Virus record (IMG/VR): IMGVR_UViG_3300021400_000025 | Span: 86,479-150,478 of that record | Direction: 5' to 3' (one strand) | DNA: 64,000 bases | Source of the DNA: a virus | Taxonomy: Duplodnaviria; Heunggongvirae; Uroviricota; Caudoviricetes | Shown: piece after piece, positions 1 to 64,000 of the stretch | Position numbering within the stretch: the stretch's first letter is position 1 | Layout: every line of letters starts with the position of its first letter | Notes under the pieces: generated by a model | Databases searched by the model: none | Told to the model about the DNA's origin: nothing | The model's input: only the letters and a program-made list of their open reading frames with translations | Position numbers and translations under genes: made by a program

Positions 1-1742
1 TTCTCCAGATGTCCAGGACAAGTCAAGACGCCCTTCAATGGGGAAATGTGGCTCCATTTGGTGTCGCCACCAATTGATGCAAGCGTCATCATCGTCAATG
101 GGACGAATGGGTGTTGGTGGTTGTGGATTGTGTTCACTGGGTGGGTCTGGGTCTTTTCGTGGTTGGATGAGTGGTGATCCACTGAAATGTTCCACAATCT
201 TGTGATGAATTCCCTTTCCCAGCAGTCGAACACTTCGCTCCACGCATCCATCAACGCCCGCTCGAATCCATCTATGCTCTCTATTGCCTGTTGACACCAA
301 CTGGGGAGTTCAACTATGGGCCCCTTTTCCGAGTATTCCCACACTTGGTTGAACATGGAGTCCAATATGTCCTTTCCCTTCACTGGAAGGAGTGCTTGGT
401 TGGTCATGACATCTATGACGCCCTGTTGTATGATGCATTTGAACGATGTTATCCTTTTCTTCAGCTCAGATGGACACAATTTCGCATGTGTGACGTTGCA
501 ATGCTTTCCAGGAGTTTCAAAGTCGTTGTACTTGTCCTCAATCAATTCGTTCATGATGTCCAAGTCTCTGTACAATGGCGTTGCGAGGACATCTATGTTG
601 CCCCAGATATCAGGATAGGGGCCTGGTCCGGAGGATGTGGTGCATCTTGAGGCTTCCAATGTGTCCAGAGCCTGATCCCTCATCTGCCTGAACAGTTTCT
701 TCACGCAACTGATTTTGTTCACCAAAACCACGTTTTCGACGTCATCTTCCTTTGGCGCGATGTGTGTTGTGCCCTCAATCTTCTGGTTCTCGACTCCGGT
801 GTCGGTCACCCCCAGTTTCTTCCCCATCTGGGAGTCTATCACCTTGGACGTGAAAACCTTGTCCTTCTTCTGGTCGGCCTTCTTCTCCAATTTCTCCTTC
901 AATCCCACAAAACTGGAGATGACTTTGCCCACAGTGCTCTTCGACACCAGTCTGTCTATCACCGACTCCAACAAGTCCAATTTTCTAATCATCCGCTCGT
1001 TGGCGATTGGCTTCATGTTGAACTCGCAATATGAACCCATCTTCATCCATTGAATCATCATTCCTGTGATGCCTGGAGTCCAGAAGTCCTTGTCCTCCAA
1101 TGGGGTGCATGACCATTGGTTGCGCTTGATGAACCAGTTGTTGCCCCAATCCTTCAACGCCCTTGCAGTCCACCACACATTTGTCTGGAAACTGGATTTG
1201 CAGTCTTGGTTGGGTATGGAAATCAGCTTGTCGCAAGAGTTGTTGTCCACCAGATTGTAGAGATGTTCCATCCGAATGATGTTCGCTCTGTACTGGTCAA
1301 GGGCGGCAAGAACCACATTCTTGTCCTTCTCGTAGTGTTGAACCCAGTCCTCTGACGCGAAGAACCTTGGGTTGGTGGATTCTGGGTCGTAGATTTTCCC
1401 CTCCAGCTTCAAGAAGTCCCTTACCGTCTTCTCCATCGTGATGAGGTCGTCCTGTGGGGTGAATTGGTCCGCCACATTGTCTCGCTTTGCAGTTGGACAT
1501 GACGAATCCTTGGGTATGGCTCGATATACAGTGTATACCTTCTTGCACATCTGGTTCACAGAATCGTCCACAGAATCCATGCCTATGTCGCCCAGTTCTT
1601 GTGGGGATGTGCCATCGCTTTGTCCTGGTGAATCGCTGCTGGACTGACCAGAATTGGAGCCACCTCCACATGATCCACCTTTCTTCTTGGGCTTCTCCTC
1701 TTTCTTGTCGTCTTCCTCTTCTTTTCCATCATCACCCGACAT
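1..1742 (-). CDS. hypothetical large protein (>=580 aa in window). The start codon is at 1742 and the C-terminus lies beyond the window start. The N-terminus is Lys/Glu-rich (MSGDDGKEEEDDKKEEKPKKKGG...)
   Basis: Manual minus-strand translation from the ATG (revcomp of 1740-1742) down to position 1 finds no stop codon. The ORF track omits it because no stop lies inside the window. The ATG directly follows the in-frame TAG of ORF 1743..1952. Confidence 0.6.
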   Translation of the reverse strand, partial: MSGDDGKEEEDDKKEEKPKKKGGSCGGGSNSGQSSSDSPGQSDGTSPQELGDIGMDSVDDSVNQMCKKVYTVYRAIPKDSSCPTAKRDNVADQFTPQDDLITMEKTVRDFLKLEGKIYDPESTNPRFFASEDWVQHYEKDKNVVLAALDQYRANIIRMEHLYNLVDNNSCDKLISIPNQDCKSSFQTNVWWTARALKDWGNNWFIKRNQWSCTPLEDKDFWTPGITGMMIQWMKMGSYCEFNMKPIANERMIRKLDLLESVIDRLVSKSTVGKVISSFVGLKEKLEKKADQKKDKVFTSKVIDSQMGKKLGVTDTGVENQKIEGTTHIAPKEDDVENVVLVNKISCVKKLFRQMRDQALDTLEASRCTTSSGPGPYPDIWGNIDVLATPLYRDLDIMNELIEDKYNDFETPGKHCNVTHAKLCPSELKKRITSFKCIIQQGVIDVMTNQALLPVKGKDILDSMFNQVWEYSEKGPIVELPSWCQQAIESIDGFERALMDAWSEVFDCWEREFITRLWNISVDHHSSNHEKTQTHPVNTIHNHQHPFVPLTMMTLASIGGDTKWSHISPLKGVLTCPGHLE

Positions 1743-1952
1743 CTACTCCTTGACTTCCTCCTTTACCTTCTCCTCTGCCTTGTCGCCAAGTTTTTCCCCG
1801 ATGTATTTTCCAACCATGGTGCCTATGGGGCCCCCGAAGTAAGCCCCGAGAGCGGCAGCAGCCATGCCACCCACCTTCTTCCCCAATTCACCTCGGCTTG
1901 TCATCTCGTTGGTGGAGGCCACATCATCTATATTGTCTTTCTTCTCTTCCAT
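1743..1952 (-). CDS. small glycine-zipper membrane protein (69 aa). Possibly the N-terminal membrane anchor of one TAG-readthrough ORF together with 1..1742
   Basis: ORF track. The motif GGMAAAALGAYFGGPIGTMVG is a GxxxG glycine zipper. The TAG stop is followed immediately, in the same frame, by the ATG of the next ORF. Confidence 0.5.
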   Translation of the reverse strand: MEEKKDNIDDVASTNEMTSRGELGKKVGGMAAAALGAYFGGPIGTMVGKYIGEKLGDKAEEKVKEEVKE

Positions 1953-1958
1953 CTTGTC

Positions 1959-1990
1959 TATTTACCATTGTGCGTGGGAAATGGTAAATA
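1959..1990. promoter_or_regulatory. divergent pair of late-promoter-like motifs (AATGGTAAATA on each strand), together forming a 10-bp inverted repeat
   Basis: tatttaccattg at 1959-1970 is the reverse complement of aatggtaaata at 1980-1990. The pair lies between the divergent genes starting at 1952(-) and 2024(+). The same motif recurs at 13887, 60071, 61111(-) and 61917. Confidence 0.45.
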
Positions 1991-2023
1991 CCATCCATAG
2001 AGAGATACATAGGAAAATCGACA

Positions 2024-2935
2024 ATGGTTAGCATCAACAACATAGCGGATCTCAAGAACAGAACATTGATGGAAAGCAACACGTTCAAATCGTTTGTGTT
2101 GTCTTCACAGTCCAACGACTTCACAAATCCTCCATCATTGAACGACATTCTGATACATGAATTCCAGACGGCGAACTCCATCACCTTGAATTCCATCTTG
2201 TCGAACTTCATAGTGAATCTGAAATATGCGTGGACAAAGTGGCTTGATCCACAGTCCATGCAGCATACATCGTATTTTCAAGTTCGGAGGGAGGGCGAAT
2301 CCTACTCCAAGCTGGACGACGAGGTTCGGCTTCTTCTGGACATCATGGACGATGGGACAGGGACGTTCAAGTCCAGATATCTGGAGATGGATGCAGTGAC
2401 CATGACCCCCTCGGAGGGGATTTCCAGATACATCTCCCTTGGTGGATTGTGGTATGGTGTGCAGAAGGTTGCGTTGAGGGACAATGAGGATGACGACAAG
2501 TTGGTTCTGGATTCAGAAAACAACTATATCAGCACAGAGAACCTTGTGCTTGCTCCTGAGCCGTTGAACGACTTCACGATGCACGCCAATCCTTATGGTA
2601 CGAATCCATTTGATGCGCCTGGTTGGGCATGGGACGATGAAGGGAATGCTCCAGATGAACCCAATCGGGGTTCGTTCAACGAGTTCATGAAGGTGCGTGC
2701 TGGAAGCGTCTTGAAAACATCCATCCAGATAGACTGCATTGTTGAAAACCTCTTCAAGGGCAACCAGTTCGACTGCGCGAAGGACGATCTTCTCGCCAAG
2801 TGGATATTTCCCGAATCAGAGTTCATCGTGTGCGCGGGTCATGGGATTTACGCCTTGGAGATGCAATATGACAATGGCAAGTTCGTGGGGATGATGATGT
2901 GGGACATAGGCAAGTTGATTCCCAATCTTGATTAG
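2024..2935 (+). CDS. standard-code segment 1 (303 aa) of the recoded ORF 2024..11590
   Basis: ORF track. It ends at TAG, and the frame stays open into 2987. Confidence 0.4.
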   Translation: MVSINNIADLKNRTLMESNTFKSFVLSSQSNDFTNPPSLNDILIHEFQTANSITLNSILSNFIVNLKYAWTKWLDPQSMQHTSYFQVRREGESYSKLDDEVRLLLDIMDDGTGTFKSRYLEMDAVTMTPSEGISRYISLGGLWYGVQKVALRDNEDDDKLVLDSENNYISTENLVLAPEPLNDFTMHANPYGTNPFDAPGWAWDDEGNAPDEPNRGSFNEFMKVRAGSVLKTSIQIDCIVENLFKGNQFDCAKDDLLAKWIFPESEFIVCAGHGIYALEMQYDNGKFVGMMMWDIGKLIPNLD

Positions 2936-5900
2936 AGCAAATACGAGAATTTTGAGTACGACTTCAAGTGGTGTGGGTTCATCTCCATGGACGAAATAAG
3001 CACATTGGTGGTGATGTTCAGTGACAAGAATGGCAAGTATCACTACGCATATGTCAATGAGAAGTCCTATGACGCGGCATATGGATTCACCCCCATACGC
3101 GATTTGGTGGACAACACATTGACGACCAATCCCCAGTTGGTGTTCAACAGAGTTGATTCAATCAAGCAGCTTGGCGATGTCAACATTGCGATGACCGACT
3201 ATGGCTTCTGGGACTTGGAGTTGAACCAGACGGACAACATCACATATTCATTCAGACACACGGGCAAGTCATACAAAGCATGCACATGGAATGGACATCT
3301 CATGACCAATACCAAGATAATACTTCCTGACAATCACCAGATGATGCCTGGGTCAAAGATATGCGAGTACGACAAGCAGTGGACATTGGATGATTCAACG
3401 AACACCCATTGGGTCATGGATGATTCCACAAAAAGCCAATTCGTTGATGTTGTGAGGGTTGATGGCGAGAAGCATAAGTTCGTGGGTGGACTTCCTGGAA
3501 ACTTCGCATTGTATGATGTCAGCGAAAGCAGTCCGGCGCAGTTGCTTGTTGACATGGATGAAAACGAGTTCAAAAGAGCCATCTTCGCGGATTCGGAGTT
3601 GGCATATAGGTTCACTGAATGGCTGTATGGTCAAGTGGTCTATCCAAACAAGGGGCAGAAGTACATAGACGACATAAAAACAGATGCATGGTGGACTGGA
3701 GATTTCCAGACAAAAGCAGAAACCAAGTCCATATCTGATGTGATATACCCACTTTCTTCCAGTTCGTTCTTGGTTGGCAAGTTCGAGGACATACGACATA
3801 TGATTGGCGATGAAGCCACCTCCCTTCAAGATTACTGCAAAGCATTGGCAGACATCAATGCCACGCCACCATCTTCTGATTTGAATTGGCTTGTCTCTGA
3901 TCAATCATCCTTGGAAGAAGCAATCAAGACTTGGTTCCGCGACACTGACAATGAAAATGGATTCAGTCAAAGGCACAAAGATGGTTTCGTTTAGGAGTTG
4001 ATGCCTCTCATTCAGGGGGAATATCCTCTTCTCTTCACGCACTTCAAGCAGTATTTGAACGATTGGTTGAACGAGACCATTGAGATTCAGGAAGGAGATT
4101 CGCAGACACTGACTTTCACCAATGTGGAGGAGATTTCCAGGAAGGTGAAGGACTACATCATGAGTCTGGTTCCAGTATGTCTGGAGATGGTTGGTTCCGA
4201 TCAATCTGATCTTTTGAGGAAGAACCGTCTTCATCAGAACCAGTTCATGCTTGGGAAGTCCCAGGCATTGGACATATACTCTCCCATGAACGCCAGCAAC
4301 GAGATGCTGAAGGCAGTGAAATCTACACCATTCTTCATGAACGCCAATTCCTATAGTGGAATCATCCAGACCAATGGTTCGCCGTTCAAGATTGAATAGA
4401 ATGTGGAATACGCCAAAAAGTCTGGAATGGTGGATGGCGATGGGAATATACAGTTGAATTGGAATGGCATCAAAGAATGGTTGCTTGGTGATGAAGTCAA
4501 GCAGGATGTGAACGTCCTTAAGGCTTTGGTCAAGACCCAGCTATATCGTCCATTGTTCTTCAAGCATGATGACTACGAGCATTTCACTTCTGATGCAAGC
4601 AAGTATTGGTGCGAGACGCAAAAGTCCTTCAACGACCATAATGGGGTTCTTCATCTTGTCAAATGGGAAAAAGATGGTGACGATGGGGAGAAGTGGGGGG
4701 ATTTGGATCCATCTGGATCAGGATTGACGAGTGATGCTTCAAACATGGAATATACTGAGCAGAAATACAACAAAATCTCCAATGTGATATCATACAATGT
4801 TGTTGTCAAGGACGTGCCCATTGTTGATGGCAAGTTCGTCTACAACGATGTTGAGTTCTATGTCGTCAAGGATAAGGACAACAACCCCACATCTGTGTAT
4901 TTCAACGAGTTCCAGAAGGAAATGGAGCAGTACACCCAGAAGATTGAGATTGAGGACAATAAGTTCAAAATCCAGATCAAATTCATTGACCCACGTGGAC
5001 AATTGGCCGTCAAGGATGTTGAATGCGAATTGATTGATGGTGGCACGAAGGTCAAATTGAATGGGCATGAACAGGAAGTCCATGATGGCATGTTCAATGT
5101 TGATGGCGTGTGGTATGTACTCAACAATGAAGAAAACATTGTGAAGTTCTTCAAGGTGGATGACAGTCTTTTGAGGAAATTGGTGGTTTCCCAGGATGGG
5201 CATGTCATGTTCGATAGGTGGAGTCTTGACATGGAGTTTGGTGGCAATGGTGGAAGTAGCGCAACAGTTGACATCACGCGCCACTATGACATGCCTGTTG
5301 TGGATGTCCTGGTCAAGGAATGGTGTGAATATGACAATTAGCCCATAGTCATTGATGAATTGCGCACATTTGAATGGTGGCTGGCGACCAAAATCAACGA
5401 CATGCGCATAATGCCACAATATCAATCCAGTGTGGATGCTCTGGGGAATGGAAATCTATATGATGGTGGGTTGATGGGTTCCCACTGCGTGTTCTCAGTG
5501 GAGAATGTGGTGGTGGATGGATATGTCCAGAGCCGAGGGGTGTTGACGAAGGGCGAGGGCGATTCCGCAGTGCGCATTGATTTGGGCGTTCTCTACAACG
5601 ACCAGATGGAATTGATTTCCACTAGAACGTTCAGGGGGACTGTCAATGATGCTGGCGAGATAGAAGAAGACCCAACTGGTGGATTCAGGTTCATATTGGA
5701 TTCTGAGGATTCCCCACGCAACATCTGCCATTGCTTCTGGTTGGAGGAGTCCAGGTACAAAAGCACACATTCCCACCAGGATGCTGTCGCGGATGTTGAA
5801 TTCATCTTGGACTACGACCAAGACGACAATGGGACGCCAATGGAGCCAGACCTGTCATAGACTGATTGGCAGATTGCTGTTGATTTTGGTGGACGTCCAG

Positions 5901-8900
5901 GCTTCCCCGAGTATCTGCATCTCACCCCAATCGAGGTGGTGACGCTCTCTGCAAACAAGCGCACGATACGGTTCAATGTGGATGTCAATGAGAATCGGGT
6001 GGGGAGCTACATTGTGAATTCCAGGGACGATAAGGTGGATGTTGTTGTGGATGGAAGGAGATATCGTCTGGATTTGAATGCGAGGACAGTGGAATCGTGG
6101 ACTCTCCAGAATGTTGAGGTTAGCACGATGGACTTCTCCACCCAATACACCCCCCAGACCCTTCGCGATGCGATGGTCAAGAACATTCAGCAGTGGATGC
6201 TGGGCGAGATTGTCCATGCCATGTCCCACAACAACGATGAAAATCCAACCATCATGAAACTGGAGTTGACGGACAAGATGAAGTTGTGGCTGGACATGTT
6301 CGCGGACGACGAGAGTGTTCAGATGCACCTTTTGGCTCAACCCAATGCTGACACCCAGTCCGAGGTGAAGTTCAGAGAGATCTTCAAGAACGATTGGGTG
6401 GAGGAGCGCAACGATTCTGGTCAAGGTCTGGCGTGGAAACATCTAAAGGAAACGATAGATGGGGTGTATGGCGATCAGGTGTCCTTGTCGTTGAACACCG
6501 AACCTGCAATGGAGGTTGGATACGACGAGAATGGCGTGGCAAAGACATTCACCCTCAAGGTGCATGTTGATGTCCATGTCATGCAGAACAGAGACTTGGT
6601 GAAAAACACACCAAATTTCAACGACAAATGGATGGCTTCTTCCGCGACCCTGCACGATGTTGTGTTCTATGTGGAATTCACGCCCAAGTTCTCGTATCAG
6701 TCCAACCCCCTTTCATATGATGTGGAATATGGGATTGAATCTTCAGACAGCATTCTCGCCACCATTGATGGCATCATATTCAACAGTCTTGGAAAGACCA
6801 GAACAAAGACATTGGAAGTTCCAATTAGGATAGAGAGATTCAGTTTAGATGGGATGGAATCTGGACAATCTTCGATGTCCGATCTCAATGGTTTGCTGCC
6901 TGACCAGTTGCTTCCGAAATTTCTGGATTCAACAAAGAGCAGAGCTTTGCTTGAATCTGTCAACGAAAAGATTGATTCGTCGGCATCCTCCTTGGTTGTT
7001 GGAAGTCAAGTCGTCGTCAATGCCCAGATGAAGGATGATGGCGATATCCAGACTGGACATGCGTGGGAGATTGGCTCGCCCATACCATCTGAATCATCTC
7101 TGGGTGGTCTTCAATTCATGGAGGAGAGCCGAGGAAGAACCCAGATATCGGGCGAGGAGTATCAATTGGTTTCATCTGACTCGCGGTTGGTTTCTTTGGA
7201 CGACAACAAAGTCTACTTTGATGTGGAGGAGATAGACCGTGGAATCATTGGCGAACAAGGGAAAGTCCATGTCGCATTGACTGATGAGGAAGTCCCCGAC
7301 TCAACCTATTTGAATGGTTGGTTTTCGCTGGAGAACATCAACGACACAATGTATCTCAAAATCAATGCCAAGAATGGTGGTGATTCCATCTCCTTGCCAG
7401 AGAACAAGGGGGAACTGGTTCTTCATGCCAGTGATTTCCCTGAATTCAAGCAAGAGTACAAGTGGACGATGGGGGATTCCACCACTAGTTCCTTGTGGCA
7501 ATACACATCTGAATTGACTGTCCAAGATGAAAACTGGAACTTCAAGGTGGAGAAGATGCGGTTGGAGAATGATGGAACGGGGTCCGAAACATCCTCAACA
7601 GAATCTGAATTGGTTGGTTCAGCCACGAGAAGCAGTTTAAGTTTCTTGCTGCTGGAGGATGACCAACCAAAGCTGGACGAGCAAGACGACAAATGGGTTG
7701 GTTTTCTGTCTGAAGACGAAGCAGATTCCTCCCAGTCTGGTGTTTTCATGGGACCGAGCCTTACAAACCAAGACGATTTCCATGTCAAGTTGATGTGGGA
7801 AGTTGGTGAAAATGTCGAACCAAAATACTATTTGGTGAACGACAATGCACCAGAAGTCTGTGATGTTTCATCAGAGGATGGCGCATTGTTGTTTGATTAT
7901 GAGTTGCCAATCCAAGTTTCCCCATCAAGTGATGAACCATCATCAAGTGATGAACCATCATCAAGTGATGAACCATCATCAAGTGATGAACCCAAGAAGT
8001 ATGGAGTGGATGGCAAATAGAAGATCAGATTCAAGTTCAACATTGATTCCGACACGAATGAAATAACCTTGTCATAGGCGCAATTGGTGAGCGACACCAA
8101 CAACCGCGATGTGCGTGTTCTTCTTGGTGGCATTCCTGACGCGAAGTTGTGGGATGATGCATTGAATTAGAATGAGAATGAGGATGCTTTGGTGGCGAAG
8201 AACAGCATGAAATCCACTGTGGACAGATGCATGATATACCATACTGTGGGCTTGTTGGGAACCAATGCCGAGTATATTCCAACAGACACTTTCACTGTTG
8301 AGTCATAGGAGACCGTGATGGATGGTGGAATTGAGTTTTCGTTCAAGTTGAAAGTCCAGACCATCGTACAGATGCTCTATGTTGATTAGACCACGGACCA
8401 GAATCCACAATAGGTCATATTTGATCAATATCTGCTGGCAAAGACCTCATCAACAGATATCCCATCGGTGGACAGATTGTTCGCGCTCAAGACATTCTCC
8501 GGCGACAACATCATCATCATAGACTCGACATCTTCATCAATAGACAAAATAGACAATGCGTTTGCGTGGATTCCCACGAACCTGAAAAACGGCATCAAGC
8601 GGGATGAGTATGACTTGAAGATGTTCTATTTGAATGATTTCGTGCCGTCAAATTCATCGTTGCCCAGCTTGAGATATTGTCCGTGCGATATTGTCTCACT
8701 GCCCCCAGACCAGGCTCCATCGCGCGATGGCGAAGTATATGGCAGACAATACACTCACAAGAAGGACATTGTGGTTGAACACACAGACATTGATCAGAAT
8801 GACGCAAATGGGAAGTTCTGGTTGAATCTTGCAGATACCCTCAAGTCAATCACAATCATCCCATCCAATGACCAGTATCCTGATTTGATGCCTGAAAGTG

Positions 8901-11590
8901 ACATCAGCATTCCTGATGCGCTGCGCCAGAAGATGATGGAGCTTGTGGACAACATCATGAAGTTGGACAATGGCTACTTCAGCATGGTGTATCAACAGTT
9001 CAAGCAATTCATGGATGTCCTTGTGGGTGAGTTGTCCAGGAGCATTGACATGGAACACATCAAGGATTTGTGTCGATTCAAGTTCAACAACACAGTGACT
9101 TTCAATGGAAGGACATGGAAAATGTTGAATCCCATCCCACCACCATTGAACAGTACATACAAATCCTGCTTGGACGCATTCGATCTCCATCTATGGAAGC
9201 AATTTTGCGACGACTTCATGCGGGTTGATGATTTGACAGTATACGATGATCGCGACTACAAGCATATTCTCTTACCTGACTACTATGATCAGTATCAATC
9301 AAAGATATAGGCCATGAAGAATGCCAAACTTGGCGACTTGTTCCAGCAACTGGATGAGATGGATGGCATCTATGATGAAGTGTTTAGGGATCTCGCCGAC
9401 AAGGTCAGGTTCATCAATCTTGTTCCCACCACCATCAAGGGTGGAATCAAGGGCATGTTCAACGCAGATGATCAGTGCAATGTGTTCCATTCGCAGGGAG
9501 AGACCATTGTTTGGCGCAGATTCTTCTCGTCTGAACCACAGATGAAGACCATACTGCACAACAAGATTTCCAATCCTGTGGGGAACCATGTGTTCGACCC
9601 ATAGTTCCAGATATTGGACTTTGGCATTGATGATGATGGTTGGTTGTTCAAGTTCGCCAACAGGGATTTGACGCATGACGACACGATGGCGATATCGGAT
9701 GCGTTCTGCGTCCATTGCGAGGGGGATTTGTGGCATCTGAATGTACTTGACACATATTTCAGATCCCCCACATCATATCGCATCAAGGACATCGCCTATG
9801 AGCAGAACGAAGATTGCATCTATGTTCTGTTCTCCGACGACAACCATCTATACAGGTTCGATCATCCATCCATTGGGCAGGATTCCAGGAAATGCGTTCT
9901 TCTTGTGAAGGAGTCTGCAAGCATGAAGATTGAGACGTTCTCCACTGTCCAATTGCAGGATGGCAGTCCATAGTTGGAATCCGTCTATCTGGACTATGAA
10001 GGGTCGGACAATTGGACGATTAGGTTGTACGCCAACGAGTCTGTGGAGACATGGCCCGGAAGTCCATCGTTCTCCATGTTCCAGACCTACAACAACATTT
10101 TGTTCGGGAACTCCTTGTTCAACTCAGGGCAGATGCAGTTCCACAACATATCGAAGAACAAGTAGATGGTGGACATGTTGGATGTCAATGAGGTGGATGA
10201 CCTCTACTATGGATTGTTCAAGAGCAATGTCAAAGGTGATGATGGTGGGTACACGGTGTTCAAGTCATCTGGAGATGGGCAGGGGGTCGTGAAGCGTCTT
10301 CCTTGGAAGGTCGTTGTCCCCAGCATGTTCAGGACTTGCGATCCCTTGTATTCGCTCTATGTCGTGGTCAAGGGGGATGATGGCAAGGTTCAACTGCGCG
10401 AGATTTCATGTCCTGACCAAGACATCTACGCCGACAGAGTGATTGAGGTGCAGCGGATTCTGGAGGAGAAGGATGGCGAGGAGGTGGGCGACTTGAACAT
10501 CAGCTGGCTGATGATGGACGATTTCATCTTGCGCTCTCCCCAATCTTCGTTCTTGATGCTCTCCAACAAGGGGTTGTCCAGAATCCACTATGTCTCCCGC
10601 ATGAAGCAGTTGTCCATAGATGGGCTTCCTGAGTTCAAGGATCTTCTGGCGAAGACATTGAAGGATGGCATTCTCCATAGGCACATGGAGGAGAAGCATG
10701 TCGAGGATTTGTTCAAGCAGATTGAACGCAAGGTCAATCAGCGTGAAACTGGATTCAGCGTGTTCGATTTGCTTCCGACAGAATTCCAACAGACCCAGGA
10801 CATTGGCGTGATTCCAGACTCCAAGATTGACGATGACGACGATTTCACCGATCATAGATCAGACTCCATACAAGTGTCCACCGACTTGACGATGGCAGAT
10901 GGCATGTTCGCGTCAGTCGACACCAATCCTGGGATTGTCTCTGGGGCAGTGGCCAATCCAGCCACAACATATGACAGCGACTATGTGTTCTTGAAGTCCC
11001 AGCGCAACCCCTCCATAGTGGGAACGGAGTTCTATGACTACATCACCGACACTGATGGGAACATCTTGATGGATTTGTATCAGATTCCCTTCATATACCA
11101 GGTCAACACCAACAACACATATGACCTCTACATCAACCTCCCCACAACCAGAACCAAGTATCTGAACAGAATCGCGGGGACTTTGAAGGATGACTTGACA
11201 AGCCAGGTGTTGAAGGATGATGTCCGCGCCAGATTGAACTTCAACAACGAGATGATGCCGAACAACCTTGACGAATCCACAACAAGGTTGAGGGTGTACA
11301 TCGACAGAAAATACATCTCAATAGGCAATGTCGAGTTGGTTGAGATTTCGGGCAACTCAATCCCACTTCAGATATACAGGGACAGTGGCGCGAACAATGA
11401 TCTCTACGATTCAATAGCCCTTGAAAGCAGATGGGATGGAGAGGTTGTTGAAATCAACGAGCCAAGCAAGGACATCAACAAGGTCATGTTGGAGTTCGAG
11501 TGCTATGGAACCGACTCTCAGTCAATCCACATCCAGGGCAAGACCTTGATTAACAGGGCGTTGGACGACAAGAAATACATCTTTGGCTGA
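2024..11590 (+). CDS. composite giant ORF of about 3188 codons, continuous in one frame. It contains 15 in-frame TAG codons and no TGA/TAA, and terminates at TGA 11588-11590. Putative recoded virion megaprotein
   Basis: All eleven standard-code ORFs between 2024 and 11590 share frame 2. Every junction is a TAG followed by open frame, which I verified codon by codon (TAGs at 2933, 3992, 4397, 5339, 5858, 8018, 8075, 8168, 8306, 8387, 8411, 9308, 9602, 9971, 10163). The internal 'starts' have no Shine-Dalgarno sequence. A TAA at 1985-1987 closes the frame upstream. Confidence 0.55.
2987..3994 (+). CDS. standard-code segment 2 (335 aa) of the recoded ORF
   Basis: ORF track. Same frame as segment 1. 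Ends at TAG. Confidence 0.4.
   Translation: MDEISTLVVMFSDKNGKYHYAYVNEKSYDAAYGFTPIRDLVDNTLTTNPQLVFNRVDSIKQLGDVNIAMTDYGFWDLELNQTDNITYSFRHTGKSYKACTWNGHLMTNTKIILPDNHQMMPGSKICEYDKQWTLDDSTNTHWVMDDSTKSQFVDVVRVDGEKHKFVGGLPGNFALYDVSESSPAQLLVDMDENEFKRAIFADSELAYRFTEWLYGQVVYPNKGQKYIDDIKTDAWWTGDFQTKAETKSISDVIYPLSSSSFLVGKFEDIRHMIGDEATSLQDYCKALADINATPPSSDLNWLVSDQSSLEEAIKTWFRDTDNENGFSQRHKDGFV
3998..4399 (+). CDS. standard-code segment 3 (133 aa) of the recoded ORF
   Basis: ORF track (TTG start). Same frame. Ends at TAG. Confidence 0.35.
   Translation: MMPLIQGEYPLLFTHFKQYLNDWLNETIEIQEGDSQTLTFTNVEEISRKVKDYIMSLVPVCLEMVGSDQSDLLRKNRLHQNQFMLGKSQALDIYSPMNASNEMLKAVKSTPFFMNANSYSGIIQTNGSPFKIE
4403..5341 (+). CDS. 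standard-code segment 4 (312 aa) of the recoded ORF
   Basis: ORF track (GTG start). Same frame. Ends at TAG. Confidence 0.4.
   Translation: MEYAKKSGMVDGDGNIQLNWNGIKEWLLGDEVKQDVNVLKALVKTQLYRPLFFKHDDYEHFTSDASKYWCETQKSFNDHNGVLHLVKWEKDGDDGEKWGDLDPSGSGLTSDASNMEYTEQKYNKISNVISYNVVVKDVPIVDGKFVYNDVEFYVVKDKDNNPTSVYFNEFQKEMEQYTQKIEIEDNKFKIQIKFIDPRGQLAVKDVECELIDGGTKVKLNGHEQEVHDGMFNVDGVWYVLNNEENIVKFFKVDDSLLRKLVVSQDGHVMFDRWSLDMEFGGNGGSSATVDITRHYDMPVVDVLVKEWCEYDN
5360..5860 (+). CDS. standard-code segment 5 (166 aa) of the recoded ORF
   Basis: ORF track (TTG start). Same frame. The TAG at 5858 is followed by open frame up to 5936. Confidence 0.35.
   Translation: MRTFEWWLATKINDMRIMPQYQSSVDALGNGNLYDGGLMGSHCVFSVENVVVDGYVQSRGVLTKGEGDSAVRIDLGVLYNDQMELISTRTFRGTVNDAGEIEEDPTGGFRFILDSEDSPRNICHCFWLEESRYKSTHSHQDAVADVEFILDYDQDDNGTPMEPDLS
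5936..8020 (+). CDS. standard-code segment 6 (694 aa) of the recoded ORF. It ends with a PSSSDE tandem repeat
   Basis: ORF track (GTG start). Same frame. Ends at TAG 8018. Confidence 0.4.
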   Translation: MVTLSANKRTIRFNVDVNENRVGSYIVNSRDDKVDVVVDGRRYRLDLNARTVESWTLQNVEVSTMDFSTQYTPQTLRDAMVKNIQQWMLGEIVHAMSHNNDENPTIMKLELTDKMKLWLDMFADDESVQMHLLAQPNADTQSEVKFREIFKNDWVEERNDSGQGLAWKHLKETIDGVYGDQVSLSLNTEPAMEVGYDENGVAKTFTLKVHVDVHVMQNRDLVKNTPNFNDKWMASSATLHDVVFYVEFTPKFSYQSNPLSYDVEYGIESSDSILATIDGIIFNSLGKTRTKTLEVPIRIERFSLDGMESGQSSMSDLNGLLPDQLLPKFLDSTKSRALLESVNEKIDSSASSLVVGSQVVVNAQMKDDGDIQTGHAWEIGSPIPSESSLGGLQFMEESRGRTQISGEEYQLVSSDSRLVSLDDNKVYFDVEEIDRGIIGEQGKVHVALTDEEVPDSTYLNGWFSLENINDTMYLKINAKNGGDSISLPENKGELVLHASDFPEFKQEYKWTMGDSTTSSLWQYTSELTVQDENWNFKVEKMRLENDGTGSETSSTESELVGSATRSSLSFLLLEDDQPKLDEQDDKWVGFLSEDEADSSQSGVFMGPSLTNQDDFHVKLMWEVGENVEPKYYLVNDNAPEVCDVSSEDGALLFDYELPIQVSPSSDEPSSSDEPSSSDEPSSSDEPKKYGVDGK
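7921..7992 (+). repeat. 18-nt tandem repeat ccatcatcaagtgatgaa (about 4 copies) encoding (PSSSDE)n
   Basis: Seen directly in the sequence and in the translated protein. Confidence 0.7.
8468..9310 (+). CDS. standard-code segment (280 aa) of the recoded ORF
   Basis: ORF track (GTG start). Same frame as 5936..8020. Five closely spaced TAGs (8018 to 8413) separate it from the previous segment. Confidence 0.4.
   Translation: MDRLFALKTFSGDNIIIIDSTSSSIDKIDNAFAWIPTNLKNGIKRDEYDLKMFYLNDFVPSNSSLPSLRYCPCDIVSLPPDQAPSRDGEVYGRQYTHKKDIVVEHTDIDQNDANGKFWLNLADTLKSITIIPSNDQYPDLMPESDISIPDALRQKMMELVDNIMKLDNGYFSMVYQQFKQFMDVLVGELSRSIDMEHIKDLCRFKFNNTVTFNGRTWKMLNPIPPPLNSTYKSCLDAFDLHLWKQFCDDFMRVDDLTVYDDRDYKHILLPDYYDQYQSKI
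9314..9604 (+). CDS. standard-code segment (96 aa) of the recoded ORF
   Basis: ORF track. Same frame, TAG-delimited on both sides. Confidence 0.35.
   Translation: MKNAKLGDLFQQLDEMDGIYDEVFRDLADKVRFINLVPTTIKGGIKGMFNADDQCNVFHSQGETIVWRRFFSSEPQMKTILHNKISNPVGNHVFDP
9614..9973 (+). CDS. standard-code segment (119 aa) of the recoded ORF
   Basis: ORF track (TTG start). Same frame, TAG-delimited. Confidence 0.35.
   Translation: MDFGIDDDGWLFKFANRDLTHDDTMAISDAFCVHCEGDLWHLNVLDTYFRSPTSYRIKDIAYEQNEDCIYVLFSDDNHLYRFDHPSIGQDSRKCVLLVKESASMKIETFSTVQLQDGSP
9974..10165 (+). CDS. standard-code segment (63 aa) of the recoded ORF
   Basis: ORF track. It starts on the codon right after TAG 9971 and ends at TAG 10163. 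Confidence 0.35.
   Translation: MESVYLDYEGSDNWTIRLYANESVETWPGSPSFSMFQTYNNILFGNSLFNSGQMQFHNISKNK
10166..11590 (+). CDS. terminal standard-code segment (474 aa) of the recoded ORF. Ends at TGA
   Basis: ORF track. Its ATG directly follows TAG 10163 in frame. Confidence 0.45.
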   Translation: MVDMLDVNEVDDLYYGLFKSNVKGDDGGYTVFKSSGDGQGVVKRLPWKVVVPSMFRTCDPLYSLYVVVKGDDGKVQLREISCPDQDIYADRVIEVQRILEEKDGEEVGDLNISWLMMDDFILRSPQSSFLMLSNKGLSRIHYVSRMKQLSIDGLPEFKDLLAKTLKDGILHRHMEEKHVEDLFKQIERKVNQRETGFSVFDLLPTEFQQTQDIGVIPDSKIDDDDDFTDHRSDSIQVSTDLTMADGMFASVDTNPGIVSGAVANPATTYDSDYVFLKSQRNPSIVGTEFYDYITDTDGNILMDLYQIPFIYQVNTNNTYDLYINLPTTRTKYLNRIAGTLKDDLTSQVLKDDVRARLNFNNEMMPNNLDESTTRLRVYIDRKYISIGNVELVEISGNSIPLQIYRDSGANNDLYDSIALESRWDGEVVEINEPSKDINKVMLEFECYGTDSQSIHIQGKTLINRALDDKKYIFG

Positions 11591-11622
11591 TACATGAGTC
11601 CAATTTTGTTGTATAATAATAT

Positions 11623-11874
11623 ATGATGAATGGAGAGACAAACATGGATTCAGTCGACAACGAGGTCATGGAGAGATTTGTCCCGGCTTTGCTGGAGTAC
11701 AACAATCTGCGGGATGCAGAATGGGATTTCGAGGATGCACATGGTCCGCGCGATCTATGGGATGTGGATGTGTGCGAGAAGCATGATCGTCTTCTTGACG
11801 ACATCATTGAGAGGCGCAAGGAGGTGCAGAACCTTCTGCGCGTCATCACTGGCAATCCCAATCTTGTTTTTTGA
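11623..11874 (+). CDS. hypothetical acidic protein (83 aa)
   Basis: ORF track. A ttgttgtataataatat -10-like element lies upstream. TGA stop. Confidence 0.5.
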   Translation: MMNGETNMDSVDNEVMERFVPALLEYNNLRDAEWDFEDAHGPRDLWDVDVCEKHDRLLDDIIERRKEVQNLLRVITGNPNLVF

Positions 11875-12237
11875 TTTTTTTTTTTCATGAAAAACCACAA
11901 TCTCCCAATTTTTCAATGGGGTTTGCGTATAATTGAAGGTGTTGTGTGAATGTCAGGGTTTCATCGGGTTGGATGACTGAAAAGCGAAAACTCGATTGGA
12001 AGTGGTTCGTCCATAGAAAGAGCGCATGTTTTGACTGTGGCAGTGTGTGTATGTATGTGTGTGTTCTGTTTGGCAGAGGGAAGATGCGCTTTGAACCAAA
12101 TCTTGCTTGTATGATGTATATGGGTTCTTCTTTTTCACCTTCTCCCATCAAAATATTCTTCAAAAGAAGGTGATTTTCGTCTCTTTACAATTGCGCGTTG
12201 CTGTGGTATAATTATCTTGAAGGAGAGATACAACAAG

Positions 12238-12822
12238 ATGTTCCACAGATACTATGGCGTTCCAGACGACGCGAAATACGGCGAGAAGTTCATGTCTCGT
12301 TTTCCAATCTTGTTCCAGGACAGGAAGAAGTCCATGCAGGAGACCTGCATGTGTTGGGGAATTGAATGCCCCAGGGGCTGGTGGTATATTCTGGATCAAC
12401 TATGCACGGTGCTTGAATTCCACAACATGGAGTTCGTCAAGAACCATGGAATAGCCGTAATCGCAGCACAGGTGAAGGAAAAGTTTGGAACTCTCAGGTT
12501 CTATTATGATGTACGTCCTGTTGACGAAAATGGAATTGTGAAGTATGAGCCTGATGAATTGCCTACTGACAAAGATAGAAACCGTATGATTGCGATGGAC
12601 TATCTGGGGATGCTTGCCGACCAGTACATCAGGGAAGCCGAGGACATGACTGAGAACACTTGCGCAAAGTGTGGAATTCCATTGGATAAGGACAACAAGG
12701 TTGAGACAAAGGGTTGGATTACCTATGTCTGCAAAGAGTGCGATGGAAAGCCCTATGATGACGAGGAGGATGCAGATGAAGAACCTGCAAGAGAAGCTGG
12801 CGAAGCTGAGAGAGTTTCTTGA
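12238..12822 (+). CDS. Cys-rich (zinc-ribbon-like) protein, about 194 aa
   Basis: Track ORF 12217..12822. The likely true start is the ATG at 12238, after an aaggagag SD and a tgtggtataat -10. There are CxxC...CxxC pairs. Confidence 0.55.
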   Translation: MFHRYYGVPDDAKYGEKFMSRFPILFQDRKKSMQETCMCWGIECPRGWWYILDQLCTVLEFHNMEFVKNHGIAVIAAQVKEKFGTLRFYYDVRPVDENGIVKYEPDELPTDKDRNRMIAMDYLGMLADQYIREAEDMTENTCAKCGIPLDKDNKVETKGWITYVCKECDGKPYDDEEDADEEPAREAGEAERVS

Positions 12823-13261
12823 CCTTGACGTGGAACTCAAGGAAGCCCTTGTGCCCATCATCAAAGACACCTATGACTACCATTGTGATGGGGTTGAGGG
12901 ATACGATTTCTCTGAAGATGGTAAGAGCATTGAGTGCCATTATTCCTACAGATGTCGTGGCGAGTCTGACACGGATTGGTGCAAAATTCCAATCAAGTGG
13001 CTTGAAGATGGCTATGACTACAAGGCAGACTATGAGGAAATGAGAAGGAAGTCCGAAGAGGAGAGGAAGCGCTGGGAGGAAGAGGAGAAGAAAAAGGCGC
13101 AGGAGCGAAAGGAGAAGGCTGAGTACGAAACCTACCTCAAATTGAAGGAGAAGTATGAAAATGCTGGGGACAACCACATTACGTCTGTATGGATGGAACC
13201 AGACCCCAACATGCCTAAACCCCTAATCATAGACATCGAAACTGGGAAGGAACTTTCGTGA
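12773..13261 (+). CDS. hypothetical K/E-rich coiled-coil protein
   Basis: Track ORF 12671..13261. It overlaps the previous gene, so the start is probably the ATG near 12773. TGA stop overlaps the next start (GTGATGG). Confidence 0.45.
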   Translation, partial: QMKNLQEKLAKLREFLDLDVELKEALVPIIKDTYDYHCDGVEGYDFSEDGKSIECHYSYRCRGESDTDWCKIPIKWLEDGYDYKADYEEMRRKSEEERKRWEEEEKKKAQERKEKAEYETYLKLKEKYENAGDNHITSVWMEPDPNMPKPLIIDIETGKELS

Positions 13262-13521
13262 TGGCAAAGCATGAGACTACAATATCATTGAGCGCAGCTT
13301 CCAAGAACCTAAGAATTGCGTCTGTGTTTTGCGCCATTGGTCTTGTGTTGATGGTGTGCCATGTGCCTTGGTGGGTGTGCACTGCTTTCTTCGCATTGTC
13401 TGGTGGATTTCTCTTGTCCATGCTCATGTGCGTATTGGATGTGCAAGAGTTCAAGATGAAGCAGAACCAGAAGATAATCGAATTGCTGTCTAGGATTGTA
13501 AATAAGAATAACAACAATTGA
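13258..13521 (+). CDS. small membrane protein with two predicted TM helices (holin-like topology)
   Basis: ORF track. Hydrophobic stretches VFCAIGLVLMVCHVPWWVCTAFFALSGGFLLSMLMCVL, then a charged tail. Confidence 0.45.
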   Translation: MMAKHETTISLSAASKNLRIASVFCAIGLVLMVCHVPWWVCTAFFALSGGFLLSMLMCVLDVQEFKMKQNQKIIELLSRIVNKNNNN

Positions 13522-13537
13522 CAACAAGAGGCTTATT

Positions 13538-13819
13538 ATGATGAAAGAAAGAACGATGAAAAGCAAGAGAATGATGCGAAATGTGTATGTTCTGGTGATT
13601 GATTCTAACAGCAGTGGTTCTGCCGAGGACATTTCCACAATCGTTTCAACCAGTGTTGATTCATTGATTGACTATGTCATCAACGAGGAACTGCCTGAGC
13701 AAGGTTATTCTCCTGAGGACATTGAGGAGATGGGCGCTGAGCTGGAACTTTCTGAACATTTGTATTGGGAAGATCCAGAGGGCATTAGGTATATCATCAA
13801 CGAATCGAAGATGATTTGA
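13538..13819 (+). CDS. hypothetical acidic protein (93 aa)
   Basis: ORF track. Confidence 0.45.
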   Translation: MMKERTMKSKRMMRNVYVLVIDSNSSGSAEDISTIVSTSVDSLIDYVINEELPEQGYSPEDIEEMGAELELSEHLYWEDPEGIRYIINESKMI

Positions 13820-13886
13820 CGACATTCATCAGAGTTCAAGATTCAGGTTCGGACTTCGGTTCGGACCTTTTCTTTTGTCGTTGAAT

Positions 13887-13897
13887 AATGGTAAATA
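13887..13897 (+). promoter_or_regulatory. late-promoter-like motif AATGGTAAATA, 28 nt upstream of ATG 13926
   Basis: Same motif as at 1980, 60071 and 61917. Confidence 0.4.
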
Positions 13898-13925
13898 CGC
13901 ATACAAAGACGAAAGGTGATTTGCC

Positions 13926-15509
13926 ATGAAGAACGAACTTGATTGCATATTGAAGAACGAGATTCTGGAGGGATGCATGGATTCCCTGTTGGAATTCTCC
14001 GAATCTGGCGATGGCTCTGCGGTGAAGGTGTATGGTAAGATTGCGGGATTGCCTTGCATTGGCAGGACATATTTCACCACGCAGAAGGAGTTGGATGTGA
14101 CGAACGAGGATGCCCAGACATAGATGATGCAGAAATATGGGGCGGAGACCTATGGCTCCTCTGCGCAATTGAGGCAATAGAGCGCAGATAGATAGAAGGG
14201 GACAGGAACTGAGACGGGGATTGGGTCTGTCGTGGACAGCAAAGACTCCTTGATAGATTGCTCGTTCAAGCCATTGATGAAGCTTCCTGTGAAGTTCCGC
14301 GAATCCATCTGGGGTGGGAATCCAGGCAAGGATTTTCAGGACAAGTGGCAGAAACTGGTTGAGTTGATACAGGGGAAAAGCAAAGACGAAAACTGGGCGA
14401 AGAGCAACCCCAAGATGAAGGAATTGGTTGGGAAGAGGTTTTCGCCTGGTTCTGGGGTTGATAGTCTGGACAACACCAAGCCGTGGAGCGAAGTGCAGAC
14501 CATATTCAACGACAAGGATGTCCAGGCGATGTTGAATCGGGAAAAAGATTTGAACAAGAAGTGGACTGAAGTCCGCAATGCGTGGAATGAGTGGAGTGAA
14601 TCTTCGGGTGGTGGCTCATCTGGCTCTTCTTCTGGTGGAAAGGGAGGTGGTTCTGATTCATCGAAATCGGGTTCTTCTGAATGGGATCCCAGATAGACAT
14701 ACAGGATAGACATCACCACGAAATTCGACAAGAACTGGTTTCAGCGAAAGTTCAAGAGTGGCATGCTCAACAAGATGATAATGGGTTTGAAGACGATGGC
14801 CATGGCGAATCTGGCAAGCGACAGCAAGAACGATAAGAAGGGTTACAAGTACACCGGAAACGAGATGCTTTCCCAGGACGAGCGGAAATTGGACAAAATC
14901 CAGTGGAATATGACGAACAAGGTGGCGAAGGACTACATCACTTATCTTCTTGGGTGGAGCAGAAAGAAGGAGTATTACATGGACGGTTCCCAGCCCAAGG
15001 CTGCATCCACTGCGGATCTTCGAGTTGATGCTGGCGTGGGGAAGAAGTTCGCAGACAAGGCGTTGAGCAATAGAGGCATATTGGGAAGGTTGAGATAGAA
15101 GCTGTTTTCTGGTGGTCAGTCCAACAATGTGGTTTCTGTGGCGTTTCAGTTGGCTGATTGGCGCGATGGATGGAAACTGGTGGAGGAGGATAAGAAGAAG
15201 GGTGGTGAGGAAGGATCTTCTGGTAGGGAGGATGGCGGAAAAGAGGGAGGTGGCTCTGCTGGCTCCGGTGGAAAAGATGGTGGTTCGTCTGGCTCAGGAT
15301 CAACTGGAGTGGGTGGAGGTGGATCGTCTGGGGCTGCAGGCTTGGGCGAGAAGGACATGGACAGTCTAATGACGCTTCTTCAACGGGTCAGGAATGTGGA
15401 GAAGGAGGTATATGGAAAGCAGATGGATGAATCCACATCCAAGGACAACAATGTGGACGGACTTGTGGATGAAGTTCTAATGGCGTACATAGGAGAGAGC
15501 AATGGCTAA
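13926..15509 (+). CDS. composite recoded ORF of about 527 codons with 5 in-frame TAGs (14121, 14178, 14193, 14694, 15096). Gly/Ser-rich linkers. Ends at TAA
   Basis: Track ORFs 13926..14123, 14232..14696, 14763..15098 and 15129..15509 are all in frame 0. Only TAG codons lie between them (verified). A TGA at 13917 closes the frame upstream. Confidence 0.5.
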
Positions 15510-24955: not shown

Positions 24956-26128
24956 ATGTTGAAGGTTCAAGAGTTCATCAAGGGCAACTCGGATTGGGAG
25001 TGCTTGCTTTCGTCCGAGCCTTATTGCATCTCAATATCGCACGATACGATGTATGGGCGCGATTTGGTCATGTTCAAGTACGACCAGATTCGCTCTGACT
25101 TGTCCATTCCTCTTGTTCAGGAGTGTCGTGGTCTGATTCTGGATTCAAACACCTTCGAGGTCGTGTCCCATCCCTTCCACAAGTTCTTCAACTATGGAGA
25201 GGAACTGGCTGTGGACATTGACTGGAAAACAGCCTGGACATCCAGTAAGATCGACGGATCCATCATCAAGGTCGTGAATCTGGATGATGACAATTTCCTG
25301 ATTTCAACGAATGGCATGATTGACGCATTCAAGTGTTCTCTGCCTGAGAACTATGGCCGTCCGTTTGAGACCTTTGGCGAGCTGTTTCTGGAGGGAATGA
25401 AGTTCTATGGTCTGACGATGGATGATTTTCCCCGGCTGTTCAAGCCTGGATTCACCTACATGTTCGAGTTGACTTCTCCTTGGAACCAGGTTGTGGTGAA
25501 TTGGAATGAAACCAAGGTGTGGTTCATTGGGGTGAGGGACAACAGGACTGGCGAGGAGATTAGGTTCTCTGACCACGAACTGTCCAAGATCTTCGACACT
25601 CCCAGGGTGTTTCCGATGAGGTCGTTCGATGATGTGGTGAAGGCTGCGAAGGAACTTCCTGACGACGAGGAGGGATATGTGGTGTGTGATTCTGGATTCA
25701 GAAGGGTGAAAGTCAAGTCCCCCCGATACGTCCAGCTCCACTACATGGCCGGCAACCAGATTTGGTCTCCAACGAGGGTCATGGAGATAATCCGGGACAA
25801 CGAGGTGTCGGAGTATGTGGCATACTTCCCCAAGTTCAAGGTGGCGTTCGACGAAATCAAGGCGAAGTACGATGCCTATGTGGATGAACTGGAGGATGTG
25901 AAGGAGGCCATTGACAATCTGATGGTGGTGGAATGGAACATCACCAAGAAGGACTTCGCCAAGTGGGTGTTCACCATCAACACCATCCGCCCTTACTCTG
26001 GGTTCGCGTTCTCCTACTTTGATTCAGTATACGCGAAAGTCAAGAAGGACGATGCCCTGGTCAGGAACGTTGACGAGTACCTTGCCAAGATGCCCACTGC
26101 GAAGTTGGTGGAGGCTCTTGGATTGTAA
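24956..26128 (+). CDS. rnlA: ATP-dependent RNA ligase 1 (T4 RnlA / gp63 family)
   Basis: Track ORF 24926..26128, with the ATG at 24956 lying after SD caaggagc. The motifs VQECRGLIL, KIDGSII (the KxDG nucleotidyl-lysine motif) and EGYVVCDSGFRRVKVKSPRY match T4 Rnl1 ALECRGIMF, KEDGSLV and [20 protein letters not shown]. Confidence 0.8.
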   Translation: MLKVQEFIKGNSDWECLLSSEPYCISISHDTMYGRDLVMFKYDQIRSDLSIPLVQECRGLILDSNTFEVVSHPFHKFFNYGEELAVDIDWKTAWTSSKIDGSIIKVVNLDDDNFLISTNGMIDAFKCSLPENYGRPFETFGELFLEGMKFYGLTMDDFPRLFKPGFTYMFELTSPWNQVVVNWNETKVWFIGVRDNRTGEEIRFSDHELSKIFDTPRVFPMRSFDDVVKAAKELPDDEEGYVVCDSGFRRVKVKSPRYVQLHYMAGNQIWSPTRVMEIIRDNEVSEYVAYFPKFKVAFDEIKAKYDAYVDELEDVKEAIDNLMVVEWNITKKDFAKWVFTINTIRPYSGFAFSYFDSVYAKVKKDDALVRNVDEYLAKMPTAKLVEALGL

Positions 26129-26153
26129 ATACTTTCAATAAGGAGAAACCGAA

Positions 26154-26753
26154 ATGAAGATTGTCAACGAGATTGGGTTGAACAGGTTGTTCAACAAGCA
26201 TACCGAGAATGGCTATGTCATGGTGTCTGCTTGCCGCCATGACTGGAGCGATGACGATGAGGTTGAGAATCGCGAAATCAACAACATCAAGACGAAGGAG
26301 CTGAAGGAGGACATCCAGAAGGCCGGCTACCAGTACATCCCTGTCCAAGGTGGATTCGTTGAAGACGATGGCACCGAGGTTGTTGAGAGGTCGTTTCTCA
26401 TCGTCAACTTCAGAAACAAGTCCGGCAAAGGGGAGCCAGCCGGCGACTTCTCCAAGTTGAAGGATCTCGCAATCAGTCTGTGTGGCAAGTACAACCAGGA
26501 TTCAGTTCTTGTGGTTGAGCCCGGTGGCAAGCCAACCTACTACACCCGAGAGGGCGAGGTTGATGGTCAGTTCAATTCTGTTTCTGCAAGAGACGCGGCC
26601 CAGCAGTATTTCACCAGGATTGGTGGTGGAAGGAAGTTCTCGTTCATCGAGGGGGCTTCCCAACCAGGAACAATCAATGGAGTGCGTTCAAGGCGCATGA
26701 CTGGCGAGATTTGCGAGTTGGCCGGCTATGACAGGCGCAGGAAGGGAAAGTGA
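26154..26753 (+). CDS. hypothetical protein (199 aa)
   Basis: ORF track. SD aaggagaaacc. Confidence 0.5.
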   Translation: MKIVNEIGLNRLFNKHTENGYVMVSACRHDWSDDDEVENREINNIKTKELKEDIQKAGYQYIPVQGGFVEDDGTEVVERSFLIVNFRNKSGKGEPAGDFSKLKDLAISLCGKYNQDSVLVVEPGGKPTYYTREGEVDGQFNSVSARDAAQQYFTRIGGGRKFSFIEGASQPGTINGVRSRRMTGEICELAGYDRRRKGK

Positions 26754-26765
26754 GATTTCTTCCCT

Positions 26766-26812
26766 GACCCCCTTGACTTTCAGACCGAAATATGAGATAA
26801 TATAGGTGTCAA
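26766..26812 (+). promoter_or_regulatory. early promoter (ACCCCCTTGACTT-N17-GAGATAATATAGGTG)
   Basis: Member of the conserved promoter family. Confidence 0.5.
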
Positions 26813-26824
26813 GAGGAGAAGGGG

Positions 26825-27145
26825 ATGCCTTTGAGTTCCCCACTAGGAGCAGAAGAGATGACGAAGACTGTTATTGATGGAGTGGAGATCAAGGTGGGTA
26901 GCGTGATCGCCTGGACGCAGTGGTTGACGTTCGAGTATGTGGTGGTTGACATCCCCACCAAGAATGTCCTCAAGATCGCCGGAGCGATGTGCGATCCCCG
27001 CTATGCTTCCACCCTCAAGAAGGGTCGCAAGTATTGGAGTCTGGATGGGCGCAGGGGCGTGGAAGTGAACCTTCGCCCCAACCATGAGAAGATTGAGGCG
27101 CACAATGACGCCATTCGTTCCAGTGAGCGCTGGATGTGCATGTGA
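26825..27145 (+). CDS. hypothetical protein (106 aa)
   Basis: ORF track. Confidence 0.5.
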   Translation: MPLSSPLGAEEMTKTVIDGVEIKVGSVIAWTQWLTFEYVVVDIPTKNVLKIAGAMCDPRYASTLKKGRKYWSLDGRRGVEVNLRPNHEKIEAHNDAIRSSERWMCM

Positions 27146-27167
27146 GATTTAGAAAGGAGAAATCAAG

Positions 27168-28037
27168 ATGAGCAAGGAAATCAAGGTTCGCAAGTTGCCC
27201 AAGGGGTTCAAGATCAACCGGAGGTTCCTGCAGTATGGACTTGAGTACAACCATGCCGTCAGGGACGAGATTTGGGAAAAGCATAGAGAGCTTATCGCTG
27301 AAGACGTTGTTGATTATAAGGATTATGGCAGCTATACCATTCTTGAGACGAAGCTGAAGATGTTGACTTTAGTACGGGAGTATCTCAAGGGCGAGGGCAT
27401 TGACATGGACGAGTTCAATGGTCTGGCTCCGACCAGAATCAATGCGTACAAGGCATATGAGTTCACAGCGATTTGGATTTGGTCCGAGATAATCTCCTTC
27501 ACGGAGGATGGGGAGCAGCCGAGCGAGTCTTGGTACAAGAAGTTTGGGCCTTGCGTTGCCTCTGTCATGCGCAAGTATCCCAAAATCACCGGCGTCCTCA
27601 TTTCCTGCGCAGACCTCCACATCCCCGGCAACAAGCTGCTTGATGTGTCCAAGATGGAGGACGCGGACTTCGACGCAGACCACACTGACGAAGGGTTGGT
27701 TGACGACAAGGCAGCAGAGTTCAAGGCGTGGATTATGACATGGTGCGACAAGGCAACCGAGAAGGACAAGATGCGAGTCCGCAACTGGTTCCAGACGAAG
27801 AAATCCCACAAGCAGATTTTCGCCGAGATCAACAAGGTGGCCGGCAACACATGGAAGTTCAATGCCCGCCTTGCCCTGTTCGTGGAACGCCTCTTCAACC
27901 AGGAGGGTCTGGACTACTTCTTTGAGAAGGCTGGATTTGCCTCCAAGGAGGATTTGTTCATGGCGTACTTCGAGAAGCTGACCCAGTTCGACGAGGAGAC
28001 CAAGAAGTCCTTCATCAAAAAGTATCTTCTGGGTTAA
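27168..28037 (+). CDS. hypothetical protein (289 aa)
   Basis: ORF track. SD aaaggagaaatc. Confidence 0.55.
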   Translation: MSKEIKVRKLPKGFKINRRFLQYGLEYNHAVRDEIWEKHRELIAEDVVDYKDYGSYTILETKLKMLTLVREYLKGEGIDMDEFNGLAPTRINAYKAYEFTAIWIWSEIISFTEDGEQPSESWYKKFGPCVASVMRKYPKITGVLISCADLHIPGNKLLDVSKMEDADFDADHTDEGLVDDKAAEFKAWIMTWCDKATEKDKMRVRNWFQTKKSHKQIFAEINKVAGNTWKFNARLALFVERLFNQEGLDYFFEKAGFASKEDLFMAYFEKLTQFDEETKKSFIKKYLLG

Positions 28038-28051
28038 AGGAGGTTGACAAT

Positions 28052-28306
28052 ATGAGAAGTCTAAATGGGACAAAATGGGCAAGGAAGCACAACCCATTCA
28101 GCTGCACACAACTGAGCGCTGACGTGAAAGGGGATGTCGTGACCTTGTGCATGGAAAATCCAAACGCAGTGACCATACGGGATTCAGAATCCAACATCCA
28201 CCATCTTGGGCGATTTGAATTTGGGGAGAACTTTGAACTGCTTTCTGACGATGGTTCTGAATCCCCGATTGAATTCGACACAAGCATTGGGAAGATGCTC
28301 TTATAG
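28052..28306 (+). CDS. hypothetical protein (84 aa), TAG-terminated
   Basis: ORF track. SD ggaggttg. Confidence 0.45.
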   Translation: MRSLNGTKWARKHNPFSCTQLSADVKGDVVTLCMENPNAVTIRDSESNIHHLGRFEFGENFELLSDDGSESPIEFDTSIGKMLL

Positions 28307-28336
28307 TCAAGGACGCAAAAGAAAGGATGCTGAGAT

Positions 28337-28612
28337 ATGACAGACAAAACCAACGATTGCAGCAGCAACCGGGCAAAGAAATTCTTGCTGATGCTCTTGT
28401 ACTATCCGTTTCAGCTGGTTATTCTCATATGCCTCTCTCCCCTTATCATATGCTTCATGGCTGCGATGAGGGCAGAAAGCCAAGCGTTTGAGGATGTATA
28501 CATGACGAAGGACAACCCCTGGCTGAACCCGGAAGGTCCGACGATGAAGCGCAAGCAAAAGCACTGGTGGATCACAAGGTTCATAGGGCTTGACTGTCTG
28601 TTTGACGATTGA
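28337..28612 (+). CDS. small membrane protein (91 aa)
   Basis: ORF track. Hydrophobic segment LLMLLYYPFQLVILICLSPLIICFMAA. Confidence 0.45.
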   Translation: MTDKTNDCSSNRAKKFLLMLLYYPFQLVILICLSPLIICFMAAMRAESQAFEDVYMTKDNPWLNPEGPTMKRKQKHWWITRFIGLDCLFDD

Positions 28613-28628
28613 TGAAAGGAGATTGAAA

Positions 28629-28826
28629 ATGGAAGTCTACAAGGTGACATACGAGGTTGTTGGGACAGTGACTGTGTCAGTCATGGCGAGTTCCCCAGAA
28701 CTTGCGTTGAAGGAGGCGGCAAGGGAATATCCCGAGTCCGACATCAACTTCAACCACATGTTGAATGTGCTTGACATGGAGCCGACAGCGGTTGAATGTC
28801 CTGATGGAACGGTTGTTGGGATCTGA
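28629..28826 (+). CDS. hypothetical protein (65 aa)
   Basis: Track ORF 28590..28826. The ATG at 28629 after SD aaaggagattg is preferred. Confidence 0.45.
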   Translation: MEVYKVTYEVVGTVTVSVMASSPELALKEAAREYPESDINFNHMLNVLDMEPTAVECPDGTVVGI

Positions 28827-28831
28827 TTGCG

Positions 28832-29212
28832 ATGGGATATGATCTCACAATGACTGTTGGATGCAGGGCAGAAAGGAATTCCAAGCCCCTCCAGAGGATT
28901 GACATGTTCCGTGGGTTGAGAGAATTGACCAAGTGCTTCTCGCATGGGTACAAGATTGCCTCGGTTTTCATGCAATCTTGCGACAGGCGTGGGGAGAAGA
29001 AGTGCGCCCACATACTTGATTACGAATCCCTTGTTGTGAAGTTGTTTGACCTGTCCTTGTCCTACAGCGTGTGTGGAGTCCACCATAGCAACGCGCTTCC
29101 ATTCGTGTATCTGCATCTGATTGAGAACAAGGACAACTCCACCACGAACATTGACTCGCATTTCATTGAGGCGTTGTCCAAACTGTATTTCCAAAAGGAG
29201 ATTGCGAAGTGA
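28832..29212 (+). CDS. member 1 of a tandem paralog family (shared motif DxSLS..R...TNID)
   Basis: ORF track. The DLSLSYSV...TTNIDSHFIEALSKL motif is shared with six neighbouring ORFs. Confidence 0.55.
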   Translation: MGYDLTMTVGCRAERNSKPLQRIDMFRGLRELTKCFSHGYKIASVFMQSCDRRGEKKCAHILDYESLVVKLFDLSLSYSVCGVHHSNALPFVYLHLIENKDNSTTNIDSHFIEALSKLYFQKEIAK

Positions 29213-29550
29213 AGCGTCCAACCAGAAAGAAGTTGCTTGAAGCGTTGACTGGTCTGATATGGGAAAGTTCGTATCGTCCAGTGACCATGGTGAAGATTTA
29301 CCATGTCAACTCCTGGGGAGACCCCAACTTTGAAAGTCAGGAGCTGTTCTCCAACCTTGACGATGTTATTGGCAGGTTGATGGACTTGTCCCTTTCCCAT
29401 AGGATTGTCAAGGTGTCCAGTGCAGAGTTCAAGTATGGCGGTGGAACGTTGGTTGTCTTTCGCGTCATGCAAGACCCAAACTTCAGGACGAACATTGACG
29501 CCGAGATTCTTGACGCAATAAGTAGAGTTGAATTTGGGAAGGAAGGTTGA
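29209..29550 (+). CDS. paralog family member 2
   Basis: ORF track. MDLSLSHRIV...RTNIDAEILDAISRV. Confidence 0.55.
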   Translation: MKRPTRKKLLEALTGLIWESSYRPVTMVKIYHVNSWGDPNFESQELFSNLDDVIGRLMDLSLSHRIVKVSSAEFKYGGGTLVVFRVMQDPNFRTNIDAEILDAISRVEFGKEG

Positions 29551-29553
29551 TGA

Positions 29554-29901
29554 ATGGCGTATAGTTCTGACATGGATGGCATTAAGGCAAATGCCGTAGT
29601 GAAAACACTCAATGGGGAAAAGGTGGCGAAAGTGATAGTTGAGGAGGTGTTCAATGGGGAGTCATGCCACAGGACTTCAATCCAGAGCATGGACGCTTTG
29701 CTCTCCATCATGTTCGACAAGTCAATTGAATTCAGAATAATTGGAATACAGGTGTACAGGTTTGAGGGTGGCAACTATGTGTATTTCACGTTGAAGAGGA
29801 GCGAGGACTTCACAACGAACATCGACGAAGAGATGCTGAAGGCGATAAGCAAAATCAAATTTGGGAGTGAAATTGAATTTCATGAAGGAGCACAAAAATG
29901 A
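29554..29901 (+). CDS. paralog family member 3
   Basis: ORF track. ...TTNIDEEMLKAISKI. Confidence 0.55.
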   Translation: MAYSSDMDGIKANAVVKTLNGEKVAKVIVEEVFNGESCHRTSIQSMDALLSIMFDKSIEFRIIGIQVYRFEGGNYVYFTLKRSEDFTTNIDEEMLKAISKIKFGSEIEFHEGAQK

Positions 29902-30086
29902 CTGACGCATTCAATCAAGAAGTAAAAGTTGGCGACAAGGTTGTGTACATCAAGAAGGTTGCTGGATGCAGCAGCAACATTCTTCTGGCGAAAGGCACAA
30001 TCACGGAAATCAAGGGACGCATCATCAAGGTGACAGGCCACAACTATGGTGTGATGTCCCAGTCCGTGATGAAACTGGAGGCATGA
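29898..30086 (+). CDS. hypothetical small protein (62 aa)
   Basis: ORF track. Its start overlaps the previous stop (ATGA). Confidence 0.45.
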   Translation: MTDAFNQEVKVGDKVVYIKKVAGCSSNILLAKGTITEIKGRIIKVTGHNYGVMSQSVMKLEA

Positions 30087-30090
30087 TGGC

Positions 30091-30462
30091 ATGGGCAAGC
30101 GGTCTCAGACATGGAACAAGCCACTTTCACGAAGGATGCTGGAAAAGCAGCTCAATGAACTGGTTGGCATGAGCGTGAACAAGCCAGTGGCAAAGATTAC
30201 CGTGTATCTTGTGTTCGGCTTTGACGACCCCAACGCCCTCCGCGCGGAGGAATTCAATGGTTCGGACATGAAAAACAACCTCTTTGGCTATCTGATGGAC
30301 AAGTCCTTGACGAGTAGAATCTTGGACATACATTGGTGCAGTATGCTTGACGTGATGACGATTGGCATAACCATTCAGACATTTGCCGATGGCAGGGTGT
30401 TGAGCGAGACCAATATTGACTCCAGGACGATGGAGTGGTTTGAGAAAATGAGGATGAAGTGA
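30091..30462 (+). CDS. paralog family member 4
   Basis: ORF track. MDKSLTSRILD...ETNIDSRTMEWFEKM. Confidence 0.55.
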   Translation: MGKRSQTWNKPLSRRMLEKQLNELVGMSVNKPVAKITVYLVFGFDDPNALRAEEFNGSDMKNNLFGYLMDKSLTSRILDIHWCSMLDVMTIGITIQTFADGRVLSETNIDSRTMEWFEKMRMK

Positions 30463-30463
30463 C

Positions 30464-30589
30464 ATGGACAACAAGAACATTCTGATTCACGTCCTATGCC
30501 AATTGGCCGGCTTCCTGATTGGAATGGCTCTCGGACTTGGCTTGGTTGCGTTAATCTGCAAGATGGGCTGGCTGGAGAAGTTTCTATGA
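30464..30589 (+). CDS. hidden 41-aa single-TM peptide (MDNKNILIHVLCQLAGFLIGMALGLGLVALICKMGWLEKFL)
   Basis: Manual translation. The ATG at 30464 overlaps the previous stop, and its own TGA overlaps the next ATG (ATGA). It is below the track's 60-aa cutoff. Confidence 0.4.
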   Translation: MDNKNILIHVLCQLAGFLIGMALGLGLVALICKMGWLEKFL

Positions 30590-30939
30590 GGAAAACAATC
30601 ACCAGAAAGGAACTGGATTCCAAGTTGAGGCATTTGGTGCAGGAAAGCAAGACCTGTGATGTTGTTTGTGTGGATGTGTATTCCAACAGCAACAACCTTG
30701 ATACATTGGACTGCGCTTGGGTCAATGGCTTCTATGGAAAGAAGATGAAGGACGATTTGTTTTGCTTCTTGATGGACAAGTCCCTTACAAGCAGGATAGT
30801 GGATGTCCATATGGGGACAATAATGGGATTGTTGGCTTTGCGCATAACCTTGTTTTCCCAGGACGAAAGACCGTTGAAGAGAACCAACATTGATGGAAAG
30901 ACAATGAGGATGCTTGAAAGAGTGAGGTTTGTGTCATGA
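30587..30939 (+). CDS. paralog family member 5
   Basis: Track ORF 30496..30939. By alignment with its paralogs the start is the ATG at 30587. MDKSLTSRIVD...RTNIDGKTMRMLERV. Confidence 0.5.
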
Positions 30940-31268
30940 AGACGTCTGATGAGATAATAGAATTGCTCAAGAAGCACATGTCTTTGTTCAACAATATGTT
31001 TTCAGAAGTGGTTTTGCGTCTGGATTTTGACACGAAGATACAAGTCAGAAACACAGATTCCCTATTGGAGAAGATGCATGAATTGTCCTTGTCGTATGTC
31101 GTTGTGGACATGATGTCGTATTCTTCGTTTGACCAACCTCCCATTGTGGAAATCCTCATTCAGCATTCAATTGATGGGCAGACGAACATTGATGCCGACT
31201 TCATGGAGGAATTGGCGAAATTGAACATATTGCAAGGAGGTTGGAGCAATGACTACAGAAGAAACTAA
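30936..31268 (+). CDS. paralog family member 6
   Basis: ORF track. HELSLSYVVVD...QTNIDADFMEELAKL. Confidence 0.55.
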   Translation: MKTSDEIIELLKKHMSLFNNMFSEVVLRLDFDTKIQVRNTDSLLEKMHELSLSYVVVDMMSYSSFDQPPIVEILIQHSIDGQTNIDADFMEELAKLNILQGGWSNDYRRN

Positions 31269-31566
31269 ATGCGAACTGTGTGGGAACGAATGCAAGCCAG
31301 ACAAGCATCATTTAATCCCACAGGCCCAGTCACGCCACAAGAACAAGTACCTCAAGACTGACGAGGGCAATTTCCTCTGGATATGCACCGAGTGCCATTC
31401 GCAGATACATGCCCTGTTCTCCAACTACGAATTGAAGACCCTCTACAACACCAAGGAGGCTCTGCTTGCCGAGCCGAGGATGCACAAGTTCGTTGAATGG
31501 CGCAGGAAGCATCCAGACTTCAAGGGCAGTTCCAAGATGGCGAAGGAACGGAGACCAAAACGATGA
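31249..31566 (+). CDS. HNH endonuclease
   Basis: CELCGNEC...DKHHLIPQAQ...NFLWICTECHSQIH shows the Cys pairs and the HH..N..H core of the HNH family. Confidence 0.75.
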   Translation: MTTEETKCELCGNECKPDKHHLIPQAQSRHKNKYLKTDEGNFLWICTECHSQIHALFSNYELKTLYNTKEALLAEPRMHKFVEWRRKHPDFKGSSKMAKERRPKR

Positions 31567-31625
31567 CAGTCGCGTAGATGGCAAACGTCCTTGGTATACT
31601 CTAACAAATAGAAAGGAAAACAACA

Positions 31626-32399
31626 ATGAAAACAGCAAAACTAGCAACCACAATCATGTTAACCACAGTCAGCTTCCTCGTTGGATGCTCACAGATTGAT
31701 TCCGACCAGGCGGGCTTCAAGACCCAGTTCGGAAAGCCAGACGAGACCGTACTTGGTCCTGGTCTCTATGGCATCAACCCCATTGGTGGCTCAATGGTGA
31801 AATATTCCATAAGGGATACGAGGTTTGACCTGACAACCCAGGCGTTTACGAAGGACATGCAGGAGGCTACCTTCAATGTTTCAGTGGTTATCGCGCCTGA
31901 CAGGAGCCGTCTTGTGGAAATCCACACGAAGTACGGCGCTGAGTACGCGAAAGTCCTGCTTGAACCTGCCCTTGAGGACACGCTCAAGAACATCGTCGGT
32001 AATTGGGAGGCTGAGCAGCTTGTCAACAACCGAACCAAGGTGGTTGCAGCGATTAGCGAGGGGCTTCAGAACGAGTTGAAGGGACTTCCCATCCAGTTCA
32101 AGAACTTCAAGGTGCTGAACATAGACTTCTCCGACGCATTCGAGAAGAGCATTGAGGAAAAGGTGGTTCAGCAGCAGGCCGCGCTCAAGGCGAAGAACAA
32201 GACCTCCCAAGTCAAGGAAGAGGCTGAGCAGAAACTGATCCAGGCAAAGGCCGAGGCGGAGGCAATCACCATTCGCGCAAAGGCTTTGAACGAGAACAAG
32301 GACATCGTGTTCCTGAACCTCATTGAGAAGTGGGATGGCAAGGCTCCGTCCACAATCTCGTTTGGGGGGAGTTCTGGACTGTTCCTTCCCACAAAGTGA
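31626..32399 (+). CDS. SPFH/band-7 (prohibitin/stomatin-like) domain lipoprotein
   Basis: The signal peptide ends in a lipobox (LVGC followed by S). The QQQAALKAKN...AEAEAITIRAKAL segment is typical of the SPFH C-terminus. A tggtatact -10 lies upstream. Confidence 0.65.
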   Translation: MKTAKLATTIMLTTVSFLVGCSQIDSDQAGFKTQFGKPDETVLGPGLYGINPIGGSMVKYSIRDTRFDLTTQAFTKDMQEATFNVSVVIAPDRSRLVEIHTKYGAEYAKVLLEPALEDTLKNIVGNWEAEQLVNNRTKVVAAISEGLQNELKGLPIQFKNFKVLNIDFSDAFEKSIEEKVVQQQAALKAKNKTSQVKEEAEQKLIQAKAEAEAITIRAKALNENKDIVFLNLIEKWDGKAPSTISFGGSSGLFLPTK

Positions 32400-32436
32400 A
32401 GTTCCAAGATGTCCAACAAGAGGAAGGGGAGGTGAA

Positions 32437-32598
32437 ATGACGATGATGACCAAGGAAGACCTCATTCAGAATTACGGTTGTGTGGATTGTGATGCAACCG
32501 ACAAAGCAGCTGAGAAGTACAAGAAGGTGGAAGATGACTTCCGAGAAGCATTGGACAAAAGGCGAGAAGAACTCGGATTGCAGCCAATTGGCGATTAA
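32437..32598 (+). CDS. small hypothetical protein (53 aa)
   Basis: Within track ORF 32323..32598. The ATG at 32437 follows SD ggaggtgaa. Confidence 0.4.
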   Translation: MTMMTKEDLIQNYGCVDCDATDKAAEKYKKVEDDFREALDKRREELGLQPIGD

Positions 32599-32640
32599 AC
32601 CCCCTTGACTTTGAGGCGGCGATGTGATATACTATAGAGG
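32599..32640 (+). promoter_or_regulatory. early promoter (ACCCCCTTGACTT-N17-TGTGATATACTATAGAGG)
   Basis: Member of the conserved promoter family. Confidence 0.5.
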
Positions 32641-32668
32641 TATACAAGTTTCAAGAGGAGATAGAAAG

Positions 32669-32878
32669 ATGACATCCTACAAGGCAATGCCAAAGGTGGA
32701 GAGAAAGGCTTTCAGAGCCAAATTGGAAAAGGGGTTCAACGACCTCGGATACTGGTTTGGTGTTGGCAGCATTGGAAAATGGTACGCAACTCCCTTTTCC
32801 GGTGGAAAGGATATTGTGTTCAAGGATATCTTTGACGCAGAGAGGTTCTTGGATGATGTAAAGAAGGACGAGGATTAA
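32669..32878 (+). CDS. hypothetical protein (69 aa)
   Basis: Track ORF 32624..32878. ATG at 32669 after SD aggagatag. Confidence 0.45.
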   Translation: MTSYKAMPKVERKAFRAKLEKGFNDLGYWFGVGSIGKWYATPFSGGKDIVFKDIFDAERFLDDVKKDED

Positions 32879-32918
32879 ACCCAGACCAAAACGATAACCA
32901 CAAAAAGGAGAATACGAT

Positions 32919-33101
32919 ATGTGCAGATGGAAAAATGAATTCCACACGGATGACTATTATGGTGGAGACGATTATGATTGCCCCGCAGATGATCCCAACT
33001 ACAGTGAATCTGGGGAACATGGCTTCCATACAGACGATTATTGGGGTGGGAACGATTATGATTGTCCAGACGATGTTCCAAGTCAATTCAGATTTCCCTG
33101 A
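32919..33101 (+). CDS. small acidic protein with an internal duplication (HTDDY(Y/W)GG(D/N)DYDCP, 2 copies)
   Basis: ORF track. The repeat is visible in the translation. Confidence 0.45.
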   Translation: MCRWKNEFHTDDYYGGDDYDCPADDPNYSESGEHGFHTDDYWGGNDYDCPDDVPSQFRFP

Positions 33102-33128
33102 ATCCAAAAAGGAACGGAGACCGAAGAG

Positions 33129-33512
33129 GTGATACTTGACGGCAACAATGGTTGGTTTTGGACATTGACTGAACTTCCCGAGATGGCCAAGGGGAAGTTG
33201 GTGAAGTTCAATGTGATTGAGCGCAAGATTGAACCTGAATTCGGTTCAAGTTCGTTGGGTTTCGTTTTCGTTGACGAATTTGACCTTGCATATGATGTCT
33301 CCGATTCGGACACTTTGCTTGGAATCCTTTTCGATGAATCCCTCAAGTCAAAGTGCATTGCGGAAATTGATGTGCAACAGGCATATGGACATTTCGCTTC
33401 GGATGGGGTGATTGGACTTGCCATCAACATTGTTCTGGTTCAAGGCGCTGACAACCATACCAACATCGACTCAAATGTTCTGGACTGCTTTTCAAGGATC
33501 ATGAATAGGTAA
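33129..33512 (+). CDS. paralog family member 7 (diverged)
   Basis: ORF track. FDESLKSKCIAEID...HTNIDSNVLDCFSRI. Confidence 0.5.
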   Translation: MILDGNNGWFWTLTELPEMAKGKLVKFNVIERKIEPEFGSSSLGFVFVDEFDLAYDVSDSDTLLGILFDESLKSKCIAEIDVQQAYGHFASDGVIGLAINIVLVQGADNHTNIDSNVLDCFSRIMNR

Positions 33513-33513
33513 G

Positions 33514-33819
33514 ATGAAGTATTGTGTTCCAGATTTGCTTGACAAAATCAAGGCGAAGTACGAAGACTCTGACAGCAAGTCAATCAGTATGTACAGGTTG
33601 ATGCTTCAGTCGCACTCTGGAGATCCACCTGTATTCAGCATTGCGTCGGAAGAGATACTGGAATACGATGACCTCTGCGTGAGAATGTTTGACCTTGATG
33701 TGCATGGATGGGAGGTCATGGATGTTGAGGATTCCTCTAGGAACTTCACTTCCCCCATTGACATGTACGATACCGTTGAATTCATTTTGGTTACGATAAC
33801 CCTGTTCAGAAAACTATGA
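33514..33819 (+). CDS. hypothetical protein (101 aa)
   Basis: ORF track. Confidence 0.45.
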   Translation: MKYCVPDLLDKIKAKYEDSDSKSISMYRLMLQSHSGDPPVFSIASEEILEYDDLCVRMFDLDVHGWEVMDVEDSSRNFTSPIDMYDTVEFILVTITLFRKL

Positions 33820-34148
33820 CAAGAAAGGAAACAAAAGAAATGAGACATGTAGTCAGCAAGAACCGCGAAAATGTCCCCTATCAAGGATGCTGGGGATACC
33901 ACAGCTACAACTTCACCTGCCCCACGAAGGACAGAATCTACATCAAGGTTCTGAGGTTCGTTGAATCTCATCCGGGATGCAAGCGTTCTGACATTCAGTT
34001 TGGCGTATGGGGAAACCACAACAAGAGCAATTCCACCCTGTTCGCCCAGATGCTCTACCACGACATCCTTGACTACAACAGGAAGTTCGAGTACAAGGTC
34101 ACTCGCAAGGGAAAGAACCTTCTGCGCAAGGTCGGAAAGATGGGATGA
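33816..34148 (+). CDS. hypothetical protein (110 aa)
   Basis: ORF track. Confidence 0.45.
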   Translation: MTRKETKEMRHVVSKNRENVPYQGCWGYHSYNFTCPTKDRIYIKVLRFVESHPGCKRSDIQFGVWGNHNKSNSTLFAQMLYHDILDYNRKFEYKVTRKGKNLLRKVGKMG

Positions 34149-34190
34149 CCCCCTTGACTTCCGAGAAGCAATGTGATATACTGTAGGGGT
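34147..34190 (+). promoter_or_regulatory. early promoter (ACCCCCTTGACTT-N17-TGTGATATACTGTAGGGG)
   Basis: Member of the conserved promoter family. Confidence 0.5.
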
Positions 34191-34227
34191 TGTTGATTTC
34201 TTAAACCAAAAAAGGAGAAAGGCAGAA

Positions 34228-34992
34228 ATGTCTGAAGACAGATCCTGGGAACTTGCCCCAGTCTTGTGCAAGTTGAAGAGGAGCGAAGTTCCTCTTGTGT
34301 CGAAAGTGCCACTTGACAAGGCAACTGACCTTGTTGACAAGTGCTTTGACTACAAGTTCACCGGCGAGTCCAAGGTATATCCCTATGAGATTCCCGAGAA
34401 GATTCTGAACCTGGATGTGAACATCATCCAGATTGTCGGACCTTCTGGCTCTGGCAAGTCCACATTCCTCAAGGCGTTCAAGAAGGCTGGTTGGAACTAC
34501 CCCACGAAGTCCTACGACAACACGAAGGCTGTGATTTCCAACTTCATTGACGATCCTGATGATGGTCTCTCCGCCCTCCAGTCTGTTGGGTTGAGTTCTA
34601 TGCCTGTCATCTGCCGTCCTCGCAATGTTCTCTCAACCGGCGAGGGCTTCCGAGCAGACATGGCTCTGAACCTGGGCGATAGGGTCATGGTTGACGAGTA
34701 CACAAGCGTGATTGACCGAAACGTGGCCATGGCCGCTTCCAATGGCATTCAGAAGTACATCCGCAGGAAGGGCTTCAAGAACGTCATTCTCTGTGGTTGC
34801 CACTATGATGTCATTCCCTATGTCAAGCCTGACATCCTCATTGACCTCCAGACAGGCGTGGTATATGATTTCAGGGACAAGGACACAAGGGAACGATTGC
34901 TAAAAAAAGCATCGACCTCTCCTTCCGCCAAATCGAAGGAGCCGGGAAGCGAGAGGTCTGGAAAAAGGTATTCGCTCCACATCACTATCTGA
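34228..34992 (+). CDS. ABC-type ATPase (nucleotide-binding domain only, 254 aa)
   Basis: Walker A GPSGSGKST. ABC signature-like LSTGEG. Walker B RVMVDEYT. D-loop SVID. H-loop CGCH. Confidence 0.65.
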   Translation: MSEDRSWELAPVLCKLKRSEVPLVSKVPLDKATDLVDKCFDYKFTGESKVYPYEIPEKILNLDVNIIQIVGPSGSGKSTFLKAFKKAGWNYPTKSYDNTKAVISNFIDDPDDGLSALQSVGLSSMPVICRPRNVLSTGEGFRADMALNLGDRVMVDEYTSVIDRNVAMAASNGIQKYIRRKGFKNVILCGCHYDVIPYVKPDILIDLQTGVVYDFRDKDTRERLLKKASTSPSAKSKEPGSERSGKRYSLHITI

Positions 34993-35672
34993 CTGGCAAG
35001 CTTGCCGACAACGCCGACTGCTGGCTCCTTGAATGGGGCGAAACCCTTGTTGGGTTCTGCGCAGTCATGCCCCAGCCATCTGGGACAATGGGTGGAGGAT
35101 GGCGGGTCACTCGTCTCGTAATCCTCCCAGACTTCCAGGGTCTTGGGGTTGGAAGCAGGTTCCTTGACACGATAGCCGAGATGTATGTCAAGCGTGGTCT
35201 GAAGTTGTACATCCGCACAGCCCACATCAAGCTGGGACACTACCTCTCCAAGAACGCCAAGTGGCGCACAACCGCAAGGAATGGCAAGAAGGGCGCGTTC
35301 TCGAATGGGCGCATCAACTGCGTCAAGACCGAGGAGAGCCGACACTCTGTGAATCGGGATTGCTACTCGTTCGAGTATGTTGGCGAAGAGTTCAGGACGA
35401 AGCCCCACAAGGAGATTGTGGTTGACAGCCTCAAGCGCATTGACATGGACGCGATGAAGCGGTATCTTGCTGGGTTGAAGCAGTTGAACTACCTGACGGT
35501 TGTCCACAATGGCGTGCATTCGGCATCTGCCTTGAACGTCCTCTGTAGGGAAATGGGCATCCGCACAGAACTCCTCTACATCAGGGGAGAGGTGTCCAAG
35601 AAGCACCTTGGGGACATGAAGATTGTCTCGTTCGACAAGAATGGCAAGCCCAGGTTCAGAAAGGTGAGTTGA
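34869..35672 (+). CDS. GNAT-fold acetyltransferase domain encoded in the -1 frame. It has no start codon before ATG 35067, so it is probably fused to the ABC ATPase by a -1 frameshift at A7 (34902-34908)
   Basis: The open frame begins right after TGA 34866. GNAT motif A is QGLGVGSRFL. The N-terminal GNAT strands lie upstream of ATG 35067, where there is no ATG, GTG or TTG and no SD. Confidence 0.45.
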   Translation, partial: FQGQGHKGTIAKKSIDLSFRQIEGAGKREVWKKVFAPHHYLTGKLADNADCWLLEWGETLVGFCAVMPQPSGTMGGGWRVTRLVILPDFQGLGVGSRFLDTIAEMYVKRGLKLYIRTAHIKLGHYLSKNAKWRTTARNGKKGAFSNGRINCVKTEESRHSVNRDCYSFEYVGEEFRTKPHKEIVVDSLKRIDMDAMKRYLAGLKQLNYLTVVHNGVHSASALNVLCREMGIRTELLYIRGEVSKKHLGDMKIVSFDKNGKPRFRKVS

Positions 35673-35673
35673 T

Positions 35674-35946
35674 ATGACAGTCGCTGAAATGAAAAAGGTT
35701 CTTGACGAACTGCCAGATGATTATGAAATCCCCGTGCTCACTTGGCTCTTCAAGGAGAATCACCCCTATCTTGTTTCTGAGGACTTCCACCACTTCATTG
35801 AGAAGATGGATGAGAAGGACTTGGACATCAAGGACATATGCTGGGAATTGTCCCTGCTTGGGGATTCGCAGGAGGATCTTGGCAAGGGTCATCTTGTGAA
35901 CAACATCTGGGAGATTGTGAATTATTTACAGAGGTTCATGAAATGA
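35674..35946 (+). CDS. hypothetical protein (90 aa)
   Basis: ORF track. Confidence 0.45.
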   Translation: MTVAEMKKVLDELPDDYEIPVLTWLFKENHPYLVSEDFHHFIEKMDEKDLDIKDICWELSLLGDSQEDLGKGHLVNNIWEIVNYLQRFMK

Positions 35947-36440
35947 AAGTTCTGTTCCTTGACATTGATGGGGTTCTCAACTGCATGTGTCCAACGCCCA
36001 TGCAGGACAACGATTGGATTGACCTTGACGAGTGGCGTTACGGCTTCAATCCAGACCTTGTTGCGCGCCTTCGCTATGTCATTGGGAACACAGATTGCAA
36101 AATCGTGTTCTCCTCCTCATGGCGGCACCACAAGACATACGCCCCCTACCAACCAGACAGGAACTGGAGGGATGTCCTTGCCGAGAAGTTGAGAAGAGAA
36201 CGGGACGAGTTGTTCGTCGGGGAGACTCCATCCGACCCAAAGGGCATCCGTGGTCTTGAAATCAACCAATGGCTTTCAGAGCATCCGGGGGTTGAATCGT
36301 TCTGCGTTGTTGACGACGAGGTTGTTGACATTTTCCCATACATGGACAATTCAAGGGTTGTCAAGACTGACATGACTGTTGGATTGACCATTGAGAGCGC
36401 AAGGCGTATAATAGACGTATTGAACAAGGAAGGAAGGTAA
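35943..36440 (+). CDS. HAD-superfamily phosphatase (polynucleotide 3'-phosphatase / nucleotidase-like)
   Basis: Track ORF 35838..36440. The ATG at 35943 overlaps the previous stop (ATGA). Motif I FLDIDGVLN, motif II IVFSSSW, motif IV VVDDEVVD. Confidence 0.65.
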   Translation: MKVLFLDIDGVLNCMCPTPMQDNDWIDLDEWRYGFNPDLVARLRYVIGNTDCKIVFSSSWRHHKTYAPYQPDRNWRDVLAEKLRRERDELFVGETPSDPKGIRGLEINQWLSEHPGVESFCVVDDEVVDIFPYMDNSRVVKTDMTVGLTIESARRIIDVLNKEGR

Positions 36441-36444
36441 AACA

Positions 36445-36795
36445 ATGTTTGACATATTCAAGAAGCATAAGAAGATGAAGACCATCAAGGACATGTTCAG
36501 ACCAGTACTTGACGAAATGTGGATGTGCATGTTCGACTTCTGCCCATGGGATGGTTCTAGGTTCAAGGTTCTGGTCAAGAAGGTGCGTATCACAGAGGCT
36601 ATGGCTGACGAAGATGGAATCTGGGTGAAGAGCGACTACTGGAAGGATGGATGGATAAGTGGATACATTGACAAGATAATTGGATTGGTACATGGCTGGG
36701 TGGGCTTCTTCGAGACGGAGCAATCCGCGAAAAAGGCGTTTGATGACATGATGTCAAAGTGGATGGTTGAAATGAAGGGAAAGATGTTCAACTGA
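36445..36795 (+). CDS. hypothetical protein (116 aa)
   Basis: ORF track. Confidence 0.45.
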   Translation: MFDIFKKHKKMKTIKDMFRPVLDEMWMCMFDFCPWDGSRFKVLVKKVRITEAMADEDGIWVKSDYWKDGWISGYIDKIIGLVHGWVGFFETEQSAKKAFDDMMSKWMVEMKGKMFN

Positions 36796-36842
36796 TGGAC
36801 GAGGAACAATCGTATAATTAAGGTGTTGAACTTTGTAAAATC

Positions 36843-37211
36843 TTGAAGGAAGTTTTGACCACCAGGAAGGGAAGAAGACATATGGACAATGACGAGGAGA
36901 TGAAAAAGCAGTTGTTCCAAGCCATTGTTGAATCGTTCAACAAGATTGGAACGATGGCGATGAACCAGTTGGCCAATGGGAACGATGGGTTCACCTTGAC
37001 AAGTGGGCCGTGGACGGTGACTCTTGACCTTGAGCGTTTCCTTGAGGATGTCAAGGAACAGAGGGGTGGAGAAGATGGGGAGACTGAATCCATCCCACTT
37101 GACAAGATGGGCGAAATCATAGCCAGACTGGTGAAGCCCTGGCACGAGAACTTGAAAAAGAAAAGAGGTAAAAATGAATTGGAAGGAAATCAAGAACAAG
37201 ACATACACTGA
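36843..37211 (+). CDS. hypothetical protein (122 aa)
   Basis: ORF track. The start is uncertain. Confidence 0.4.
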   Translation: MKEVLTTRKGRRHMDNDEEMKKQLFQAIVESFNKIGTMAMNQLANGNDGFTLTSGPWTVTLDLERFLEDVKEQRGGEDGETESIPLDKMGEIIARLVKPWHENLKKKRGKNELEGNQEQDIH

Positions 37212-37506
37212 AATCTCAAATGCTCTTCAGATGGTTGTGGCATACGAGCCAAACAACTTCGAGACGCAGGCAAAGGCAATAGAGGCTGTTGGGAAGATTG
37301 TCAAGCCACTTGTTGATGATGGGACATTGAACGACTACCAGATAATCTGCGATGACGAGACGAACGATTGGGAAATCAAGAGTCTGAACATGTTCGTCCT
37401 CAAGTTCGGATGGAAGGAGCATGAGGGGGACGAATGGACAATCTGCGATTTCACCATTTCCCCAAAGGGAAGCGAAATCTGCGATTCAAGTTCAAGGATT
37501 GACTGA
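37174..37506 (+). CDS. hypothetical protein (110 aa)
   Basis: ORF track. Confidence 0.45.
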   Translation: MNWKEIKNKTYTEISNALQMVVAYEPNNFETQAKAIEAVGKIVKPLVDDGTLNDYQIICDDETNDWEIKSLNMFVLKFGWKEHEGDEWTICDFTISPKGSEICDSSSRID

Positions 37507-37511
37507 ATCCA

Positions 37512-38558
37512 ATGTGGAAAGGAAACAACGGCAAAATGATTGAAGTGGAGTCAAAGGCAAGCAGGGTCTCAATTCCAGTATCCAGAGCAGTGTTCTCGGA
37601 TTCTGCGATAAGCCTCTACGACATCTTCAACAAGGAGGTGTTTGACGATACTGTTTCTGTCCAAGATGGCTTCCAGAAGTTTGTTGAATTGGTGTATTCT
37701 GGATTCAGTTTCCAGCCACCAACGATGAACACGGTTCCAGTCAAGTTCCCAGAGAATGTCCCAGATGTTGACCCCAACATGGTCCTTGTGGCAGTGAGTG
37801 GTGGACTTGACTCCATAGCGCAGATGCTTTTCCTCAAGGAAAGTGGGCGTTCAATCGTTGCATACACGATGGCTAACATGAACCGAAGTTGTGGTGGTCA
37901 GGAACTCAAGGCGATGAAGGCTGTATGCGAGAAGGTTGGTGTTCCGATTGTTGAGGCGAGATACGTTGGCAACTTCAAGAAGGACAATCCATACAGAAAG
38001 CACTGGGCAGAGAACCCAATCAAGAACCAGATGATAATGGCAACGATGGTGGATTGGTGCATCGAGAATGGGTGCAGGACGATTAGCCTTGGAGAGAAGG
38101 ACAACTTCTTCCTCAAGGACTGCGTTCCAGGAACAAACTTCACCGACGCATCCGAGGTGTCGAGGACTTTCATTGAGTGCGTGAACAGACATGTTGGGAT
38201 TGACTATCTGACGATGGATTTGTCCATCACAAAGCTGGACGAGTTGAAGATTGCCATGAAGTATGGGGTTGAGGATCTTCTGTTCAGTTGCTTCTCGGCC
38301 CAATCCTCCAACAAGTGCCATGAAATGAACCAACGGAAGTATGGCATCACGTTGTGGAGGAACAACTGTGGATGCTCTTGCAGGAAGTGCGCACACTACA
38401 ACCTTCTTCTCCATTATGGTGGGATCAAGGCGTTCCCACAGGATTTCGTGGACGCCTGTTGGAGAAAACTCTACTCCACGAAGGAATTGAAAAACACGTT
38501 CAACCCAAGCATGGACGAAAAGACGAGGATGGAGAACTTGTTCAACTTTTCCGCGTGA
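37512..38558 (+). CDS. queC: PP-loop ATP pyrophosphatase, QueC-like (7-cyano-7-deazaguanine synthase family) with an N-terminal extension
   Basis: SGGLDS PP-loop motif, plus a C-terminal Cys cluster (CGCSCRKC) like the QueC zinc site. The length (348 aa) is atypical for QueC. Confidence 0.5.
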   Translation: MWKGNNGKMIEVESKASRVSIPVSRAVFSDSAISLYDIFNKEVFDDTVSVQDGFQKFVELVYSGFSFQPPTMNTVPVKFPENVPDVDPNMVLVAVSGGLDSIAQMLFLKESGRSIVAYTMANMNRSCGGQELKAMKAVCEKVGVPIVEARYVGNFKKDNPYRKHWAENPIKNQMIMATMVDWCIENGCRTISLGEKDNFFLKDCVPGTNFTDASEVSRTFIECVNRHVGIDYLTMDLSITKLDELKIAMKYGVEDLLFSCFSAQSSNKCHEMNQRKYGITLWRNNCGCSCRKCAHYNLLLHYGGIKAFPQDFVDACWRKLYSTKELKNTFNPSMDEKTRMENLFNFSA

Positions 38559-38566
38559 GGTGAATC

Positions 38567-39523
38567 ATGATTGGCGAAGACCTTGACATATTGCAGATAC
38601 CAGAGAATGCCGGAATCCAATGGTTGAAGGACAATACCTTCAAGATTGGAGCTGATTGCCAGGAATTGTTCGAGTCGTTTTTCCTTGTGAACGAGGTTCC
38701 TATATGCGAGATGCCAGACTACATGTGTCTTCCAGTCCAGTGCGAGATTCTGAGGAACTACAGATTCAGATACAGGGTTGTGGTTGATGGGAATGGGACA
38801 AGGTTCCTGTGCATTTTCAAGATGGTTGAGCCTCTTGTCGCGGTGAATGGGAAGAAGCATGTCCATTTCATCTTCACATACAGGATTCTGCCATCCACGA
38901 AGGGTGCTGACGTGTCGGAGGTTCGTGGAAAATGGATAGGAGCCGGAGTTGACGAGGAGATTGTGGTCTCCAGCGAAAAGCCAATCAACTGGAACTTTTA
39001 CAACCTCAAGGAGGACGTTCCGAATCTGTTTGACCACAGATGGATGCAGCATCACAGGATTCCAAGGATGGAGGGACTTGTTGAGGTTCGCACGTCCCTT
39101 GAAGGGATTGTTGATGGGGTTGGAAACTTGGTTCGGGCGTGGTACTTGTCACATGGTGAAAGTGGAATGAGGAACGATTTGAGGTGCGTCTCGATGCCAA
39201 CTACGCCATTTCACTACCACAGGGCGTATCTTTTTGATGGAAATGTCGTTGGGTACGTCTCTGGGACAAGGTTCTGTGGTCAGTTGTTCTCCATGATACG
39301 GAAGAACACGGCGCAGTGTGGATTGATTGGGGACAAGTTCGTTGCTCACAACCTCGGTCACTTCATGATGTACGATACGCACAGAATGCTGCTTGACGAT
39401 GGGAAAGCAGACGCGATGTTCGTGTTTGGGAAGAGCCAGTCAAATCCAAACCTCACGAAGCACAAGATGGAGCTGTTCAGACATTCCGTGCCATATTCAA
39501 AGAACCGACTTTTACTTTCTTGA
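38567..39523 (+). CDS. hypothetical protein (318 aa)
   Basis: ORF track. Confidence 0.5.
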   Translation: MIGEDLDILQIPENAGIQWLKDNTFKIGADCQELFESFFLVNEVPICEMPDYMCLPVQCEILRNYRFRYRVVVDGNGTRFLCIFKMVEPLVAVNGKKHVHFIFTYRILPSTKGADVSEVRGKWIGAGVDEEIVVSSEKPINWNFYNLKEDVPNLFDHRWMQHHRIPRMEGLVEVRTSLEGIVDGVGNLVRAWYLSHGESGMRNDLRCVSMPTTPFHYHRAYLFDGNVVGYVSGTRFCGQLFSMIRKNTAQCGLIGDKFVAHNLGHFMMYDTHRMLLDDGKADAMFVFGKSQSNPNLTKHKMELFRHSVPYSKNRLLLS

Positions 39524-39540
39524 CCGTTTGTGGTGAACTA

Positions 39541-39590
39541 CCACGATGCTAAAGACATCGTGGCTTCACGGATGTTCTGCTTCGCAGAAC
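39541..39590 (-). ncRNA. two perfect hairpins (ccacgatg-N7-catcgtgg and gttctgc-ttc-gcagaac) at the 3' end of tnpB. Candidate omega-RNA / IS right-end structure
   Basis: Stems read directly in the sequence. Their position matches where IS200/IS605 TnpB guide RNAs are encoded. Confidence 0.35.
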
Positions 39591-40843
39591 GACCCGCGCT
39601 GTATTCGCCTTGGCGAATCACCCCTACGTTCCATAGGTACTTTAAGATTTTTCTCGACAAGGTCCTTGATGTTCAACATGTTCTGTGCGGCATGGATGTC
39701 TCTGTCTTGTTCGTATCCACACTAACACTTGTATGTCCTATCATTCAAGGATAGTTCGTTCATCTTATGGCAATGAGGACACCACTTCGTTGTTGGGATG
39801 TACTTGTCCAATATGATGACATTATCAAGTTTCATCAACTTGGATTTGATTGTTCCCATGCAACTGTGTTGAATAACTTTTGACATTCCTTTTTGCTTGT
39901 GCCATTCTGCCAGTTGCTCGTCTTGTATCACGATTGTGTCATATTGCTTTAGCATATGAACTATCTTGTTTGCCTTGTCTTTTTTCTTATTCGTCAGCTT
40001 CTGGTACTGACGACGGATTCTCTTGATTGTCTTGTATCTCCTGTTTGAACCTTTCTTTTGACGTTGCAGTTTCTTCTGCAACATCTTGAGTCGTTCACTT
40101 TCTTCAACAGATACGTCAAGTTTCTCACCTTCTGAAGTCGTTATGTTCGTTTTGATGCCAAAATCCAGACCTATTTCCTTGTCGTTGGTTTTGGTTTTTG
40201 GCATCTTGTTCTTGTCTATGTAGCATGTCACCTTAAGATAATAGCCATCTGGTTTCTTCAACAAATTTGCATTGGCATATTCATCTACATTCGATAATTG
40301 ATGTGTTCCACGAACTAATATCTTGCCATGTATTCCTTGTATCTTGATCTTGTTTTCTGACTTGAAACTATATGTCTATCCATATTGCTTGAGTGGAATG
40401 CAATTCAATTCAGACTTGAACTGCAAGTTGCCAAATTTCTAATGTCCCCTTTTGACAAGTTGTATTATGGCCATTTGATTGGAGACCATTCTTGCCAAGA
40501 TTGCCTGCTTCTATGCTGCCGACAAGTATTTCAATTCAGATTGAATCAAGTTCTTGTCCTTGTCGTAGTGGTTTACTGTTTTGATGTTTGTGGAGTTGAT
40601 GTCGGATAATCTCAATCCAGATTGTTGATGCAGATTGAGGACATGATTGTAGAACCACTTTCCCTCAACAAAGAGCATGTCAAGTTCTTCGTGTTGGCGT
40701 TTGTTCAATCGTTTCTCTACAATCTTTAGTTCATATGACTTGACGACTTGGTTCTACCTGCGAAGTCTTGTTTGGCTTCGGGTTGCAATAATCTTGTTCT
40801 TCTTTTCGTCAGAACAGACCAATCTATTGTCAATATCCTTCAT
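39566..40843 (-). CDS. tnpB: IS605/IS1341-family TnpB (RuvC-like RNA-guided nuclease). Intact only if 5 in-frame TAGs (40754, 40511, 40439, 40376, 39722) are sense codons
   Basis: Manual minus-strand translation gives one frame from ATG 40843 to TGA 39566, broken only by TAGs. RuvC-I is EIGLDFGIKT, RuvC-II is VIQDEQL, the zinc finger is CPHC...C(TAG)CGY, and RuvC-III DRDIHAAQNMLNI lies after TAG 39722. Track ORFs 39722..40264 and 40511..40708 are fragments of it. Confidence 0.65.
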
Positions 40844-40982
40844 CACATATATTATTTACACAAATCTATACTAAAACTCACTATAATTCTTTACAAAAAT
40901 TCAAGAAAGTTGTATAATATTGATAGCGATTTACATGCGATACTAAAGATATCGCATCTATCTCGCCAGGTTCAATGTATAA

Positions 40983-41384
40983 TTGAACTGTGAAGCAATA
41001 GGACAGGACGGATACATGTACACAGTAAAGGCAAACATTCCACAGTACGAGCCAAAGAACGCGCCACCAAAGAGCCTCATGGACACCTTGAAGATGGACA
41101 AGTTCAAGGAGTTGATGTCGGGTATCGAGAAGTCTGGCGTGTCACCAGAGGAGAAGCAGTTTCTCAAGATAGCCGCGTTCAGGCATGTTGTGTTCAACTA
41201 TGGGAAGATTGCCGACTATTATGCCTGCGCCTCTCCCGAGATGCAGAAGCTGATGGAGGACTCCGCCCTTGTGATAATCGACATGGACGATGCGATTGCG
41301 AAGGGCTATGTGCGCCTTTCCGAGTCAATCAAGAAGATAGTGGCGAAAAGGCTCGCTGACGAGGGGAAGACGGATGCGAAATGA
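40983..41384 (+). CDS. hypothetical protein (133 aa)
   Basis: ORF track. A tgtataattgaac -10 lies upstream. Confidence 0.5.
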   Translation: MNCEAIGQDGYMYTVKANIPQYEPKNAPPKSLMDTLKMDKFKELMSGIEKSGVSPEEKQFLKIAAFRHVVFNYGKIADYYACASPEMQKLMEDSALVIIDMDDAIAKGYVRLSESIKKIVAKRLADEGKTDAK

Positions 41385-42246
41385 CTTCTGCATATTCTGT
41401 CTGACCTACAAGAGGCCGGACAACATGTACACGGACAAGACTCTGCGCGAGGCTGGGTATACTGGCGACATCCAGTACATTGTTGGGGACGATGATCCAA
41501 CCGTTGGAAGGTACATCGAGAAGTATGGGGCCGACAAGGTTCACGTTTTCAACAAGGAAGAGGTTGGAAAGACATTTGACACCTGCGACATAGAGGGTTC
41601 AAACAAGGTCATAGTGTACGCAAGGAACTATTGCTTCACCGTCGCCAAACAACTTGGGTTGAAGTATTTCGCCCAATTCGACGATGACTACGATAGGTTC
41701 GAGTACAGATTTCCAGTTGGGGAGAAGTTGAAGACAATCAACGTGAGGGAGTTCGATCAGATAGTTGACCTCATGATTCAGCTTCTTGACGACACCGGCG
41801 CCCTGACTTGCGCCTTTGCCCAGAATGGGGATTTCCTCGGAGGGGTTCAAGGGGACGTGACACACAACAGAATGAAGAGAAAGGCGATGAACTCGTTTTT
41901 CTGCCGAACTGACAAGCCATTCAAGTTCTTTGGAAGGATCAACGAGGACGTGAACGCCTACTGCACCCTTGGTTCAAGGGGAGAGCTGTTCTTCAGCGTT
42001 GTTGACGTTGCGCTCCACCAGAAGACAACCCAATCCAACAAGGGTGGGATGTCGGATGTCTATGTTGATGATGGCACGTACCTCAAATCGTTCTACACGG
42101 TGATGAACTGTCCATCTTTCGTGAAGATAGCTGCCATGGGGAACACCCCCGAGACAAGGCGCATACACCACAGGGTGTCGTGGGAGACTGGAGTTCCAAA
42201 GATAATCAGCGACAAGTACAGAAAGCCAAGGGAAGGATTGGATTGA
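41374..42246 (+). CDS. hypothetical protein (290 aa) with a DxD-like acidic motif (QFDDDYDRF), possibly a glycosyltransferase-like enzyme
   Basis: ORF track. The functional guess is weak. Confidence 0.4.
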   Translation: MRNDFCIFCLTYKRPDNMYTDKTLREAGYTGDIQYIVGDDDPTVGRYIEKYGADKVHVFNKEEVGKTFDTCDIEGSNKVIVYARNYCFTVAKQLGLKYFAQFDDDYDRFEYRFPVGEKLKTINVREFDQIVDLMIQLLDDTGALTCAFAQNGDFLGGVQGDVTHNRMKRKAMNSFFCRTDKPFKFFGRINEDVNAYCTLGSRGELFFSVVDVALHQKTTQSNKGGMSDVYVDDGTYLKSFYTVMNCPSFVKIAAMGNTPETRRIHHRVSWETGVPKIISDKYRKPREGLD

Positions 42247-42250
42247 CAAA

Positions 42251-43645
42251 ATGACGTATCTTGAACAGCACAGAGACGAGATATTCAAGAAGTACAGCGA
42301 TGAGGAGTTGTCAAAGGACGTTGACAACTACGTTTCGGGCAAGGGGAGGATGACCAAGTTCATCAACCACTTCTTTGAGGAGTGCATCTTCAACTGCAAG
42401 GACAACAGACTGAAGCTGACTCCAATGGAGGCGTTCCAGAGGGACGATATCCTTGACAAGGTGCGTTCCCTTTTCGCAAATTCCCCAAAGCTGTACACAG
42501 GCTCGGAGATTGAGAACATCAAGAAGCACTTCAGCCTTGGATGGATTGGGTCAAGGAAAGTTGCGAACTTCTGTCCAAAAAACGCAAGGACAATCTACCA
42601 GAGGTACTTCAACGACCTCAATGGTCTGAACATCCTTGACACCTCCTGTGGATTCGGCTCAAGGATGCTTGCCACGATACTGAATGGGGCCAACTACTAT
42701 GGGTTCGATCCAAACAAAGAACTGTATGGATGCCTCAAGAAGAGCCACCAGTGGCTGATTGACCACAAGAAGGTTCCAGAGGAAAGAGTCTGCGACATAC
42801 ACTGTTGTGGAAGCGAGGAGCATGTTCCAGAACTTGATGGGAAGATGGATCTCTCGTTCACCTCCCCCCCATACTTCAACGTTGAGTCCTACTCGGACGA
42901 TAATGGCGCATCAACGAGGAACCTTGACAACTACGAAGGATGGCTGTGCGAGTTTGTCGCTCCAACCCTTGTGAACACCTACAAGTACCTCAAGGTTGGT
43001 GGGATTGCGATGATCAACATCAAGAACCTGACAAGGGGACAGAAGAAGCCTCTGTACGATGACTTCATGCGTGGGTTCCAGGCAATTCCTGGGTTCGAGT
43101 ACGTTGAGACTTTCTCCATGAAGCATCAGCACAAGAGGACGCTCAAGGAAGACATGACCTATGTTGGGTTCGAGGAGCCTGTGATGGTGTACAAGAAGGT
43201 GAAGGACGAAGACCCCGACCTTGAGAAGGTGAAAGCCGCGTTGACAAGTGGAATCGACACGTCAAAGCAAGCAAGGAAGTCAACAAGGAAATACGCCCCA
43301 GATTCATCCAACACCCAGATTGCCAAAACTGAATCCAGAAAGAAGCAGCCATTCCAGTTGATAATGGACGACATCTCGGGGATTGACCCAAGGACATTGG
43401 GCAAGTTGATGGTTGAGTTGAAGAAAAAGGACATTGGGGTTGAGGTTGTGCATGGCGATGAATGGCTCTACAAGAAGCCAGATGTTGTCTACAAGCTGTG
43501 CGAGGGACTTGATGTCAAGTTGAACAAGTTCAAGAATCTCGATGGATCCATTGTTGAGAAGTACATGGGCAGGAACAAGCTGGTCAGACTCCAACCCGGG
43601 GAGAAGCCAACCTTTGAGCAGATTCCCCCTTTACTGTTCGGTTGA
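42251..43645 (+). CDS. DNA amino-methyltransferase (N6-adenine or N4-cytosine)
   Basis: Motif I LNILDTSCGFGSRM is a SAM-binding FxGxG-like motif. Motif IV is TSPPYF (the (D/N/S)PPY motif). Confidence 0.7.
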   Translation: MTYLEQHRDEIFKKYSDEELSKDVDNYVSGKGRMTKFINHFFEECIFNCKDNRLKLTPMEAFQRDDILDKVRSLFANSPKLYTGSEIENIKKHFSLGWIGSRKVANFCPKNARTIYQRYFNDLNGLNILDTSCGFGSRMLATILNGANYYGFDPNKELYGCLKKSHQWLIDHKKVPEERVCDIHCCGSEEHVPELDGKMDLSFTSPPYFNVESYSDDNGASTRNLDNYEGWLCEFVAPTLVNTYKYLKVGGIAMINIKNLTRGQKKPLYDDFMRGFQAIPGFEYVETFSMKHQHKRTLKEDMTYVGFEEPVMVYKKVKDEDPDLEKVKAALTSGIDTSKQARKSTRKYAPDSSNTQIAKTESRKKQPFQLIMDDISGIDPRTLGKLMVELKKKDIGVEVVHGDEWLYKKPDVVYKLCEGLDVKLNKFKNLDGSIVEKYMGRNKLVRLQPGEKPTFEQIPPLLFG

Positions 43646-43663
43646 TTTGTTGTATACTGAACT

Positions 43664-44320
43664 ATGGAAAAGAGCAGTTCAGAGTTTGTCCCAGGATCCA
43701 ATTTTGGGCAGTGTTCAACCCTTCCACCCGACAGCGAGTTGGAGAGGTTGGATTCATCGGATTTCATTGGAAACTTCCTTGATGGGGAGTCAGTTGTCCA
43801 GAACAGAATCTGGATAATTTCAGATACACATTTTCATCATCGTCGGATTTTGGAGTACGAGGCTGAATTCAGACCATTCAAGGACAGGGACGAAATGGAT
43901 GCTGAACTTGTGAAGAGATGGAACAAGGTTGTCGGTCCATCTGACGTTGTTTTCCATCTTGGGGATTTCGCCCTTGCTGGAAAGAACTACATATCCTCAA
44001 TTGTCCACCAGTTGAATGGGCGCAAGATTCTCCTTCTTGGGAACCATGACAGGGAGAGCAGGATTGACTGGATTTCGTGTGGGTTCGACAGTGTGCATGA
44101 ACGCCCTTTCCTTCTTGATGGCAGATTCATTCTGTCCCATGAGCCACTTGACAAGATTCCAGATGGAATGGTGAACATATACGGTCATGTTCATGCCAGT
44201 TCCTACTTCAACACGATTGATTCAAACAGAATTTGCGTGTGCGTTGAGAGGTGGAACTGCGCCCCAATAGAGTACGAGTTCGTCAAGCGGATGTTCGCAA
44301 CCACCCCCGAGGGTGTATAA
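43664..44320 (+). CDS. calcineurin-like metallophosphoesterase
   Basis: Motifs SDTHFHH, GDF and GNHD. Confidence 0.7.
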   Translation: MEKSSSEFVPGSNFGQCSTLPPDSELERLDSSDFIGNFLDGESVVQNRIWIISDTHFHHRRILEYEAEFRPFKDRDEMDAELVKRWNKVVGPSDVVFHLGDFALAGKNYISSIVHQLNGRKILLLGNHDRESRIDWISCGFDSVHERPFLLDGRFILSHEPLDKIPDGMVNIYGHVHASSYFNTIDSNRICVCVERWNCAPIEYEFVKRMFATTPEGV

Positions 44321-44346
44321 TTGAATATATGGATTGATATAATCCA

Positions 44347-44787
44347 ATGTGGGGACAACAAGGAAGCAGATTGAGGAAGAGGGAGTTGGACATGACGCTT
44401 GATGAATTGGATGATGTCTTGCGCAAAATGAATCTTGACTTGAGTGTTCCACAAGGACAAGCCATCAGGGATAGGATTTTGGCAGACTATGGCAAGGACA
44501 TGTTGAAGGCGAATTCCGAGAGGTGCAGCAGATGTTGGTTGAAGGAGAACAACCAGTGCCACGACACATGTCCAGTGAAGACCACCAGCGACAATCCATT
44601 GATTGCAGCACGCGACTATCTGTCAAAGCCCAACAATGTCAATCTGATGTCATTCGTGTCGCTTTTCGTCATTCCCGTATATGAAGAGATCACTGGGGAC
44701 AAGGATTTTCTGAACAGACTCCATAAGTCATATATGGCCATCTGGAGCAAAACCTATGGCAAGAAGAGAACGCCCACGGAATTTTGA
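44347..44787 (+). CDS. hypothetical protein (146 aa)
   Basis: ORF track. Confidence 0.5.
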   Translation: MWGQQGSRLRKRELDMTLDELDDVLRKMNLDLSVPQGQAIRDRILADYGKDMLKANSERCSRCWLKENNQCHDTCPVKTTSDNPLIAARDYLSKPNNVNLMSFVSLFVIPVYEEITGDKDFLNRLHKSYMAIWSKTYGKKRTPTEF

Positions 44788-44923
44788 TGGAAAAACAATG
44801 TGCAGTTTTCAATGCATTTCTGTAAATAATAGTCAAGACAATCTAGTATAATTAAACAAATGTACACAGGGTGGTAAAACAAACATACACCCACAAACAA
44901 AGAGAAACAAGAGGAAAAACAAA

Positions 44924-45649
44924 ATGAAGAAAATAATGACAATTACATGTGGCGCGATGCTGGCTCTGGCTGGTCTCGCTGCTCCAACGGCCACGCCTTG
45001 CTGTGGCTCCACTGGCGAGACTTCTTGCCAGATTTGGTTCAAGGGAACTGGAACTGGAAAGATCTCCACTGGTGTCAAGGATCAGACCTACAAGACCGTC
45101 AAGGGTCTCAAGATCAAGAGCTGCATCCTCGTGATTGGCGATGACAGTGAGTCCAACAGGACGGCTGTTGTCCGCATCACTGGCACGAAGACCAAGGTGG
45201 GTGATTTCACGCAGGAGCTGGTTTGCTCCGAGTTCACGTGGAACATCTTTGGCAAGAACATCGACAAGGCACTTGCAGGCTCCAAGAAGGAACTTTCGCT
45301 TGAGAGCGAGATTTACTTCAAGGCAGCTGACGAGGACGAGACCACGCAGGTCTGTGGTGTTCTGTTCGGCACGGTCAAGGCGAAGTCCACAGGCACAGGC
45401 TGCACTCCATGTGGCGATGTTGGTGGAATCAAGTACACGCCAGTCAAGTTCGTTGGCAAGTATGTTGGCTTCGCGCCAGCGACTGGTTGCCAGTGCGCCA
45501 CTGAGTTGACCTACGAGCTGGGCGAGGGTTCTTGCTCTGACAAGAGCTGCCTTGAGTTCGTTGAGCCAGAGGGCGATCAGCAGGAGTATTTCTGTGGCGA
45601 CATCGTTCTGAAGTACGACTCCAAGAATTCCGGATACAAGGCTCGTTGA
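44924..45649 (+). CDS. secreted Cys-rich protein (241 aa) with a signal peptide
   Basis: MKKIMTITCGAMLALAGLAAP. Many Cys residues. SD and a tagtataat -10 lie upstream. Confidence 0.55.
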   Translation: MKKIMTITCGAMLALAGLAAPTATPCCGSTGETSCQIWFKGTGTGKISTGVKDQTYKTVKGLKIKSCILVIGDDSESNRTAVVRITGTKTKVGDFTQELVCSEFTWNIFGKNIDKALAGSKKELSLESEIYFKAADEDETTQVCGVLFGTVKAKSTGTGCTPCGDVGGIKYTPVKFVGKYVGFAPATGCQCATELTYELGEGSCSDKSCLEFVEPEGDQQEYFCGDIVLKYDSKNSGYKAR

Positions 45650-45682
45650 TTATATCATCGACGATCTTTGTCTGGGTGCATG

Positions 45683-45720
45683 AACATGAAGCTGGGTGGG
45701 GATTTCCCTGCCCAGCTTTA
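45683..45720 (+). terminator. hairpin aagctggg...cccagctt followed by T-rich sequence
   Basis: 8-bp stem read in the sequence, just downstream of gene 44924..45649. Confidence 0.45.
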
Positions 45721-45751
45721 CAATTCAATTGCTTTGTGGTATAATTGAAGC

Positions 45752-46147
45752 ATGATGATTGCAGATACATTCTTGGTTGCGTTGCTTGACCACCCAGTCC
45801 TTTTTGTGGTGGTTGTGCTTGCATTCATGCTGTCCAGTGGATTATGGGTCTATCTGACGCACATGACCTATGACTTCTTGTTGAGGCTGTTTGGGAGATA
45901 TCCCATGCCGAATTTCATGCAATATGCCAGTTCATCGCAGGTTGGTTCAGACAATGATGGCGATGGTGACGGGGGAGACCCACATGAACTTGAACCCACA
46001 CCAGATCCACCCGATGATTCATGCGATGATTCATGTGATGACTCATGCGATGAGCATGACTCATGCGATGAGTATGAGTTCATACATGATGTGGAAGGTG
46101 AGGTCAACAAGGCTTGGTATTTGTCAAACAACGAAAAGGAGAGTTGA
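45752..46147 (+). CDS. hypothetical protein (131 aa) with an N-terminal TM segment and an acidic D/S/C repeat (DDSCDDSCDDSCDEHDSCDE)
   Basis: ORF track. A tgtggtataattg -10 lies upstream. Confidence 0.5.
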   Translation: MMIADTFLVALLDHPVLFVVVVLAFMLSSGLWVYLTHMTYDFLLRLFGRYPMPNFMQYASSSQVGSDNDGDGDGGDPHELEPTPDPPDDSCDDSCDDSCDEHDSCDEYEFIHDVEGEVNKAWYLSNNEKES

Positions 46148-46152
46148 AGGAA

Positions 46153-46677
46153 ATGGGCGTGAATGTTTCAGCATATGTTGAGAGGAAGAATCTCGCTGGG
46201 AAATGGGAACTTGTGACCTCTTCCCCTGTGTCAAGCAATCTCAAGCACATACTCAAGAACTACAACGAGTATGACAAACTCATCTGGGATGACTTGTCTG
46301 ATGGACTCAAGGAATTGTACAAGAAGGACGAGAATGGGACATGCTACTGCAACTTCCATTCAGTCAGCATGTCTGAACTTGAGAATGAAATCGCCGTCAA
46401 TCTGAAGGAGACTTTCACAAGGGTGAACACCATAGTCAAGGCATTGGGTTGTTCAAGGATTTACAATGACGATGGCGAGGAGATGTCATGGGGGGATGAT
46501 GACGATGAGAAGGGGAAGGACAAGTTGACCTTCCCTGTAAACAAGCAACTTGTTGAGGAACTTCAGTATGCCTTTGATTCCATCAGGGACATTGGCCGAA
46601 GGGAGGCATTTGACCTCTTTGTTGATGAGCATATGGAATGGGGCAAGGAACACAGAATTGTGCTTGTTGTGGGCTGA
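46153..46677 (+). CDS. hypothetical protein (about 174 aa)
   Basis: Track ORF 46114..46677. The ATG at 46153 after SD aaggagagttg is preferred. Confidence 0.5.
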   Translation: MGVNVSAYVERKNLAGKWELVTSSPVSSNLKHILKNYNEYDKLIWDDLSDGLKELYKKDENGTCYCNFHSVSMSELENEIAVNLKETFTRVNTIVKALGCSRIYNDDGEEMSWGDDDDEKGKDKLTFPVNKQLVEELQYAFDSIRDIGRREAFDLFVDEHMEWGKEHRIVLVVG

Positions 46678-46720
46678 TTGGCATAATCTGAATCCAGAAT
46701 ATGTTCAAGACCTCCTCGAA

Positions 46721-46795
46721 GCAATCAAGGTTTTGTTGATGAAATCAATAACCCCCTTGACTCCTGAGGGGGTTTTGTGGTATACTGTAAGTGTT
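46721..46795 (+). promoter_or_regulatory. operator-like palindromes (GCAATCAAG, TTGAT-gaa-ATCAA) followed by an early promoter whose -35 lies inside a CCCCC/GGGGG hairpin with a following TTTT
   Basis: Near-identical 45-bp element at 52951..52990. The CTTGATTGCATCAAG palindromes at 60731..60762 are related. Confidence 0.5.
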
Positions 46796-46846
46796 CTGAG
46801 GGCAGAAGGGAGACGCCCCTGAGTTCTCCCATTGGAGTTGACAGAT

Positions 46847-47377
46847 ATGTACAAGTTCATTCTTACCGCCAAGAATCGCGCCGACCTCATCAATCTCTTG
46901 GTGAATACTGCCAAGGTGGATGTCCAGAGGGTGAAGTGGGATGTCAATTCCATCACTCGGTCCGATGATGATGCCCACTGCGAGGACGAGTGGGATTTGT
47001 GCGACCTTGTGGATGCCGTCAAGTTCCATGAGGTTGACAACGCCATCATGGGTGGGGATGTGCCTGTTGGAGGTTTGGTGGTTGTCTGCGATGAGGAGAC
47101 GAACCCATCCTGGGGTTTCGTGTGTGGGAATGGCAACTCCTGGTACAAGGTGTATCTTCGTCCTGAGGTTGTCCATGCAGTGCTTCTTGCCGTCCATCCC
47201 AATGCCAAGTATTTCATCGTTGGTGGCAAGCGTGCGCATGTGTTCACCAACAAGACAGATTGTGGCAAGTGGTTGGAGGAAGGTTTCGCTGCTTGCGAAG
47301 GTTCGGAACAGCGCCGTTATGCGTCCATGATGAACCAACTGGACTCTGGCAAGATGTTCATTGACTATGACGCATGA
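46847..47377 (+). CDS. hypothetical protein (about 176 aa)
   Basis: Track ORF 46832..47377 (TTG start). ATG at 46847. Confidence 0.5.
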   Translation: MYKFILTAKNRADLINLLVNTAKVDVQRVKWDVNSITRSDDDAHCEDEWDLCDLVDAVKFHEVDNAIMGGDVPVGGLVVVCDEETNPSWGFVCGNGNSWYKVYLRPEVVHAVLLAVHPNAKYFIVGGKRAHVFTNKTDCGKWLEEGFAACEGSEQRRYASMMNQLDSGKMFIDYDA

Positions 47378-47425
47378 GGAGGATTTCATGAAGTGGCGCA
47401 AGCCGGGATATGATGGGAGAAACTG

Positions 47426-48385
47426 ATGGGAATCACGCTTCCGAAACTTCCAAAAATCCGCTCGTTTTTGTCAGGTGCCAACTCCTCTGCATCTGGACTA
47501 GCCAGCATTCCTAGAAAACTCAAGGTCAAGAAACAGCCAATTGAGATTGTTCCACCTCCTGAATGGGTTGAGAAGATTGATGGGTATTTCGTGTCGTCCT
47601 TCATGTGGCATGAATCGGGAAGGTTCGGTGGTTGCTTTGTTGTCAAGTATGTCCCCTATGATGACTGCAGTGCTTCCAGGAATTGGGATTGGGGCTTTGT
47701 GAAAATCTACGCCTCTGACGATATGAATGGAATGCCATTTGTCCAGATGAAGGGGATATGGAAGGAAATCCACGATTGCGAGAGGACATATGACATCACG
47801 GAAGATGGAAGAATCTACAATGGCTTTGGTGGATTTCCATCGGACGACGACATAAGGGACGCAATCTACGACATAGGCTCAATGTACCATGATTGGAGGG
47901 ATTTCCCAAATGCGCAAGATTGGGACACGGTGGATAGATTGCATGAGGCGAAGAACGCAGTTGACAGAATGCGAGTTGAGGCGAAATATGGCTGTGGGCA
48001 GAAGAACATTGACAACTTGCGCAAGAAGATAACGGAAATTCAGACCCAGATTGCCGATGCCGAGAAGGACCTCAACGAAATGTACGAGAAGGCTGCGGAG
48101 GGGATGAACCTCCTTGAGCAATATGGGATTGTGGTGAACCTTGACGATGAGCCAAAGGAATCAGAGAACGTGGTTGTGGATTATGACATTTCAAGCTTAT
48201 ATCCACACGACAGTCTAAGGTTCGTTGGAGAAGCCAACATAGTGCGGCTGGCCCATGGTTCATATAACGTGATCCCAAAGCCGTTAAACCAGCATCCAAA
48301 TTCCGGAGACATGGTTCATGACCCTGGTAATGGATTGACTGCGTTGTATACAGATACAGGGAAGTGGGAGGTTTTGAATCCATGA
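47426..48385 (+). CDS. member A of a 3-gene tandem paralog family (319 aa)
   Basis: Shared blocks with the other two members: PPEWVEKIDGY, MKGIWK, W(R/L)DFPNA and a C-terminal coiled coil ending MNLLEQYG(I/V)(V/K)V(N/D)LD. Confidence 0.55.
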   Translation: MGITLPKLPKIRSFLSGANSSASGLASIPRKLKVKKQPIEIVPPPEWVEKIDGYFVSSFMWHESGRFGGCFVVKYVPYDDCSASRNWDWGFVKIYASDDMNGMPFVQMKGIWKEIHDCERTYDITEDGRIYNGFGGFPSDDDIRDAIYDIGSMYHDWRDFPNAQDWDTVDRLHEAKNAVDRMRVEAKYGCGQKNIDNLRKKITEIQTQIADAEKDLNEMYEKAAEGMNLLEQYGIVVNLDDEPKESENVVVDYDISSLYPHDSLRFVGEANIVRLAHGSYNVIPKPLNQHPNSGDMVHDPGNGLTALYTDTGKWEVLNP

Positions 48386-49062
48386 GCAGTTCGTTTGCAA
48401 AACCCCCAGATGGAATGTCTCATCTGTTCTACCACGACATCCAACCACCAGATTGGATTGATCTGTTTTCAGGATATTCGATGAATTCATGCAAGTGGAG
48501 GAAGTGTGGAACCGCAGGGACAGTCATTGTCGCCAAATATGTCTCCATTGAGTCATTTGGCATGTTCGCAAAGGTGTATGCAGTTTCATCAGACCTTGCC
48601 ACGCCATTCTCCAACATGAAGGGGATATGGAAGACACTGCATGGCCTTTCAGAGAAGAGGTCAATTGGATATTCCATTTCAGAGGATGGCAAGGTGGTTT
48701 CATCTGACGGATTCTCGCATCCAACCGACCTTGAGATTGACAAGGCTGTGTACGACACAGTTGCGTTGTACGAGAACTGGCGGAAGTTTCCACAAGCCCC
48801 AACCCTTGAAATCGTGAAGAAACTCATGGCCGCGATGGAGTCTGTTGACAAGATGAGGTACGAGGAATCGCACAAGTCAATCCATAACGGCATTGACTTG
48901 ATGAGGGGGAAAATCAAGTCGCTTCAGAAGCGCATTGCGGATTCCGAGAAGGAACTGAACGAGATTTACGAAAATGCCGCCGACTCCATGAACCTCCTTG
49001 AGCAATATGGGGTCAAGGTGGACTTGGACAATATGCCAGAATTAAAGGAAGCTGACACATGA
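48364..49062 (+). CDS. paralog family member B (232 aa)
   Basis: PPDWIDLFSGY...NMKGIWKTLHG...MNLLEQYGVKVDLD. Confidence 0.55.
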   Translation: MGGFESMSSSFAKPPDGMSHLFYHDIQPPDWIDLFSGYSMNSCKWRKCGTAGTVIVAKYVSIESFGMFAKVYAVSSDLATPFSNMKGIWKTLHGLSEKRSIGYSISEDGKVVSSDGFSHPTDLEIDKAVYDTVALYENWRKFPQAPTLEIVKKLMAAMESVDKMRYEESHKSIHNGIDLMRGKIKSLQKRIADSEKELNEIYENAADSMNLLEQYGVKVDLDNMPELKEADT

Positions 49063-49080
49063 AACCACTTTACTTCCACC

Positions 49081-50130
49081 ATGTGGGGTTGTATAATTGC
49101 TATTGTCATGAGCATAAGGAAACCAAGCATATGGGGATATGATACAGCCCCAAACAACATCGTTTCAAGATATGACTGGAACGTTGAGCGTCTCGGGCCT
49201 TTTCGGACATGGGTAGTCAACAAGCCAAAATTCATTCCAACTCCTGATTGGGTTGAGAGGATTGAGGGATATTCAGCCGAGGCGTTTGACATAAGCAATG
49301 ATCCCTCCTATGACAAGGAGAAGATTGTGGTCGTGTGCTTCAAGCCCAATAGAACTTTGGGAGTTGGGTTCGCCAAGGTGTATGTGGCAGACAAGGGCAT
49401 GAAGAATGCGTTTCCCCAGATGAGGGGCATATGGGGGGAAACCAAATCCAGAATGCCCTTCGCCGAACACGCACTTGATCACCATGACATCTCAAGATGC
49501 CAGATTGACGATGATGGTAGGATTTCAAGTTCGTTTGGAATCCCCGACATGCCATCCCTCATGGATGTTGTCCAGGAAATGTACACGGTGTGGCTTGACT
49601 GGCGCGAGTTTCCAAATGTGGGCGAGTATCAGATGGTGAAGAAGTTGATTCAGGCGAAACAAGATGTTGCCAAGATGCAGAGTGAGATGTCCACCAACCG
49701 AATCAATGGCAAGATTGAGGACATCCGCCAGGAAATCCAGGAATCTCAGTTGAAGATTGCCGAACTTGAGAAGGAATTGAATGTGATATGCGAGAGGGCT
49801 GCCGATGCCATGAACCTCCTTGAGGAGAATGGCGTGAAGGTTGACCTTGATGAGAAGCAGAAGGAGGAGGAGGAAGGCAAGAATGATTGGATTGTTGGAA
49901 TGGATCATTCTGGCATAAGCCATGCGCGTCCCAGTCAAGGAGTCATAATAGACTGTGGAAACATGACGACAACCTTGTCACCAGACTTGTTTCAGTTGAG
50001 CAAAGAGGAGTTGGATGCAATCCAAACGGCATGGGGTGATTATTCGTCATGTCTTACGGTTGATGACAGTGTTTCCCCATTTACGACCACATCCGGCGCG
50101 TCATGTACATCTGCATCCAGCGCGTCATGA
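49081..50130 (+). CDS. paralog family member C (349 aa)
   Basis: TPDWVERIEGY...QMRGIWGE...MNLLEENGVKVDLD. Confidence 0.55.
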   Translation: MWGCIIAIVMSIRKPSIWGYDTAPNNIVSRYDWNVERLGPFRTWVVNKPKFIPTPDWVERIEGYSAEAFDISNDPSYDKEKIVVVCFKPNRTLGVGFAKVYVADKGMKNAFPQMRGIWGETKSRMPFAEHALDHHDISRCQIDDDGRISSSFGIPDMPSLMDVVQEMYTVWLDWREFPNVGEYQMVKKLIQAKQDVAKMQSEMSTNRINGKIEDIRQEIQESQLKIAELEKELNVICERAADAMNLLEENGVKVDLDEKQKEEEEGKNDWIVGMDHSGISHARPSQGVIIDCGNMTTTLSPDLFQLSKEELDAIQTAWGDYSSCLTVDDSVSPFTTTSGASCTSASSAS

Positions 50131-50158
50131 TTTCAAAATGGAGTATAATTGAACTGCT

Positions 50159-50692
50159 ATGAGCGAAGTGATTAACAACAAACTGACGTTTACCCCAACT
50201 TGTCCAAATTGCCAATGCGTTGTCGCAATTGAGAAGGACGATGCTGGTGGGTATTATGTCAAGTGCGAGAACTGCAACAACGATTGGGCAACATCCCCAT
50301 TCTCCAACCAACATGACGAAGTTGAATGGCTTGAGAAGTTCCATTCAGAAACCCCATATCCACCTGCGCCAGAATATCCACCACCTCATTCAGATGTGAA
50401 GGTTCTGATGGAGATTGCCCATTCAAGCGAAACCTTGAAGAAAGCCTATGACCTTGTGAGTCAAGCGTATGACTTGATCAACAAAGACAAGGTTGCGAGG
50501 CAGTACATCAAGTTCAGCGCAAAGGTCGCGTGGCATCAGTTCGTCTGGGACATCCTCATGAAGCAGTACAACAGGGACAATCCTGACAGCAAGGGCACAT
50601 ACCACCTCAGGGCATTTGACTACTATGGCATCCAACCTGGAATGCTTGTTGGCGATGGTGATGAATGCGAAGGAAGTTCAGCGGGAAATTGA
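50159..50692 (+). CDS. hypothetical Zn-ribbon protein (177 aa)
   Basis: CPNCQC...CENC near the N-terminus. Confidence 0.5.
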   Translation: MSEVINNKLTFTPTCPNCQCVVAIEKDDAGGYYVKCENCNNDWATSPFSNQHDEVEWLEKFHSETPYPPAPEYPPPHSDVKVLMEIAHSSETLKKAYDLVSQAYDLINKDKVARQYIKFSAKVAWHQFVWDILMKQYNRDNPDSKGTYHLRAFDYYGIQPGMLVGDGDECEGSSAGN

Positions 50693-50704
50693 ACCAAAGG
50701 AAAA

Positions 50705-51388
50705 ATGAAAATGGGAACAGTGGAAATATTGGGAAACACGGAATCAAAGCCAATCACCATGATAGGTGAGATGGCGGGGATATGTTGGGGTGCAGATACA
50801 TCTGACGATGGCAAGAACCACAAGAGGGGCGTGGATTGCATCAAGTCGAACCACGGAAGGGCTTTGGAATATCCTTCCATATATCTTGTGCTTGATGGCT
50901 ATTCTGCCAAGGTGATACGCGAGTTCTACACACATATAATTGGGAATACACGTCTTCAAGCCTCCACCAGATACATAGACTATTCAAAGTGCTTTGATGT
51001 GGTTGTTCCAAAGTCGGTGGCTGTGAATGACGAGGCGTTGAAAACATGGAGGGAGTTCATGGCAAATGTTCCAGCCACAATCCGGAAGTTGAAGGAACTT
51101 GGCATTCCAACCGAAGATGCAACTAATGTATTGCCATTGGCATATGTCACCAAGATTGTTGTCAAGATGAATCTTCGTTCCTTGATGAACATGGCGGAAA
51201 TGAGGTTGTGCAATCGAGCCTATTGGGAATTCAGGGAATTGATGAGTGATATCTTGACTGAACTTGCGAAGTATTCTGACGAATGGGAAGAACTCATATA
51301 TGATCTGAAGGTGTTCAAGCCAAGGTGTGAATTGCTTGGCTACTGCCCCGAGACAAGGGGTTGTGGGAAGAAGAACAAGAAGGAGTGA
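50705..51388 (+). CDS. ThyX-like protein (flavin-dependent thymidylate synthase family, divergent)
   Basis: The 227-aa length fits ThyX. REFYTHIIGNTRLQASTRY aligns to the ThyX signature RHRxxxxxxxSxRY, but RHR is replaced by YTH. Confidence 0.45.
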   Translation: MKMGTVEILGNTESKPITMIGEMAGICWGADTSDDGKNHKRGVDCIKSNHGRALEYPSIYLVLDGYSAKVIREFYTHIIGNTRLQASTRYIDYSKCFDVVVPKSVAVNDEALKTWREFMANVPATIRKLKELGIPTEDATNVLPLAYVTKIVVKMNLRSLMNMAEMRLCNRAYWEFRELMSDILTELAKYSDEWEELIYDLKVFKPRCELLGYCPETRGCGKKNKKE

Positions 51389-51396
51389 GAGAAGAA

Positions 51397-51599
51397 TGAA
51401 TTGGGACATCAGTTGGGAAATGAAAAATGGGGATTCTGAGACTGTTCTTGGAACAACTAGAGTTTCCGCGAACAAAGTGATGGATGCCCTTGACAAGTTC
51501 TTCAAGGGGAAGGACAGTTGCACGAAGAAGATGACTGGAATCAGGGTTGTTCCAGAAGAGACAAATAAGCCCAAGAGAAGGAAGGTATTGGACAGATGA
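51397..51599 (+). CDS. small hypothetical protein (67 aa)
   Basis: Inside track ORF 51327..51599. ATG at 51397 after SD gagagaag. Confidence 0.4.
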
Positions 51600-51799
51600 A
51601 AGTCATAATTGATGGAATAACATACGAGGGAACAGAAGAGGAGATTCGGAGAATCGTGGAGAATCCGCCACACAGACCTCCTGTGCAAATCAACAATTGG
51701 GACGAGTGGGGAAGGAAGATTCCGCCCATGCCACTATATGCTCCAACAGAAGAGCCATATAGAAGGGAATATCCGATTGTGCTGTGTTCAATCATGTAA
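51596..51799 (+). CDS. small protein, paralog 1 of 2 (MKVIIDGITYEGTEEEIRRIVENPP...)
   Basis: ORF track. The N-terminal 30 aa are about 75% identical to the next ORF. Confidence 0.5.
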   Translation: MKVIIDGITYEGTEEEIRRIVENPPHRPPVQINNWDEWGRKIPPMPLYAPTEEPYRREYPIVLCSIM

Positions 51800-52053
51800 T
51801 GGGAGAGAGAAAAATGAGAGTTACTATCAATGGAATCACCTACGAGGGTACGCCAGAAGAGATTAGGGACATTGTGGAGAATCCACCCAAGGCGAATGAC
51901 CAGCGCATTGATTGTCCCAACAACGATAGGTGGAACTATCCAAGAAGAGAACCACATTTCCCGAATCCAATTATGACTTGGTGGGAGGCACCCGAAATAC
52001 AGAGGAACTGGGATGGTTCCCCGAGAGTCACCTGCACATGTCTATCTTGTTGA
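51784..52053 (+). CDS. small protein, paralog 2 of 2 (MRVTINGITYEGTPEEIRDIVENPP...)
   Basis: ORF track. Confidence 0.5.
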   Translation: MFNHVMGERKMRVTINGITYEGTPEEIRDIVENPPKANDQRIDCPNNDRWNYPRREPHFPNPIMTWWEAPEIQRNWDGSPRVTCTCLSC

Positions 52054-52066
52054 GAGAGGCGATTAA

Positions 52067-52435
52067 ATGACCTGGCAGGTAATACTTGTTCTCATGCTCC
52101 TTGGGCATCTTGTTGCCGACTATACCCTTCAGGGATGGTTGGCAGACGGGAAGCAGAAGTCATGGTGGGACAAGATTTGTGGTGGAAAGGTGCTTGAGAA
52201 GTACAGGTTCGACTACATTGCCGCCCTTGTCTGCCATGCCCTCTATTGGAGCATCTTCATCTGCGCCCCATTCTTTGCGTCAAGTTGGTTTCTCGCTGCG
52301 GTCATATTGAACACGGTTGCACATGCAATCATTGACGACCTCAAGGCGAACAGGATGAAGCTGAATCTGATTCAAGATCAGCTTCTTCATATGGGTCAGA
52401 TAATCTTGACATGGGGAATAATGATGGCGATTTAA
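52067..52435 (+). CDS. integral membrane protein (122 aa, 3-4 TM)
   Basis: ORF track. Hydrophobic helices. Confidence 0.5.
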   Translation: MTWQVILVLMLLGHLVADYTLQGWLADGKQKSWWDKICGGKVLEKYRFDYIAALVCHALYWSIFICAPFFASSWFLAAVILNTVAHAIIDDLKANRMKLNLIQDQLLHMGQIILTWGIMMAI

Positions 52436-52447
52436 GGAGAGAATACA

Positions 52448-52741
52448 ATGGCAGATGACAATGAAAAACCCAGACTTCCGGACTACAACTTTGAAGCGCA
52501 GAAGCTGGTTGTGGACTATGTGAAGGAGCATCTTGACAAATCCGACCCATATGTGCAGTTTGTCGTATATGTTGTGTGGCAGTGTTGCATACTTGGAAAT
52601 CGGAAATGGCTGATTTCAACAACGCTTCCTGATGGAATGTACTACGAGGTCACATACGATTTCAACAAAAGCTGCTACTACTTGGATGCTTACAAAAAGT
52701 TCGAGAACCGCTGCATTTGGTGCAATGAAATACGCAAATGA
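52448..52741 (+). CDS. hypothetical protein (97 aa)
   Basis: ORF track. Confidence 0.5.
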   Translation: MADDNEKPRLPDYNFEAQKLVVDYVKEHLDKSDPYVQFVVYVVWQCCILGNRKWLISTTLPDGMYYEVTYDFNKSCYYLDAYKKFENRCIWCNEIRK

Positions 52742-52938
52742 GTAACAGAGTTGTTGCTATATTTCTTGCAATCTTCTTGGGATGGTGTGGCATACACAAG
52801 TTCTACTGCCACAGGGTGTTTCAGGGAGTCTTGTATTTCTTCTTCTGCGAAACCGGAATCCCTTGGCTGTTTGCCATAGTTGATGCAATCAGGTATGCGT
52901 TCATGGACGATTCTGAATTCAATTGCAAATACTCTTGA
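52738..52938 (+). CDS. TM2-domain membrane protein
   Basis: FLGWCGIHKFY matches the TM2 (GxHxFY) signature. Two TM helices. Confidence 0.55.
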   Translation: MSNRVVAIFLAIFLGWCGIHKFYCHRVFQGVLYFFFCETGIPWLFAIVDAIRYAFMDDSEFNCKYS

Positions 52939-52950
52939 CCCCCCCCCCCC
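52939..52950 (+). repeat. poly-C homopolymer (12 C) immediately after the TGA of the TM2 gene
   Basis: Seen directly. It is an expanded form of the ACCCCC element that precedes the -35 in the promoter family. Confidence 0.7.
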
Positions 52951-53030
52951 ATTGATGCAATCAAGGTTTTGTTGATTTCATCAACAACCCCATTGACTTA
53001 CCGACCAAATTATGGTATACTATAGATGTT
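52951..53030 (+). promoter_or_regulatory. operator-like palindromes (TTGAT-gca-ATCAA, TTGAT-ttc-ATCAA) followed by an early promoter (CCCCATTGACTT-N17-TATGGTATACTATAGATG)
   Basis: A copy of the element at 46721..46795. Confidence 0.5.
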
Positions 53031-53046
53031 GACAAGGAGAAAAGCC

Positions 53047-53214
53047 ATGATGGTGTATGAAGTCAGAATGAAGAACACGGCAAGTGGCAGAACGAAGGTT
53101 CTGCGCGTGGATGCCATGGACTGCATGGATGCCCATAGGCAAGCCCTGATGAGCATGGGTTCGTTTGGGCATTGGACTATTGTGGACTCGAAGTTGGTCT
53201 CCGTGAAGTATTGA
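53047..53214 (+). CDS. small hypothetical protein (55 aa)
   Basis: Track ORF 53026..53214. ATG at 53047 after SD caaggagaaaagcc. Confidence 0.4.
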   Translation: MMVYEVRMKNTASGRTKVLRVDAMDCMDAHRQALMSMGSFGHWTIVDSKLVSVKY

Positions 53215-53228
53215 AAGGATAATGGACA

Positions 53229-53993
53229 ATGAACCTTGGAATCCCAGATTGTTGCCCCGTGTGTGGGGGCAAACTTGAAATCATCACGTCAAAGGATGGC
53301 GTGAAGAACCTGTTTTGTGTGAACGAAAAATGCCCTTCGCGCTTCAACGAGCAAGTATCCGCGTTCTGCGAGAGGCTTGGCATCATGGGCGTTTCCAACA
53401 CAACCCTTGAGAATTGGGGCATCAAGACCATACAAGACATAGTGGATTTCAAGCCCAATCCAGCGTACAAGAACGAGGTGAAATTTGCCGAGGAACTTGA
53501 CAAGAAGATGTGGAACGCCAGCAAAGAAAGCATCTTCATCGCGTTGTCCGCGCTTGTGTATGGCGTTGGAAGAAGGGAAATGAAGAAGTTCTGGGACAAC
53601 TGGGGTTCTGGTTGCCTTGACAGTCTGATTTCAATTGAGAACCCATCCGTGAAGGAGCAGATGATTATGGACTCGTTGAAGGTTGTCAAGGAGGCGTATT
53701 TCTCCATTGTTGACAATCCGAAGTACAACGAGCCGAAGGTGGTTGAAACCCCCAAAGTGGATTCAAGCAAAGGGAGCATCTGCTTCACCGGCAAACTTGA
53801 AACCATGACCCGTTCTGTTGCCCAGGACAAGGCGAGGAAGCTGGGCTACGAAATTGCGGAGTCCGTTGCGAAGGGGCTTGGCACATTGGTTGTTGCTGAC
53901 GCCGGACTGAAGGGTGAACCATCGTCAAAGCTGAAGAAGGCGCAGAAGTTGGGAATTCGCATCATGAGCGAGACCGAGTTCAACGCGCTTTAA
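53229..53993 (+). CDS. ligA: NAD-dependent DNA ligase C-terminal module (Zn finger, HhH, BRCT), encoded as a separate gene
   Basis: CPVCGGKL...C.NEKCP is the LigA-type Zn finger. The C-terminal ICFTGKLETMTRSVAQDKARKLGYEIAESVAKGLGTLVVADAGLKGEPSSKLKKAQKLGIRIMSETEF is a BRCT domain. Confidence 0.7.
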   Translation: MNLGIPDCCPVCGGKLEIITSKDGVKNLFCVNEKCPSRFNEQVSAFCERLGIMGVSNTTLENWGIKTIQDIVDFKPNPAYKNEVKFAEELDKKMWNASKESIFIALSALVYGVGRREMKKFWDNWGSGCLDSLISIENPSVKEQMIMDSLKVVKEAYFSIVDNPKYNEPKVVETPKVDSSKGSICFTGKLETMTRSVAQDKARKLGYEIAESVAKGLGTLVVADAGLKGEPSSKLKKAQKLGIRIMSETEFNAL

Positions 53994-54009
53994 GGAGAAG
54001 AAGAGCAAA

Positions 54010-54276
54010 ATGAAGATGATGGCGAGAGGAGAGGACACCCGCTACTGGTTAGCAGTGGTTCGAGTGGACGGCAAGGTCGTCCCACAGTTCGGTGGGAAGC
54101 CAGTAAATTGGCTAACAGCACATAGCCGAATGGAGAGGTTCAAGAATATGAAGAGATACTGGATTGGAGCGGGTGAGTTCCCAGTAAAGTCACTGAGGTT
54201 GGTTGAGATCACGACCAAGTGGAAGCGAGTAGTGGAGAGCGAGGACAAGACAACCACGAAGGAAGAGGATATTTAG
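54010..54276 (+). CDS. hypothetical protein (88 aa), TAG-terminated
   Basis: ORF track. Confidence 0.45.
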   Translation: MKMMARGEDTRYWLAVVRVDGKVVPQFGGKPVNWLTAHSRMERFKNMKRYWIGAGEFPVKSLRLVEITTKWKRVVESEDKTTTKEEDI

Positions 54277-54292
54277 GAAAGGAGAACGAGAC

Positions 54293-54835
54293 ATGTACGG
54301 AGACAAGAACACAATCAAGGACAAGTTGCCGAGCTGGTGGAAGTATGGCGACCCTCTCTACTACTGCGAAGAGGACGACACCCTTTGGACTTCCCAGGAA
54401 GAAGTGTCAATCCATTGGTATGACATCCGCATCAATAACATCGTGAATCTTCTCAACAAGGCGCGAAACGAAGCTGCGGAGCATCTGGCTGGAATGAGCA
54501 GATGCAAGAGCATGTATCCCATATACCAGAAGGAGATTGACAAAGCCAACGAACGGCTCAAGGTGCTTCTGGCTTCAAGGGATTGGCGCGAGACGAACAG
54601 CTCCCATGCCGACAAGAGGCGCGAGGTGGTGACTCTTCAGTACAAGAGGTACGAGTGGCTTGACAAACTCCACAAGGAGCAGCGGACGTTTGCTCAGCTG
54701 AAGGTGGCGTACAAGATGGCGAAGGAGGCTGTGGCTGACTTTGAGAAGATGCTCAAGGAGTATCAGACCAAAAGGGATGCCACAAGGGAACACTGGAACA
54801 AGGCGCAGGAAGCTGAGAAGAACAAGGAGAAATGA
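54293..54835 (+). CDS. hypothetical protein (180 aa)
   Basis: ORF track. SD aggaaaggagaacg. Confidence 0.5.
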   Translation: MYGDKNTIKDKLPSWWKYGDPLYYCEEDDTLWTSQEEVSIHWYDIRINNIVNLLNKARNEAAEHLAGMSRCKSMYPIYQKEIDKANERLKVLLASRDWRETNSSHADKRREVVTLQYKRYEWLDKLHKEQRTFAQLKVAYKMAKEAVADFEKMLKEYQTKRDATREHWNKAQEAEKNKEK

Positions 54836-55275
54836 AAATGGAGAACTGGATTCCAATAGACGAGTCTACTCTTGTTTGCGAAATGGCGAACAAGAACAAG
54901 GCTCAGACCCATCTACCGATGAACATTTGGATTGACGAAAACCAGACCTACATCAATGGACATCATTCCAAGAGGGTGAAGTTTCAGCTTGACCATGGGA
55001 ATCGAATGAACCTATCCAGATTTGGGACTATGGACTTGAATGGAAACCTTCACTGTGAGGACATTGGAGAATTGAGCCAAGAAGACATCAATGCGCTTCG
55101 CAATTTCGTTCTGAACAACAAAACAGCACTCGAACATGTTGCTGACAACGACATTTGGTTGGACGAAATCTGGCCGAGCATCATATTGGGTGGAGAACCG
55201 GCATCATTTGAGGAAATCCAAAAGTTGAACCTCAAAGTGGATGAACTGATAGAGTACAACAACTCGCTGGATTGA
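54832..55275 (+). CDS. hypothetical protein (147 aa)
   Basis: ORF track. Confidence 0.5.
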   Translation: MKMENWIPIDESTLVCEMANKNKAQTHLPMNIWIDENQTYINGHHSKRVKFQLDHGNRMNLSRFGTMDLNGNLHCEDIGELSQEDINALRNFVLNNKTALEHVADNDIWLDEIWPSIILGGEPASFEEIQKLNLKVDELIEYNNSLD

Positions 55276-55607
55276 TGCGAGAAGGAGCAGACAAAATGAC
55301 ACTCTACATGAAGAAGAGCCCGATTTACTACACCATCTTCATACAGGGCTTCAAGGACAAGAATGGGTGGTATCTCTCCAACGAGGATGAGATTGACGAG
55401 TTTGCGAAGAAGTTCAACTTGGACTGGCACTGGAACATGAGGAAGGGGGTTCTTTCATTCAAGGACAAGTCAGATGGGGAAAAGATCTATAGACCTGGAT
55501 ATGTCCAGATTGGGGATGTTGTTGCAGCCTATGACGATTGGGGGACATTGCGTGTTGAGGTCTGTACTTCCGAGGAATTCGAGAAGAAGTTCATCAAGGT
55601 TGACTAA
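55272..55607 (+). CDS. hypothetical protein (111 aa)
   Basis: ORF track. Confidence 0.5.
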   Translation: MMREGADKMTLYMKKSPIYYTIFIQGFKDKNGWYLSNEDEIDEFAKKFNLDWHWNMRKGVLSFKDKSDGEKIYRPGYVQIGDVVAAYDDWGTLRVEVCTSEEFEKKFIKVD

Positions 55608-55850
55608 ATGGAGAAACTGACAATGGCAACTAAGAAACCTGCAATCACTGAGATCAAGGACTTCAATGGAACTCCCGTCCATGTTGGGGACAAGATTGTG
55701 TATATTGAAAAGACCTATTGCACCGCCGGTTTGGCATTTGGAACTGTAATTGGATTGTCAAAGGTGTTTGGCAGAGATTGTGTTGTGGTTGAAGACGGGT
55801 TCGGTTTCAAGTCAAAGCCAACATCGCAAAGCATCTACAAGGTGAATTGA
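55608..55850 (+). CDS. hypothetical protein (80 aa)
   Basis: ORF track. Confidence 0.45.
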   Translation: MEKLTMATKKPAITEIKDFNGTPVHVGDKIVYIEKTYCTAGLAFGTVIGLSKVFGRDCVVVEDGFGFKSKPTSQSIYKVN

Positions 55851-55853
55851 TTC

Positions 55854-56150
55854 ATGGACACACCATCAATTGAGGAACGCATTGCCGATTTCCAGAGGCA
55901 ATTGGATGTGGTGAGGGAGAAGATGAAGAGAGTGGAGGAATCGTCCCCCAAAATCTACATCAACCTCCGCCAGTACATGAATCGGCTCAGAGAACTCAAG
56001 GGCAAGGAACTTGACAGCAAGGATGAATTGGATTTCGTCCGCCACCAAGTCAAGGCTTTGCTTGCCGACAAGGAGCAGATTGAGAAGGAATATCAGGAGT
56101 TGAAGCAGAAGGAACGTGAGATTCTTCTGTACATTGAAGAACTCAAATAG
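55854..56150 (+). CDS. coiled-coil protein (98 aa), TAG-terminated
   Basis: ORF track. Confidence 0.45.
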   Translation: MDTPSIEERIADFQRQLDVVREKMKRVEESSPKIYINLRQYMNRLRELKGKELDSKDELDFVRHQVKALLADKEQIEKEYQELKQKEREILLYIEELK

Positions 56151-56164
56151 AAAGGAAACTGACA

Positions 56165-56530
56165 ATGGCTGCGAAATTCAAGATTGACAAGTTGAAGGGC
56201 TTCTTCAAGACCATGGCTGAAATCGAAAAGCGAATTGAGGAGATTGCACCGCTCTGCACGGACATCACTTCACGCGAGGACATCATTGGATTCAGCTACG
56301 ACGATGACGGCAGCATTATCATAAGGGTGTATAGCAGCGACTGTGGCAACGATGCCTATTGGTTCCCGCTTGAATATCTCGCCATGGATGACGAGGAGAT
56401 TCTGAAGTCCGAGAAGAAAAAGGACGAATTGGCAAGGAAACTTCGGGAGCAAGAGGAACTCAAGGAGAAAAAGGCAAAGGAGAGGGCTGAACGCAAGGAA
56501 TACGAACGCCTCAAGAAGAAGTACGAGGGT

Positions 56531-56536
<6 letters not shown>
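56165..56536 (+). CDS. hypothetical protein (123 aa) with a K/E-rich C-terminus
   Basis: ORF track. Confidence 0.5.
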
Positions 56537-57697
<1,161 letters not shown>

Positions 57698-57725
57698 TGT
57701 ATAATCCATTTAGGAGACATAACCA

Positions 57726-58058
57726 ATGGCTGAAAAGAAATCCAAGAAGAAAGCACCAAAGAAGACCAAGGTATATGAGTGCTACCACTACGAGTTCGAC
57801 TATGACGACCTTGGCAAATACTACTGGTGTCACAACCAGGACATTCCTTGTCAGGAATGCAATGTTGGAAAGGGTTTCTATTGCCAGCAGTTCTGCCCTG
57901 GCTACAAGAAAGGAAACCTCAAGGGTTCTTGGGTCATCTCTGATTGGGAGAAGGACGAAGCCAAGAAGTTCAAGGAAAAGTTGGTAAATGAAGCCAAGTC
58001 GAAGGAAGCTAAAGAACGCGCTTTGTTGAAATATCTCAAGGAGAAATACGAAAATTGA
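57726..58058 (+). CDS. Lys-rich Cys-containing small protein (110 aa)
   Basis: ORF track. Confidence 0.5.
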   Translation: MAEKKSKKKAPKKTKVYECYHYEFDYDDLGKYYWCHNQDIPCQECNVGKGFYCQQFCPGYKKGNLKGSWVISDWEKDEAKKFKEKLVNEAKSKEAKERALLKYLKEKYEN

Positions 58059-58080
58059 CAAGCGCAAAAGGGGGAAGGTT

Positions 58081-58932
58081 ATGACCACCAGTAAATTCAT
58101 GAAAGCAAGCGACAAGCCCATGTTCATGCTTGAGTCGTTCAACTATTCCTCTCCACAGTTCTTGACAGAGGGGATAATCCGAACATACAATCCAGAATTC
58201 GTCATCAAGAGGCTTCAAGGGAAAATCAAGGATGACTTCGGCATAAACATGTTCGAGGTAAATTCCAACAACAATGTTGAATATGACGATTCCTACATCT
58301 TCATCAACTATCCCAACAGCAAATTGTCGGACAAGTTCTGTGGCAGCGTGTATTCCAAATTGGAATTGGGTATCTATAGGATAGGGATGTGCATCTATGT
58401 TGATGAACCAAATCTGGATGAATCGTCCAAGTTAGAGGAATTCAAGGATTCCATAGACAAGGTGTGCCAATGGGCGGGGATGTTCATTTCCATCGCCAAA
58501 TCAAGACCATGCAGGGAAAGCAGAAACGCCAGGATATTCACCATTGTGGTCGAACCCATGTTCTCAGACAAGGACTTCGAGTTGAACAAGTGTCCAGGAA
58601 TCAAGACCCTCTACCACTTGACGAAATCATCAAGGGTGGGCAAGATATTGACGGGTGGATTGAACCCAAAATCGTCCAATGCCAAGTTCAAATACCCGGA
58701 CAGAATCTACCTTGGACTTGACCCATATGAACTTGAGCATGATTTACTGCCGAAGTTCAGGGAATTGGATGGTACAAGTTGTCGAGACGATTATTCCATA
58801 TTGAAGATTGACATATCCAAGATTCCATCCAAGAACAAGTTCAAGGTTGATCCAAACTACCCAGATGGACTGTTTACATCAGACAACATCCCACCTTTTG
58901 CAATAGGGGTGTTCAAGGATGTCATCACATAA
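58081..58932 (+). CDS. hypothetical protein (283 aa). The C-terminal region faintly resembles an ADP-ribosyl-transferase / Tpt1-KptA fold (LYHLT...ILTGGL...RIYLGLD)
   Basis: The motif similarity is weak (KptA FLYHGT...GL...YVHLS). This is not a confident assignment. Confidence 0.3.
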   Translation: MTTSKFMKASDKPMFMLESFNYSSPQFLTEGIIRTYNPEFVIKRLQGKIKDDFGINMFEVNSNNNVEYDDSYIFINYPNSKLSDKFCGSVYSKLELGIYRIGMCIYVDEPNLDESSKLEEFKDSIDKVCQWAGMFISIAKSRPCRESRNARIFTIVVEPMFSDKDFELNKCPGIKTLYHLTKSSRVGKILTGGLNPKSSNAKFKYPDRIYLGLDPYELEHDLLPKFRELDGTSCRDDYSILKIDISKIPSKNKFKVDPNYPDGLFTSDNIPPFAIGVFKDVIT

Positions 58933-59011
58933 CCAACTACACCACTTGATGTGGGCTTTACAGTCCCCTTGTTTTGGTGTATAATTCCCTTAAGGAGAAA
59001 TACGAAGAGCC

Positions 59012-60061
59012 ATGAAGGGAAGCAATTGGAGAGACAGCAGAATGGCATGCGAGTTGTTCTACTTGAACGACCCGACATGCGCCGAGAAGCCTTATCTGAA
59101 TCCAGAGCCAGAAATCACCATGGTGAAGGAGTTCAAGGTCAAGGACTTCAAGGAGGCAATCCAGTTCACGAAGGAATGGAACGAGAAGCATCCAGAGCAT
59201 GTCCATTATTGGAGGCATGTCCACAACAGGGGGGATTATGGTCTCTGGCACAAGGATGGGATTTGCAGTTGGGGGTTGTCTGATGTTGACAATCATTTCG
59301 TGGACAAGATTGCTGAACTCAGGTTGAAGCTGCGGCAGATTGACAAGGAGATTGCCAACACCGACCCCAATAGACATCCATTGCATCATTGGAGCTGCCG
59401 TCATGATCGCTTGAAGTTGGTGAAGAAGATTGCCAAGATTCGGAGGATTTCCACATGCTGTCTTGTCAGATTCCTTGTGGGGGTCAAGATTGCCGTTTCA
59501 GATTGGTGCAGTTGGTGGCTCAAAGACTTCTGGGTTGACAAGTTCAAGGACTGGAAGTGGGAAAGGAAGCGGCTCTCCACATGGAAGAAAACAGGACATT
59601 CGCCAGACGAGTGGTGGTCGCTTGAACTGCACCTGCTTGAGACGCTCAAGTTCAACCTCAAGAGGATAATCCAGGATGGAATGGGAATCAACAGTGTCTT
59701 CATTGAGGATGTTTTGAGGAAACGCCATGCCAACGAACCAGACTTTGACCTTGAGAAGGAGTTCATCAAGTTCCACATGGGCGAGAACACTGGAGTTGAA
59801 GAAGAGGTTGTTGAACTTCAGAAGCAGACATACGAGCGCATCTGCCACCTTGTTGACCTCTACACCTTCTACTTGAACCAAGAGGTTGACGACAAGGACA
59901 TCTACGATCATCCCGAGTTGAGAACCCCAGACATGGTTGAGACCTACATTGACGGGACATACGACATGATTGACTACAAGGACATGCTGGAGAAGGGCAA
60001 GAAGTGCTGGAACGAAATCTGGGATCTTGTCAAGAAATACGGCCAGCAAATGGGTGATTGA
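59012..60061 (+). CDS. hypothetical Trp-rich protein (349 aa)
   Basis: ORF track. A tgtataattccc -10 and an SD lie upstream. Confidence 0.55.
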   Translation: MKGSNWRDSRMACELFYLNDPTCAEKPYLNPEPEITMVKEFKVKDFKEAIQFTKEWNEKHPEHVHYWRHVHNRGDYGLWHKDGICSWGLSDVDNHFVDKIAELRLKLRQIDKEIANTDPNRHPLHHWSCRHDRLKLVKKIAKIRRISTCCLVRFLVGVKIAVSDWCSWWLKDFWVDKFKDWKWERKRLSTWKKTGHSPDEWWSLELHLLETLKFNLKRIIQDGMGINSVFIEDVLRKRHANEPDFDLEKEFIKFHMGENTGVEEEVVELQKQTYERICHLVDLYTFYLNQEVDDKDIYDHPELRTPDMVETYIDGTYDMIDYKDMLEKGKKCWNEIWDLVKKYGQQMGD

Positions 60062-60087
60062 CCTTGTCCAATGTTGGTAAATACTGA

Positions 60088-60360
60088 TATGATTGAGTAC
60101 CAATATATACCTGACAGCAAGATATGCGTGTCCATGATGAAATTCTCCATAGACGAAACCACGGACACCATACATTAGGTTGCCATTCTGGGTGGATGCC
60201 ATGGCAATTTCGCCGCCATAATGAAACTTCTCAAGGGCAGAAAGGTTCAGGACGTGATCCAGGAACTTGAAGGCATTCAATGCGGCAGGAGAGGCACATC
60301 CTGTCCAGACTAGATTGCCAAGGCGTTGAAGAAATATGTGGATGGTGAGATTTCGCATTG
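60088..60360 (+). CDS. hidden 90-codon ORF with 2 in-frame TAGs (60175, 60310), directly behind a late motif (ttggtaaatactgat ATG). Ends at TGA
   Basis: Manual translation. It is invisible to the track because the TAGs cut it into pieces shorter than 60 aa. Confidence 0.4.
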
Positions 60361-60417
60361 ATTATTGTAAATAATACCACAAAGACCCCATGTCTTTTTC
60401 ATTAGAGGTATATTACA

Positions 60418-60735
60418 ATGGCAGAATTGACAGAGAAGAAATTTGGATATGTTGTGAATTCACCACATCATTGCCATCCACCATGTCCTCCACCACCCAG
60501 GCCAATTCCTCCATCCATGACCGTGAAGGATTGGATGGAGTACATCAATTCCTACATTGATGTCCGCGCCCGTCAGATTTACGACAAGTTGAAGAAGCTG
60601 ATTCCTGGGGGTGGATCCAGTTCAGAGGTCTGGCCCAAGGATTTCATCTTGTTGAGGGATATAAGCACCAATCAGGTGTATGAAGTCTATATGGAGAATG
60701 GGTCTTTGTCTTCAAGACCACATCAGGGTTCTTGA
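60418..60735 (+). CDS. Pro-rich hypothetical protein (105 aa)
   Basis: ORF track. A late-like motif ttattgtaaataata lies 44 nt upstream. Confidence 0.5.
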   Translation: MAELTEKKFGYVVNSPHHCHPPCPPPPRPIPPSMTVKDWMEYINSYIDVRARQIYDKLKKLIPGGGSSSEVWPKDFILLRDISTNQVYEVYMENGSLSSRPHQGS

Positions 60736-60762
60736 TTGCATCAAGATTCTTGATTGCATCAA
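60731..60762 (+). promoter_or_regulatory. two copies of the 15-bp perfect palindrome CTTGAT-tgc-ATCAAG
   Basis: Seen directly. The same half-site as the operator-like elements at 46721 and 52953. Confidence 0.45.
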
Positions 60763-60822
60763 CCCATATTTGAACAACATGGCTGGAAAATTGTTTTGTT
60801 GAAGGACAATCCCAGCCATTTG

Positions 60823-61080
60823 TCATCTAATCTTCCATCCATCCCATATGTATTGGGAAGACTCTTGAAACCATTTCACGTTTTTCTGGGGGATTGGGTC
60901 CTTCCCTGCTCTGTCAAGTGAATTGGTTGATATTGGACCCACAGCTTCAATTTTGGGGGGTTCATTGATTGCTTCATGTTCATTCGGGTTGTTTTTCTCT
61001 TGATTGATGGCTATTGCAGTGAACAATCCTGTCAATATTGCCGCAACCACACCCAGTATTTTCGCCTTGTTGAACTTCAT
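60823..61080 (-). CDS. small membrane-anchored or secreted protein (85 aa)
   Basis: ORF track. N-terminal hydrophobic helix. A late motif on the minus strand lies 30 nt upstream. Confidence 0.5.
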   Translation of the reverse strand: MKFNKAKILGVVAAILTGLFTAIAINQEKNNPNEHEAINEPPKIEAVGPISTNSLDRAGKDPIPQKNVKWFQESSQYIWDGWKIR

Positions 61081-61110
61081 GATGAACCTCCTTTCATTGC
61101 TTGTTGTGTC

Positions 61111-61146
61111 ATATTTACCATTTTCAACAGATTATTGTAAATATAC
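61111..61146. promoter_or_regulatory. divergent pair of late-promoter-like motifs (minus AATGGTAAATAT, plus TTATTGTAAATATAC)
   Basis: Same arrangement as at 1959..1990. Serves the genes at 61080(-) and 61183(+). Confidence 0.45.
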
Positions 61147-61182
61147 CTTGGACAATCAAGTGAACTGCGAGGTTGATGCAAC

Positions 61183-61509
61183 ATGGTGAAAAGAACAGGA
61201 AAACAGAGAGTGCGAGATGCTTCTACACCGAGGAATTTGGATGTTTTCTTGAACCAGCCGAACATCAACATGGTGGTTCCGTGGATATATGACATATACA
61301 AGAACATGGCTAAACCTAAATCAAGAGATGGTGAAAGCGAGGATGATCCAATCGCAAAGGATCTTCAGTGCTTCCTCAATCAACCAAACATCAACATGAC
61401 AATACCTTGGATATATGAGATAGCCAAGGCTGTGAAGTCAGGTGGTGGTGGAGGAGAAGGTTCTGACCTGAAATGGGATGACATAGATTTCAATGGGGGC
61501 AATAGTTAA
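61183..61509 (+). CDS. hypothetical protein (108 aa) with an internal duplication (LNQPNINM..PWIY(D/E)I)
   Basis: ORF track. Confidence 0.5.
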   Translation: MVKRTGKQRVRDASTPRNLDVFLNQPNINMVVPWIYDIYKNMAKPKSRDGESEDDPIAKDLQCFLNQPNINMTIPWIYEIAKAVKSGGGGGEGSDLKWDDIDFNGGNS

Positions 61510-61511
61510 TC

Positions 61512-61892
61512 ATGGCGAAAGTAACATTCAAGGTGGTCACTCCACAAAATTTCAAGAATCAACCTATTGTTGATGGTCAGTTGTTGTTTGTCCATGATGT
61601 TAGCACTGGTCTTGGAAAAATATATCTTGATTATGGGAAGACAAGAGTTTGTTATACACCAGAACCAGGAATGAACTATGTTGGCATTTCAACCACAGAT
61701 CCAAAGACTGGAACTGTCACAATAGATGGTCAAGTGCTGCAACCCAGACCTAAAGATGTCGTTGTCTATGGCAAGAAGGAATATATGTGGCGAATAGACA
61801 CTGACAACAACAACCAGCCCAGGTGGATGGAGATTGGAGACGAGGAATCCCCAGATTGGCTTGACTCCACTGGAAGTGAATGGAATACTTGA
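61512..61892 (+). CDS. hypothetical virion-module protein (126 aa)
   Basis: ORF track. Confidence 0.5.
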   Translation: MAKVTFKVVTPQNFKNQPIVDGQLLFVHDVSTGLGKIYLDYGKTRVCYTPEPGMNYVGISTTDPKTGTVTIDGQVLQPRPKDVVVYGKKEYMWRIDTDNNNQPRWMEIGDEESPDWLDSTGSEWNT

Positions 61893-62014
61893 AATTCCAC
61901 TTGAGTTTTATTGGTCTTTTTGGTAAATATACATCGAGATTGGATTTCCCATTGGGAGTTGTGTTCTCATTGGGATTTGCAAATCACAACAAAAACACAA
62001 AGAGGTAAACAATA

Positions 62015-63724
62015 ATGGCACAAGTTAAATTCTACTCTGTGGCTTCCCTCCCAGAGTCACCAAATGCTGGTGGCGTGTATTTCGTCGATAATGGCGAACT
62101 CTACAAGGGTGGTCAGAGGTTCGGACTTGGTCGCGTGACAGTTGATGCCGATTTCGTTCCTTCCACATCCTCCAAGGATGGGCAGGCTCGTGGTGACATC
62201 GTGGTGACTGGTTCTGGCGCAGGCTGGGTCTTTGATGGTGAAAATTGGCAAAGCATTGGTGGAGACATTGCGTCTCTCCAGAGCATGTGGCAGGCCGATA
62301 TCTCCACATGGACGGCAGGACTTGCCACCACAGGTGAAGACAAGTATATCACTGGCATCACCCAGGGTGCGGATGGCAAGGTGACAGCTGCAACCTCCAC
62401 ATTCTCCACGGATGTGAAGACGGCTATTGGCGATGGCGCTGCTTCAAGCACGGCAAATGGCATCACAGTGTCCGTGGTCACGACATCTGGTTCTGTGACA
62501 GGCGTTGAGGTGGCAGCTGCGAACATCAGCGCCACTTCTGGCACATTCGAGAACTTGACGGTCACTGACACAGCAACCTTCTCAGCAACCACAGTTTCCG
62601 CTGACACCCTTACGATTGGTGGAAGCACGGTTGAGCAGTTGGCTGACAAGCAAATTGCTGCAATCTCTGCAAGCACAGTTGTAAGCGCAAGCAATGGCAT
62701 CACAGTGAGCGTGACGACCCAGGGTGGTTCTGTCACAGCAGTCTCTCTCAATGCTGAGGCATTTGGCAACACAATCCACTTCCGTGGCGTTGAGGCTTCT
62801 ACTGGCGCTGTGAGCGATCCTGTGGCTGGCGATATCGTGGTGATTGGTTCTACACCTGGTGAGGGCTTCGTTGCCGGTCAAGAGTACATCTATGATGGCA
62901 CGAAGTGGGAACTCATTGGCGACCAGAACACCTATGCTGTGAATGCATATTCTTCAACAGCTACAGTGTTCACGGGAGTTGAGACGGTTCCTGGTGCGTT
63001 GAATGCGGCAGGTGCTGCGATTGACGCGCTCAAGACCAAGACTGACGCATATGTTGGTGGTTCTGCTTCTGATGCTGACCAGGGCGTTGCTGTCACGGTG
63101 AGCGTTGATGCTACGACACTCGCTCCTTCTGTGGATGTGGTTGTCACTTCCGCGACATTGTTCGATGGATTGGATGCTACGGTGTCCTCTGCTGCCAAGG
63201 GCGTTGAAGTTGAAGTTGTTGAGGAGAATGGCAAGCTCACAAGCGCAACTGTTGCTGTGACGGCTTCTTCCGAGATGGCATTTGGTGCAACTGGTTCTGC
63301 AAATGACCTCGCAACCACGGCTGCCGTCAAGAGCTACTTCGAGAACAACCTTGTGTGGCTCGGAGCGGATGGCAATCCGGTTGATGGGGGCAGCACGCCT
63401 GATCCTGCAAAGACCAGGTTCACCATTCAAGGTGGACCGGTTAGGGAACATAACATAAGTGGATCGCTTGACAGGCAGTGGCTGGATAGCAATGAATATT
63501 ATGATGGGGAAAACTCTGAGTGGTTAGTGAACATACTTCAGGTAGACATTGGAAATACAGTTACAAGCATCGGAAGTCAGACATTCGATATGTGCGGCGA
63601 TCTTACGAGTGTGACGATCCCCGACACTGTGACCAACATTGACATGAATGCGTTCATGGGTTGCAATAACCTTACAAGTGTGACAATAACTGCAAATGGT
63701 GGAAATGCTGAATCTGTCAAGTAG
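62015..63724 (+). CDS. tail-fibre-like protein (Ala/Thr/Val-rich beta-helical repeats) with a C-terminal BspA-type leucine-rich repeat. TAG-terminated, with 18 more open codons to TGA 63779-63781
   Basis: ORF track. Repetitive GITVSV(V/T)T..GSVT.V segments. The C-terminus ...SIGSQTFDMCGDLTSVTIPDTVTNIDMNAFMGCNNLTSVTI... A late motif lies at 61917. Confidence 0.55.
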   Translation: MAQVKFYSVASLPESPNAGGVYFVDNGELYKGGQRFGLGRVTVDADFVPSTSSKDGQARGDIVVTGSGAGWVFDGENWQSIGGDIASLQSMWQADISTWTAGLATTGEDKYITGITQGADGKVTAATSTFSTDVKTAIGDGAASSTANGITVSVVTTSGSVTGVEVAAANISATSGTFENLTVTDTATFSATTVSADTLTIGGSTVEQLADKQIAAISASTVVSASNGITVSVTTQGGSVTAVSLNAEAFGNTIHFRGVEASTGAVSDPVAGDIVVIGSTPGEGFVAGQEYIYDGTKWELIGDQNTYAVNAYSSTATVFTGVETVPGALNAAGAAIDALKTKTDAYVGGSASDADQGVAVTVSVDATTLAPSVDVVVTSATLFDGLDATVSSAAKGVEVEVVEENGKLTSATVAVTASSEMAFGATGSANDLATTAAVKSYFENNLVWLGADGNPVDGGSTPDPAKTRFTIQGGPVREHNISGSLDRQWLDSNEYYDGENSEWLVNILQVDIGNTVTSIGSQTFDMCGDLTSVTIPDTVTNIDMNAFMGCNNLTSVTITANGGNAESVK

Positions 63725-63814
63725 ATGATGATTGACGCTGGAGCGACAGAAGTAACTACTTGGAACATGCCAAGCTGATTGACTTGTCAAGCAAGCATTA
63801 GATTGGTACATTAA

Positions 63815-63855
63815 AAGAGATCTGGGAGTCAAATCCCAGATCTCTTCTATTTTGA
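63815..63855. terminator. bidirectional rho-independent terminator (agagatctggga-gtcaaa-tcccagatctct followed by a T-run) between convergent genes
   Basis: 12-bp perfect stem read in the sequence. Confidence 0.6.
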
Positions 63856-63871
63856 CCAGATGATAAGTTAT

Positions 63872-64000
63872 TACAGGTCCTCATATGTGAGAGTTTCGCC
63901 TGCCGCGGTGATCTTGAAAGACCCATCTGTGCATTCCACCACAGGAACTTCATATTCTCCGGCACCAAGTTGCGAGACAGTAAGCATTGTCTTGGCATCA
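63872..64000 (-). CDS. 3' end of a minus-strand gene entering from beyond the window (...DAKTMLTVSQLGAGEYEVPVVECTDGSFKITAAGETLTYEDL, then TAATAA)
   Basis: Manual minus-strand translation. Not in the track because the ORF has no start inside the window. Confidence 0.45.

Follow-up and report, generated by a model that had tools for sequence, protein, structure and literature searches.

The first 1,952 nucleotides of the window, as we call the whole 64,000-nucleotide stretch of phage DNA analyzed here, very probably represent the 5' three-quarters of one minus-strand gene of 845 codons, carried by a rumen megaphage of about 418 kb in which TAG encodes glutamine (genetic code 15). Our comparisons support the view that the two apparent minus-strand genes of this region would be that single gene. 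According to this explanation, the phage would read TAG as glutamine in some of its genes. The TAG at 1745..1743 would be a sense codon in a linker that leads from a glycine-zipper module to a large helical domain rich in Cys and His, and the ATG at 1742..1740 would encode an internal methionine. The gene may be of the late/structural class and driven by a promoter-like element, ATGGTAAATA, which is common to the neighboring TAG-rich ORFs, while the glycine zipper might conceivably act as a membrane-interacting or oligomerising leader.

Extent of the minus-strand gene and its fused homologs

On the minus strand, ATG 1952..1950 opens an ORF of 69 codons with a GxxxG-rich product (MEEKKDN...GGPIGTMVGKYIGEKLGDKAEEKVKEEVKE). 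Its stop is the TAG at 1745..1743, directly followed in the same frame by ATG 1742..1740, after which 580 stop-free codons extend down to position 3. If TAG is treated as sense, the entire frame 1961..1 contains this single TAG and neither TGA nor TAA. Re-reading of the sequence thus agreed exactly with the first-pass annotation, which had described the 69-aa ORF, the TAG, the in-frame ATG and an unbroken ORF of at least 580 codons running to the window edge. It had also remarked that the long ORF was hidden from the ORF list; indeed, only 1743..1952 (-) appears there, as the list omits any ORF extending past the end of the source.

Region 1..1952 is identical to the public contigs L001 and L002, and public sheep-rumen-type metagenomes have the 69-aa product on record, on contigs measuring 416,990 and 418,130 bp. 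The junction, GAGTAGATG, is the same in three assemblies (L003 being the third), possibly all from one dataset. L001 and L002 provide the leftward extension that had been proposed at the outset: a TAA ends the frame 586 nt past the left edge of the window (L001), giving 846 codons including the stop and an 845-aa product. Counted from ATG 1952 on L001, this frame holds one TAG, 16 CAG and 17 CAA codons. Public gene callers split it into proteins of 69 and 775 aa, or of 69, 49 and 721 aa. The features of the region are collected in Table 1.

Table 1. Features of the minus-strand gene and of the divergent intergenic region (window coordinates)
Feature	Position	Strand	Basis or remark
5' part (first 650 codons) of the probable 845-codon gene	1..1952	-	ATG 1952..1950; TAA 586 nt beyond the edge
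In-frame TAG, codon 70; sense, most likely Gln	1743..1745	-	TAGs of relatives versus Gln; Q-M in L005; paralog
Probable internal Met codon (Q-M dipeptide), dispensable as a start	1740..1742	-	Q-M frequency; Shine-Dalgarno spacing
Glycine-zipper segment, residues 24-56, GKKVGGMAAAALGAYFGGPIGTMVGKYIGEKLG	1785..1883	-	Homologous to N-termini of uninterrupted relatives
Acidic/lysine-rich linker with the TAG, then conserved KKKGGSCGGG and a Ser/Gly-rich low-complexity stretch	1551..1784	-	
Conserved large Cys/His/Trp-rich domain, predicted mostly helical; from the MCKK motif to beyond the window	1..1550	-	
Promoter-like motif ATGGTAAATA, 6 nt upstream of the start codon	1959..1968	-	Kept in every relative examined
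Second, back-to-back copy of ATGGTAAATA, toward the divergent giant ORF	1981..1990	+	
Divergent 3,188-codon ORF with 15 in-frame TAGs, no TGA or TAA	2024..11590	+	

A protein search with the 580-aa part returned 49 homologs. In at least five relatives, a glycine-zipper N-terminus is joined to the large protein without a stop; the fused forms are L005/L015, L006, P0004, P0019, P0025 and P0055. From Met1 to Glu69, the 69-aa product aligns with such uninterrupted N-termini, with E-values of 1e-16 for L005, 2e-12 for P0019 and 6e-10 for P0004. Because homology to the N-termini of these intact proteins spans its whole length, chance does not account for the two parts sharing a frame. The linker, too, is collinear: between GDKAE and KKKGG, L005 has 26 residues and the window 28. 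Among the homologs found, none has the glycine zipper and the large part encoded as separate genes in different frames, the arrangement that the first-pass annotation had named as a refutation. Comparison with homologs, as suggested in the first-pass annotation, therefore places the small segment in one protein with the large one in all of the fused relatives listed above, and these together with the 845-codon frame lend support to its proposal that TAG readthrough yields a single product. Its label of a 'gene pair', on the other hand, has to be dropped in favor of one gene.

Might the TAG nevertheless end a 69-aa peptide, with the ribosome re-initiating at the adjacent ATG by translational coupling and producing a 775-aa protein? 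Public gene callers annotate two genes, and relatives L004, L009 and L011 have a short N-terminus without the glycine zipper. The latter resemble the product that would start at ATG 1742, so that a stand-alone 775-aa protein is not an absurd idea. Moreover, Shine-Dalgarno-like tetramers are found at 34 of 58 starts compared with a background of 22%; the phage thus appears to use Shine-Dalgarno sites, and AAGGAG stands directly before the TAG. However, this AAGGAG leaves a spacer of 3 nt to ATG 1742, and a second motif, GGAGGA, is about 14 nt away, whereas spacers are about 8 nt at those gene starts for which the upstream sequence was read. The Shine-Dalgarno spacing therefore gives no sign of a dedicated restart at ATG 1742, and both motifs are just the Lys and Glu codons of the linker. 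In addition, relatives either have the two parts fused or carry TAGs with no start codon after them, the paralog in the same genome (see below) likewise has TAGs that no start codon follows, and Gln is the main residue aligned with TAG in the family as a whole. We consequently rejected a translationally coupled TAGATG pair and regard two separate genes as highly unlikely.

The adjacency of TAG and ATG in itself might be taken as a signal. In ten TAG-bearing ORFs, 6 of 49 TAGs (12.2%) are followed by ATG, an apparent enrichment over the overall ATG frequency of 3.4% (P=0.006). The enrichment disappears once ordinary Gln codons serve as the reference, as ATG follows CAG or CAA in 34 of 408 cases (8.3%) in the same ORFs (Fisher P=0.42). 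TAG-ATG is thus unremarkable, and Q-M dipeptides are simply common in the proteins of the TAG-bearing ORFs. As regards a Met codon coming next, TAG resembles a Gln codon, in line with its reading as Gln.

TAG as a glutamine codon in the gene family and in the genome

The in-frame TAGs of this gene occupy varying positions among relatives and number from one to nine per gene: one in L005 and in L016/L017, two in L012, three in L006 and in L014, six in L010 and nine in L008 and in L020. The TAG of L016/L017 lies in the linker, and the next codon is Thr (ACN) rather than ATG. One of the TAGs of L020 falls within the otherwise invariant TPQDD motif (TP#DD, where # denotes TAG here and below). In an alignment of 61 sequences, Gln is the commonest residue in TAG columns by a wide margin (484 of about 1,040), the next being Lys (86). 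Two of these columns consist entirely of Gln (48/48 and 52/52), and one has it in 43 of 45 sequences. For the TAG at 1745..1743, the automatic alignment puts L, A, Y, F, T and V in the column, the opposing residue being ambiguous because the linker is poorly conserved. When L005 (...LSQMTESSGEDGK) is compared with the window (...VKE#MSGDDGK), Q-M comes to stand opposite #-M only after a shift of one residue. Judging from these alignments, we consider TAG 1745..1743 to be a sense codon, most likely for Gln.

The recoding pattern that had been noticed on the opposite strand proved real, with all 15 TAGs of the divergent giant ORF falling within its 3,188 codons. On the plus strand, 1988..11590 is one frame if TAG is read as sense, with its ATG at 2024, while the other two frames of the same stretch contain 113 and 178 TGA and TAA codons. 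Homologs of this giant ORF were not detected in the flanks of the relatives' genes at E<=1e-5. Five TAGs are present in ORF 13926..15509 and two in ORF 15502..18561. The TAG-rich ORFs occupy 2-18.6 kb, adjoin the head-closure gene and for the most part have no annotation, and most ORFs at 20-64 kb are devoid of TAG. Ligase, methyltransferase and QueC-like genes that we tested have either no TAG or only an N-terminal one.

A search with the 69-aa peptide had a paralog as its sole match. This paralog (L166:6001-6687) belongs to the same genome, lies about 225 kb away and reads MVNT...GGPIGSMVGKYIGEKLGDKAEDKI#EEVKE#MGESSEQSEPPKEEQ#KKKGGSCGG...NWWD#LPDF... Of its four TAGs, one is in the same GAG-TAG-ATG junction, which follows the same N-terminal module, and three are additional. 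Read with the standard code, the paralog would be left as fragments 73, 5, 15 and 52 codons long that lack usable starts, and the genome must therefore decode TAG. The two copies are 79% identical in DNA; at the junction the DNA, GAGGAAGTCAAGGAGTAGAT, is identical, and EEVKE#M is retained. Altogether, the minus-strand gene is an otherwise intact, conserved ORF with one TAG and a TAA stop, its homologs are collinear across the TAG, TAG aligns mainly with Gln family-wide, and further TAG-dependent genes exist in the genome (the giant ORF, the paralog and ORF 13926..15509), as expected for code 15.

Both copies of the junction could also be read as a timing switch, in which UAG terminates translation until suppressor tRNA has built up, to give the peptide and perhaps a re-initiated 775-aa protein, and readthrough later produces the fusion. 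Such dual output is compatible with the single-gene explanation rather than exclusive of it. It would agree with the retention of GAG-TAG-ATG in two paralogous modules of one genome and with published gating of late-gene translation by suppressor tRNAs (PMC10879173). Nonetheless, with copies this similar in DNA, the shared junction may simply be inherited, and TAG-ATG is no commoner than a Gln codon followed by ATG. TAGs of the relatives are at arbitrary positions, fused forms exist without any stop, and in the paralog a ribosome re-initiating at the junction ATG would meet another TAG after 15 codons. We therefore think dual output unlikely.

A formerly intact gene might also have been split by a nonsense mutation, giving a pseudogene, or by misassembly; one C-to-T change in CAG would suffice. 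We give this only the slightest chance. The sequence is identical in the three assemblies, with the proviso about their origin made above, the 775 downstream codons have stayed open and conserved, and long intact frames of the genome contain dozens of TAGs, with the same junction recurring in the paralog.

Suppressor tRNA, promoter-like motif and recoded phages

At a distance of 8.5 kb from the gene, L005 (434 kb) encodes a tRNA of 90 nt whose anticodon is CUA; its variable arm is long and its CCA end is encoded. An orthologous tRNA(CUA), in which changes in the acceptor and anticodon stems compensate one another, is encoded by L016/L017 at 7.4 kb from the gene. The long variable arm sets the relatives' tRNA(CUA) apart from a canonical tRNA-Gln. 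A scan of IMG/VR for the anticodon-arm and T-arm pattern of this tRNA detected it in 40 contigs including that of L005; the scan missed the other two relatives with tRNA(CUA). Within the window, ARAGORN, Rfam, ARAGORN with relaxed settings and BLAST with the relatives' tRNAs detected no tRNA(CUA). ARAGORN runs on L001, L166 and L169 likewise found none in the 8 kb to the left, the 10 kb to the right and the 12 kb around the paralog, bringing the total searched to about 94 kb of the approximately 418-kb genome. In a synteny check, the window had no similarity to the genes around the relatives' tRNA(CUA). We infer from the relatives that a phage-encoded suppressor tRNA(CUA) would decode TAG in this genome as well.

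The 10-mer ATGGTAAATA occurs 14 times in the window at up to one mismatch, compared with 2.0 expected, a count that 100 shuffles never attained. Next to the gene, two exact copies stand back to back in the divergent intergenic region of 71 bp (Table 1). Further exact copies are present upstream of the TAG-rich ORF at 13926 and, as another divergent pair, at 61112 and 61134. TATACCA or TATACAA usually precedes the motif by 12-13 nt. T4 late promoters have the sequence TATAAATA. Like these, ATGGTAAATA contains TAAATA, sits just upstream of genes of the putatively structural, TAG-bearing block and is paired back to back where genes diverge; a sigma-like gene is found a few genes off. It departs from them in not being identical in sequence and in lying only 6 nt from the start codon here. 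A head-closure connector protein is encoded at 18568..19068 (phrog_218, E=4e-35), and in relatives the divergent block contains calls of a T4 gp13-like neck protein, split in two. From TAG use, the promoter-like motif and the nearby structural genes, it is reasonable to infer a putative late/structural class for the minus-strand gene.

Phage-type proteins of the window include a T4-type RNA ligase, an NAD-dependent DNA ligase, DNA methyltransferases, a QueC-like protein and the head-closure connector. Positions 1..6000 had no nucleotide match among 50,697 phage records. A scan of IMG/VR with a single protein gave no confirmed relative, and alignment-based scans yielded three loci from IMG/VR and nine from metagenome contigs; the contigs of the relatives, from IMG/VR and from metagenomes, measure 201-434 kb.

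Code changes of this kind are familiar from large phages of gut and rumen. Phages with genetic code 15 (TAG to Gln) were reportedly described by Borges et al. in 2022. The window's phage resembles code-15 phages (Lak megaphages, crAss-like phages and recoded jumbo phages of gut and rumen) in that TAGs fragment its genes under code 11 and align with Gln, the genes that contain TAG are grouped in a putatively structural block, DNA-metabolism genes such as ligases and methyltransferases are largely free of TAG, relatives encode tRNA(CUA), the genome exceeds 400 kb and the habitat is of the gut type. It differs in belonging to another lineage, as seen from the lack of a nucleotide match in the 50,697 records and from a protein family of 60 representatives. 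Reading of TAG as Gln in phages has been established by metaproteomics (PMC9523058), code 15 has been reported in jumbo phages of the rumen and other guts (PMC13037316), and suppressor tRNAs have been linked to late-gene translation, their levels gating late genes in the published model (PMC10879173).

The present gene is one more case in which standard-code gene calling breaks recoded megaphage genes. Re-calling with code 15 restores the 845-aa protein, the 228-aa paralog and the 3,188-aa giant protein, in place of which public collections hold the 69-aa and the 721- or 775-aa pieces and many family fragments of 40-140 aa. A lineage of rumen phages of about 415-434 kb would join those with TAG as Gln. 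Knowledge of recoding itself is unchanged, and for a specialist the case is useful for annotation and unsurprising. The case also defines a hitherto uncharacterised family of proteins, restricted to this lineage, whose glycine-zipper leader is modular.

The glycine-zipper leader and the large domain

Searches of the large domain against Pfam, PHROGs, NCBIfam and PDB profiles gave no significant match. An AlphaFold2 model built from a 28-sequence alignment was mostly helical with a mean pLDDT of 50.9, that is, of low confidence, and the best Foldseek hit of this model in PDB had a meaningless E-value of 0.34; for these two reasons we make no claim about the fold. The family comprises 60 representatives among 1.84 billion. 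Many of these are short fragments, which is what gene calls interrupted by in-frame TAGs would give.

Residues 24-56 contain nine overlapping small-xxx-small-xxx-small motifs with the GxxxG pattern. The first-pass annotation had proposed an N-terminal membrane anchor. The N-terminal glycine zipper is indeed there, and an anchor appears possible but weakly supported: the best 19-residue Kyte-Doolittle mean of the segment is 1.18, and its match to Pfam PF13488 (Gly-zipper_Omp; 14.3 bits, E=0.04) is below the gathering threshold of 25 bits. A conserved C-terminal segment outside the window (residues ~683-701) is more hydropathic than the zipper, at 1.77. The zipper also weakly matches Gly-rich hydrophobic segments within phage tape-measure and tail-lysin proteins (PHROGs 167, 1047 and 794). 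With these and other glycine-zipper families (PF13488 and the YiaD type of NCBIfam) it shares repeated GxxxGxxxG and small plus hydrophobic residues. It differs from them in scoring below threshold, in being moderately hydrophobic and in forming an N-terminal module ahead of an acidic linker that is common to two different proteins of one genome. Our best guess, made with low confidence, would be a leader that interacts with membranes or promotes oligomerisation, carried by assembly proteins or by proteins associated with the virion.

In the paralog, the leader is attached to a different domain of 130 aa, which is homologous to a stretch just N-terminal to the large domain in the distant relatives P0052 and P0053 (E=2e-10 and 4e-7), so that the counterparts of the two proteins are parts of a single polypeptide there. 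On sequence grounds, the unit of glycine zipper, acidic linker and KKKGG is a portable module present on at least two different proteins of the phage. One might imagine that this module together with its GAG-TAG-ATG boundary acts as a switch: with rising suppressor tRNA, a free form would give way to one that bears the leader and is targeted to membrane or virion. We consider it quite unlikely, and nothing here favors a link between the leader boundary and the suppressor tRNA level. In P0081, glycine zippers are found after the C-terminus instead, and they match Gly-zipper_Omp with 35.5 bits, above the Pfam cut-off.

A promoter-like motif upstream of the studied gene

The sequence ATGGTAAATA is strongly over-represented in the window, with 14 matches at no more than one mismatch against 2.0 expected. 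Copies precede ORFs, and two back-to-back pairs lie between divergent genes. The motif is kept upstream of the homolog of the studied gene in all relatives, where TATACCA or TATACAA is found 12–13 nt before it. It resembles a phage promoter, possibly a late one, akin to TATAAATA of T4.

In several relatives, the first in-frame ATG is the one within ATGGTAAATA, resulting in gene calls that start with MVNT. At the corresponding place in the window (1960–1968, minus strand) the ATG of the motif is one base out of frame, and there is an in-frame TAA at 1964–1962. If ATGGTAAATA is a promoter element, the MVNT N-termini of the relatives are probably annotation artefacts.

Coordinates of features in the window, in loci of related phages (L005, L016, L017) and in the paralog locus of the same genome (L166)
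Feature	Position	Strand	Remark
ATGGTAAATA	1959-1968	-
ATGGTAAATA	1981-1990	+
ATGGTAAATA	13888-13897	+
ATGGTAAATA	23819-23828	+
ATGGTAAATA	61112-61121	-
ATGGTAAATA	61134-61143	+
ATGGTAAATA			8 further window sites
Giant ORF	2024-11590	+	3,188 codons, 15 in-frame TAGs
TAG-rich ORF	13926-15509	+	5 TAGs
BspA-type LRR protein	62015-63778	+	standard-code ORF ends with TAG, codon 570
Paralog of studied gene	L166:6001-6687		same genome, ~225 kb from window locus
Amber-suppressor tRNA(CUA)	L005:1214-1303	-
Amber-suppressor tRNA(CUA)	L016:2474-2562	-
Amber-suppressor tRNA(CUA)	L017:962-1050	-

The leader and hydrophobic segments in related proteins

The paralog, which has four in-frame TAGs, shares with the studied gene the leader composed of the glycine zipper, linker and KKKGG stretch (79% DNA identity over 233 nt), and the junction GAGTAGATG is identical in the two genes. 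In the paralog this leader is joined to a different domain of ~130 aa. In two distant relatives (P0052 and P0053) the same domain belongs to one polypeptide with the large domain and directly precedes it on the N-terminal side.

Another relative, P0081, is a 226-aa gene call from outside the window. Its N-terminal part corresponds to the 71 C-terminal residues of the large-protein family and is followed by two glycine-zipper domains (PF13488, 35.5 bits, above the cut-off). This domain order means that the zipper can occupy the C-terminal end in some relatives. The hydropathy peak of the studied protein itself (1.77, 19-residue window) is LCQWMVCAIEAIGIRLASISAVM, at residues ~683–701 of the 845 aa in L001, the public contig that extends past the left edge of the window. 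This conserved C-terminal segment, encoded beyond that edge, is a stronger candidate for a transmembrane segment than the zipper at the N-terminus.

Other TAG-containing ORFs and tRNAs

For the giant ORF, the parts tested gave no family match, and no homolog was detectable in the flanks of related phages. The same place in these phages is taken by other TAG-rich ORFs of 1,556–2,152 codons, which suggests a structural gene that is both giant and hypervariable. In the TAG-rich ORF with five TAGs, a KKKGG motif precedes a low-complexity stretch rich in Gly and Ser (~15192), which recalls KKKGGSCGGG in the studied gene. The TAG of the BspA-type ORF, separated from a TGA by 17 more codons, and that at codon 501 of 523 in ORF 19097–20668 could each be either a sense codon or a stop.

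The window has a single confident tRNA, tRNA-Arg(TCT) at 23184–23259 (plus strand). A relaxed ARAGORN search also reported tRNA-Lys(CTT) with a 1,938-nt intron (34059–36082, minus strand), most likely a false positive. The three tRNA(CUA) genes of related phages encode the CCA end and a long variable arm; U1 pairs with A72, and the discriminator base is A. Their best Rfam score is for tRNA-Sec, below threshold. Such features are unusual for a tRNA presumed to insert Gln. Their arm pattern recurs in 40 IMG/VR contigs.

Follow-up and report, generated by a model that had tools for sequence, protein, structure and literature searches.

The element KGTAAATA, which recurs through the 64,000-nt window (the whole stretch of phage DNA analysed here), is best interpreted as a variant form of the late promoter of phage T4. 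Most probably (about 0.7), the KGTAAATA sites are T4-type late promoters that lack a −35 element and are recognized by the RNA polymerase core in association with a phage-encoded sigma factor of the gp55 family. The family and its type of promoter are known already; here they appear in an unexpected setting. In the mechanism that we propose, a single −10-region element, (a)AT(G/T)GTAAATA, would be read by the host RNA polymerase core together with the gp55-family sigma. Host sigma-A promoters (TTGACA/TTGACT-N17-TGnTATAAT/TATACT) would drive TAG-free early genes, including the gene of a phage sigma-70-family factor. The gp55-like gene would itself be expressed from a TATAAT-type −10 element, and its product would direct RNA polymerase to the KGTAAATA sites that head structural, TAG-containing genes on either strand. 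We infer that the gp55-like protein reads the motif, and we infer likewise the position of the start site and the timing of expression.

One protein encoded in the window is identical, residue for residue, to a protein of a 416,990-bp ENA contig (ERZ28612966 scaffold_7), on which the window occupies approximately 1–63 kb, and a second window protein occurs on a 418,130-bp ENA contig. To judge from the names of samples and assemblies, the source is rumen metagenomes. Our reading covers about 100 kb of the 417-kb genome. A megablast search of the first 20 kb of the window against cultured phages gives no match, and an IMG/VR search with the RNA ligase gives no relatives. When TAG is read as sense, fragments fuse into long genes, such as gene 2024–11590 (3188 aa, 15 in-frame TAGs), and the TAG columns align with CAG or CAA (Gln) in orthologues. 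The only tRNA in the window is tRNA-Arg-TCT, and no suppressor tRNA is found either there or in 15 related loci. Promoters and ribosome-binding sites are of the kind seen in bacteria that have a canonical sigma-A. TAG may still act as a stop in early genes: several genes terminate at TAG, or a TAG close to the gene end joins them in frame (55854–56162, 62015–63778, and 19097–20668 in the window, and L038 12489–20381, just past the right end of the window).

KGTAAATA occurs 15 times in the window, compared with 1.24 copies expected, and 0 of 100 shuffles reached 15. The string TGGTAAATA is present in 7 copies (0.10 expected), and TTGTAAATA in 5 (0.21 expected). Non-coding DNA makes up 9.7% of the window, yet it holds 12 of the 15 KGTAAATA copies (binomial P=2.5e-10), and two further copies overlap just the last codons of the upstream gene. 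Fourteen copies face a start codon 5–96 nt downstream; the first-pass annotation had also placed the motif upstream of start codons, at the narrower range of 7–80 nt. The exception, at 35923(−), lies antisense within a gene and is probably due to chance. All eleven copies in the first-pass annotation are real and lie within a few bases of where it put them; it missed the copies at 13497(+), 26124(+), 40853(−), and 35923(−). GTAAATA is preceded by G or T in 15/15 copies, and the TAAATA hexamer by GG or TG in 15 of the 17 cases in the window. Depletion of TAAATA outside the motif (2 copies, ~6.6 expected) is marginal, and hence is not used as evidence. A literature search with the motif strings returned primers and unrelated matches, and nothing else. 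The sites that face a start codon are as follows.

1959..1969, minus strand: AATGGTAAATA, 6 nt upstream of ATG 1952; opens a leftward, tape-measure-like gene of at least 650 aa with one in-frame TAG; orthologous site in L002, L005, and L006.
1980..1990, plus strand: AATGGTAAATA, 33 nt upstream of ATG 2024 (gene 2024–11590); conserved in L002, L005, L006, L010, and L019.
13494..13504, plus strand: GATTGTAAATA, 33 nt upstream of ATG 13538 (93 aa, with a Shine-Dalgarno sequence).
13887..13897, plus strand: AATGGTAAATA, 28 nt upstream of ATG 13926; heads the run 13926–20668, with 5 in-frame TAGs in gene 13926–15509 and 2 in gene 15502–18561.
21403..21413, plus strand: TTTTGTAAATA, 8 nt upstream of ATG 21422; a second ATG, at 21437 (23 nt away), has a Shine-Dalgarno sequence.
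23818..23828, plus strand: TATGGTAAATA, 8 nt upstream of ATG 23837, a leaderless-type spacing; ORF to 24184 with one in-frame TAG.
26121..26131, plus strand: GATTGTAAATA, overlapping the RNA ligase stop codon; 22 nt upstream of ATG 26154.
40853..40863, minus strand: TTGTGTAAATA, 9 nt upstream of ATG 40843 (ORF 39566–40843).
44818..44828, plus strand: TTCTGTAAATA, 95 nt upstream of ATG 44924.
60073..60083, plus strand: GTTGGTAAATA, 5 nt upstream of ATG 60089 (90 aa, 2 in-frame TAGs).
60363..60373, plus strand: TATTGTAAATA, 44 nt upstream of ATG 60418.
61112..61122, minus strand: AATGGTAAATA, 31 nt upstream of ATG 61080 (gene 60823–61080, with a Shine-Dalgarno sequence).
61133..61143, plus strand: TATTGTAAATA, 39 nt upstream of ATG 61183 (genes 61183–61509 and 61512–61892).
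61919..61929, plus strand: TTTGGTAAATA, 85 nt upstream of ATG 62015 (587 aa, tail-fibre-like, LRR_5).

Two of these copies are ambiguous. The function of the copy at 26121..26131 (core 26124) is less certain than that of the others, and the copy at 44818..44828 (core 44821) is ambiguous because a TATAAT lies 18 nt downstream of it. The genes headed by the motif include the tape-measure-like leftward gene and the tail-fibre-like gene in the window, and genes for tail tube (phrog_45, E=2.8e-13), tape-measure-like, and tail or baseplate-like proteins in relatives. Not all motif-headed genes look late. Gene 26154–26753 is a TAG-free member of the SAM-lyase family (PF23780, E=8e-14), and ORF 39566–40843(−) encodes a TnpB-like protein (OrfB_IS605) with 5 in-frame TAGs. 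SAM lyase is of the anti-restriction type, as in phage T3; the gene here directly follows an RnlA-type RNA ligase gene, with TGTAAATA in front. The same TGTAAATA stands in front of the TnpB-like gene, a mobile-element gene that appears to have adapted to the phage code and to the late promoter class. In relatives, a TnpB gene lies beside the gp55-like gene in L045, and others lie elsewhere, in L043 and L050–L054.

Each of the two gene divergences of the window (1952/2024 and 61080/61183) carries two outward-facing copies of the motif. The pair TATTTACCATT/AATGGTAAATA at 1959–1969/1980–1990 is an 11-nt inverted repeat with 100% complementarity, and the pair ATATTTACCAT/ATTGTAAATAT at 61111–61121/61134–61144 is an 11-nt inverted repeat with 91% complementarity. 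The divergent pairs had been described as inverted repeats of 10–12 bp, and both repeats are there, but they would represent two separate outward promoters instead of a palindromic site, because in relatives the spacer between the copies varies from 10 to ~27 nt. Read on the opposite strand, the motif holds TTTAC(C/A), which resembles the −35 sequence TTTACA of this phage, at 18 bp in both pairs. An arrangement of each pair as one promoter sharing −35 and −10 elements was considered and rejected: relatives keep both copies over the same range of spacers.

The inverted repeats look operator-like, as does a palindrome in this genome, TTGAT-N3-ATCAA. The motif could accordingly be the binding site of a sequence-specific DNA-binding protein beside promoters, or another signal, and not the promoter core. 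We regard this as very unlikely. Single, asymmetric sites account for 40 of the 72 usable clade sites, the spacing within pairs is not fixed, the orientation relative to the downstream gene is strict, and the shortest distances to the ATG (a 5-nt minimum and a class at 5–9 nt) leave no space for a separate promoter. Being intergenic, oriented with respect to the strand, arranged back to back at divergent pairs, conserved, and at least 5 nt from the ATG, the motif behaves as a promoter.

The motif recurs across a clade of rumen phages of 0.2–0.44 Mb. In conserved genes, nucleotide identity between the relatives and the window is just 66–84%, so recent common ancestry does not explain why the motif is invariant. 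The motif is kept in members whose sigma-70-family factor is 38–45% identical. Other contigs carry homologues, at 36–47% identity, of the giant gene's first 303 codons. In L002, L005, and L006, the intergenic region reads TATTTACCAT...ATGGTAAATA, with a spacer that differs in sequence and length. An exact-pattern scan of IMG/VR for the pair finds 27 loci, of which about a dozen have the GC content of this phage (0.43–0.50); two of the GC-matched contigs measure 414,060 and 433,895 bp, and the larger one has five pairs.

The same three relatives carry a further arrangement (L002 7734, L005 7682, and L006 7702), in which GGTAAATA is followed by the leader ACTCC-loop-GGAG(C/T)CATTTA-ATG. The ACTCC/GGAG hairpin, kept in all three, would be predicted to sequester the Shine-Dalgarno sequence. 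The gene behind this leader has a weak match to Stealth_CR2.

To define the consensus, 29 sites were aligned first, and then the 72 usable sites among 79 non-redundant clade sites. The extended consensus is a-A-T-K-G-T-A-A-A-T-A, with 10–11 informative positions in the position matrix. The information content over the 72 clade sites shows nothing resembling a −35 element; T is weakly favoured 16 nt upstream of the invariant G.

T4 late promoters consist of an 8-bp element beginning at −13, with no −35 element and a tight consensus, and occur in both polarities (PMC2988020). The likeness to them that the first-pass annotation had pointed out holds at the level of sequence: TAAATA corresponds to positions −11 to −6 of TATAAATA, which in T4 spans −13 to −6 and is served by gp55, gp33, and the gp45 sliding clamp. 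The TAAATA core is common to both systems and is invariant in all sites here; exact TATAAATA is absent from the window. As in T4, the sites lack a −35 element, have a tight consensus, lie on both strands, and head structural genes. Unlike in T4, the element opens with G/T-G in place of T-A, such that −12 is G and not A, and three more upstream positions (a-A-T) are conserved. The setting differs as well: the genome is that of a ~417-kb TAG-recoded rumen phage, and gp33 and the clamp are not found in the parts of it that were read.

Relatives of T4 retain the late element, and that of Aeh1 differs at −13/−12 only (a/g-C); variant late promoters of KVP40, 44RR, and S-PM2 have been reviewed together with it (PMC2988020). 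The signal described here resembles the Aeh1-type variants, in that a lineage-specific −13/−12 dinucleotide is combined with a retained TAAATA. Such variants show that lineage-specific change at −13/−12 is tolerated within the gp55 family as long as TAAATA is kept. The present signal differs from them in the dinucleotide itself (K-G) and in belonging to a far more distant lineage (gp55 identity ~22%).

The element may also be compared with the sigma-70 extended −10 promoter (TGnTATAAT), which likewise depends on the −10 region alone, with no −35 element, and whose TG is in register in the ATGG variant of our motif. The motif could then be a weak or variant extended −10 element (TGnTAAATA) of the host primary sigma, with no phage factor and no temporal class. 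In agreement with this, ATGGTAAATA contains TG-n-TAAATA in the extended −10 register, and the phage clearly uses host-type promoters elsewhere. However, hexamers of the sigma-70 type have a near-invariant T at −7, and TAAATA has A there. In addition, the TG is shifted in the TTG variant, all 8–10 positions of the motif are invariant while the host-type class in the window is degenerate, and the two classes partition the genes by TAG content. The canonical TGnTATAAT class coexists with the motif in the same genome, where it heads different, TAG-free genes. We consider it highly improbable that the host primary sigma reads the motif.

The spacing between motif and gene bears on the position of the transcription start. 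When the 79 non-redundant clade sites are measured from the final A of the motif to the first ATG with a long ORF, the distances form a bimodal distribution: 16 sites lie at 5–9 nt, 4 at 10–19 nt, and 37 at 20–39 nt, the second class extending in broader terms over 20–45 nt. The 5–9-nt class is enriched (P=5e-8). None of the 79 sites has a credible distance below 5 nt; in two apparent cases of 3 nt, a better ATG follows a few bases on. Within the window, the 5–9-nt spacing is found at 1959(−), 23821, 60076, 40853(−), and 21406. The orthologous sites at 60076 in the window and at L028 5065 are both exactly 5 nt from the ATG.

If the TAAATA core occupies −11 to −6 as in T4, transcription would start ~6–7 nt past the last A. 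An ATG at 5–9 nt would then belong to a leaderless or nearly leaderless mRNA, and an ATG at 20–45 nt to an mRNA with a short leader containing a Shine-Dalgarno sequence. The bimodal spacing agrees with a start at this point and with a subset of leaderless mRNAs. For the site 1959..1969(−), a leaderless or near-leaderless mRNA is predicted. The N-terminus of the leftward gene that begins at 1952 (M-EEKKD) aligns with MSEEKKD or MAEEQK of relatives, indicating that this near ATG is the real start. In the relatives, the ATG of the orthologue lies ~20 nt from the motif, after a Shine-Dalgarno sequence.

Because TAAATA matches the final six positions of the T4 late element, we searched the clade ORFs with T4 gp55 (NC_000866). 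By phmmer, an ORF of ~215 aa is matched in each lineage for which that region is available (E=3e-10 to 1.5e-6). The gp55-like protein matches the whole profile of PHROG phrog_234, 'late sigma transcription factor' (E=3e-17), and its best match in the PDB is 7d7c_F, gp55 of the T4 late transcription complex. The gene at L058:9923–10564 shares the 416,990-bp contig with the window, at ~244 kb and about 180 kb from the window, and one member of the cluster sits on the 418,130-bp contig; further clade members are those of L021:4379, L030:3148, L045-48, and L049-56. Thus, the gp55-like sigma that the first-pass annotation proposed to look for is encoded in the same genome and throughout the clade. 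The 20-kb locus L058 around the gene contains ten further KGTAAATA sites, including two divergent pairs.

In the cryo-EM structure of the T4 complex, gp55 flips A-12, A-9, and A-8 into pockets formed by N13, L54, R57, F86, H95, Y97, and T99 (PMC7892883). In an alignment of four clade proteins, N13, Y97, and T99, the residues that bind A-9, A-12, and A-8, are invariant, as in T4, and the other residues are changed (F86 to Y, H95 to F, L54 to Y, and R57 to H). One may speculate that A-9 and A-8, which both systems share, are read by the conserved residues, and that the altered residues go with the replacement of A by G at −12. Since −12 is G and pocket residues differ (L54Y, R57H, and H95F), recognition is not identical to that in T4. 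The clade protein differs from T4 gp55 in two further respects. It has a basic N-terminal extension of ~40 aa with in-frame TAGs, and the hydrophobic C-terminal motif by which gp55 binds the clamp is not evident in the clade alignment; coupling to replication may therefore not apply. Homologues of gp33, gp45, gp44, and gp62 are not found by phmmer in several hundred kb of clade loci, which represent a small part of the genomes. T4 gp32, gp59, gp46, gp47, and dsbA likewise have no match among the same clade ORFs, where only gp55 and RNase H do.

The genome encodes a second sigma factor, of the sigma-70 family, that could read the motif instead and is the chief rival of the gp55-like protein. 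This protein of 260 aa (L007:4758–5540, on the same contig, 2.4 kb upstream of window position 1) contains regions 2 and 4, is nearest to FliA/WhiG and SigB/F/G (phrog_351, E=7e-22), and finds no match among cultured phages by tblastn. As an extended −10-type late or middle sigma, it could use KGTAAATA as its promoter. It is retained along with the motif across the clade, at identities as low as 38%; its residues equivalent to region 2.4 differ from those of sigma-70 (by eye, against the E. coli sequence), which would be compatible with another −10 specificity; and in this genome its gene is preceded by a perfect TTGACA-N17-TATAAT, which would suit an early gene. Several observations make this assignment unlikely. 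The protein retains region 4, but the sites have no −35 element, and in the pairs the −35 zone falls in variable sequence. The protein is only 38–57% identical across the clade while the motif is invariant, whereas the gp55-like proteins are 70–96% identical; this far higher constraint parallels the invariance of the motif, and we assign the motif to the gp55-like factor. The TAAATA core also fits the known specificity of the gp55 family, and we know of no group-3 sigma with a TAAATA-core specificity. Finally, another sequence class, GTATAATTGA, is available as a possible target of the 260-aa protein.

That class has 7 copies in the window (0.05 expected), mostly without a −35 element, at 11927, 23020, 24441(−), 40977, 44315, 45739, and 50143, one of which precedes tRNA-Arg(TCT) at 23184–23259. 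These sites may represent a third class of promoters, the middle ones, conceivably served by the 260-aa sigma.

Many phages larger than 200 kb encode their own RNA polymerases, and the ~100 kb inspected are a minority of the 417-kb genome. The motif could thus be the promoter of a phage RNA polymerase, either single-subunit or of the phiKZ/AR9 multisubunit type. We judge this extremely unlikely: scans of proteins from the window and its flanks against Pfam or PHROGs turn up none that is RNA-polymerase-like, the phage has two sigma factors, which work with the host core enzyme, and early genes carry canonical host promoters. The giant 3188-aa protein was considered as a virion RNA polymerase and set aside, as it matches no Pfam family.

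The proposed late class can be set against a second class of promoters in the window. These have the canonical form (CCC)TTGACT/TTTACA-N17-TGnTATAAT/TATACT, often followed by ATAGG, and are presumed to be early promoters of the host sigma. GTATAATT is the most over-represented 8-mer of the window (12 copies, 0.25 expected). The approximate −10 positions of this class are 11612, 12207, 21930, 22400, 24916, 26800, 32640, 34190, 45740, 46800, 49092, 53000, 56556, and 58980.

The two classes differ in the genes that they head. The first gene has an in-frame TAG after 7 of 14 KGTAAATA sites and after 0 of 11 TATAAT-type promoters (P=0.008), and all genes with several in-frame TAGs are either first or co-directional after a KGTAAATA site. 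In the genes of ~28–60 kb, 1 of 9123 codons is an in-frame TAG, compared with 31 of 6014 codons in TAG-containing genes (P=7e-12). The suggestion that these promoters switch on the recoded genes is borne out as far as sequence can tell, in that in-frame TAG is confined to genes downstream of the motif. It counts against the main reading that 7 of the 14 first genes have no TAG, and that one of these seven is SAM-lyase-like. SAM-lyase-like genes are early in other phages.

The palindrome TTGAT-N3-ATCAA has 6 copies in the window (0.41 expected), at 46736, 52952, 52972, 60732, 60750, and 3153. It forms tandem pairs at two of three intergenic loci, beside promoters, and is a candidate operator for a dimeric regulator.

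The gp55-like gene is itself recoded. It contains 1–4 in-frame TAGs in 5/5 lineages (L021, L030, L045-48, L049-56, and L058), all of them in codons 13–30 of the basic N-terminal extension and none in the other ~190 codons. The extension is clade-specific and is missing from T4 gp55. The TAG codons vary by lineage (13, 24, 25, 26, and 30), and in the other lineages the same columns hold mostly Gln, with Arg or Lys in column 25. Among Gln-type codons in the extension, 10 of 20 are TAG, compared with 10.4% in the late genes of the window (P ~1e-5, for lineages that are not independent). The gene is preceded by a GTATAATT-type −10 element (L058 9820) and by no KGTAAATA site. The TAGs suggest that full-length late sigma is made only after TAG suppression begins.

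Late transcription may thus be locked to the code switch, with a TAG-gated gp55-like sigma turning on the KGTAAATA promoters of TAG-containing genes; we offer this tentatively, at somewhat less than even odds. In such a circuit, reading of TAG as glutamine would yield full-length late sigma, which would turn on the KGTAAATA promoters, a feed-forward gate that is translational first and transcriptional second. Stop-codon recoding has been proposed as a regulator of late or lytic genes by Borges et al. (bioRxiv 10.1101/2021.08.26.457843). As in that model, early genes here fit the standard code and structural genes need TAG as an amino acid. Unlike that model, which is purely translational, a dedicated promoter class coincides with the recoded genes here, and the late sigma gene is itself recoded. 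Neither the word promoter nor the word sigma factor occurs in the preprint, and no description of a link between late sigma factors or promoters and recoding was found in the literature searched.

Recoded phages are thought to delay their late proteins by a stop-to-sense switch. In an uncultured clade of ~417-kb rumen phages, a recognizable promoter class, probably tied to an identifiable sigma factor, marks the recoded genes, which yields a concrete, testable circuit and a rule by which late operons and leaderless starts of these phages can be annotated. The late system of the T4 gp55 type would extend to very distant megaphages, and, if the proposed locking is true, these phages would possess a two-layer feed-forward gate of a kind undescribed for recoded phages.

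Follow-up and report, generated by a model that had tools for sequence, protein, structure and literature searches.

The phage that carries this DNA, with a genome of about 418 kb, very probably decodes TAG as glutamine (genetic code 15) and terminates its genes with TGA and TAA only, so that the 15 TAGs within a giant gene at one end of the analysed stretch are ordinary Gln codons. That stretch (64,000 nucleotides; hereafter the window) is 100% identical to parts of two contigs from sheep-rumen metagenome assemblies, ENA ERZ1756080 NODE_700 (418,130 bp) and ERZ28612966 scaffold_7 (416,990 bp). The coordinates of the giant gene, of its in-frame TAGs and of the other features discussed below are collected in Table 1.

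When TAG is set aside, the last stop upstream in the frame of position 2024 is a TAA at 1985 and the next is the TGA at 11588. Frame 2 is open from 1988 to 11590, and translation from its first ATG, at 2024, gives 3,188 sense codons. This frame contains 15 TAG, 0 TAA and 0 TGA codons before its terminal stop, whereas the two shifted frames of the same 9.6-kb stretch contain 106 and 171 TGA, 7 and 7 TAA, and 18 and 13 TAG codons, respectively. TAG is thus about as frequent in the frame of the giant gene as it is in the non-coding frames, while TGA and TAA are fully purged. In 200 shuffles, the longest run free of TAA and TGA averaged 168 codons and never exceeded 311, compared with 3,201 codons observed. 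A first-pass annotation had proposed that a single ORF of about 3,188 codons, with TAG read as sense, extends to the first TGA or TAA of the frame, at 11588. The stop count confirmed that position, with 15 TAGs ahead of it, and the continuous frame, the coding score and the homologues all agree with a single ORF. The same annotation counted eleven consecutive standard-code ORFs here; they do share one frame, but only ten are at least 70 residues long (starting at 2024, 2987, 3998, 4403, 5360, 5936, 8468, 9314, 9614 and 10166), and the number rises to eleven only if a shorter piece is counted.

Homologues of the giant protein are organized in the same way. When the whole translation was searched against 5.8 billion proteins, a single full-length homologue was retrieved (P0001; 2,949 aa), which is 34–36% identical from end to end. 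Its gene (L001, 827–9676) contains 47 in-frame TAGs, which its database already translates as Q. Further orthologues came from scans of IMG/VR and of metagenome contigs (JGI/GenBank) in which the conserved 474 residues at the C-terminus served as the query. L002, L003 (the same contig as L007), L004, L005, L006 and L009 are full-length, reside on phage contigs of 158–434 kb, and have 3,161–3,613 codons with 7, 12, 13, 9, 27 and 14 TAGs, respectively. L005 is the nearest relative (42% identical). As the outcome that would speak against a single ORF, the first-pass annotation had named homologous phages in which these segments are distinct genes in different frames that stop at TGA or TAA. Instead, all seven full-length homologues, which come from other rumen and gut phage contigs, consist of one frame of 2,949–3,613 codons that is interrupted by TAG alone (7–47 times) and ends in TGA, making TGA the terminal stop in 8 of 8 orthologues when the window gene is included.

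In the eight-way alignment, TAG occupies 141 columns, of which 138 have it in a single sequence, and homology is unbroken through every TAG site of the window gene. To judge from this alignment, TAG sites turn over almost completely between orthologues. Some of the TAGs in the window gene fall in conserved motifs and most at variable sites; TAG 10163 lies within the family's most conserved motif, NISKNK-x-M-x-D-[IM]-LDVNEV.

Recoding extends beyond the giant gene, but it is light. With TAG read as sense, we counted 84 plus-strand genes in the window, which end in TGA (67) or TAA (17) and never in TAG. In-frame TAGs occur in eleven window genes and number about 35–38 in 64 kb. They are roughly eight times denser in the 2–21 kb block than in the 72 genes at 21–62 kb (3.5 per 1,000 codons for the block together with the gene at 62015, vs. 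0.43 per 1,000). The suggestion that TAGs are biased toward the late module therefore held as an enrichment at 2–21 kb but not as a restriction to that block, as TAGs are also present in a TnpB-like gene at 40 kb, a TSCPD-family gene at 60 kb and a leucine-rich repeat (LRR) gene at 62 kb. Calling genes with TAG as sense, as the first-pass annotation had advised, repaired all eleven of the genes that code 11 fragments, although a code 11 reading loses only about 2.3% of the window as coding sequence. A recent survey of jumbo phages used a 10% gain in coding density as its criterion (PMC13037316). The loss in this window falls below that value, which is probably why the ENA records carry a standard-code annotation.

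The first-pass estimate that TAG is the stop of about 4 in 80 early genes was roughly right. Three small genes have a TAG (23157, 28304 and 56148) situated 3–8 codons before a TGA or TAA, and TAG may still terminate there. These genes raise the possibility that TAG has two meanings, serving as a stop early in infection and at some gene ends and as Gln once suppression is established, with the giant ORF also yielding N-terminal truncated products. The three codons represent 3 of the 5 TAGs in genes at 21–62 kb, a far more terminal placement than a uniform spread would give, and two larger genes carry a TAG 17–22 codons from the end (20597 and 63722). Such a pattern fits genes that work under both codes. 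However, full reassignment would likewise be expected to leave back-up stops shortly behind a TAG that was once the stop, and the 15 internal TAGs of the giant gene sit in homologous coding sequence. We consider a dual meaning unlikely, though a good deal less so than any of the other alternatives below. It would refine the reading of TAG as Gln and is compatible with it.

TAG most likely encodes glutamine, to judge from the residues that orthologous proteins carry opposite it. Over all orthologues of the giant gene, Gln was enriched 4.4-fold opposite TAG, compared with 1.65-fold for Glu and 1.5-fold for Ser. A log-likelihood pooled over the 141 TAG columns, using substitution frequencies derived from the same alignment, was also best for Gln, which scored 75 nats above Glu. 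As a control, the same kind of ranking, scored with BLOSUM, was applied to ordinary codons and picked out the true residue in at least 99.5% of resamplings. The 15 TAG sites of the window gene are ambiguous if taken alone (Glu > Ser > Gln), with Glu leading Gln by 5.6 nats on counts that are not independent. The identity of the residue was thus ambiguous from the giant gene at first, became clearer as homologues were added, and was settled by a second, much smaller gene.

This 96-residue gene matches the curated bacterial family TIGR03905 with 85.6 bits (cutoff 67.7) over profile positions 1–77 of 78, a match that spans both of its TAGs, and its GGCxG, IxC and TSCPD columns are invariant in the alignment. 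In an alignment with 31 homologues, TAG 60311 coincides with the near-invariant Gln of the TSCPDQ motif. All homologues that cover the site, a Tannerellaceae protein from NCBI among them, have Gln opposite this TAG, and the closest relative (L220), which comes from a different sheep-rumen sample, has CAG there. A third phage (L222) has TAG at the same site, and its public protein call stops exactly at that codon. Because TAG 60311 replaces a near-invariant Gln that is encoded by CAG in the closest relative, we infer that TAG is read as Gln in this phage. The residue aligned with the TAGs, which the first-pass annotation had proposed as a check, is therefore Gln both in the pooled comparison and at the TSCPDQ site.

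TAG could instead be a sense codon for another amino acid, such as Glu, Ser or pyrrolysine. The TAG sites of the giant gene in the window do favour Glu, Asp or Ser over Gln when aligned; at the most conserved of them, TAG 10163, all homologues have Glu or Asp, and in the TSCPD gene close relatives have Ser at TAG 60176. In addition, ARAGORN labels the CUA tRNAs of other huge phages ‘Pyl’. Against these observations stand the near-invariant TSCPDQ site and the pooled likelihood, as well as the nearest relative, L005, which has Gln at 4 of the 13 window TAG sites that could be aligned. Moreover, one mutation suffices to turn GAG into TAG, and the replacement of Glu by Gln is conservative, so that the Glu and Asp residues opposite several giant-gene TAGs are most simply explained by GAG-to-TAG changes that gave a Glu-to-Gln substitution. 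Pyrrolysine was rejected as the decoded residue, since Gln is what aligns at the TSCPDQ site and no pylS, pylT or pylBCD was found among the Pfam matches of the window. Taken together, an amino acid other than Gln appears very improbable.

Under the standard code, the region would hold ten or eleven separate small genes, each ended by TAG. This is how the public gene calls present it: the ENA annotation splits the giant gene into ten proteins of 303, 335, 132, 304, 128, 673, 277, 96, 119 and 474 aa. However, all of the pieces lie in one frame without a TGA or TAA, and some are far too short. Between 8018 and 8389, successive TAGs enclose four pieces of only 18, 30, 45 and 26 codons (8021–8386), followed by one of 7 codons (8390–8410), and these cannot be genes. 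A log-odds score of codon usage, for which 19 TAG-free window genes served as the training set, was positive in frame for 15 of the 16 inter-TAG segments, even those of 18–45 codons, and about zero for the 7-codon piece; in both shifted frames it was negative for 16 of 16. As the first-pass annotation had noted, the internal ‘starts’ lack a Shine-Dalgarno motif (a motif of this kind precedes 0 of 9, vs. 50 of the 84 genuine starts of window genes), and 6 of the 9 are GTG or TTG. That such motifs are frequent at the genuine starts speaks against a translation signal typical of Bacteroidota. Finally, the homologues run continuously over every junction and have their own TAGs elsewhere, a comparison that refutes separate genes and leaves this reading with next to no credence. 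Equally hard to credit are a pseudogene in decay and an artefact of assembly or sequencing, which the many stop codons within a long frame might suggest: TAG is the only stop in the frame, TGA occurs 0 times where more than 100 would be expected, the coding signal is intact, the gene is conserved in at least seven related phages and about 150 cluster representatives, and all 15 TAGs recur in four other assemblies of the same phage that are identical in sequence (two ENA scaffolds, Logan contigs and GenBank AUXO01 contigs) and are therefore not assembly errors.

Table 1. Features of the window that bear on the reading of TAG (window coordinates).
Feature	Position	Strand	Remarks
Divergent neighbour of the giant gene	1..1952	-	846 codons in the full contig; one in-frame TAG (1743-1745); glycine-zipper N-terminus
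Single giant gene, 3,188-residue protein	2024..11590	+	Open frame, coding score and colinear homologues; stop TGA 11588
In-frame TAGs of the giant gene, first eight	2933, 3992, 4397, 5339, 5858, 8018, 8075, 8168	+	
In-frame TAGs of the giant gene, last seven	8306, 8387, 8411, 9308, 9602, 9971, 10163	+	
Perfect tandem repeat within the giant gene	7923..7992	+	18 nt x 3.9 (SSSDEP x4)
Most conserved C-terminal 474 residues of the giant protein	10166..11587	+	53-77% identical in 40+ database fragments
Gly/Ser/Lys-rich gene, 527 codons	13926..15509	+	Five TAGs (14121, 14178, 14193, 14694, 15096); stop TAA
Coiled-coil gene, 1,019 codons	15502..18561	+	Two TAGs (17740, 17917); weak PHROG match to scaffolding proteins
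523-codon gene	19097..20668	+	TAG 20597, 22 codons before TGA
tRNA-Arg(TCT)	23184..23259	+	Sole tRNA in the window; not a suppressor
TnpB-like gene (OrfB_IS605 and Cas12f1-like TNB)	39566..40843	-	Five in-frame TAGs; no TAA or TGA over 430 codons
TIGR03905/TSCPD-family gene, 96 residues	60071..60361	+	TAGs 60176 and 60311; uncalled in public annotation
587-codon protein gene, BspA-type LRR C-terminus	62015..63778	+	TAG 63722, 17 codons before TGA

The remainder of the window has genes for DNA modification, nucleotide metabolism and RNA repair. They encode a TET-associated glycosyltransferase, a methyltransferase, ThyX and a SAM lyase, as well as an RNA ligase, a HAD_SAK_2 domain protein and a PP-loop ATPase. 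A DNA ligase and a T4-gp52-like topoisomerase subunit have many phage matches at less than 40% identity, the topoisomerase matching best with T4-like phages. The ‘late module’ and ‘virion megaprotein’ of the first-pass annotation stay conjectural, as no gene for a capsid, portal or terminase protein could be identified in the window, and the TAG-rich block gave only weak PHROG matches, among them one between the divergent neighbour of the giant gene and tail tape-measure proteins. The in-frame TAGs of the TnpB-like gene are a point beyond the routine. Short-read contigs of the same phage break at the tandem repeat within the giant gene.

What the giant protein does is suggested mainly by its relatives. 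Searches of PHROGs and Pfam gave no family match for the protein itself, for P0001 or for four distant giant homologues. In a predicted model, the C-terminal 474 residues form beta-propeller-like blades and a beta-sandwich. A profile of this region collects about 150 cluster representatives, many of which are code 11 fragments; about 20 of the 150 are themselves 1,800–3,400 aa long and have only the last ~170 residues in common, and the four distant giants mentioned above, likewise without a PHROG match, belong to this group. Several homologues continue past the common C-terminus with Listeria-Bacteroides repeats (PF09479) or with LRR_5/BspA-type LRRs. Both kinds of repeat are typical of cell-surface binding. 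Because of these surface repeats, and because neighbouring genes have tape-measure-like and scaffolding-like matches, our best guess, offered with low confidence, is that the giant protein may be a virion-surface or tail-associated adhesin.

If TAG is read as Gln, a tRNA with the anticodon CUA is expected. To look for one, ARAGORN (default settings, introns allowed, and lowered thresholds) and Rfam were applied to the window, to its flanks and to related loci. Across the window with 10 kb on either side (82 kb of a genome of ~418 kb) and ten loci of relatives, neither a tRNA(CUA) nor a release factor or aminoacyl-tRNA synthetase turned up; the only tRNA detected was tRNA-Arg(TCT), and the low-threshold matches fell inside coding regions. 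Scanning IMG/VR with a generic tRNA(CUA) pattern gave many matches in other huge phages and none on the related contigs among the matches listed. A narrower pattern, built from two huge-phage suppressor tRNAs, gave 81 loci in IMG/VR, with 0 on three related contigs and 0 homologous to the window. For one 424-kb contig of similar GC content that carries a suppressor tRNA, the protein adjoining the tRNA matched only its own contig. A CUA suppressor tRNA is encoded by 60.8% of recoded jumbo phages (PMC13037316) and is thus common without being universal.

The use of code 15 in phages has been validated by proteomics (PMC9523058), and a model for the expression of recoded phage genomes has been published by Borges et al. 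(bioRxiv 10.1101/2021.08.26.457843). Following this model, the host would use the standard code, and the TAG-free early genes of the phage would be translated first, under the code of the host. A phage-encoded, Gln-charged tRNA(CUA) would then be expressed from a genome region beyond the window, by analogy with Lak and crAss-like phages (PMC6784885; PMC13037316), and suppression might be helped by RF2 or other factors. Genes that bear TAGs would become readable only after the suppressor tRNA had been made. For the giant gene, the yield of full-length protein should scale as the suppression efficiency to the 15th power, and the protein would therefore be made only when termination at UAG is almost abolished. 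The giant gene might in this way act as a stringent gate for late expression.

The lineage of the source phage is undescribed and lightly recoded. The contigs of its relatives measure 400–434 kb, and IMGVR_UViG_3300021255_002539 and 3300031992_000002 are among the relatives. Neither the giant gene nor an 18-kb early region had a megablast match in 50,697 GenBank phage records, and a tblastn search of the same records, which include the ‘Prevotella’ (Lak) phages, found no match to the C-terminal domain of the giant protein or to a 500-aa neighbour. A broader proposal is that rumen phages of about 400–434 kb form an undescribed lineage whose recoding is light enough to evade density screens and public pipelines, and in which the 15-TAG gene serves as a multiplicative gate for a new class of giant virion adhesin. 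We put this forward tentatively, as a combination that may hold but that we would not yet expect to hold in full.

The practical consequences are more immediate. The public records of this phage (ERZ1756080, ERZ28612966 and AUXO01) use the standard code, in which its largest gene appears as some ten orphan fragments and at least one conserved gene (TSCPD) is missed. Lightly recoded genomes escape screens based on coding density, and their detection calls for alignment checks, for example for TAG codons at invariant Gln positions. If the broader proposal above holds, the use of code 15 among huge phages has been under-counted. The set of code-15 phages grows by a clade of rumen phages of ~420 kb and by a large family of orphan proteins. 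In addition, 15 TAGs in one ORF provide a clean test case for how complete suppression must be.

The phage resembles the code-15 phages of gut and rumen (crAss-like, Lak and recoded jumbo phages) in having in-frame TAGs within intact, conserved genes, TAG aligned with Gln, and TGA and TAA as the sole stops (PMC6784885; bioRxiv 10.1101/2021.08.26.457843; PMC9523058; PMC13037316). It also shares with them a huge genome, an animal-gut habitat, and the combination of many TAG-free genes with a TAG-rich block of large, putatively structural genes. In contrast to Lak phages (~540 kb), the source phage has a genome of ~418 kb and its relatives are of similar size, and the absence of GenBank phage matches to the giant protein and its 500-aa neighbour, Lak included, places it outside that group. 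It also departs from reported recoded phages in the lightness of its recoding, as about 2.3% of the window’s coding sequence is affected, compared with the 10% gain of PMC13037316.

Programmed readthrough, as in the A1 protein of Q-beta or retroviral gag-pol, likewise has a stop codon decoded as an amino acid and a protein extended as a result. However, readthrough involves one leaky stop, low efficiency and two products, whereas the giant ORF has 15 TAGs and needs near-complete reassignment. Pyrrolysine decoding is similar in that UAG is read by a tRNA with a CUA anticodon, a tRNA that in this phage is inferred; it differs in that here Gln is the aligned residue and no pylS, pylT or pylBCD was seen in the window. 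To our knowledge, pyrrolysine is confined to a few enzymes of methylamine pathways. The giant protein itself can be compared with other giant virion proteins, such as the 3,500-aa virion RNA polymerase of N4 and long tail fibres or adhesins, in its size, in its large, TAG-bearing neighbours and in the surface-binding C-terminal repeats of its homologues. TAG recoding itself is well known in large gut phages; what stands out here is the undescribed lineage, the light recoding and the large orphan protein family.

The mobile-element nuclease encoded by the TnpB-like gene appears to need the phage's alternative code, in which TAG is read as Gln. Its 430 codons include five in-frame TAGs and neither TAA nor TGA, and its product matched solved TnpB structures as well as the two Pfam families in the table below (OrfB_IS605, 40.6 bits; Cas12f1-like TNB, 38.7 bits). 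The gene has a codon-usage score of 0.13, atypical for the phage, and the AT skew reverses at its locus, which has plus-strand genes on both sides.

Features of the window considered here
Feature	Coordinates	Strand	Remarks
Perfect tandem repeat	7923-7992		18-nt x 3.9; inside giant gene
TnsA-like endonuclease N-terminal domain gene	18574-19071		56.7 bits
DUF2490 protein gene	20707-21396		
Small gene	23007-23180		TAG at 23157; TAG-poor region
Small gene	28052-28333		TAG at 28304; TAG-poor region
Small gene	55854-56162		TAG at 56148; TAG-poor region
RNA/tRNA repair genes	23184-26128, 35838-36440, 37512-38558		
DNA-modification and nucleotide-metabolism set	41374-43645, 26154-26753, 50705-51388		
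TnpB-like gene	39566-40843	minus	Pfam OrfB_IS605 and Cas12f1-like TNB
NAD-dependent DNA ligase, zinc-finger and BRCT part	53229-53993		
NAD-dependent DNA ligase, adenylation and OB part	56591-57697		
TSCPD/TIGR03905-family gene	60071-60361		two in-frame TAGs

The public ENA annotation of this phage does not include the TSCPD/TIGR03905-family gene, whose invariant Gln codon is CAG or TAG in relatives. In the three small genes of the TAG-poor region, the TAG lies 3-8 codons ahead of a TGA or TAA. These TAGs look like former stops with back-up stops close behind, an arrangement that would allow the genes to function in both codes.

The giant gene (2024-11590) has very few TAA trinucleotides, whichever frame is read; its five non-coding frames contain 3-9 TAA per 3,188 codons, versus 39-171 TGA. 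TGA terminates 80% of the genes in the window, and about 60% have an AGGAG-like Shine-Dalgarno motif. Frequent motifs of this kind are not typical of Bacteroidota hosts. The tandem repeat codes for (SSSDEP)4, and short-read contigs of the same phage (Logan, AUXO01) stop at it.

Large TAG-bearing genes flank the TnsA-like gene on both sides, and it may be a homing endonuclease. The DUF2490 protein has a signal-peptide-like N-terminus; a phage is an unusual place for this family, whose members are bacterial outer-membrane-type proteins. The NAD-dependent DNA ligase appears to be encoded by two separate genes in swapped order, with the adenylation/OB gene 2.6 kb downstream of the zinc-finger/BRCT gene and 5-7 small genes between them. 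In the DNA-modification set, a TET-associated glycosyltransferase (TAGT) gene adjoins a methyltransferase-like gene; together with SAM lyase and ThyX, also in the set, these suggest that the DNA is hypermodified. The RNA/tRNA repair genes, which encode an RNA ligase (PHROG 562), a HAD domain of the 'Swiss Army Knife' RNA repair type and a PP-loop ATPase, lie close to the only tRNA gene of the window, a tRNA-Arg(TCT).

Genes for tRNA(CUA) are found on four unrelated huge phage contigs of 320-425 kb in IMG/VR (L034, L040, L073 and L075). Those of L034 and L073 have in common a 17-nt anticodon arm and also the T-arm sequence. The 81 IMG/VR loci matched by a pattern drawn from this common sequence suggest a widespread family of suppressor tRNAs.

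Follow-up and report, generated by a model that had tools for sequence, protein, structure and literature searches.

In-frame TAG codons cluster in a giant gene of a sheep-rumen phage that probably reads TAG as glutamine

Introduction

Translation of TAG as glutamine (genetic code 15) is found in the Lak megaphages, in some crAss-like phages, and in further phage clades described by Borges et al. (10.1101/2021.08.26.457843). Validation of this recoding by proteomics is described by Peters et al. (PMC9523058). Surveys of genetic codes apply cut-offs in coding density, with an increase of 5–10 per cent as the signal (10.1101/2021.08.26.457843). Code 15 in a huge phage is already known.

Other systems also carry ribosomes across a stop codon or make expression depend on a scarce tRNA. 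Programmed readthrough, as in the A1 protein of Q-beta and in retroviral gag-pol, relies on one leaky stop, set in a defined context or followed by a structure, and gives two products in a fixed ratio. In the UUA/bldA system of Streptomyces, a rare tRNA-dependent codon serves as a developmental switch, and an account of adpA places its UUA codon in a linker (PMC10732093). Some archaea translate every TAG codon as pyrrolysine (code 34), and pyrrolysine-containing TnpB proteins have been reported (10.1101/2024.09.30.615893).

Here we describe a 64-kb stretch of phage DNA (the window), in which one giant open reading frame contains six in-frame TAG codons within 132 codons. The original prediction for this locus proposed that the TAG-dense segment might be a recoded linker, a site of regulated readthrough, or a decayed region.

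Results

The window belongs to a phage genome of ~418 kb. Its sequence is identical across the ENA, Logan, NCBI (AUXO016301094.1), and JGI assemblies, although the samples may not be independent, and an assembly error was ruled out on this basis. The source of the AUXO record is the sheep-rumen data set of Shi et al. (2014; PMC4158751). Complete scaffolds are recorded as ENA ERZ1756080 NODE_700 (418,130 bp), ERZ28612966 scaffold_7 (416,990 bp), and IMGVR_UViG_3300021255_002539.

When TAG is read as a sense codon, a single forward-strand gene crosses the whole locus (Table 1). Its frame contains zero TAA, zero TGA, and fifteen TAG codons between positions 1988 and 11590 (9603 nt). The six TAGs singled out by the original prediction are all present, in one frame and inside the giant ORF, and its count of nine TAGs in the rest of the frame was also correct. 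TAG makes up 10 per cent of the gene's glutamine codons, of which there are 143 if TAG is included.

Table 1. Features of the TAG-rich locus, numbered from the first nucleotide of the window.
Feature	Position	Strand	Size	Description
Giant gene	2024..11590	+	3188 codons	ATG at 2024, TGA stop at 11590; 15 in-frame TAG
Perfect 18-nt tandem repeat	7923..7992	+	3.9 copies	Encodes PSSDE and three PSSSDE; low-complexity linker
Cluster of six in-frame TAG	8018..8413	+		TAG at 8018, 8075, 8168, 8306, 8387, and 8411; read here as Gln
Segment left uncalled by code-11 callers	8021..8467	+	447 nt	Giant-gene coding sequence, least conserved region
Antisense ORF	8037..8282	-	81 aa	Inside the segment; most likely spurious
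Neighbour gene	13926..15509	+	527 codons	5 in-frame TAG; same recoded block as the giant gene
Neighbour gene	15502..18561	+	1019 codons	2 in-frame TAG
Neighbour gene	19097..20668	+		1 in-frame TAG, near the 3' end

Public code-11 calls for this scaffold cut the giant gene into ten pieces. Around the segment they consist of a 673-aa and a 277-aa call separated by a gap, in which a 65-aa antisense gene is placed (window 8167–8364). The gap described in the original prediction is therefore real, though one nucleotide shorter than the 448 nt that it gave. All sixteen consecutive fragments of the giant gene share one frame, and none of nine internal fragment starts has a Shine-Dalgarno motif, compared to 56 of 86 genes in the window (65 per cent).

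The product is a member of a family of giant phage proteins, about 2000–3400 aa long, with 118 cluster representatives. Pfam and PHROG scans of the giant protein returned no match, and for four distant giant relatives the same databases gave only weak hits, to fn3 and to a tail protein, in one of the four. Searches of PDB sequences with P0001 (a related protein, see below) and with a profile of the segment found nothing meaningful. AlphaFold2, run on the conserved C-terminal 474 aa with a two-sequence alignment, gave an unusable model (pLDDT 28). A DNA similarity search against GenBank phages found no match.

Within the segment, codon scores in the giant-gene frame were +0.21 and +0.35 per codon, which is within the gene's normal range, compared to -0.34 to -0.56 in the other two forward frames. 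TGA and TAA are absent in frame and occur seven and ten times in the other two. GC content, GC3, and base composition are all within 1 SD of the giant-gene mean. Hydrophobic residues make up 39 per cent of the encoded segment, equal to the protein average, in contrast to 13 per cent of the PSSSDE stretch just upstream. The residue composition is globular and not linker-like. Column identity across the segment in the alignment with relatives is 0.12–0.18, and the motifs GxxGKxxIKF, IP, FxFKLKV, and AWIPTNL are common to all relatives. Both the composition and the shared motifs argue against a linker.

The predicted RNA fold of the segment is less stable than shuffled sequence (z = +1.78), with no stimulatory structure, and we found no promoter, terminator, or Shine-Dalgarno site there. 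Termination followed by reinitiation was considered at 8306 (TAG GAG ACC GTG ATG), where AGGAG and an in-frame ATG are present, but the next TAG comes only 23 codons on and the idea was rejected. On the minus strand of 8021–8467, two frames score negative (-0.14 to -0.54) and the third is weakly positive (+0.09 and +0.13 in two models); these scores are per frame and are not tied to the 81-aa antisense ORF.

All six TAG triplets between 8018 and 8470 fall in the giant-gene frame, with zero in either of the other two. Under uniform placement, the probability of at least six of the fifteen TAGs falling within 132 codons is P = 0.002. The cluster has P = 0.001 when TAGs are dealt randomly among the 143 glutamine-codon positions, and P = 0.0024 after calibration over cluster sizes (scan statistic). 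TAG accounts for six of twelve glutamine codons in the segment (50 per cent), as opposed to 9 of 131 elsewhere in the gene (7 per cent; Fisher P = 3e-4). The clustering is statistically significant and is specific to TAG, rather than a matter of mere glutamine richness. The cluster starts at codon 1999, with five TAGs upstream of it (from codon 304) and four downstream. Variability alone does not explain the cluster, because the equally variable stretch at 7124–8017 has zero TAG.

The tandem repeat stops 25 nt short of the cluster's first TAG, and the cluster begins eight codons past the PSSSDE linker. The original prediction had placed the segment directly after four PSSSDE units; the repeat is upstream as claimed, but its first unit is PSSDE and only three are PSSSDE. 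It is absent from all relatives. Two other possible origins of the segment were also considered. A burst of C-to-T mutation was rejected, given a base composition within 1 SD of the gene, and a diversity-generating retroelement was rejected after we found no template repeat in positions 1–22000 and no reverse-transcriptase hit among the scanned proteins. Positions 1–22000 of the window contain no second copy of the segment. Its composition gives no sign of a foreign origin.

Six related lineages (P0001/L001, L002–L005, and L007) carry a colinear gene of 9.5–10.4 kb with 7–47 in-frame TAGs. Each is open across the segment, with zero in-frame TGA or TAA. The P0001 protein (2949 aa, 47 TAGs) is called in code 15 and is colinear with the giant gene product from the first to the last residue. 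In the other five lineages, the gene is a single TAA- and TGA-free ORF with 7–27 TAGs, counted from the first ATG. Compared with these related genes, the giant protein is conserved over ~100 aa at the N-terminus and ~470 aa at the C-terminus, and its centre is hypervariable. The TAG share of glutamine codons ranges from 5 to 51 per cent among the related lineages. None of the six shows TAG clustering, at the segment or elsewhere in the gene (P 0.57–0.89). TAGs tend weakly toward poorly conserved regions (pooled P = 0.02). An IMG/VR scan with segment peptides found zero relatives, and the sole match in a protein search with the segment was the window's own 280-aa fragment, so that these searches gave no relative close enough to polarise the six TAG changes. 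Judged from these alignments, the TAG cluster is unique to the lineage of the window phage and lies where the protein is least conserved.

In alignments with relatives, glutamine is 4.06-fold enriched opposite TAG, followed by glutamate, and lysine is not enriched (1.05-fold). Glutamine occupies 9 of 19 conserved TAG columns. In L003, the closest relative, 5 of the window's 15 TAG sites carry glutamine, and the codon aligned with 8411 is CAA (Gln). Site 8018 is hydrophobic throughout the relatives (V, F, I, M, F, F), and glutamine fits poorly there. Of 53 TAG columns compared inside the L001 lineage, 43 are conserved, and where TAG is replaced the new codon is mostly CAG or GAG. These patterns argue that TAG is glutamine in the window phage (genetic code 15), in keeping with the suggestion that the segment is recoded. 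We rejected a eukaryotic or ciliate source (code 6), as TAA is never in frame, Shine-Dalgarno sites are present, and the set of genes is a typical phage set. We found no suppressor tRNA(CUA) in the 64-kb window, ~11 kb of flanking sequence, or the relatives' loci, a search that covered only ~18 per cent of the 418-kb genome. The sole tRNA in the searched DNA is a tRNA-Arg(TCT) at 23184–23259, and an Rfam scan showed nothing besides this tRNA.

The use of TAG varies across the window. Counted by frame (in-frame first), the four large left-hand genes contain 23/33/24 TAG, 0/21/15 TAA, and 0/177/225 TGA. Genes between 20.7 and 62 kb, with functions in nucleotide and DNA metabolism (including ThyX, ligases, and a methyltransferase), have only four in-frame TAGs compared to 49 and 36 off-frame, so that TAG, used freely in the large left-hand genes, is about ten times rarer in frame in the nucleotide-metabolism genes. 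The window has ~35 in-frame TAGs in total. One of its genes is TnpB-like and has five TAGs. With TAA and TGA alone as stops, ~90 gene models ending in TGA or TAA cover ~90 per cent of the window, and zero gene models need TAG as a terminator. TAGs near 3' ends (56148, 20597, and 63722) could still serve as stops. A crude measure of ORF coverage rises from 0.91 to 0.95 when TAG is sense. In the relatives, continuous ORFs of 3.2–3.4 kb lie downstream of the giant gene and correspond in position to the 1019-codon neighbour gene. Profile searches of the recoded genes gave no recognisable structural or lysis function, so calling these genes 'late or structural' is an assumption.

Discussion

We consider it quite likely that this ~418-kb sheep-rumen phage uses code 15 with TAG as glutamine, that the segment at 8018–8467 is translated like any other part of a single 3188-codon gene, and that the cluster is not a dedicated signal. 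By analogy with known code-15 phages, a suppressor tRNA(CUA) from another part of the genome would decode TAG once infection is under way, and TAG-bearing genes, the giant gene among them, would give full-length product only late in infection. The most likely origin of the local TAG density (six in 132 codons) is fast evolution under weak constraint, with the cluster as its by-product in this one lineage, in a hypervariable protein centre that would tolerate changes to a glutamine codon. The cluster itself is real, but it is a modest peculiarity of the lineage and gives no hint of a special function.

One alternative is that TAG is a true stop, with the segment either a non-coding gap between 5936–8020 and 8468–9310 or a pseudogenised remnant. 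Standard gene callers give exactly such a picture. However, codon usage in the segment resembles that of coding sequence, in-frame TGA and TAA are absent, the sixteen consecutive fragments keep one frame with starts that lack a Shine-Dalgarno motif, neither a promoter nor a terminator was found, and the relatives have continuous genes. A pseudogene would be expected to show a lost frame, stops of all kinds, and a lost codon bias, but the segment has no frameshift and its codon score is typical of in-frame sequence. Both checks named in the original prediction refute decay, since the coding statistics are good and the relatives' versions of the segment carry neither TGA nor TAA. We regard this reading, which includes the decay suggested by the original prediction, as very improbable, and we think just as little of the idea that TAG encodes a residue other than glutamine, such as pyrrolysine from a Pyl-using host. 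Archaea with an all-TAG-as-Pyl code are reported to have pyrrolysine-containing TnpB proteins, and the window has its own TnpB-like gene with TAGs. Against this, the residues aligned with TAG are glutamine and then glutamate rather than lysine, close relatives differ by exchanges of TAG with CAG and GAG, and the window has strong Shine-Dalgarno sites along with phage-typical gene content.

Two further explanations accept glutamine and concern the origin of the cluster. The segment could be a recombination patch from a related phage with a far higher TAG share of glutamine codons. The jump from 7 to 50 per cent at the segment would fit such a donor, relatives do span 5–51 per cent, and a hypervariable centre adjoining a lineage-specific repeat is consistent with a mosaic history. 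The codon score, GC, GC3, and base composition are nevertheless typical of the host gene, and no donor-like sequence appeared in protein searches, the IMG/VR scan with the segment, or a metagenome scan with the C-terminal domain, whose loci cover the segment region; we find a patch unlikely. Somewhat harder to credit is a functional cluster, in which a scarce suppressor tRNA competes with release factor 1 and the TAG run acts as a strict gate until the code switch is complete, or as a pause that lets the upstream ~2000-aa part fold. The significant, TAG-specific clustering and its start just past the PSSSDE linker favour this idea. The base after an in-frame TAG is A in 18 of 29 cases and a purine in 25 of 29. 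Amber suppression in E. coli is reported to be helped by such a context, but the excess of A is partly accounted for by the genome's GA excess. Recoded stops have been proposed to time late-gene expression (10.1101/2021.08.26.457843), and regulation through a lone rare tRNA-dependent codon within a linker is known from the account of Streptomyces adpA (PMC10732093). Yet a gate at codon 1999 would add little, because five TAGs already lie upstream in the giant gene. No accompanying RNA structure is present, and none of the six related lineages has a cluster, either at the segment or elsewhere in the gene. The same observations, together with the TAGs on both sides of the cluster, speak against the regulated readthrough that was originally suggested.

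The window phage resembles known code-15 phages in that code 11 fragments its genes at in-frame TAGs that align with glutamine. Some of its genes are likewise rich in TAG while others avoid it, termination is at TGA or TAA, and the genome is huge and from an animal gut. It differs in how weak the recoding is, with TAG at a tenth of the giant gene's glutamine codons and a few dozen in-frame TAGs in the window. No structural or lysis function is recognisable among its recoded genes, and no suppressor tRNA has yet been seen in the ~18 per cent of the genome covered. The window phage has a GC content of 47 per cent, in contrast to Lak phages, which are much more AT-rich. The gain in ORF coverage may be too small for the 5–10 per cent coding-density cut-offs used in surveys.

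Programmed readthrough is similar in that ribosomes cross an in-frame TAG and make a longer protein. Here, however, fifteen TAGs are spread through the giant gene, six of them in the segment, without the RNA structure (z = +1.78), and TAG is used in other genes as well. If the cluster were functional, and only then, the Streptomyces UUA/bldA system would offer an analogy: a codon that needs a particular tRNA, is confined to late functions, and adjoins an inter-domain linker. The archaeal code 34 also shares in-frame TAGs, including in TnpB-type genes mis-annotated as fragments, but the alignment points to glutamine and not to a Lys-like residue, and this is a bacteriophage genome with Shine-Dalgarno sites.

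The main value of these results is practical, in gene annotation. Reading TAG as glutamine restores a 3188-aa protein that public calls now present as ten pieces plus a most likely spurious antisense ORF. Public calls leave the window scaffold in standard-code fragments, probably because its recoding is too weak to be noticed, whereas the TAG-rich relative is called correctly in code 15, with TAG translated as glutamine. The TAG cluster changes nothing fundamental unless it is functional. It is unlikely that the cluster is either a selected feature, in which a run of suppressor-dependent codons after an inter-domain linker would act as a pause or checkpoint for a 3188-residue protein, or a snapshot of a new sense codon first colonising the least constrained part of the gene. 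The clade as a whole forms a natural gradient of TAG use, with TAG at 5 to 51 per cent of the glutamine codons of one orthologous gene, and this gradient could be used to study how a stop-codon reassignment spreads through a genome.

The TAG-rich segment in its reading frame

The original prediction placed six TAG codons in one frame of the segment and nine more elsewhere in the giant ORF, and reading the frame directly gave the same six positions and a total of fifteen (see the table of features). No TAG occurs in either other frame of the ~450-nt segment. Its sequence is identical, with zero differences, in assemblies from ENA, Logan (SRR873599), NCBI (AUXO016301094.1), and JGI (3300002641), which are possibly not independent samples, and is therefore not an assembly artefact. 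The sample source was traced for AUXO01 alone, which is a sheep-rumen metagenome (Shi et al. 2014).

Features of the window, with positions in window coordinates
Feature	Position	Strand	Observation
Giant gene	2024–11590	+	3188 codons counted from the first ATG (2024); TAA/TGA-free frame from 1988 to TGA 11588–11590
Segment	8021–8467	+	GC 0.442, GC3 0.573
In-frame TAGs of the segment	8018, 8075, 8168, 8306, 8387, 8411	+
Tandem repeat	7923–7992	+	Perfect 18-nt unit, 3.9 copies, 100% matches
Least conserved part of giant protein	6824–8600	+	Column identity 0.12–0.18
Variable stretch	7124–8017	+	0 TAG
C-terminal domain	10166–11587	+	Conserved 474 aa
Shine-Dalgarno-like motif	8306–8320	+	TAG GAG ACC GTG ATG
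TnsA-like endonuclease gene	18568–19071		PF08722, 3.8e-15; TAG-free
tRNA-Arg(TCT)	23184–23259
TnpB-like gene	39566–40846	-	5 in-frame TAGs/425 codons; Pfam OrfB_IS605 3.6e-10, Cas12f1-like TNB 5.6e-10
DNA-modification and anti-restriction genes	41374–43645, 37512–38558, 26154–26753
NAD-dependent DNA ligase, seemingly split	53229–53993, 56591–57697		2.6 kb apart
TAGs near gene ends	20597, 56148, 63722		Few codons upstream of the gene's TGA or TAA

We scored the segment with two codon-usage log-odds models, one from the other window ORFs and one from the giant gene minus the segment. Scores in the giant frame were +0.21 and +0.35 per codon, within the gene's normal in-frame range, and those of the other two plus-strand frames ran from -0.34 to -0.56. 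The giant frame holds no TGA or TAA here, compared with seven and ten in the other frames, and GC, GC3, and all four base frequencies lie within one SD of the gene's 450-nt windows. The segment is thus coding. No promoter-like or terminator-like sites were found in 7000–9500, nor a second copy of the segment in window 1–22000.

Hydrophobic residues make up 39 per cent of the segment, which is the protein average, as against 13 per cent in the low-complexity stretch around the PSSSDE repeat; by composition it is therefore a globular part, and not the hinge or linker first proposed. The repeat does lie where it was described, ending 25 nt before the first TAG, but its product is one PSSDE and then three PSSSDE units rather than four full ones. 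It was seen in the window lineage alone and is missing from all six relatives, which makes it a recent expansion, specific to this lineage, within the gene's hypervariable centre.

A protein search with TAG translated as Q found P0001, a 2949-aa protein encoded on an ENA contig. It matches the window protein colinearly from first residues to last, and its gene has forty-seven in-frame TAGs, given as Q in the database translation. Using the conserved C-terminal domain as query added five lineages: L002 (a 414-kb IMG/VR contig), L005 (a 434-kb contig), and L003, L004, and L007, matched by domain scans. Each has one TAA/TGA-free ORF of 9.5–10.4 kb in which 7–27 TAGs follow the first ATG in frame. 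All seven aligned sequences contain the segment in open form and share GxxGKxxIKF at its start, IP, FxFKLKV, and, after it, AWIPTNL, although the relatives' identity to the window is 16–21 per cent here versus 33–42 per cent overall. With the frame open throughout and coding scores normal, decay of the region is not supported.

These relatives indicate that the segment belongs to one single giant gene. A Shine-Dalgarno motif precedes 56 of 86 window genes (against 26 per cent of random positions) and none of the nine internal code-11 (TAG as stop) starts of the giant gene, GTG 8468 included. Such a motif (AGGAG) does overlap TAG 8306, followed by in-frame GTG and ATG; reinitiation there would be unproductive because the next TAG is just twenty-three codons downstream.

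Column identity rises to 0.54–0.83 across most of the C-terminal ~470 aa. An exhaustive HMMER search places this domain in a family of 118 cluster representatives at 50 per cent identity (P0019–P0136), many of them 2000–3400 aa long with the domain at the C terminus. No scanned member had an informative Pfam or PHROG match.

TAG as glutamine and its use across the window

Among residues opposite TAG in the alignment, Gln is enriched 4.06-fold and Glu 1.66-fold, while Lys is not enriched (1.05-fold). Gln occupies nine of the nineteen TAG columns in which the other sequences agree. L003, the closest relative, has Gln at five of the fifteen window TAG sites, one aligned with 8411. Three members of the P0001 lineage (L001), 95 per cent identical, keep TAG in 43 of 53 TAG columns, with substitutions mostly to CAG or GAG. 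In the four large left-hand genes, counts in frame, +1, and +2 are 23, 33, and 24 for TAG; 0, 21, and 15 for TAA; and 0, 177, and 225 for TGA. These genes therefore show no in-frame avoidance of TAG but exclude TAA and TGA. The alignments indicate that TAG means glutamine in this phage and bear out the suggestion that the segment is recoded.

TAG use is gene-specific, confined to some window genes. Genes at 20.7–62 kb, including RNA ligase, ThyX, the split ligase, a methyltransferase, and a TET-associated glycosyltransferase, have four TAGs in frame against 49 (+1) and 36 (+2). A gene map with TAA and TGA as sole stops gave ~90 models ending in TGA or TAA and covering ~90 per cent of the window, so no model needs a TAG terminator. 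The three TAGs near gene ends may be real stops early in infection; directly after TAG 56148, AAAGGAG resembles a Shine-Dalgarno site for the following gene.

TA dinucleotides are strongly depleted across the window (observed/expected 0.40; 0.42–0.61 in relatives L001–L007), and the plus strand therefore has just 250 TAA and 230 TAG triplets versus 1775 TGA. The base after in-frame plus-strand TAGs (n = 29) is A in eighteen cases and G in seven. A purine after TAG favours amber suppression in E. coli; here it reflects, in part, the genome's GA excess.

Several other genes were also apparent. The TnpB-like gene, with its in-frame TAGs, is an IS605-type nuclease gene written in the phage's code 15 (TAG read as Gln); in relatives' loci L017 and L018, too, a minus-strand OrfB_IS605 gene lies close to the giant gene. 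The TnsA-like gene (also L013, 20098–20595) lies between recoded genes, and PF08722 is recorded at a similar place in L019 (25973–26062), a relative of the L001 lineage. The glycosyltransferase (PF20691, 1e-33) adjoins a methyltransferase-like gene, and a QueC-like protein and an S-adenosylmethionine lyase are also present, a set that suggests hypermodified phage DNA. One NAD-dependent ligase gene has zinc finger and BRCT domains, the other adenylation and OB domains.

Origin of the TAG cluster

The clustering exceeds chance. At least six TAGs in 132 codons has P = 0.002 under uniform placement of fifteen TAGs, P = 0.001 when they are assigned at random to the 143 Gln-codon positions, and P = 0.0024 after calibration over cluster sizes. 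TAG supplies six of twelve Gln codons in the segment versus 9 of 131 elsewhere in the gene (Fisher P = 3e-4). The giant genes of the six relatives show no clustering (P 0.57–0.89), so the cluster is specific to the window lineage.

Our reading is that the TAGs accumulated by chance or neutrally where constraint is weak. TAGs show a weak preference for regions of low conservation (pooled P = 0.02; significant for the window, L004, and L005), and the cluster sits in the protein's least conserved region. Variability is not the whole cause, since the TAG-free stretch just upstream is equally variable. A functional role as a gate or pause is improbable: five TAGs already lie upstream in the same gene, the relatives lack the cluster, and the segment RNA is less structured than shuffled versions (z = +1.78). 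The regulated readthrough originally raised is not supported. We also doubt that the segment was acquired as a patch by recombination with a TAG-rich relative. The clade spans 5–51 per cent TAG among Gln codons, which would allow for such a source, but scanning IMG/VR with segment peptides and a protein search with the segment found no donor, and composition gives no sign of foreign origin. A mutation burst was likewise rejected, as codon score, GC, GC3, and base frequencies in the segment carry no trace of it.

Comparison with code-15 phages

In code-15 phages only late genes carry the recoded stop, and a phage suppressor tRNA is believed to decode it as infection proceeds (Borges et al., 10.1101/2021.08.26.457843). 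Mass spectrometry reported by Peters et al. (PMC9523058) confirmed Gln at TAG in such phages. The window likewise uses TAG in some genes and avoids it in others, but its giant gene is weakly recoded, with TAG at 10 per cent of Gln codons. The window's sole tRNA is tRNA-Arg, and none was found in ~11 kb beyond its ends or in the relatives' fetched loci (<20 per cent of the 418-kb genome covered). The decoding device, by comparison with code-15 phages a suppressor tRNA, would thus be encoded outside the sequence covered. No function could be recognised for the recoded genes, which, by analogy, may be late or structural.

Treating TAG as sense raises crude ORF coverage from 0.91 to 0.95, a gain that may be too small for the coding-density cut-offs of 5–10 per cent used in code surveys (Borges et al., 10.1101/2021.08.26.457843, among sources). 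Consistent with weak recoding, public calls for this scaffold split the giant gene into ten pieces and put an antisense ORF, most likely spurious, into the gap, whereas the gene of the TAG-rich P0001 was called whole, in code 15. The giant gene is a code-15 phage gene of a kind already known, and its clade appears to lack annotation.

Follow-up and report, generated by a model that had tools for sequence, protein, structure and literature searches.

The window analysed here, a stretch of 64,000 nucleotides, is 100% identical to a sheep-rumen contig of 416,990 bp, a giant phage-like element of ~417 kb. On its plus strand we found seven genes (F1 to F7) of one small-protein family, which lie among the following genes and candidate promoters. 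E values given for the members are from the leave-one-out HMM search described below.

26773–26801, plus strand: sigma-70-like promoter candidate, TTGACT-17-GATAAT with a TG extension, upstream of the F1–F6 operon
28832–29212, plus strand: F1, family member, 126 aa, pI 8.6; E 7.9e-13
29209–29550, plus strand: F2, family member, 113 aa, GTG start overlapping the F1 stop; E 2.7e-14
29554–29901, plus strand: F3, family member, 115 aa; E 3.4e-14
29898–30086, plus strand: DUF7205 gene, 62 aa, non-member within the array; PF23835 (precomputed Pfam, identical locus L001)
30091–30462, plus strand: F4, family member, 123 aa; E 9.5e-14
30464–30589, plus strand: o41, hydrophobic 41-aa ORF, single transmembrane-like, between F4 and F5; non-member
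30586–30939, plus strand: F5, family member, 117 aa; E 6e-12
30936–31268, plus strand: F6, family member, 110 aa, pI 4.65; E 2.1e-10
31249–31566, plus strand: HNH gene, small nuclease gene, 105 aa, overlapping the F6 3' end by 20 nt
31626–32399, plus strand: SPFH/Band-7 lipoprotein-like gene; Pfam Band_7 2.6e-30, phrog_200 lipoprotein 4.7e-48
32605–32633, plus strand: sigma-70-like promoter candidate, TTGACT-17-TATACT with TG (repeat D7), upstream of o84b, o65, F7 and F8
33129–33512, plus strand: F7, family member, 127 aa, pI 4.3, GTG start; E 5.7e-11
33514–33819, plus strand: F8, possible truncated and diverged member, 101 aa; family HMM E 0.005–0.075

The initial annotation had described a tandem, head-to-tail array with overlapping stop and start codons. 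Such overlaps (ATGA or GTGA) occur at F1/F2, F3/DUF7205, o41/F5, F5/F6, o65/F7 and F8/o110, but the remaining junctions in the array have gaps of 1–5 nt. Likewise the paralogs do neighbour one another, but the DUF7205 gene and the 41-aa ORF are interspersed and F7 is set apart by ~1.5 kb of inserted cassettes; a frame check also moved the start of F5 from 30587 to 30586. One of these cassettes, the Band-7 gene between HNH and F7, is absent from the relative L024, where the gene order is HNH, a 50-aa ORF, F7 and F8. The long GTG form of F2 is backed by orthologs of 114–117 aa (74–94% identity), and the long form of F7 by 22 orthologs of ~127 aa (75–83% identity). The DUF7205 gene gave no match to the family HMM and is 85–93% identical in relatives with a dN/dS of 0.08–0.16, while a version of the 41-aa ORF occupies the corresponding position in L008 (80% identical, dN/dS 0.31).

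All seven genes could be linked by pairwise BLASTP with the search space set to the window size (F4–F5, E 7e-19; F2–F3, 1e-10; F2–F4, 2e-7; F1–F3, 6e-7; F1–F6, 1e-5; F2–F7, 2e-4), despite identities of only 17–37% over their full length and at most 39% locally; the closest paralog of F4 is F5, at 37%. When an HMM was built from six members and searched against the 923 six-frame ORFs of the window, the omitted member was recovered at E values of 2e-10 to 3e-14, and the best unrelated ORF reached only E ≥ 0.013. Keeping the tested sequence out of the profile makes this test non-circular. The motif TNID occurs nine times in the 80,355 six-frame residues of the window, seven of them inside the family. 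The seven plus-strand genes are thus true paralogs, and the strongly diverged seven-member family with two conserved motif blocks that had been proposed is confirmed. That the shared motifs are a compositional coincidence among unrelated or non-coding ORFs can be dismissed: besides the BLASTP links and leave-one-out recovery (1e-10 to 1e-14), each copy has orthologs in independent metagenomes, every dN/dS is below 1, and the family alignment predicts a confident common fold.

The family as a whole falls into about 170 clusters at 50% identity, none of them named and all from metagenomes, and is without a Pfam, PHROG, PADLOC or PDB match. Pfam searches with the seven window members and 135 distant members returned neither PF12699 nor any Imm family. 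For anti-defence families, Pfam and PHROG gave scattered single weak matches and none common to the members, and with PADLOC-DB profiles no family reached E ≤ 0.1. Copies in bacterial chromosomes were not detected; the only genome matches to the motif pattern span no more than the 9–10 residues searched. Arrays contain 1 to 10 copies, and related phages of 414–434 kb carry at least two or three arrays each. At the syntenic locus, where Rnl1, a 289-aa ORF, DUF7205 and HNH are fixed flanking genes across relatives, the copy number is 7(+1), 4(+1), 1(+1), 1, 4 or 6–7. Arrays elsewhere hold 4, 6–7, 2 and 10 copies and adjoin topoisomerase II, DNA methylases and a sigma factor. A member beside S-AdoMet lyase is also found in an unrelated contig of 39% GC.

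Each paralog has its own orthologs in other metagenomes, at 55–98% identity. F1 has 24 orthologs of at least 55% identity (66% and dN/dS 0.49 in L024), F3 orthologs are 85–88% identical and those of F6 51–98%; the F4 ortholog in L024 (76%) and the F5 ortholog in L008 (85%) gave dN/dS values of 0.35 and 0.26. F2, the most widely retained copy, gave 0.25–0.39, and F7, which has a longer β2–β3 hairpin, 0.60 against L024. The initial annotation had called the family rapidly diversifying and proposed a dN/dS check. With ortholog values of 0.25–0.60, against 0.07–0.28 in neighbour genes, the orthologs are under purifying selection that is 2–3 times more relaxed than in the neighbours, and no gene-wide positive selection was seen. 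Local identity of at most 39% here, and never above 48% between paralogs within any array seen, means that there are no recent duplicates. The paralogs are therefore ancient, and their turnover consists of gain and loss of whole genes and not of ongoing duplication: rapid change does apply to which copies are present (1, 1, 4, 4, 6–7 or 7 at the same locus), but not to their sequences. In view of the missing positive selection and recent duplicates, an acute arms race is not demonstrated.

The members are cytoplasmic α/β proteins of ~110–130 aa. Conservation is concentrated in the C-terminal ~60 aa, and the N-termini are the least conserved part, with an extension of 30–120 aa in some relatives. 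S61, T94, N95, I96 and D97 (numbering of the protein starting at 29209) are invariant in the seven members and 126 relatives. Among 58 diverse cores S, N and I remained invariant with T in at least 90% of sequences, and in the ~170 clusters (near-)invariance is limited to S, T, N and I, the Asp being replaceable (TNIT, TNIS, HELSL). A structure prediction, which had also been proposed, gave a confident AlphaFold model of F2 from the family alignment (pLDDT 89.2, pTM 0.82) with no significant structural neighbour. Its elements run α1-β1-(short β)-α2-β2-β3-α3, with S61 directly after α2 and TNID directly before α3. The conserved scaffold comprises α2 ending in (L/M)(F/M)D(L/K)SL, the β2–β3 hairpin and the TNID that opens the last helix.

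Within ortholog groups α2, DLSL, β2, β3 and TNID are near-constant, and entropy peaks in the β2–β3 loop, the β1–α2 linker and the C-terminal tail. Copies differ from one another in the N-terminal helix, the β1–α2 linker, the β2–β3 tip, the C-terminal tail and net charge (pI 4.3–9.2). As loops are variable in most protein families, the entropy pattern is weakly diagnostic. On element order alone, the model would be compatible with a β-grasp (core β-β-α-β-β, mixed sheet order 2-1-4-3); the β-grasp folds taken as the closest known are the protein L B1 domain, ubiquitin-like LC3B/UBL3, MoaD-like Mth1743 and the motifs in Nudix and glutamine synthetase, and the model had no significant structural similarity to any solved β-grasp domain.

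The presence of an HNH endonuclease among the members was also borne out. Its product contains CELCG...HHLIP...CTECHSQIH, a CxxC...HH...CxxCH arrangement, and matches Pfam HNH (PF01844) at E 5e-4 and 20.6 bits, just under the gathering score of 21.4, as well as 13 PHROG families, most of them annotated as HNH endonuclease (best 6e-5). The gene is in place in five relatives (L004, L006, L008, L024 and L025; 77–90% identity), which makes it a resident of this locus; a recent homing insertion is not evident. Other neighbours are RNA_lig_T4_1 (T4-type RNA ligase 1), S-AdoMet lyase, TAGT and an N6/N4 DNA methylase, with AAA_28-NADAR in addition in relatives. Near-consensus plus-strand sites of the form TTGACT-N17-TATACT with a TG extension number five, with none expected (the exact pattern TTGACT-N15-19-TATACT matched five times, as against zero in shuffles), and related sites lie upstream of F1–F6 (26773) and of F7/F8 (32605); these promoter calls are consensus matches alone. 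Together with the non-structural neighbours, the predicted promoters agree with the early-region setting assigned earlier, in that the locus resembles an 'early-like' accessory region that host RNA polymerase could read. Host-type promoters and nearby counter-defence genes would fit early accessory genes.

Our best guess is a binding role in host interaction or anti-defence. At a probability of roughly 0.4, we propose that this old gain/loss multigene family encodes non-enzymatic, early-read binders, with each copy aimed at a different host factor. The genes would be read early from the host-type sigma-70-like promoters, and the variable loops and surface of each copy would bind its own host factor, probably neutralising or redirecting it in counter-defence or host takeover. 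The invariant Ser, which ends helix α2, and the Thr-Asn-Ile-Asp would hold the fold together, the T-x-x-D of TNID fitting a classical helix N-capping box; alternatively, this unchanging polar motif could be where a common ligand or partner binds. Variable copy number between fixed flanks and a dN/dS higher than in neighbours indicate the accessory character of the genes. The functional proposal is based on gene context and on how the copies vary, the proteins having no similarity to known anti-defence, defence or host-takeover proteins, and the arrays beside topoisomerase II, DNA methylases and a sigma factor are equally compatible with a function in DNA or RNA transactions of the phage.

This last point bears on the unlikely alternative that the proteins are the phage's own nucleic-acid-binding or regulatory proteins, small modulators of transcription, translation or replication with differing sequence specificities. 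A basic N-terminal helix, K(R)xxTRKKLLxxL, is conserved in F2, F4, F5 and many relatives, and arrays lie among RNA and DNA ligases as well. However, other copies are strongly acidic (pI 4.3–4.7) and without this helix, no helix-turn-helix, zinc-finger or known RNA-binding signature is present, and most copies are dispensable in close relatives, which argues against core regulators. That S, T and N are strictly invariant in ~170 clusters, at an identity of otherwise 17–30%, could alternatively mean that a DLSL and TNID core docks all copies on one partner (for example a protease, nuclease, polymerase or modification enzyme of phage or host), with the variable N-terminus and loops bringing in substrates in the manner of F-box-type receptors. 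Variable and sometimes extended N-termini and the many copies per genome are in keeping with such adaptors, but the motif positions in the model suit plain structural roles (the α2 end and the α3 N-cap), and the arrays do not all share a conserved partner gene, HNH and DUF7205 being found only at the Rnl1 locus; we regard this as rather unlikely. It is improbable that the members are enzymes, perhaps remote relatives of Nudix-like α/β sandwiches, in which Asp/Ser from DxSL and Thr/Asn/Asp from TNID make up a novel small active site. The Asp is replaceable, leaving only S, T, N and I, and a pattern search of the member proteins found no Nudix box, P-loop, EF-hand or Cys/His cluster, which argues against an enzyme. 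The Nudix box GX5EX7REUXEEXGU was absent from all eight proteins as a strict or loose regular expression, Pfam NUDIX gave no match and the Nudix fold no significant match.

The adjoining nuclease raises the prospect of immunity or antitoxin-like inhibitors of phage nucleases such as HNH, in arrangements like those of polymorphic-toxin immunity arrays, which likewise set tandem small α/β paralogs beside an HNH nuclease gene. At this locus the array always includes the small HNH gene, and a metagenomic chimera (P0137) joins an F7-like N-terminus to an HNH C-terminus. Yet arrays of 4–10 copies elsewhere (L019, L018 and L023) have no toxin or nuclease neighbour, L025 retains HNH with only one clear member, the contig is phage-like and Pfam immunity families gave no match, so that we give this little credence. 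Packaging into the virion, as internal or ejected proteins whose conserved C-terminal core would serve packaging, seems very improbable. T4-type hyperplastic internal-protein (Ip) loci contain small, strongly diverged genes, of which at least one (IPI*) is anti-restriction; the Ip proteins are packaged and have in common an N-terminal sequence for capsid targeting and cleavage. The two cases are alike in being runs of diverged small genes with one short common segment in a large virulent phage, their content varying between close relatives; in contrast, the present family has no sequence similarity to the Ip proteins, is conserved in its C-terminal two-thirds and is most variable at its N-termini, where no conserved targeting or cleavage motif is found. 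Packaged paralogs in which one terminus is conserved are known from large phages: the phiKZ head/inner-body paralogs gp92-97, 153, 162 and 163 carry a PF12699 C-terminus, and several tolerate insertions (PMC12676376). These too are multi-copy jumbo-phage paralogs with a conserved C-terminal region and individually dispensable copies, but they are larger virion proteins, whereas the family described here has no PF12699 match and is encoded among non-structural genes behind predicted host-type promoters.

For the proposed host-directed binders, a possible working analogy is offered by the staphylococcal superantigen-like (SSL) cluster. SSLs are secreted bacterial immune-evasion binders with OB plus β-grasp domains: old side-by-side paralogs of one fold with diversified surfaces, in which every copy binds its own component of host defence. 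They are not homologous to the phage proteins, for which binding is only proposed. The phage family itself is undescribed but of a familiar kind. A bolder version, which we consider doubtful, would see in the family a new fold that serves rumen and gut giant phages as a repertoire of interchangeable inhibitors or adaptors, a dedicated multigene 'binder library' for phage counter-defence. On a rigid scaffold locked by a Ser...Thr-Asn-Ile-Asp network, two loops would be hypervariable and the N-terminal helix variable, and at least eight old copies per genome, in several arrays, would each act against a different host defence or housekeeping target, with whole copies reshuffled by recombination to match host defences.

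Downstream of F7, the gene at 33514–33819 (F8) may be a truncated eighth copy. Its single-sequence AlphaFold model is uninformative, at a pLDDT of 46.7, and hhalign aligned it to the family from α1 to β3 with P 4.8e-4 and a probability of 32%. The protein carries an MFDLDV block and TSPID in place of TNID, and the last helix is missing. F8 adjoins HNH or F7 in L006, L024 and L025, at 56–74% identity and a dN/dS of 0.35–0.50.

Between 28.8 and 33.8 kb the window consists of densely packed + strand genes, seven of which (F1-F7) encode products of 110-127 amino acids that can be aligned end to end. These genes and those interspersed with or following them are listed here.

Genes of the family array and its immediate surroundings
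28832-29212, + strand, F1
29209-29550, + strand, F2
29554-29901, + strand, F3
29898-30086, DUF7205 gene, interspersed in the array
30091-30462, + strand, F4
30464-30589, + strand, ORF of 41 aa between F4 and F5 that contains a single long hydrophobic stretch
30586-30939, + strand, F5
30936-31268, + strand, F6
31249-31566, small HNH gene following F6
31626-32399, Band-7 gene, inferred insertion resembling a cassette
about 32599-33128, segment carrying a candidate promoter plus two small ORFs (o84b and o65), inferred insertion resembling a cassette
33129-33512, + strand, F7
33514-33819, F8?, the gene after F7 and a possible truncated eighth copy

Global identity among the seven products is only 17-37%. 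Pairwise BLASTP with a search space sized to the window linked all of them (E values of 7e-19 to 2e-4), and profiles built from six members, when run against the 923 six-frame ORFs of the window, found the omitted member at E values of 2e-10 to 3e-14, with the best unrelated ORF at 0.013 or above. S61 and T94-N95-I96-D97 (numbering of the F2 product) are invariant in the seven proteins, which account for seven of the nine occurrences of 'TNID' in 80,355 translated window residues. These searches and the invariant residues exclude chance as the source of the shared motifs, and they bear out the seven-member, diverged tandem paralog family proposed in the initial annotation. The overlapping stop and start codons described there are real, and an HNH gene is indeed present at the array, coming after F6. 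The fifth member starts at 30586, one base from the 30587 given previously. The genes do lie in tandem, but the head-to-tail array is not a pure one, as the DUF7205 gene and the 41-aa ORF are interspersed. In a 434-kb relative the same position holds an 80% identical counterpart of this ORF, whose conservation in place together with a dN/dS of 0.31 suggests that it probably encodes a real small membrane peptide.

F8? carries an 'MFDLDV' block, and its alignment with the family spans helix 1 through strand 3; it lacks TNID and the last helix. Its similarity to the family is borderline (HMM E values of 0.005-0.075; hhalign P of 4.8e-4 with a probability of 32%), and its single-sequence AlphaFold model (pLDDT 46.7) was too poor for use. 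In the window about 1.5 kb separates the HNH gene from F7. The corresponding order in L024, a relative with a syntenic locus, is HNH, a 50-aa ORF, F7 and F8; the Band-7 gene and the promoter-containing segment therefore look like insertions, which part F7 and F8? from the rest of the array. A 24-nt repeat (31543-31566 and 33109-33132, 83% identical), which encodes 'KERRPKR' and a stop, sits at the 3' end of the HNH gene and again just before F7, marking the ends of the insertions (compare L024 2899-3802). Because the HNH gene itself keeps its position in five relatives, a recent homing insertion of this gene was rejected. Two 67-nt copies, 75% identical and 84 nt apart, lie at 32929-33079 and encode a repeated 'FHTDDYxGGxDYDCPxDxP' peptide in the frame 32919-33101, which overlaps the alternative ORF 32935-33132 of the public gene call. 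In P0137, a metagenomic protein of 119 aa, the first ~74 residues are F7-like up to 'LFDKSLKS' and are followed by the C-terminal half of the HNH protein ('DEGNFLWICAECHSQIH...'); it represents either a natural deletion fusing F7-like and HNH genes or an assembly chimera.

A profile of F1-F7 retrieved 177 proteins from a collection of 5.8 billion, none of which has a name or a Pfam domain. Exhaustive profile searching of 1.84 billion cluster representatives gave 171 clusters at E ≤ 1e-3, including a 613-aa leucine-rich-repeat protein that was a false positive caused by repeated 'TNID', and the family comprises about 170 clusters at 50% identity. Distant members have in common a core of ~57 aa, whose consensus reads 'xDxxxxxLFDLSLxHxIx...SxDxxTNIDAxVIE'; ahead of it, their N-terminal part is variable and 40-120 aa long. 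When the gappy alignment of distant members served as database query only 17 matches were obtained; the clean core gave 108, again without a name or an informative Pfam domain. No family common to the members emerged from Pfam, PHROG and PADLOC scans of the window proteins or from Pfam and PHROG scans of 135 distant members, one of which matches phrog_26846 (unknown function), and a sequence-profile search of the PDB returned no relatives. Neither megablast of the region nor tblastn of F2 and the core consensus matched any of 50,697 GenBank phages; at this sensitivity the family is therefore not in cultured phages or deposited huge-phage genomes.

Locus searches of IMG/VR with F2 or its orthologs found no relative. 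The pattern 'TNIDADVIE' revealed further tandem arrays elsewhere in 414-kb and 434-kb genomes of that database. In two genomes, arrays of four and of six to seven copies lie directly upstream of topoisomerase II genes, and an array of two copies lies near a DUF2201 metallopeptidase. Ten consecutive copies are present on a 6.8-kb metagenomic contig, and a contig of 39% GC has two, one of them adjoining an S-AdoMet lyase gene. A degenerate DNA pattern for 'TNIDADVIE', scanned against 185,579 prokaryotic species, each represented by one genome, gave eight matches. All were rejected as chance because only the motif itself matches, inside unrelated ORFs, and therefore no bacterial chromosomal copies were seen with this sub-motif alone. 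Judged by these searches, with prokaryotes scanned by the sub-motif alone, the family is confined to phage-like contigs.

Positions 23183-43512 of the window match a 416,990-bp contig of an ENA re-assembly (SHIW14-1_SAMN02144230) with 100% identity, and pieces of this contig are present in NCBI assembly GCA_001684375.1 (AUXO01), the metagenome that Shi et al. 2014 (PMC4158751) obtained from sheep rumen. The same locus occurs on related contigs of 334,673, 430,597 and 433,894 bp, and IMG/VR classes relatives of 433,895 bp and 414,060 bp as viral genomes. Nearly all window genes are on the + strand, and there is one tRNA-Arg. The window encodes a T4-type RNA ligase 1, an S-AdoMet lyase, a PP-loop ATPase, a TET-associated glycosyltransferase, a DNA methylase and an NAD-dependent DNA ligase. 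Relatives encode a split type II topoisomerase (GyrB-like, 644 aa, and subunit-A-like, 464 aa), a sigma-70-family protein and a weak match to a Gp10-type baseplate protein.

Genes found at loci of relatives
L018 1070-1834, - strand, sigma-70-family protein
L018 4296-8576, - strand, split type II topoisomerase
L020 957-1511, - strand, weak Gp10-type baseplate match

We treat the source as a giant phage on the basis of gene content and the IMG/VR classification rather than of a capsid or terminase gene seen here. The largest window ORFs (474-746 aa; 5936-8020, 10166-11590, 15502-17742, 19097-20599 and others) match nothing in Pfam-A or PHROG at E ≤ 1e-3, and the best GenBank-phage match of the RNA ligase, from an uncultured 484-kb phage, is only 37% identical; the genome is very far from anything described.

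By sequence divergence the paralogs are old. Within any array (the window, the syntenic loci L006 and L008, and the further arrays L018, L019 and L023) no two copies are more than 48% identical, and ongoing tandem duplication was rejected on this ground. DNA repeats between window copies are 63-75% identical over 40-65 nt and located at the motif blocks. Each window copy has its own orthologs elsewhere, which at 55% identity or more number 24 for F1, 16 for F2, 4 for F3, 2 for F4, 1 for F5, 11 for F6 and 22 for F7. Among relatives, flanking genes of the syntenic locus stay in place (RNA ligase 66-71%, a 289-aa ORF 67-86%, DUF7205 85-93% and HNH 77-90% identical), and the family copies vary.

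Family copies at the syntenic locus
window: F1-F7 and F8?
L024: F1, F2, F4, F7 and F8?
L025: F2 and F8?
L004: F2 only
L008: four copies
L006: six to seven copies

Between L024 and the window, identity is mosaic (95% for F2, 66% for F1 and 78% for the 289-aa ORF), a pattern that points to the exchange of modules by recombination.

For pairs with unsaturated dS, Nei-Gojobori dN/dS was 0.25-0.60 for family members versus 0.07-0.28 for their neighbours; more distant comparisons were concordant, but saturated. The family genes are thus real and constrained, and their proteins evolve two to three times faster than those of neighbouring genes. These ratios do not bear out the rapid diversification initially proposed, and there is no gene-wide positive selection. 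Within ortholog groups, variable sites concentrate at the tip of the hairpin formed by strands 2 and 3, in the linker before helix 2 and in the C-terminal tail; helix 2, the DLSL block that ends it, both hairpin strands and TNID are near-constant. Copies also differ in net charge (pI 4.3-9.2) and in loop length, the hairpin being longer in F7 and the loop preceding TNID longer in F4 and F5.

An AlphaFold2 model of F2 built with a 126-sequence alignment was confident (pLDDT 89.2, pTM 0.82) and comprises a helix (6-22), a strand (25-33), a short strand (45-47), a second helix (50-60), two strands (64-73 and 80-88) and a last helix (98-105). In this model the invariant serine comes right after helix 2 and T-N-I-D right before helix 3. 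T-x-x-D is a classical helix N-capping box, so the simplest reading is that these residues would have a structural role. Foldseek found no significant neighbour of the model in the PDB (best E value 0.09) or among the BFVD viral models (best 0.01, TM < 0.5, all uncharacterised proteins). Many of the weak matches (protein L B1, LC3B, UBL3, Mth1743, Nudix enzymes and glutamine synthetase) we take to be beta-grasp folds or folds containing one. The predicted order strand-strand-helix-strand-strand fits the beta-grasp pattern, and a beta-grasp-like fold may serve as a lead only. Mean-field covariation for strand pairing yielded mostly gap and alignment artefacts.

A class of promoter-like sequences on the + strand combines TTGACT, a 17-nt spacer with a TG extension, and TATACT (TTGACT-N17-TGnTATACT, extended -10). 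Exact matches to it number five in the window and zero in 100 shuffles, and close variants occur at 26773 and 24893.

Near-consensus sigma-70-type sites in the window
22364-22392, + strand
24893-24921, + strand
26773-26801, + strand, heading the gene run that contains F1-F6 and HNH
32605-32633, + strand, heading the F7/F8 run
34154-34182, + strand, the next site after 32605
46757-46786, + strand
52993-53021, + strand

Two of the copies lie within a longer 43-nt repeat (32599-32641 and 34148-34190). Terminator-like sites were at chance level (13 versus 12.1 expected). The promoter sequences suggest that these operons would be transcribed by a host polymerase of the sigma-70/sigma-A type, with early or at least host-dependent expression, and that the host may use canonical -35/-10 promoters, which we presume to be unlike those of Bacteroidota.

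The most economical reading, to which we assign a probability of roughly 40%, is that the family consists of non-enzymatic binding proteins built on one scaffold. It draws on the conservation throughout of only Ser, Thr, Asn and Ile, both Asp being replaceable, and on the lack of a catalytic or cofactor motif (EF-hand, P-loop and Nudix-box motifs were absent by regular expression). It draws further on divergence of surfaces and loops around a fixed core and on the dispensability of individual copies between close relatives. Finally, the genes sit behind host-type candidate promoters and among homologues of phage counter-defence genes. Their setting includes RNA ligase 1, S-AdoMet lyase and DNA-modification enzymes, with NADAR in relatives. 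In other phages RNA ligase 1 repairs cleaved tRNA, S-AdoMet lyase acts against restriction, and homologues of the DNA-modification enzymes and of NADAR counter host defences.

Against binding proteins of this kind stand the lack of a link to any known anti-defence protein, the absence of gene-level positive selection and of recent duplications, and the position of other arrays next to topoisomerase, methylase and sigma factor genes. Phage-internal nucleic-acid-binding regulators are an alternative in whose favour one subgroup of the family has a conserved basic N-terminal helix. Another alternative is an adaptor role, in which the invariant motif would be a docking site shared by all copies, and the copies might also be a small new enzyme, inhibitors of the adjacent HNH nuclease or packaged internal proteins. 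The family behaves similarly to two known cases, the variable internal-protein loci of T4-type phages and the phiKZ head proteins, which are paralogous with a conserved C-terminus (PMC12676376), and shows a looser resemblance to tandemly arranged immune-evasion binders, for example the staphylococcal SSLs; it belongs to none of the three, as their testable defining sequence features are all absent.

Paralog expansions of small unknown proteins in very large phages are already a familiar phenomenon. Hardly any characterisation exists of giant phages from animal guts; most large ORFs of the window lack a Pfam or PHROG match, and the family offers a practical entry point, with several arrays per genome. 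It is of moderate interest because it is large, found on phage-like contigs only and confidently foldable without a structural neighbour, and, being absent from Pfam and PHROGs, it deserves a database entry under either reading. Copy content that shifts between close relatives is typical of accessory genes meeting variable host factors. If the copies inhibit host defences or machinery, they would constitute many new small binders on one scaffold and would shed light on the ability of very large phages to handle a diversity of hosts; if they are phage-internal regulators, they would represent a new small nucleic-acid-binding or adaptor fold.

Five genes of the window (24926-26128, 26154-26753, 37512-38558, 41374-42246 and 42251-43645) form a likely counter-defence and DNA-modification cluster, listed as T4-type RNA ligase 1, S-AdoMet lyase (PF23780), PP-loop ATPase (tRNA_Me_trans/QueC-like), TET-associated glycosyltransferase and N6/N4 DNA methylase, a hint that the DNA of this phage may be hypermodified. 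Downstream of the promoter at 34154, an AAA/ABC-like ATPase (34228-34992, + strand; weak AAA_23) adjoins a weak GNAT-like acetyltransferase (35067-35672, + strand), a pair that the syntenic regions of L004, L006 and L008 lack. A 160-aa OrfB_IS605 (TnpB-like) fragment lies at 39722-40204 on the - strand of an otherwise + strand region (Pfam match recorded for L001, the identical public locus). The + strand at 62015-63724 encodes a protein of 569 aa that carries BspA-type leucine-rich repeats (LRR_5, E value 8e-12), and LRR_5 genes are also found near the syntenic locus in L008, L009 and L021.
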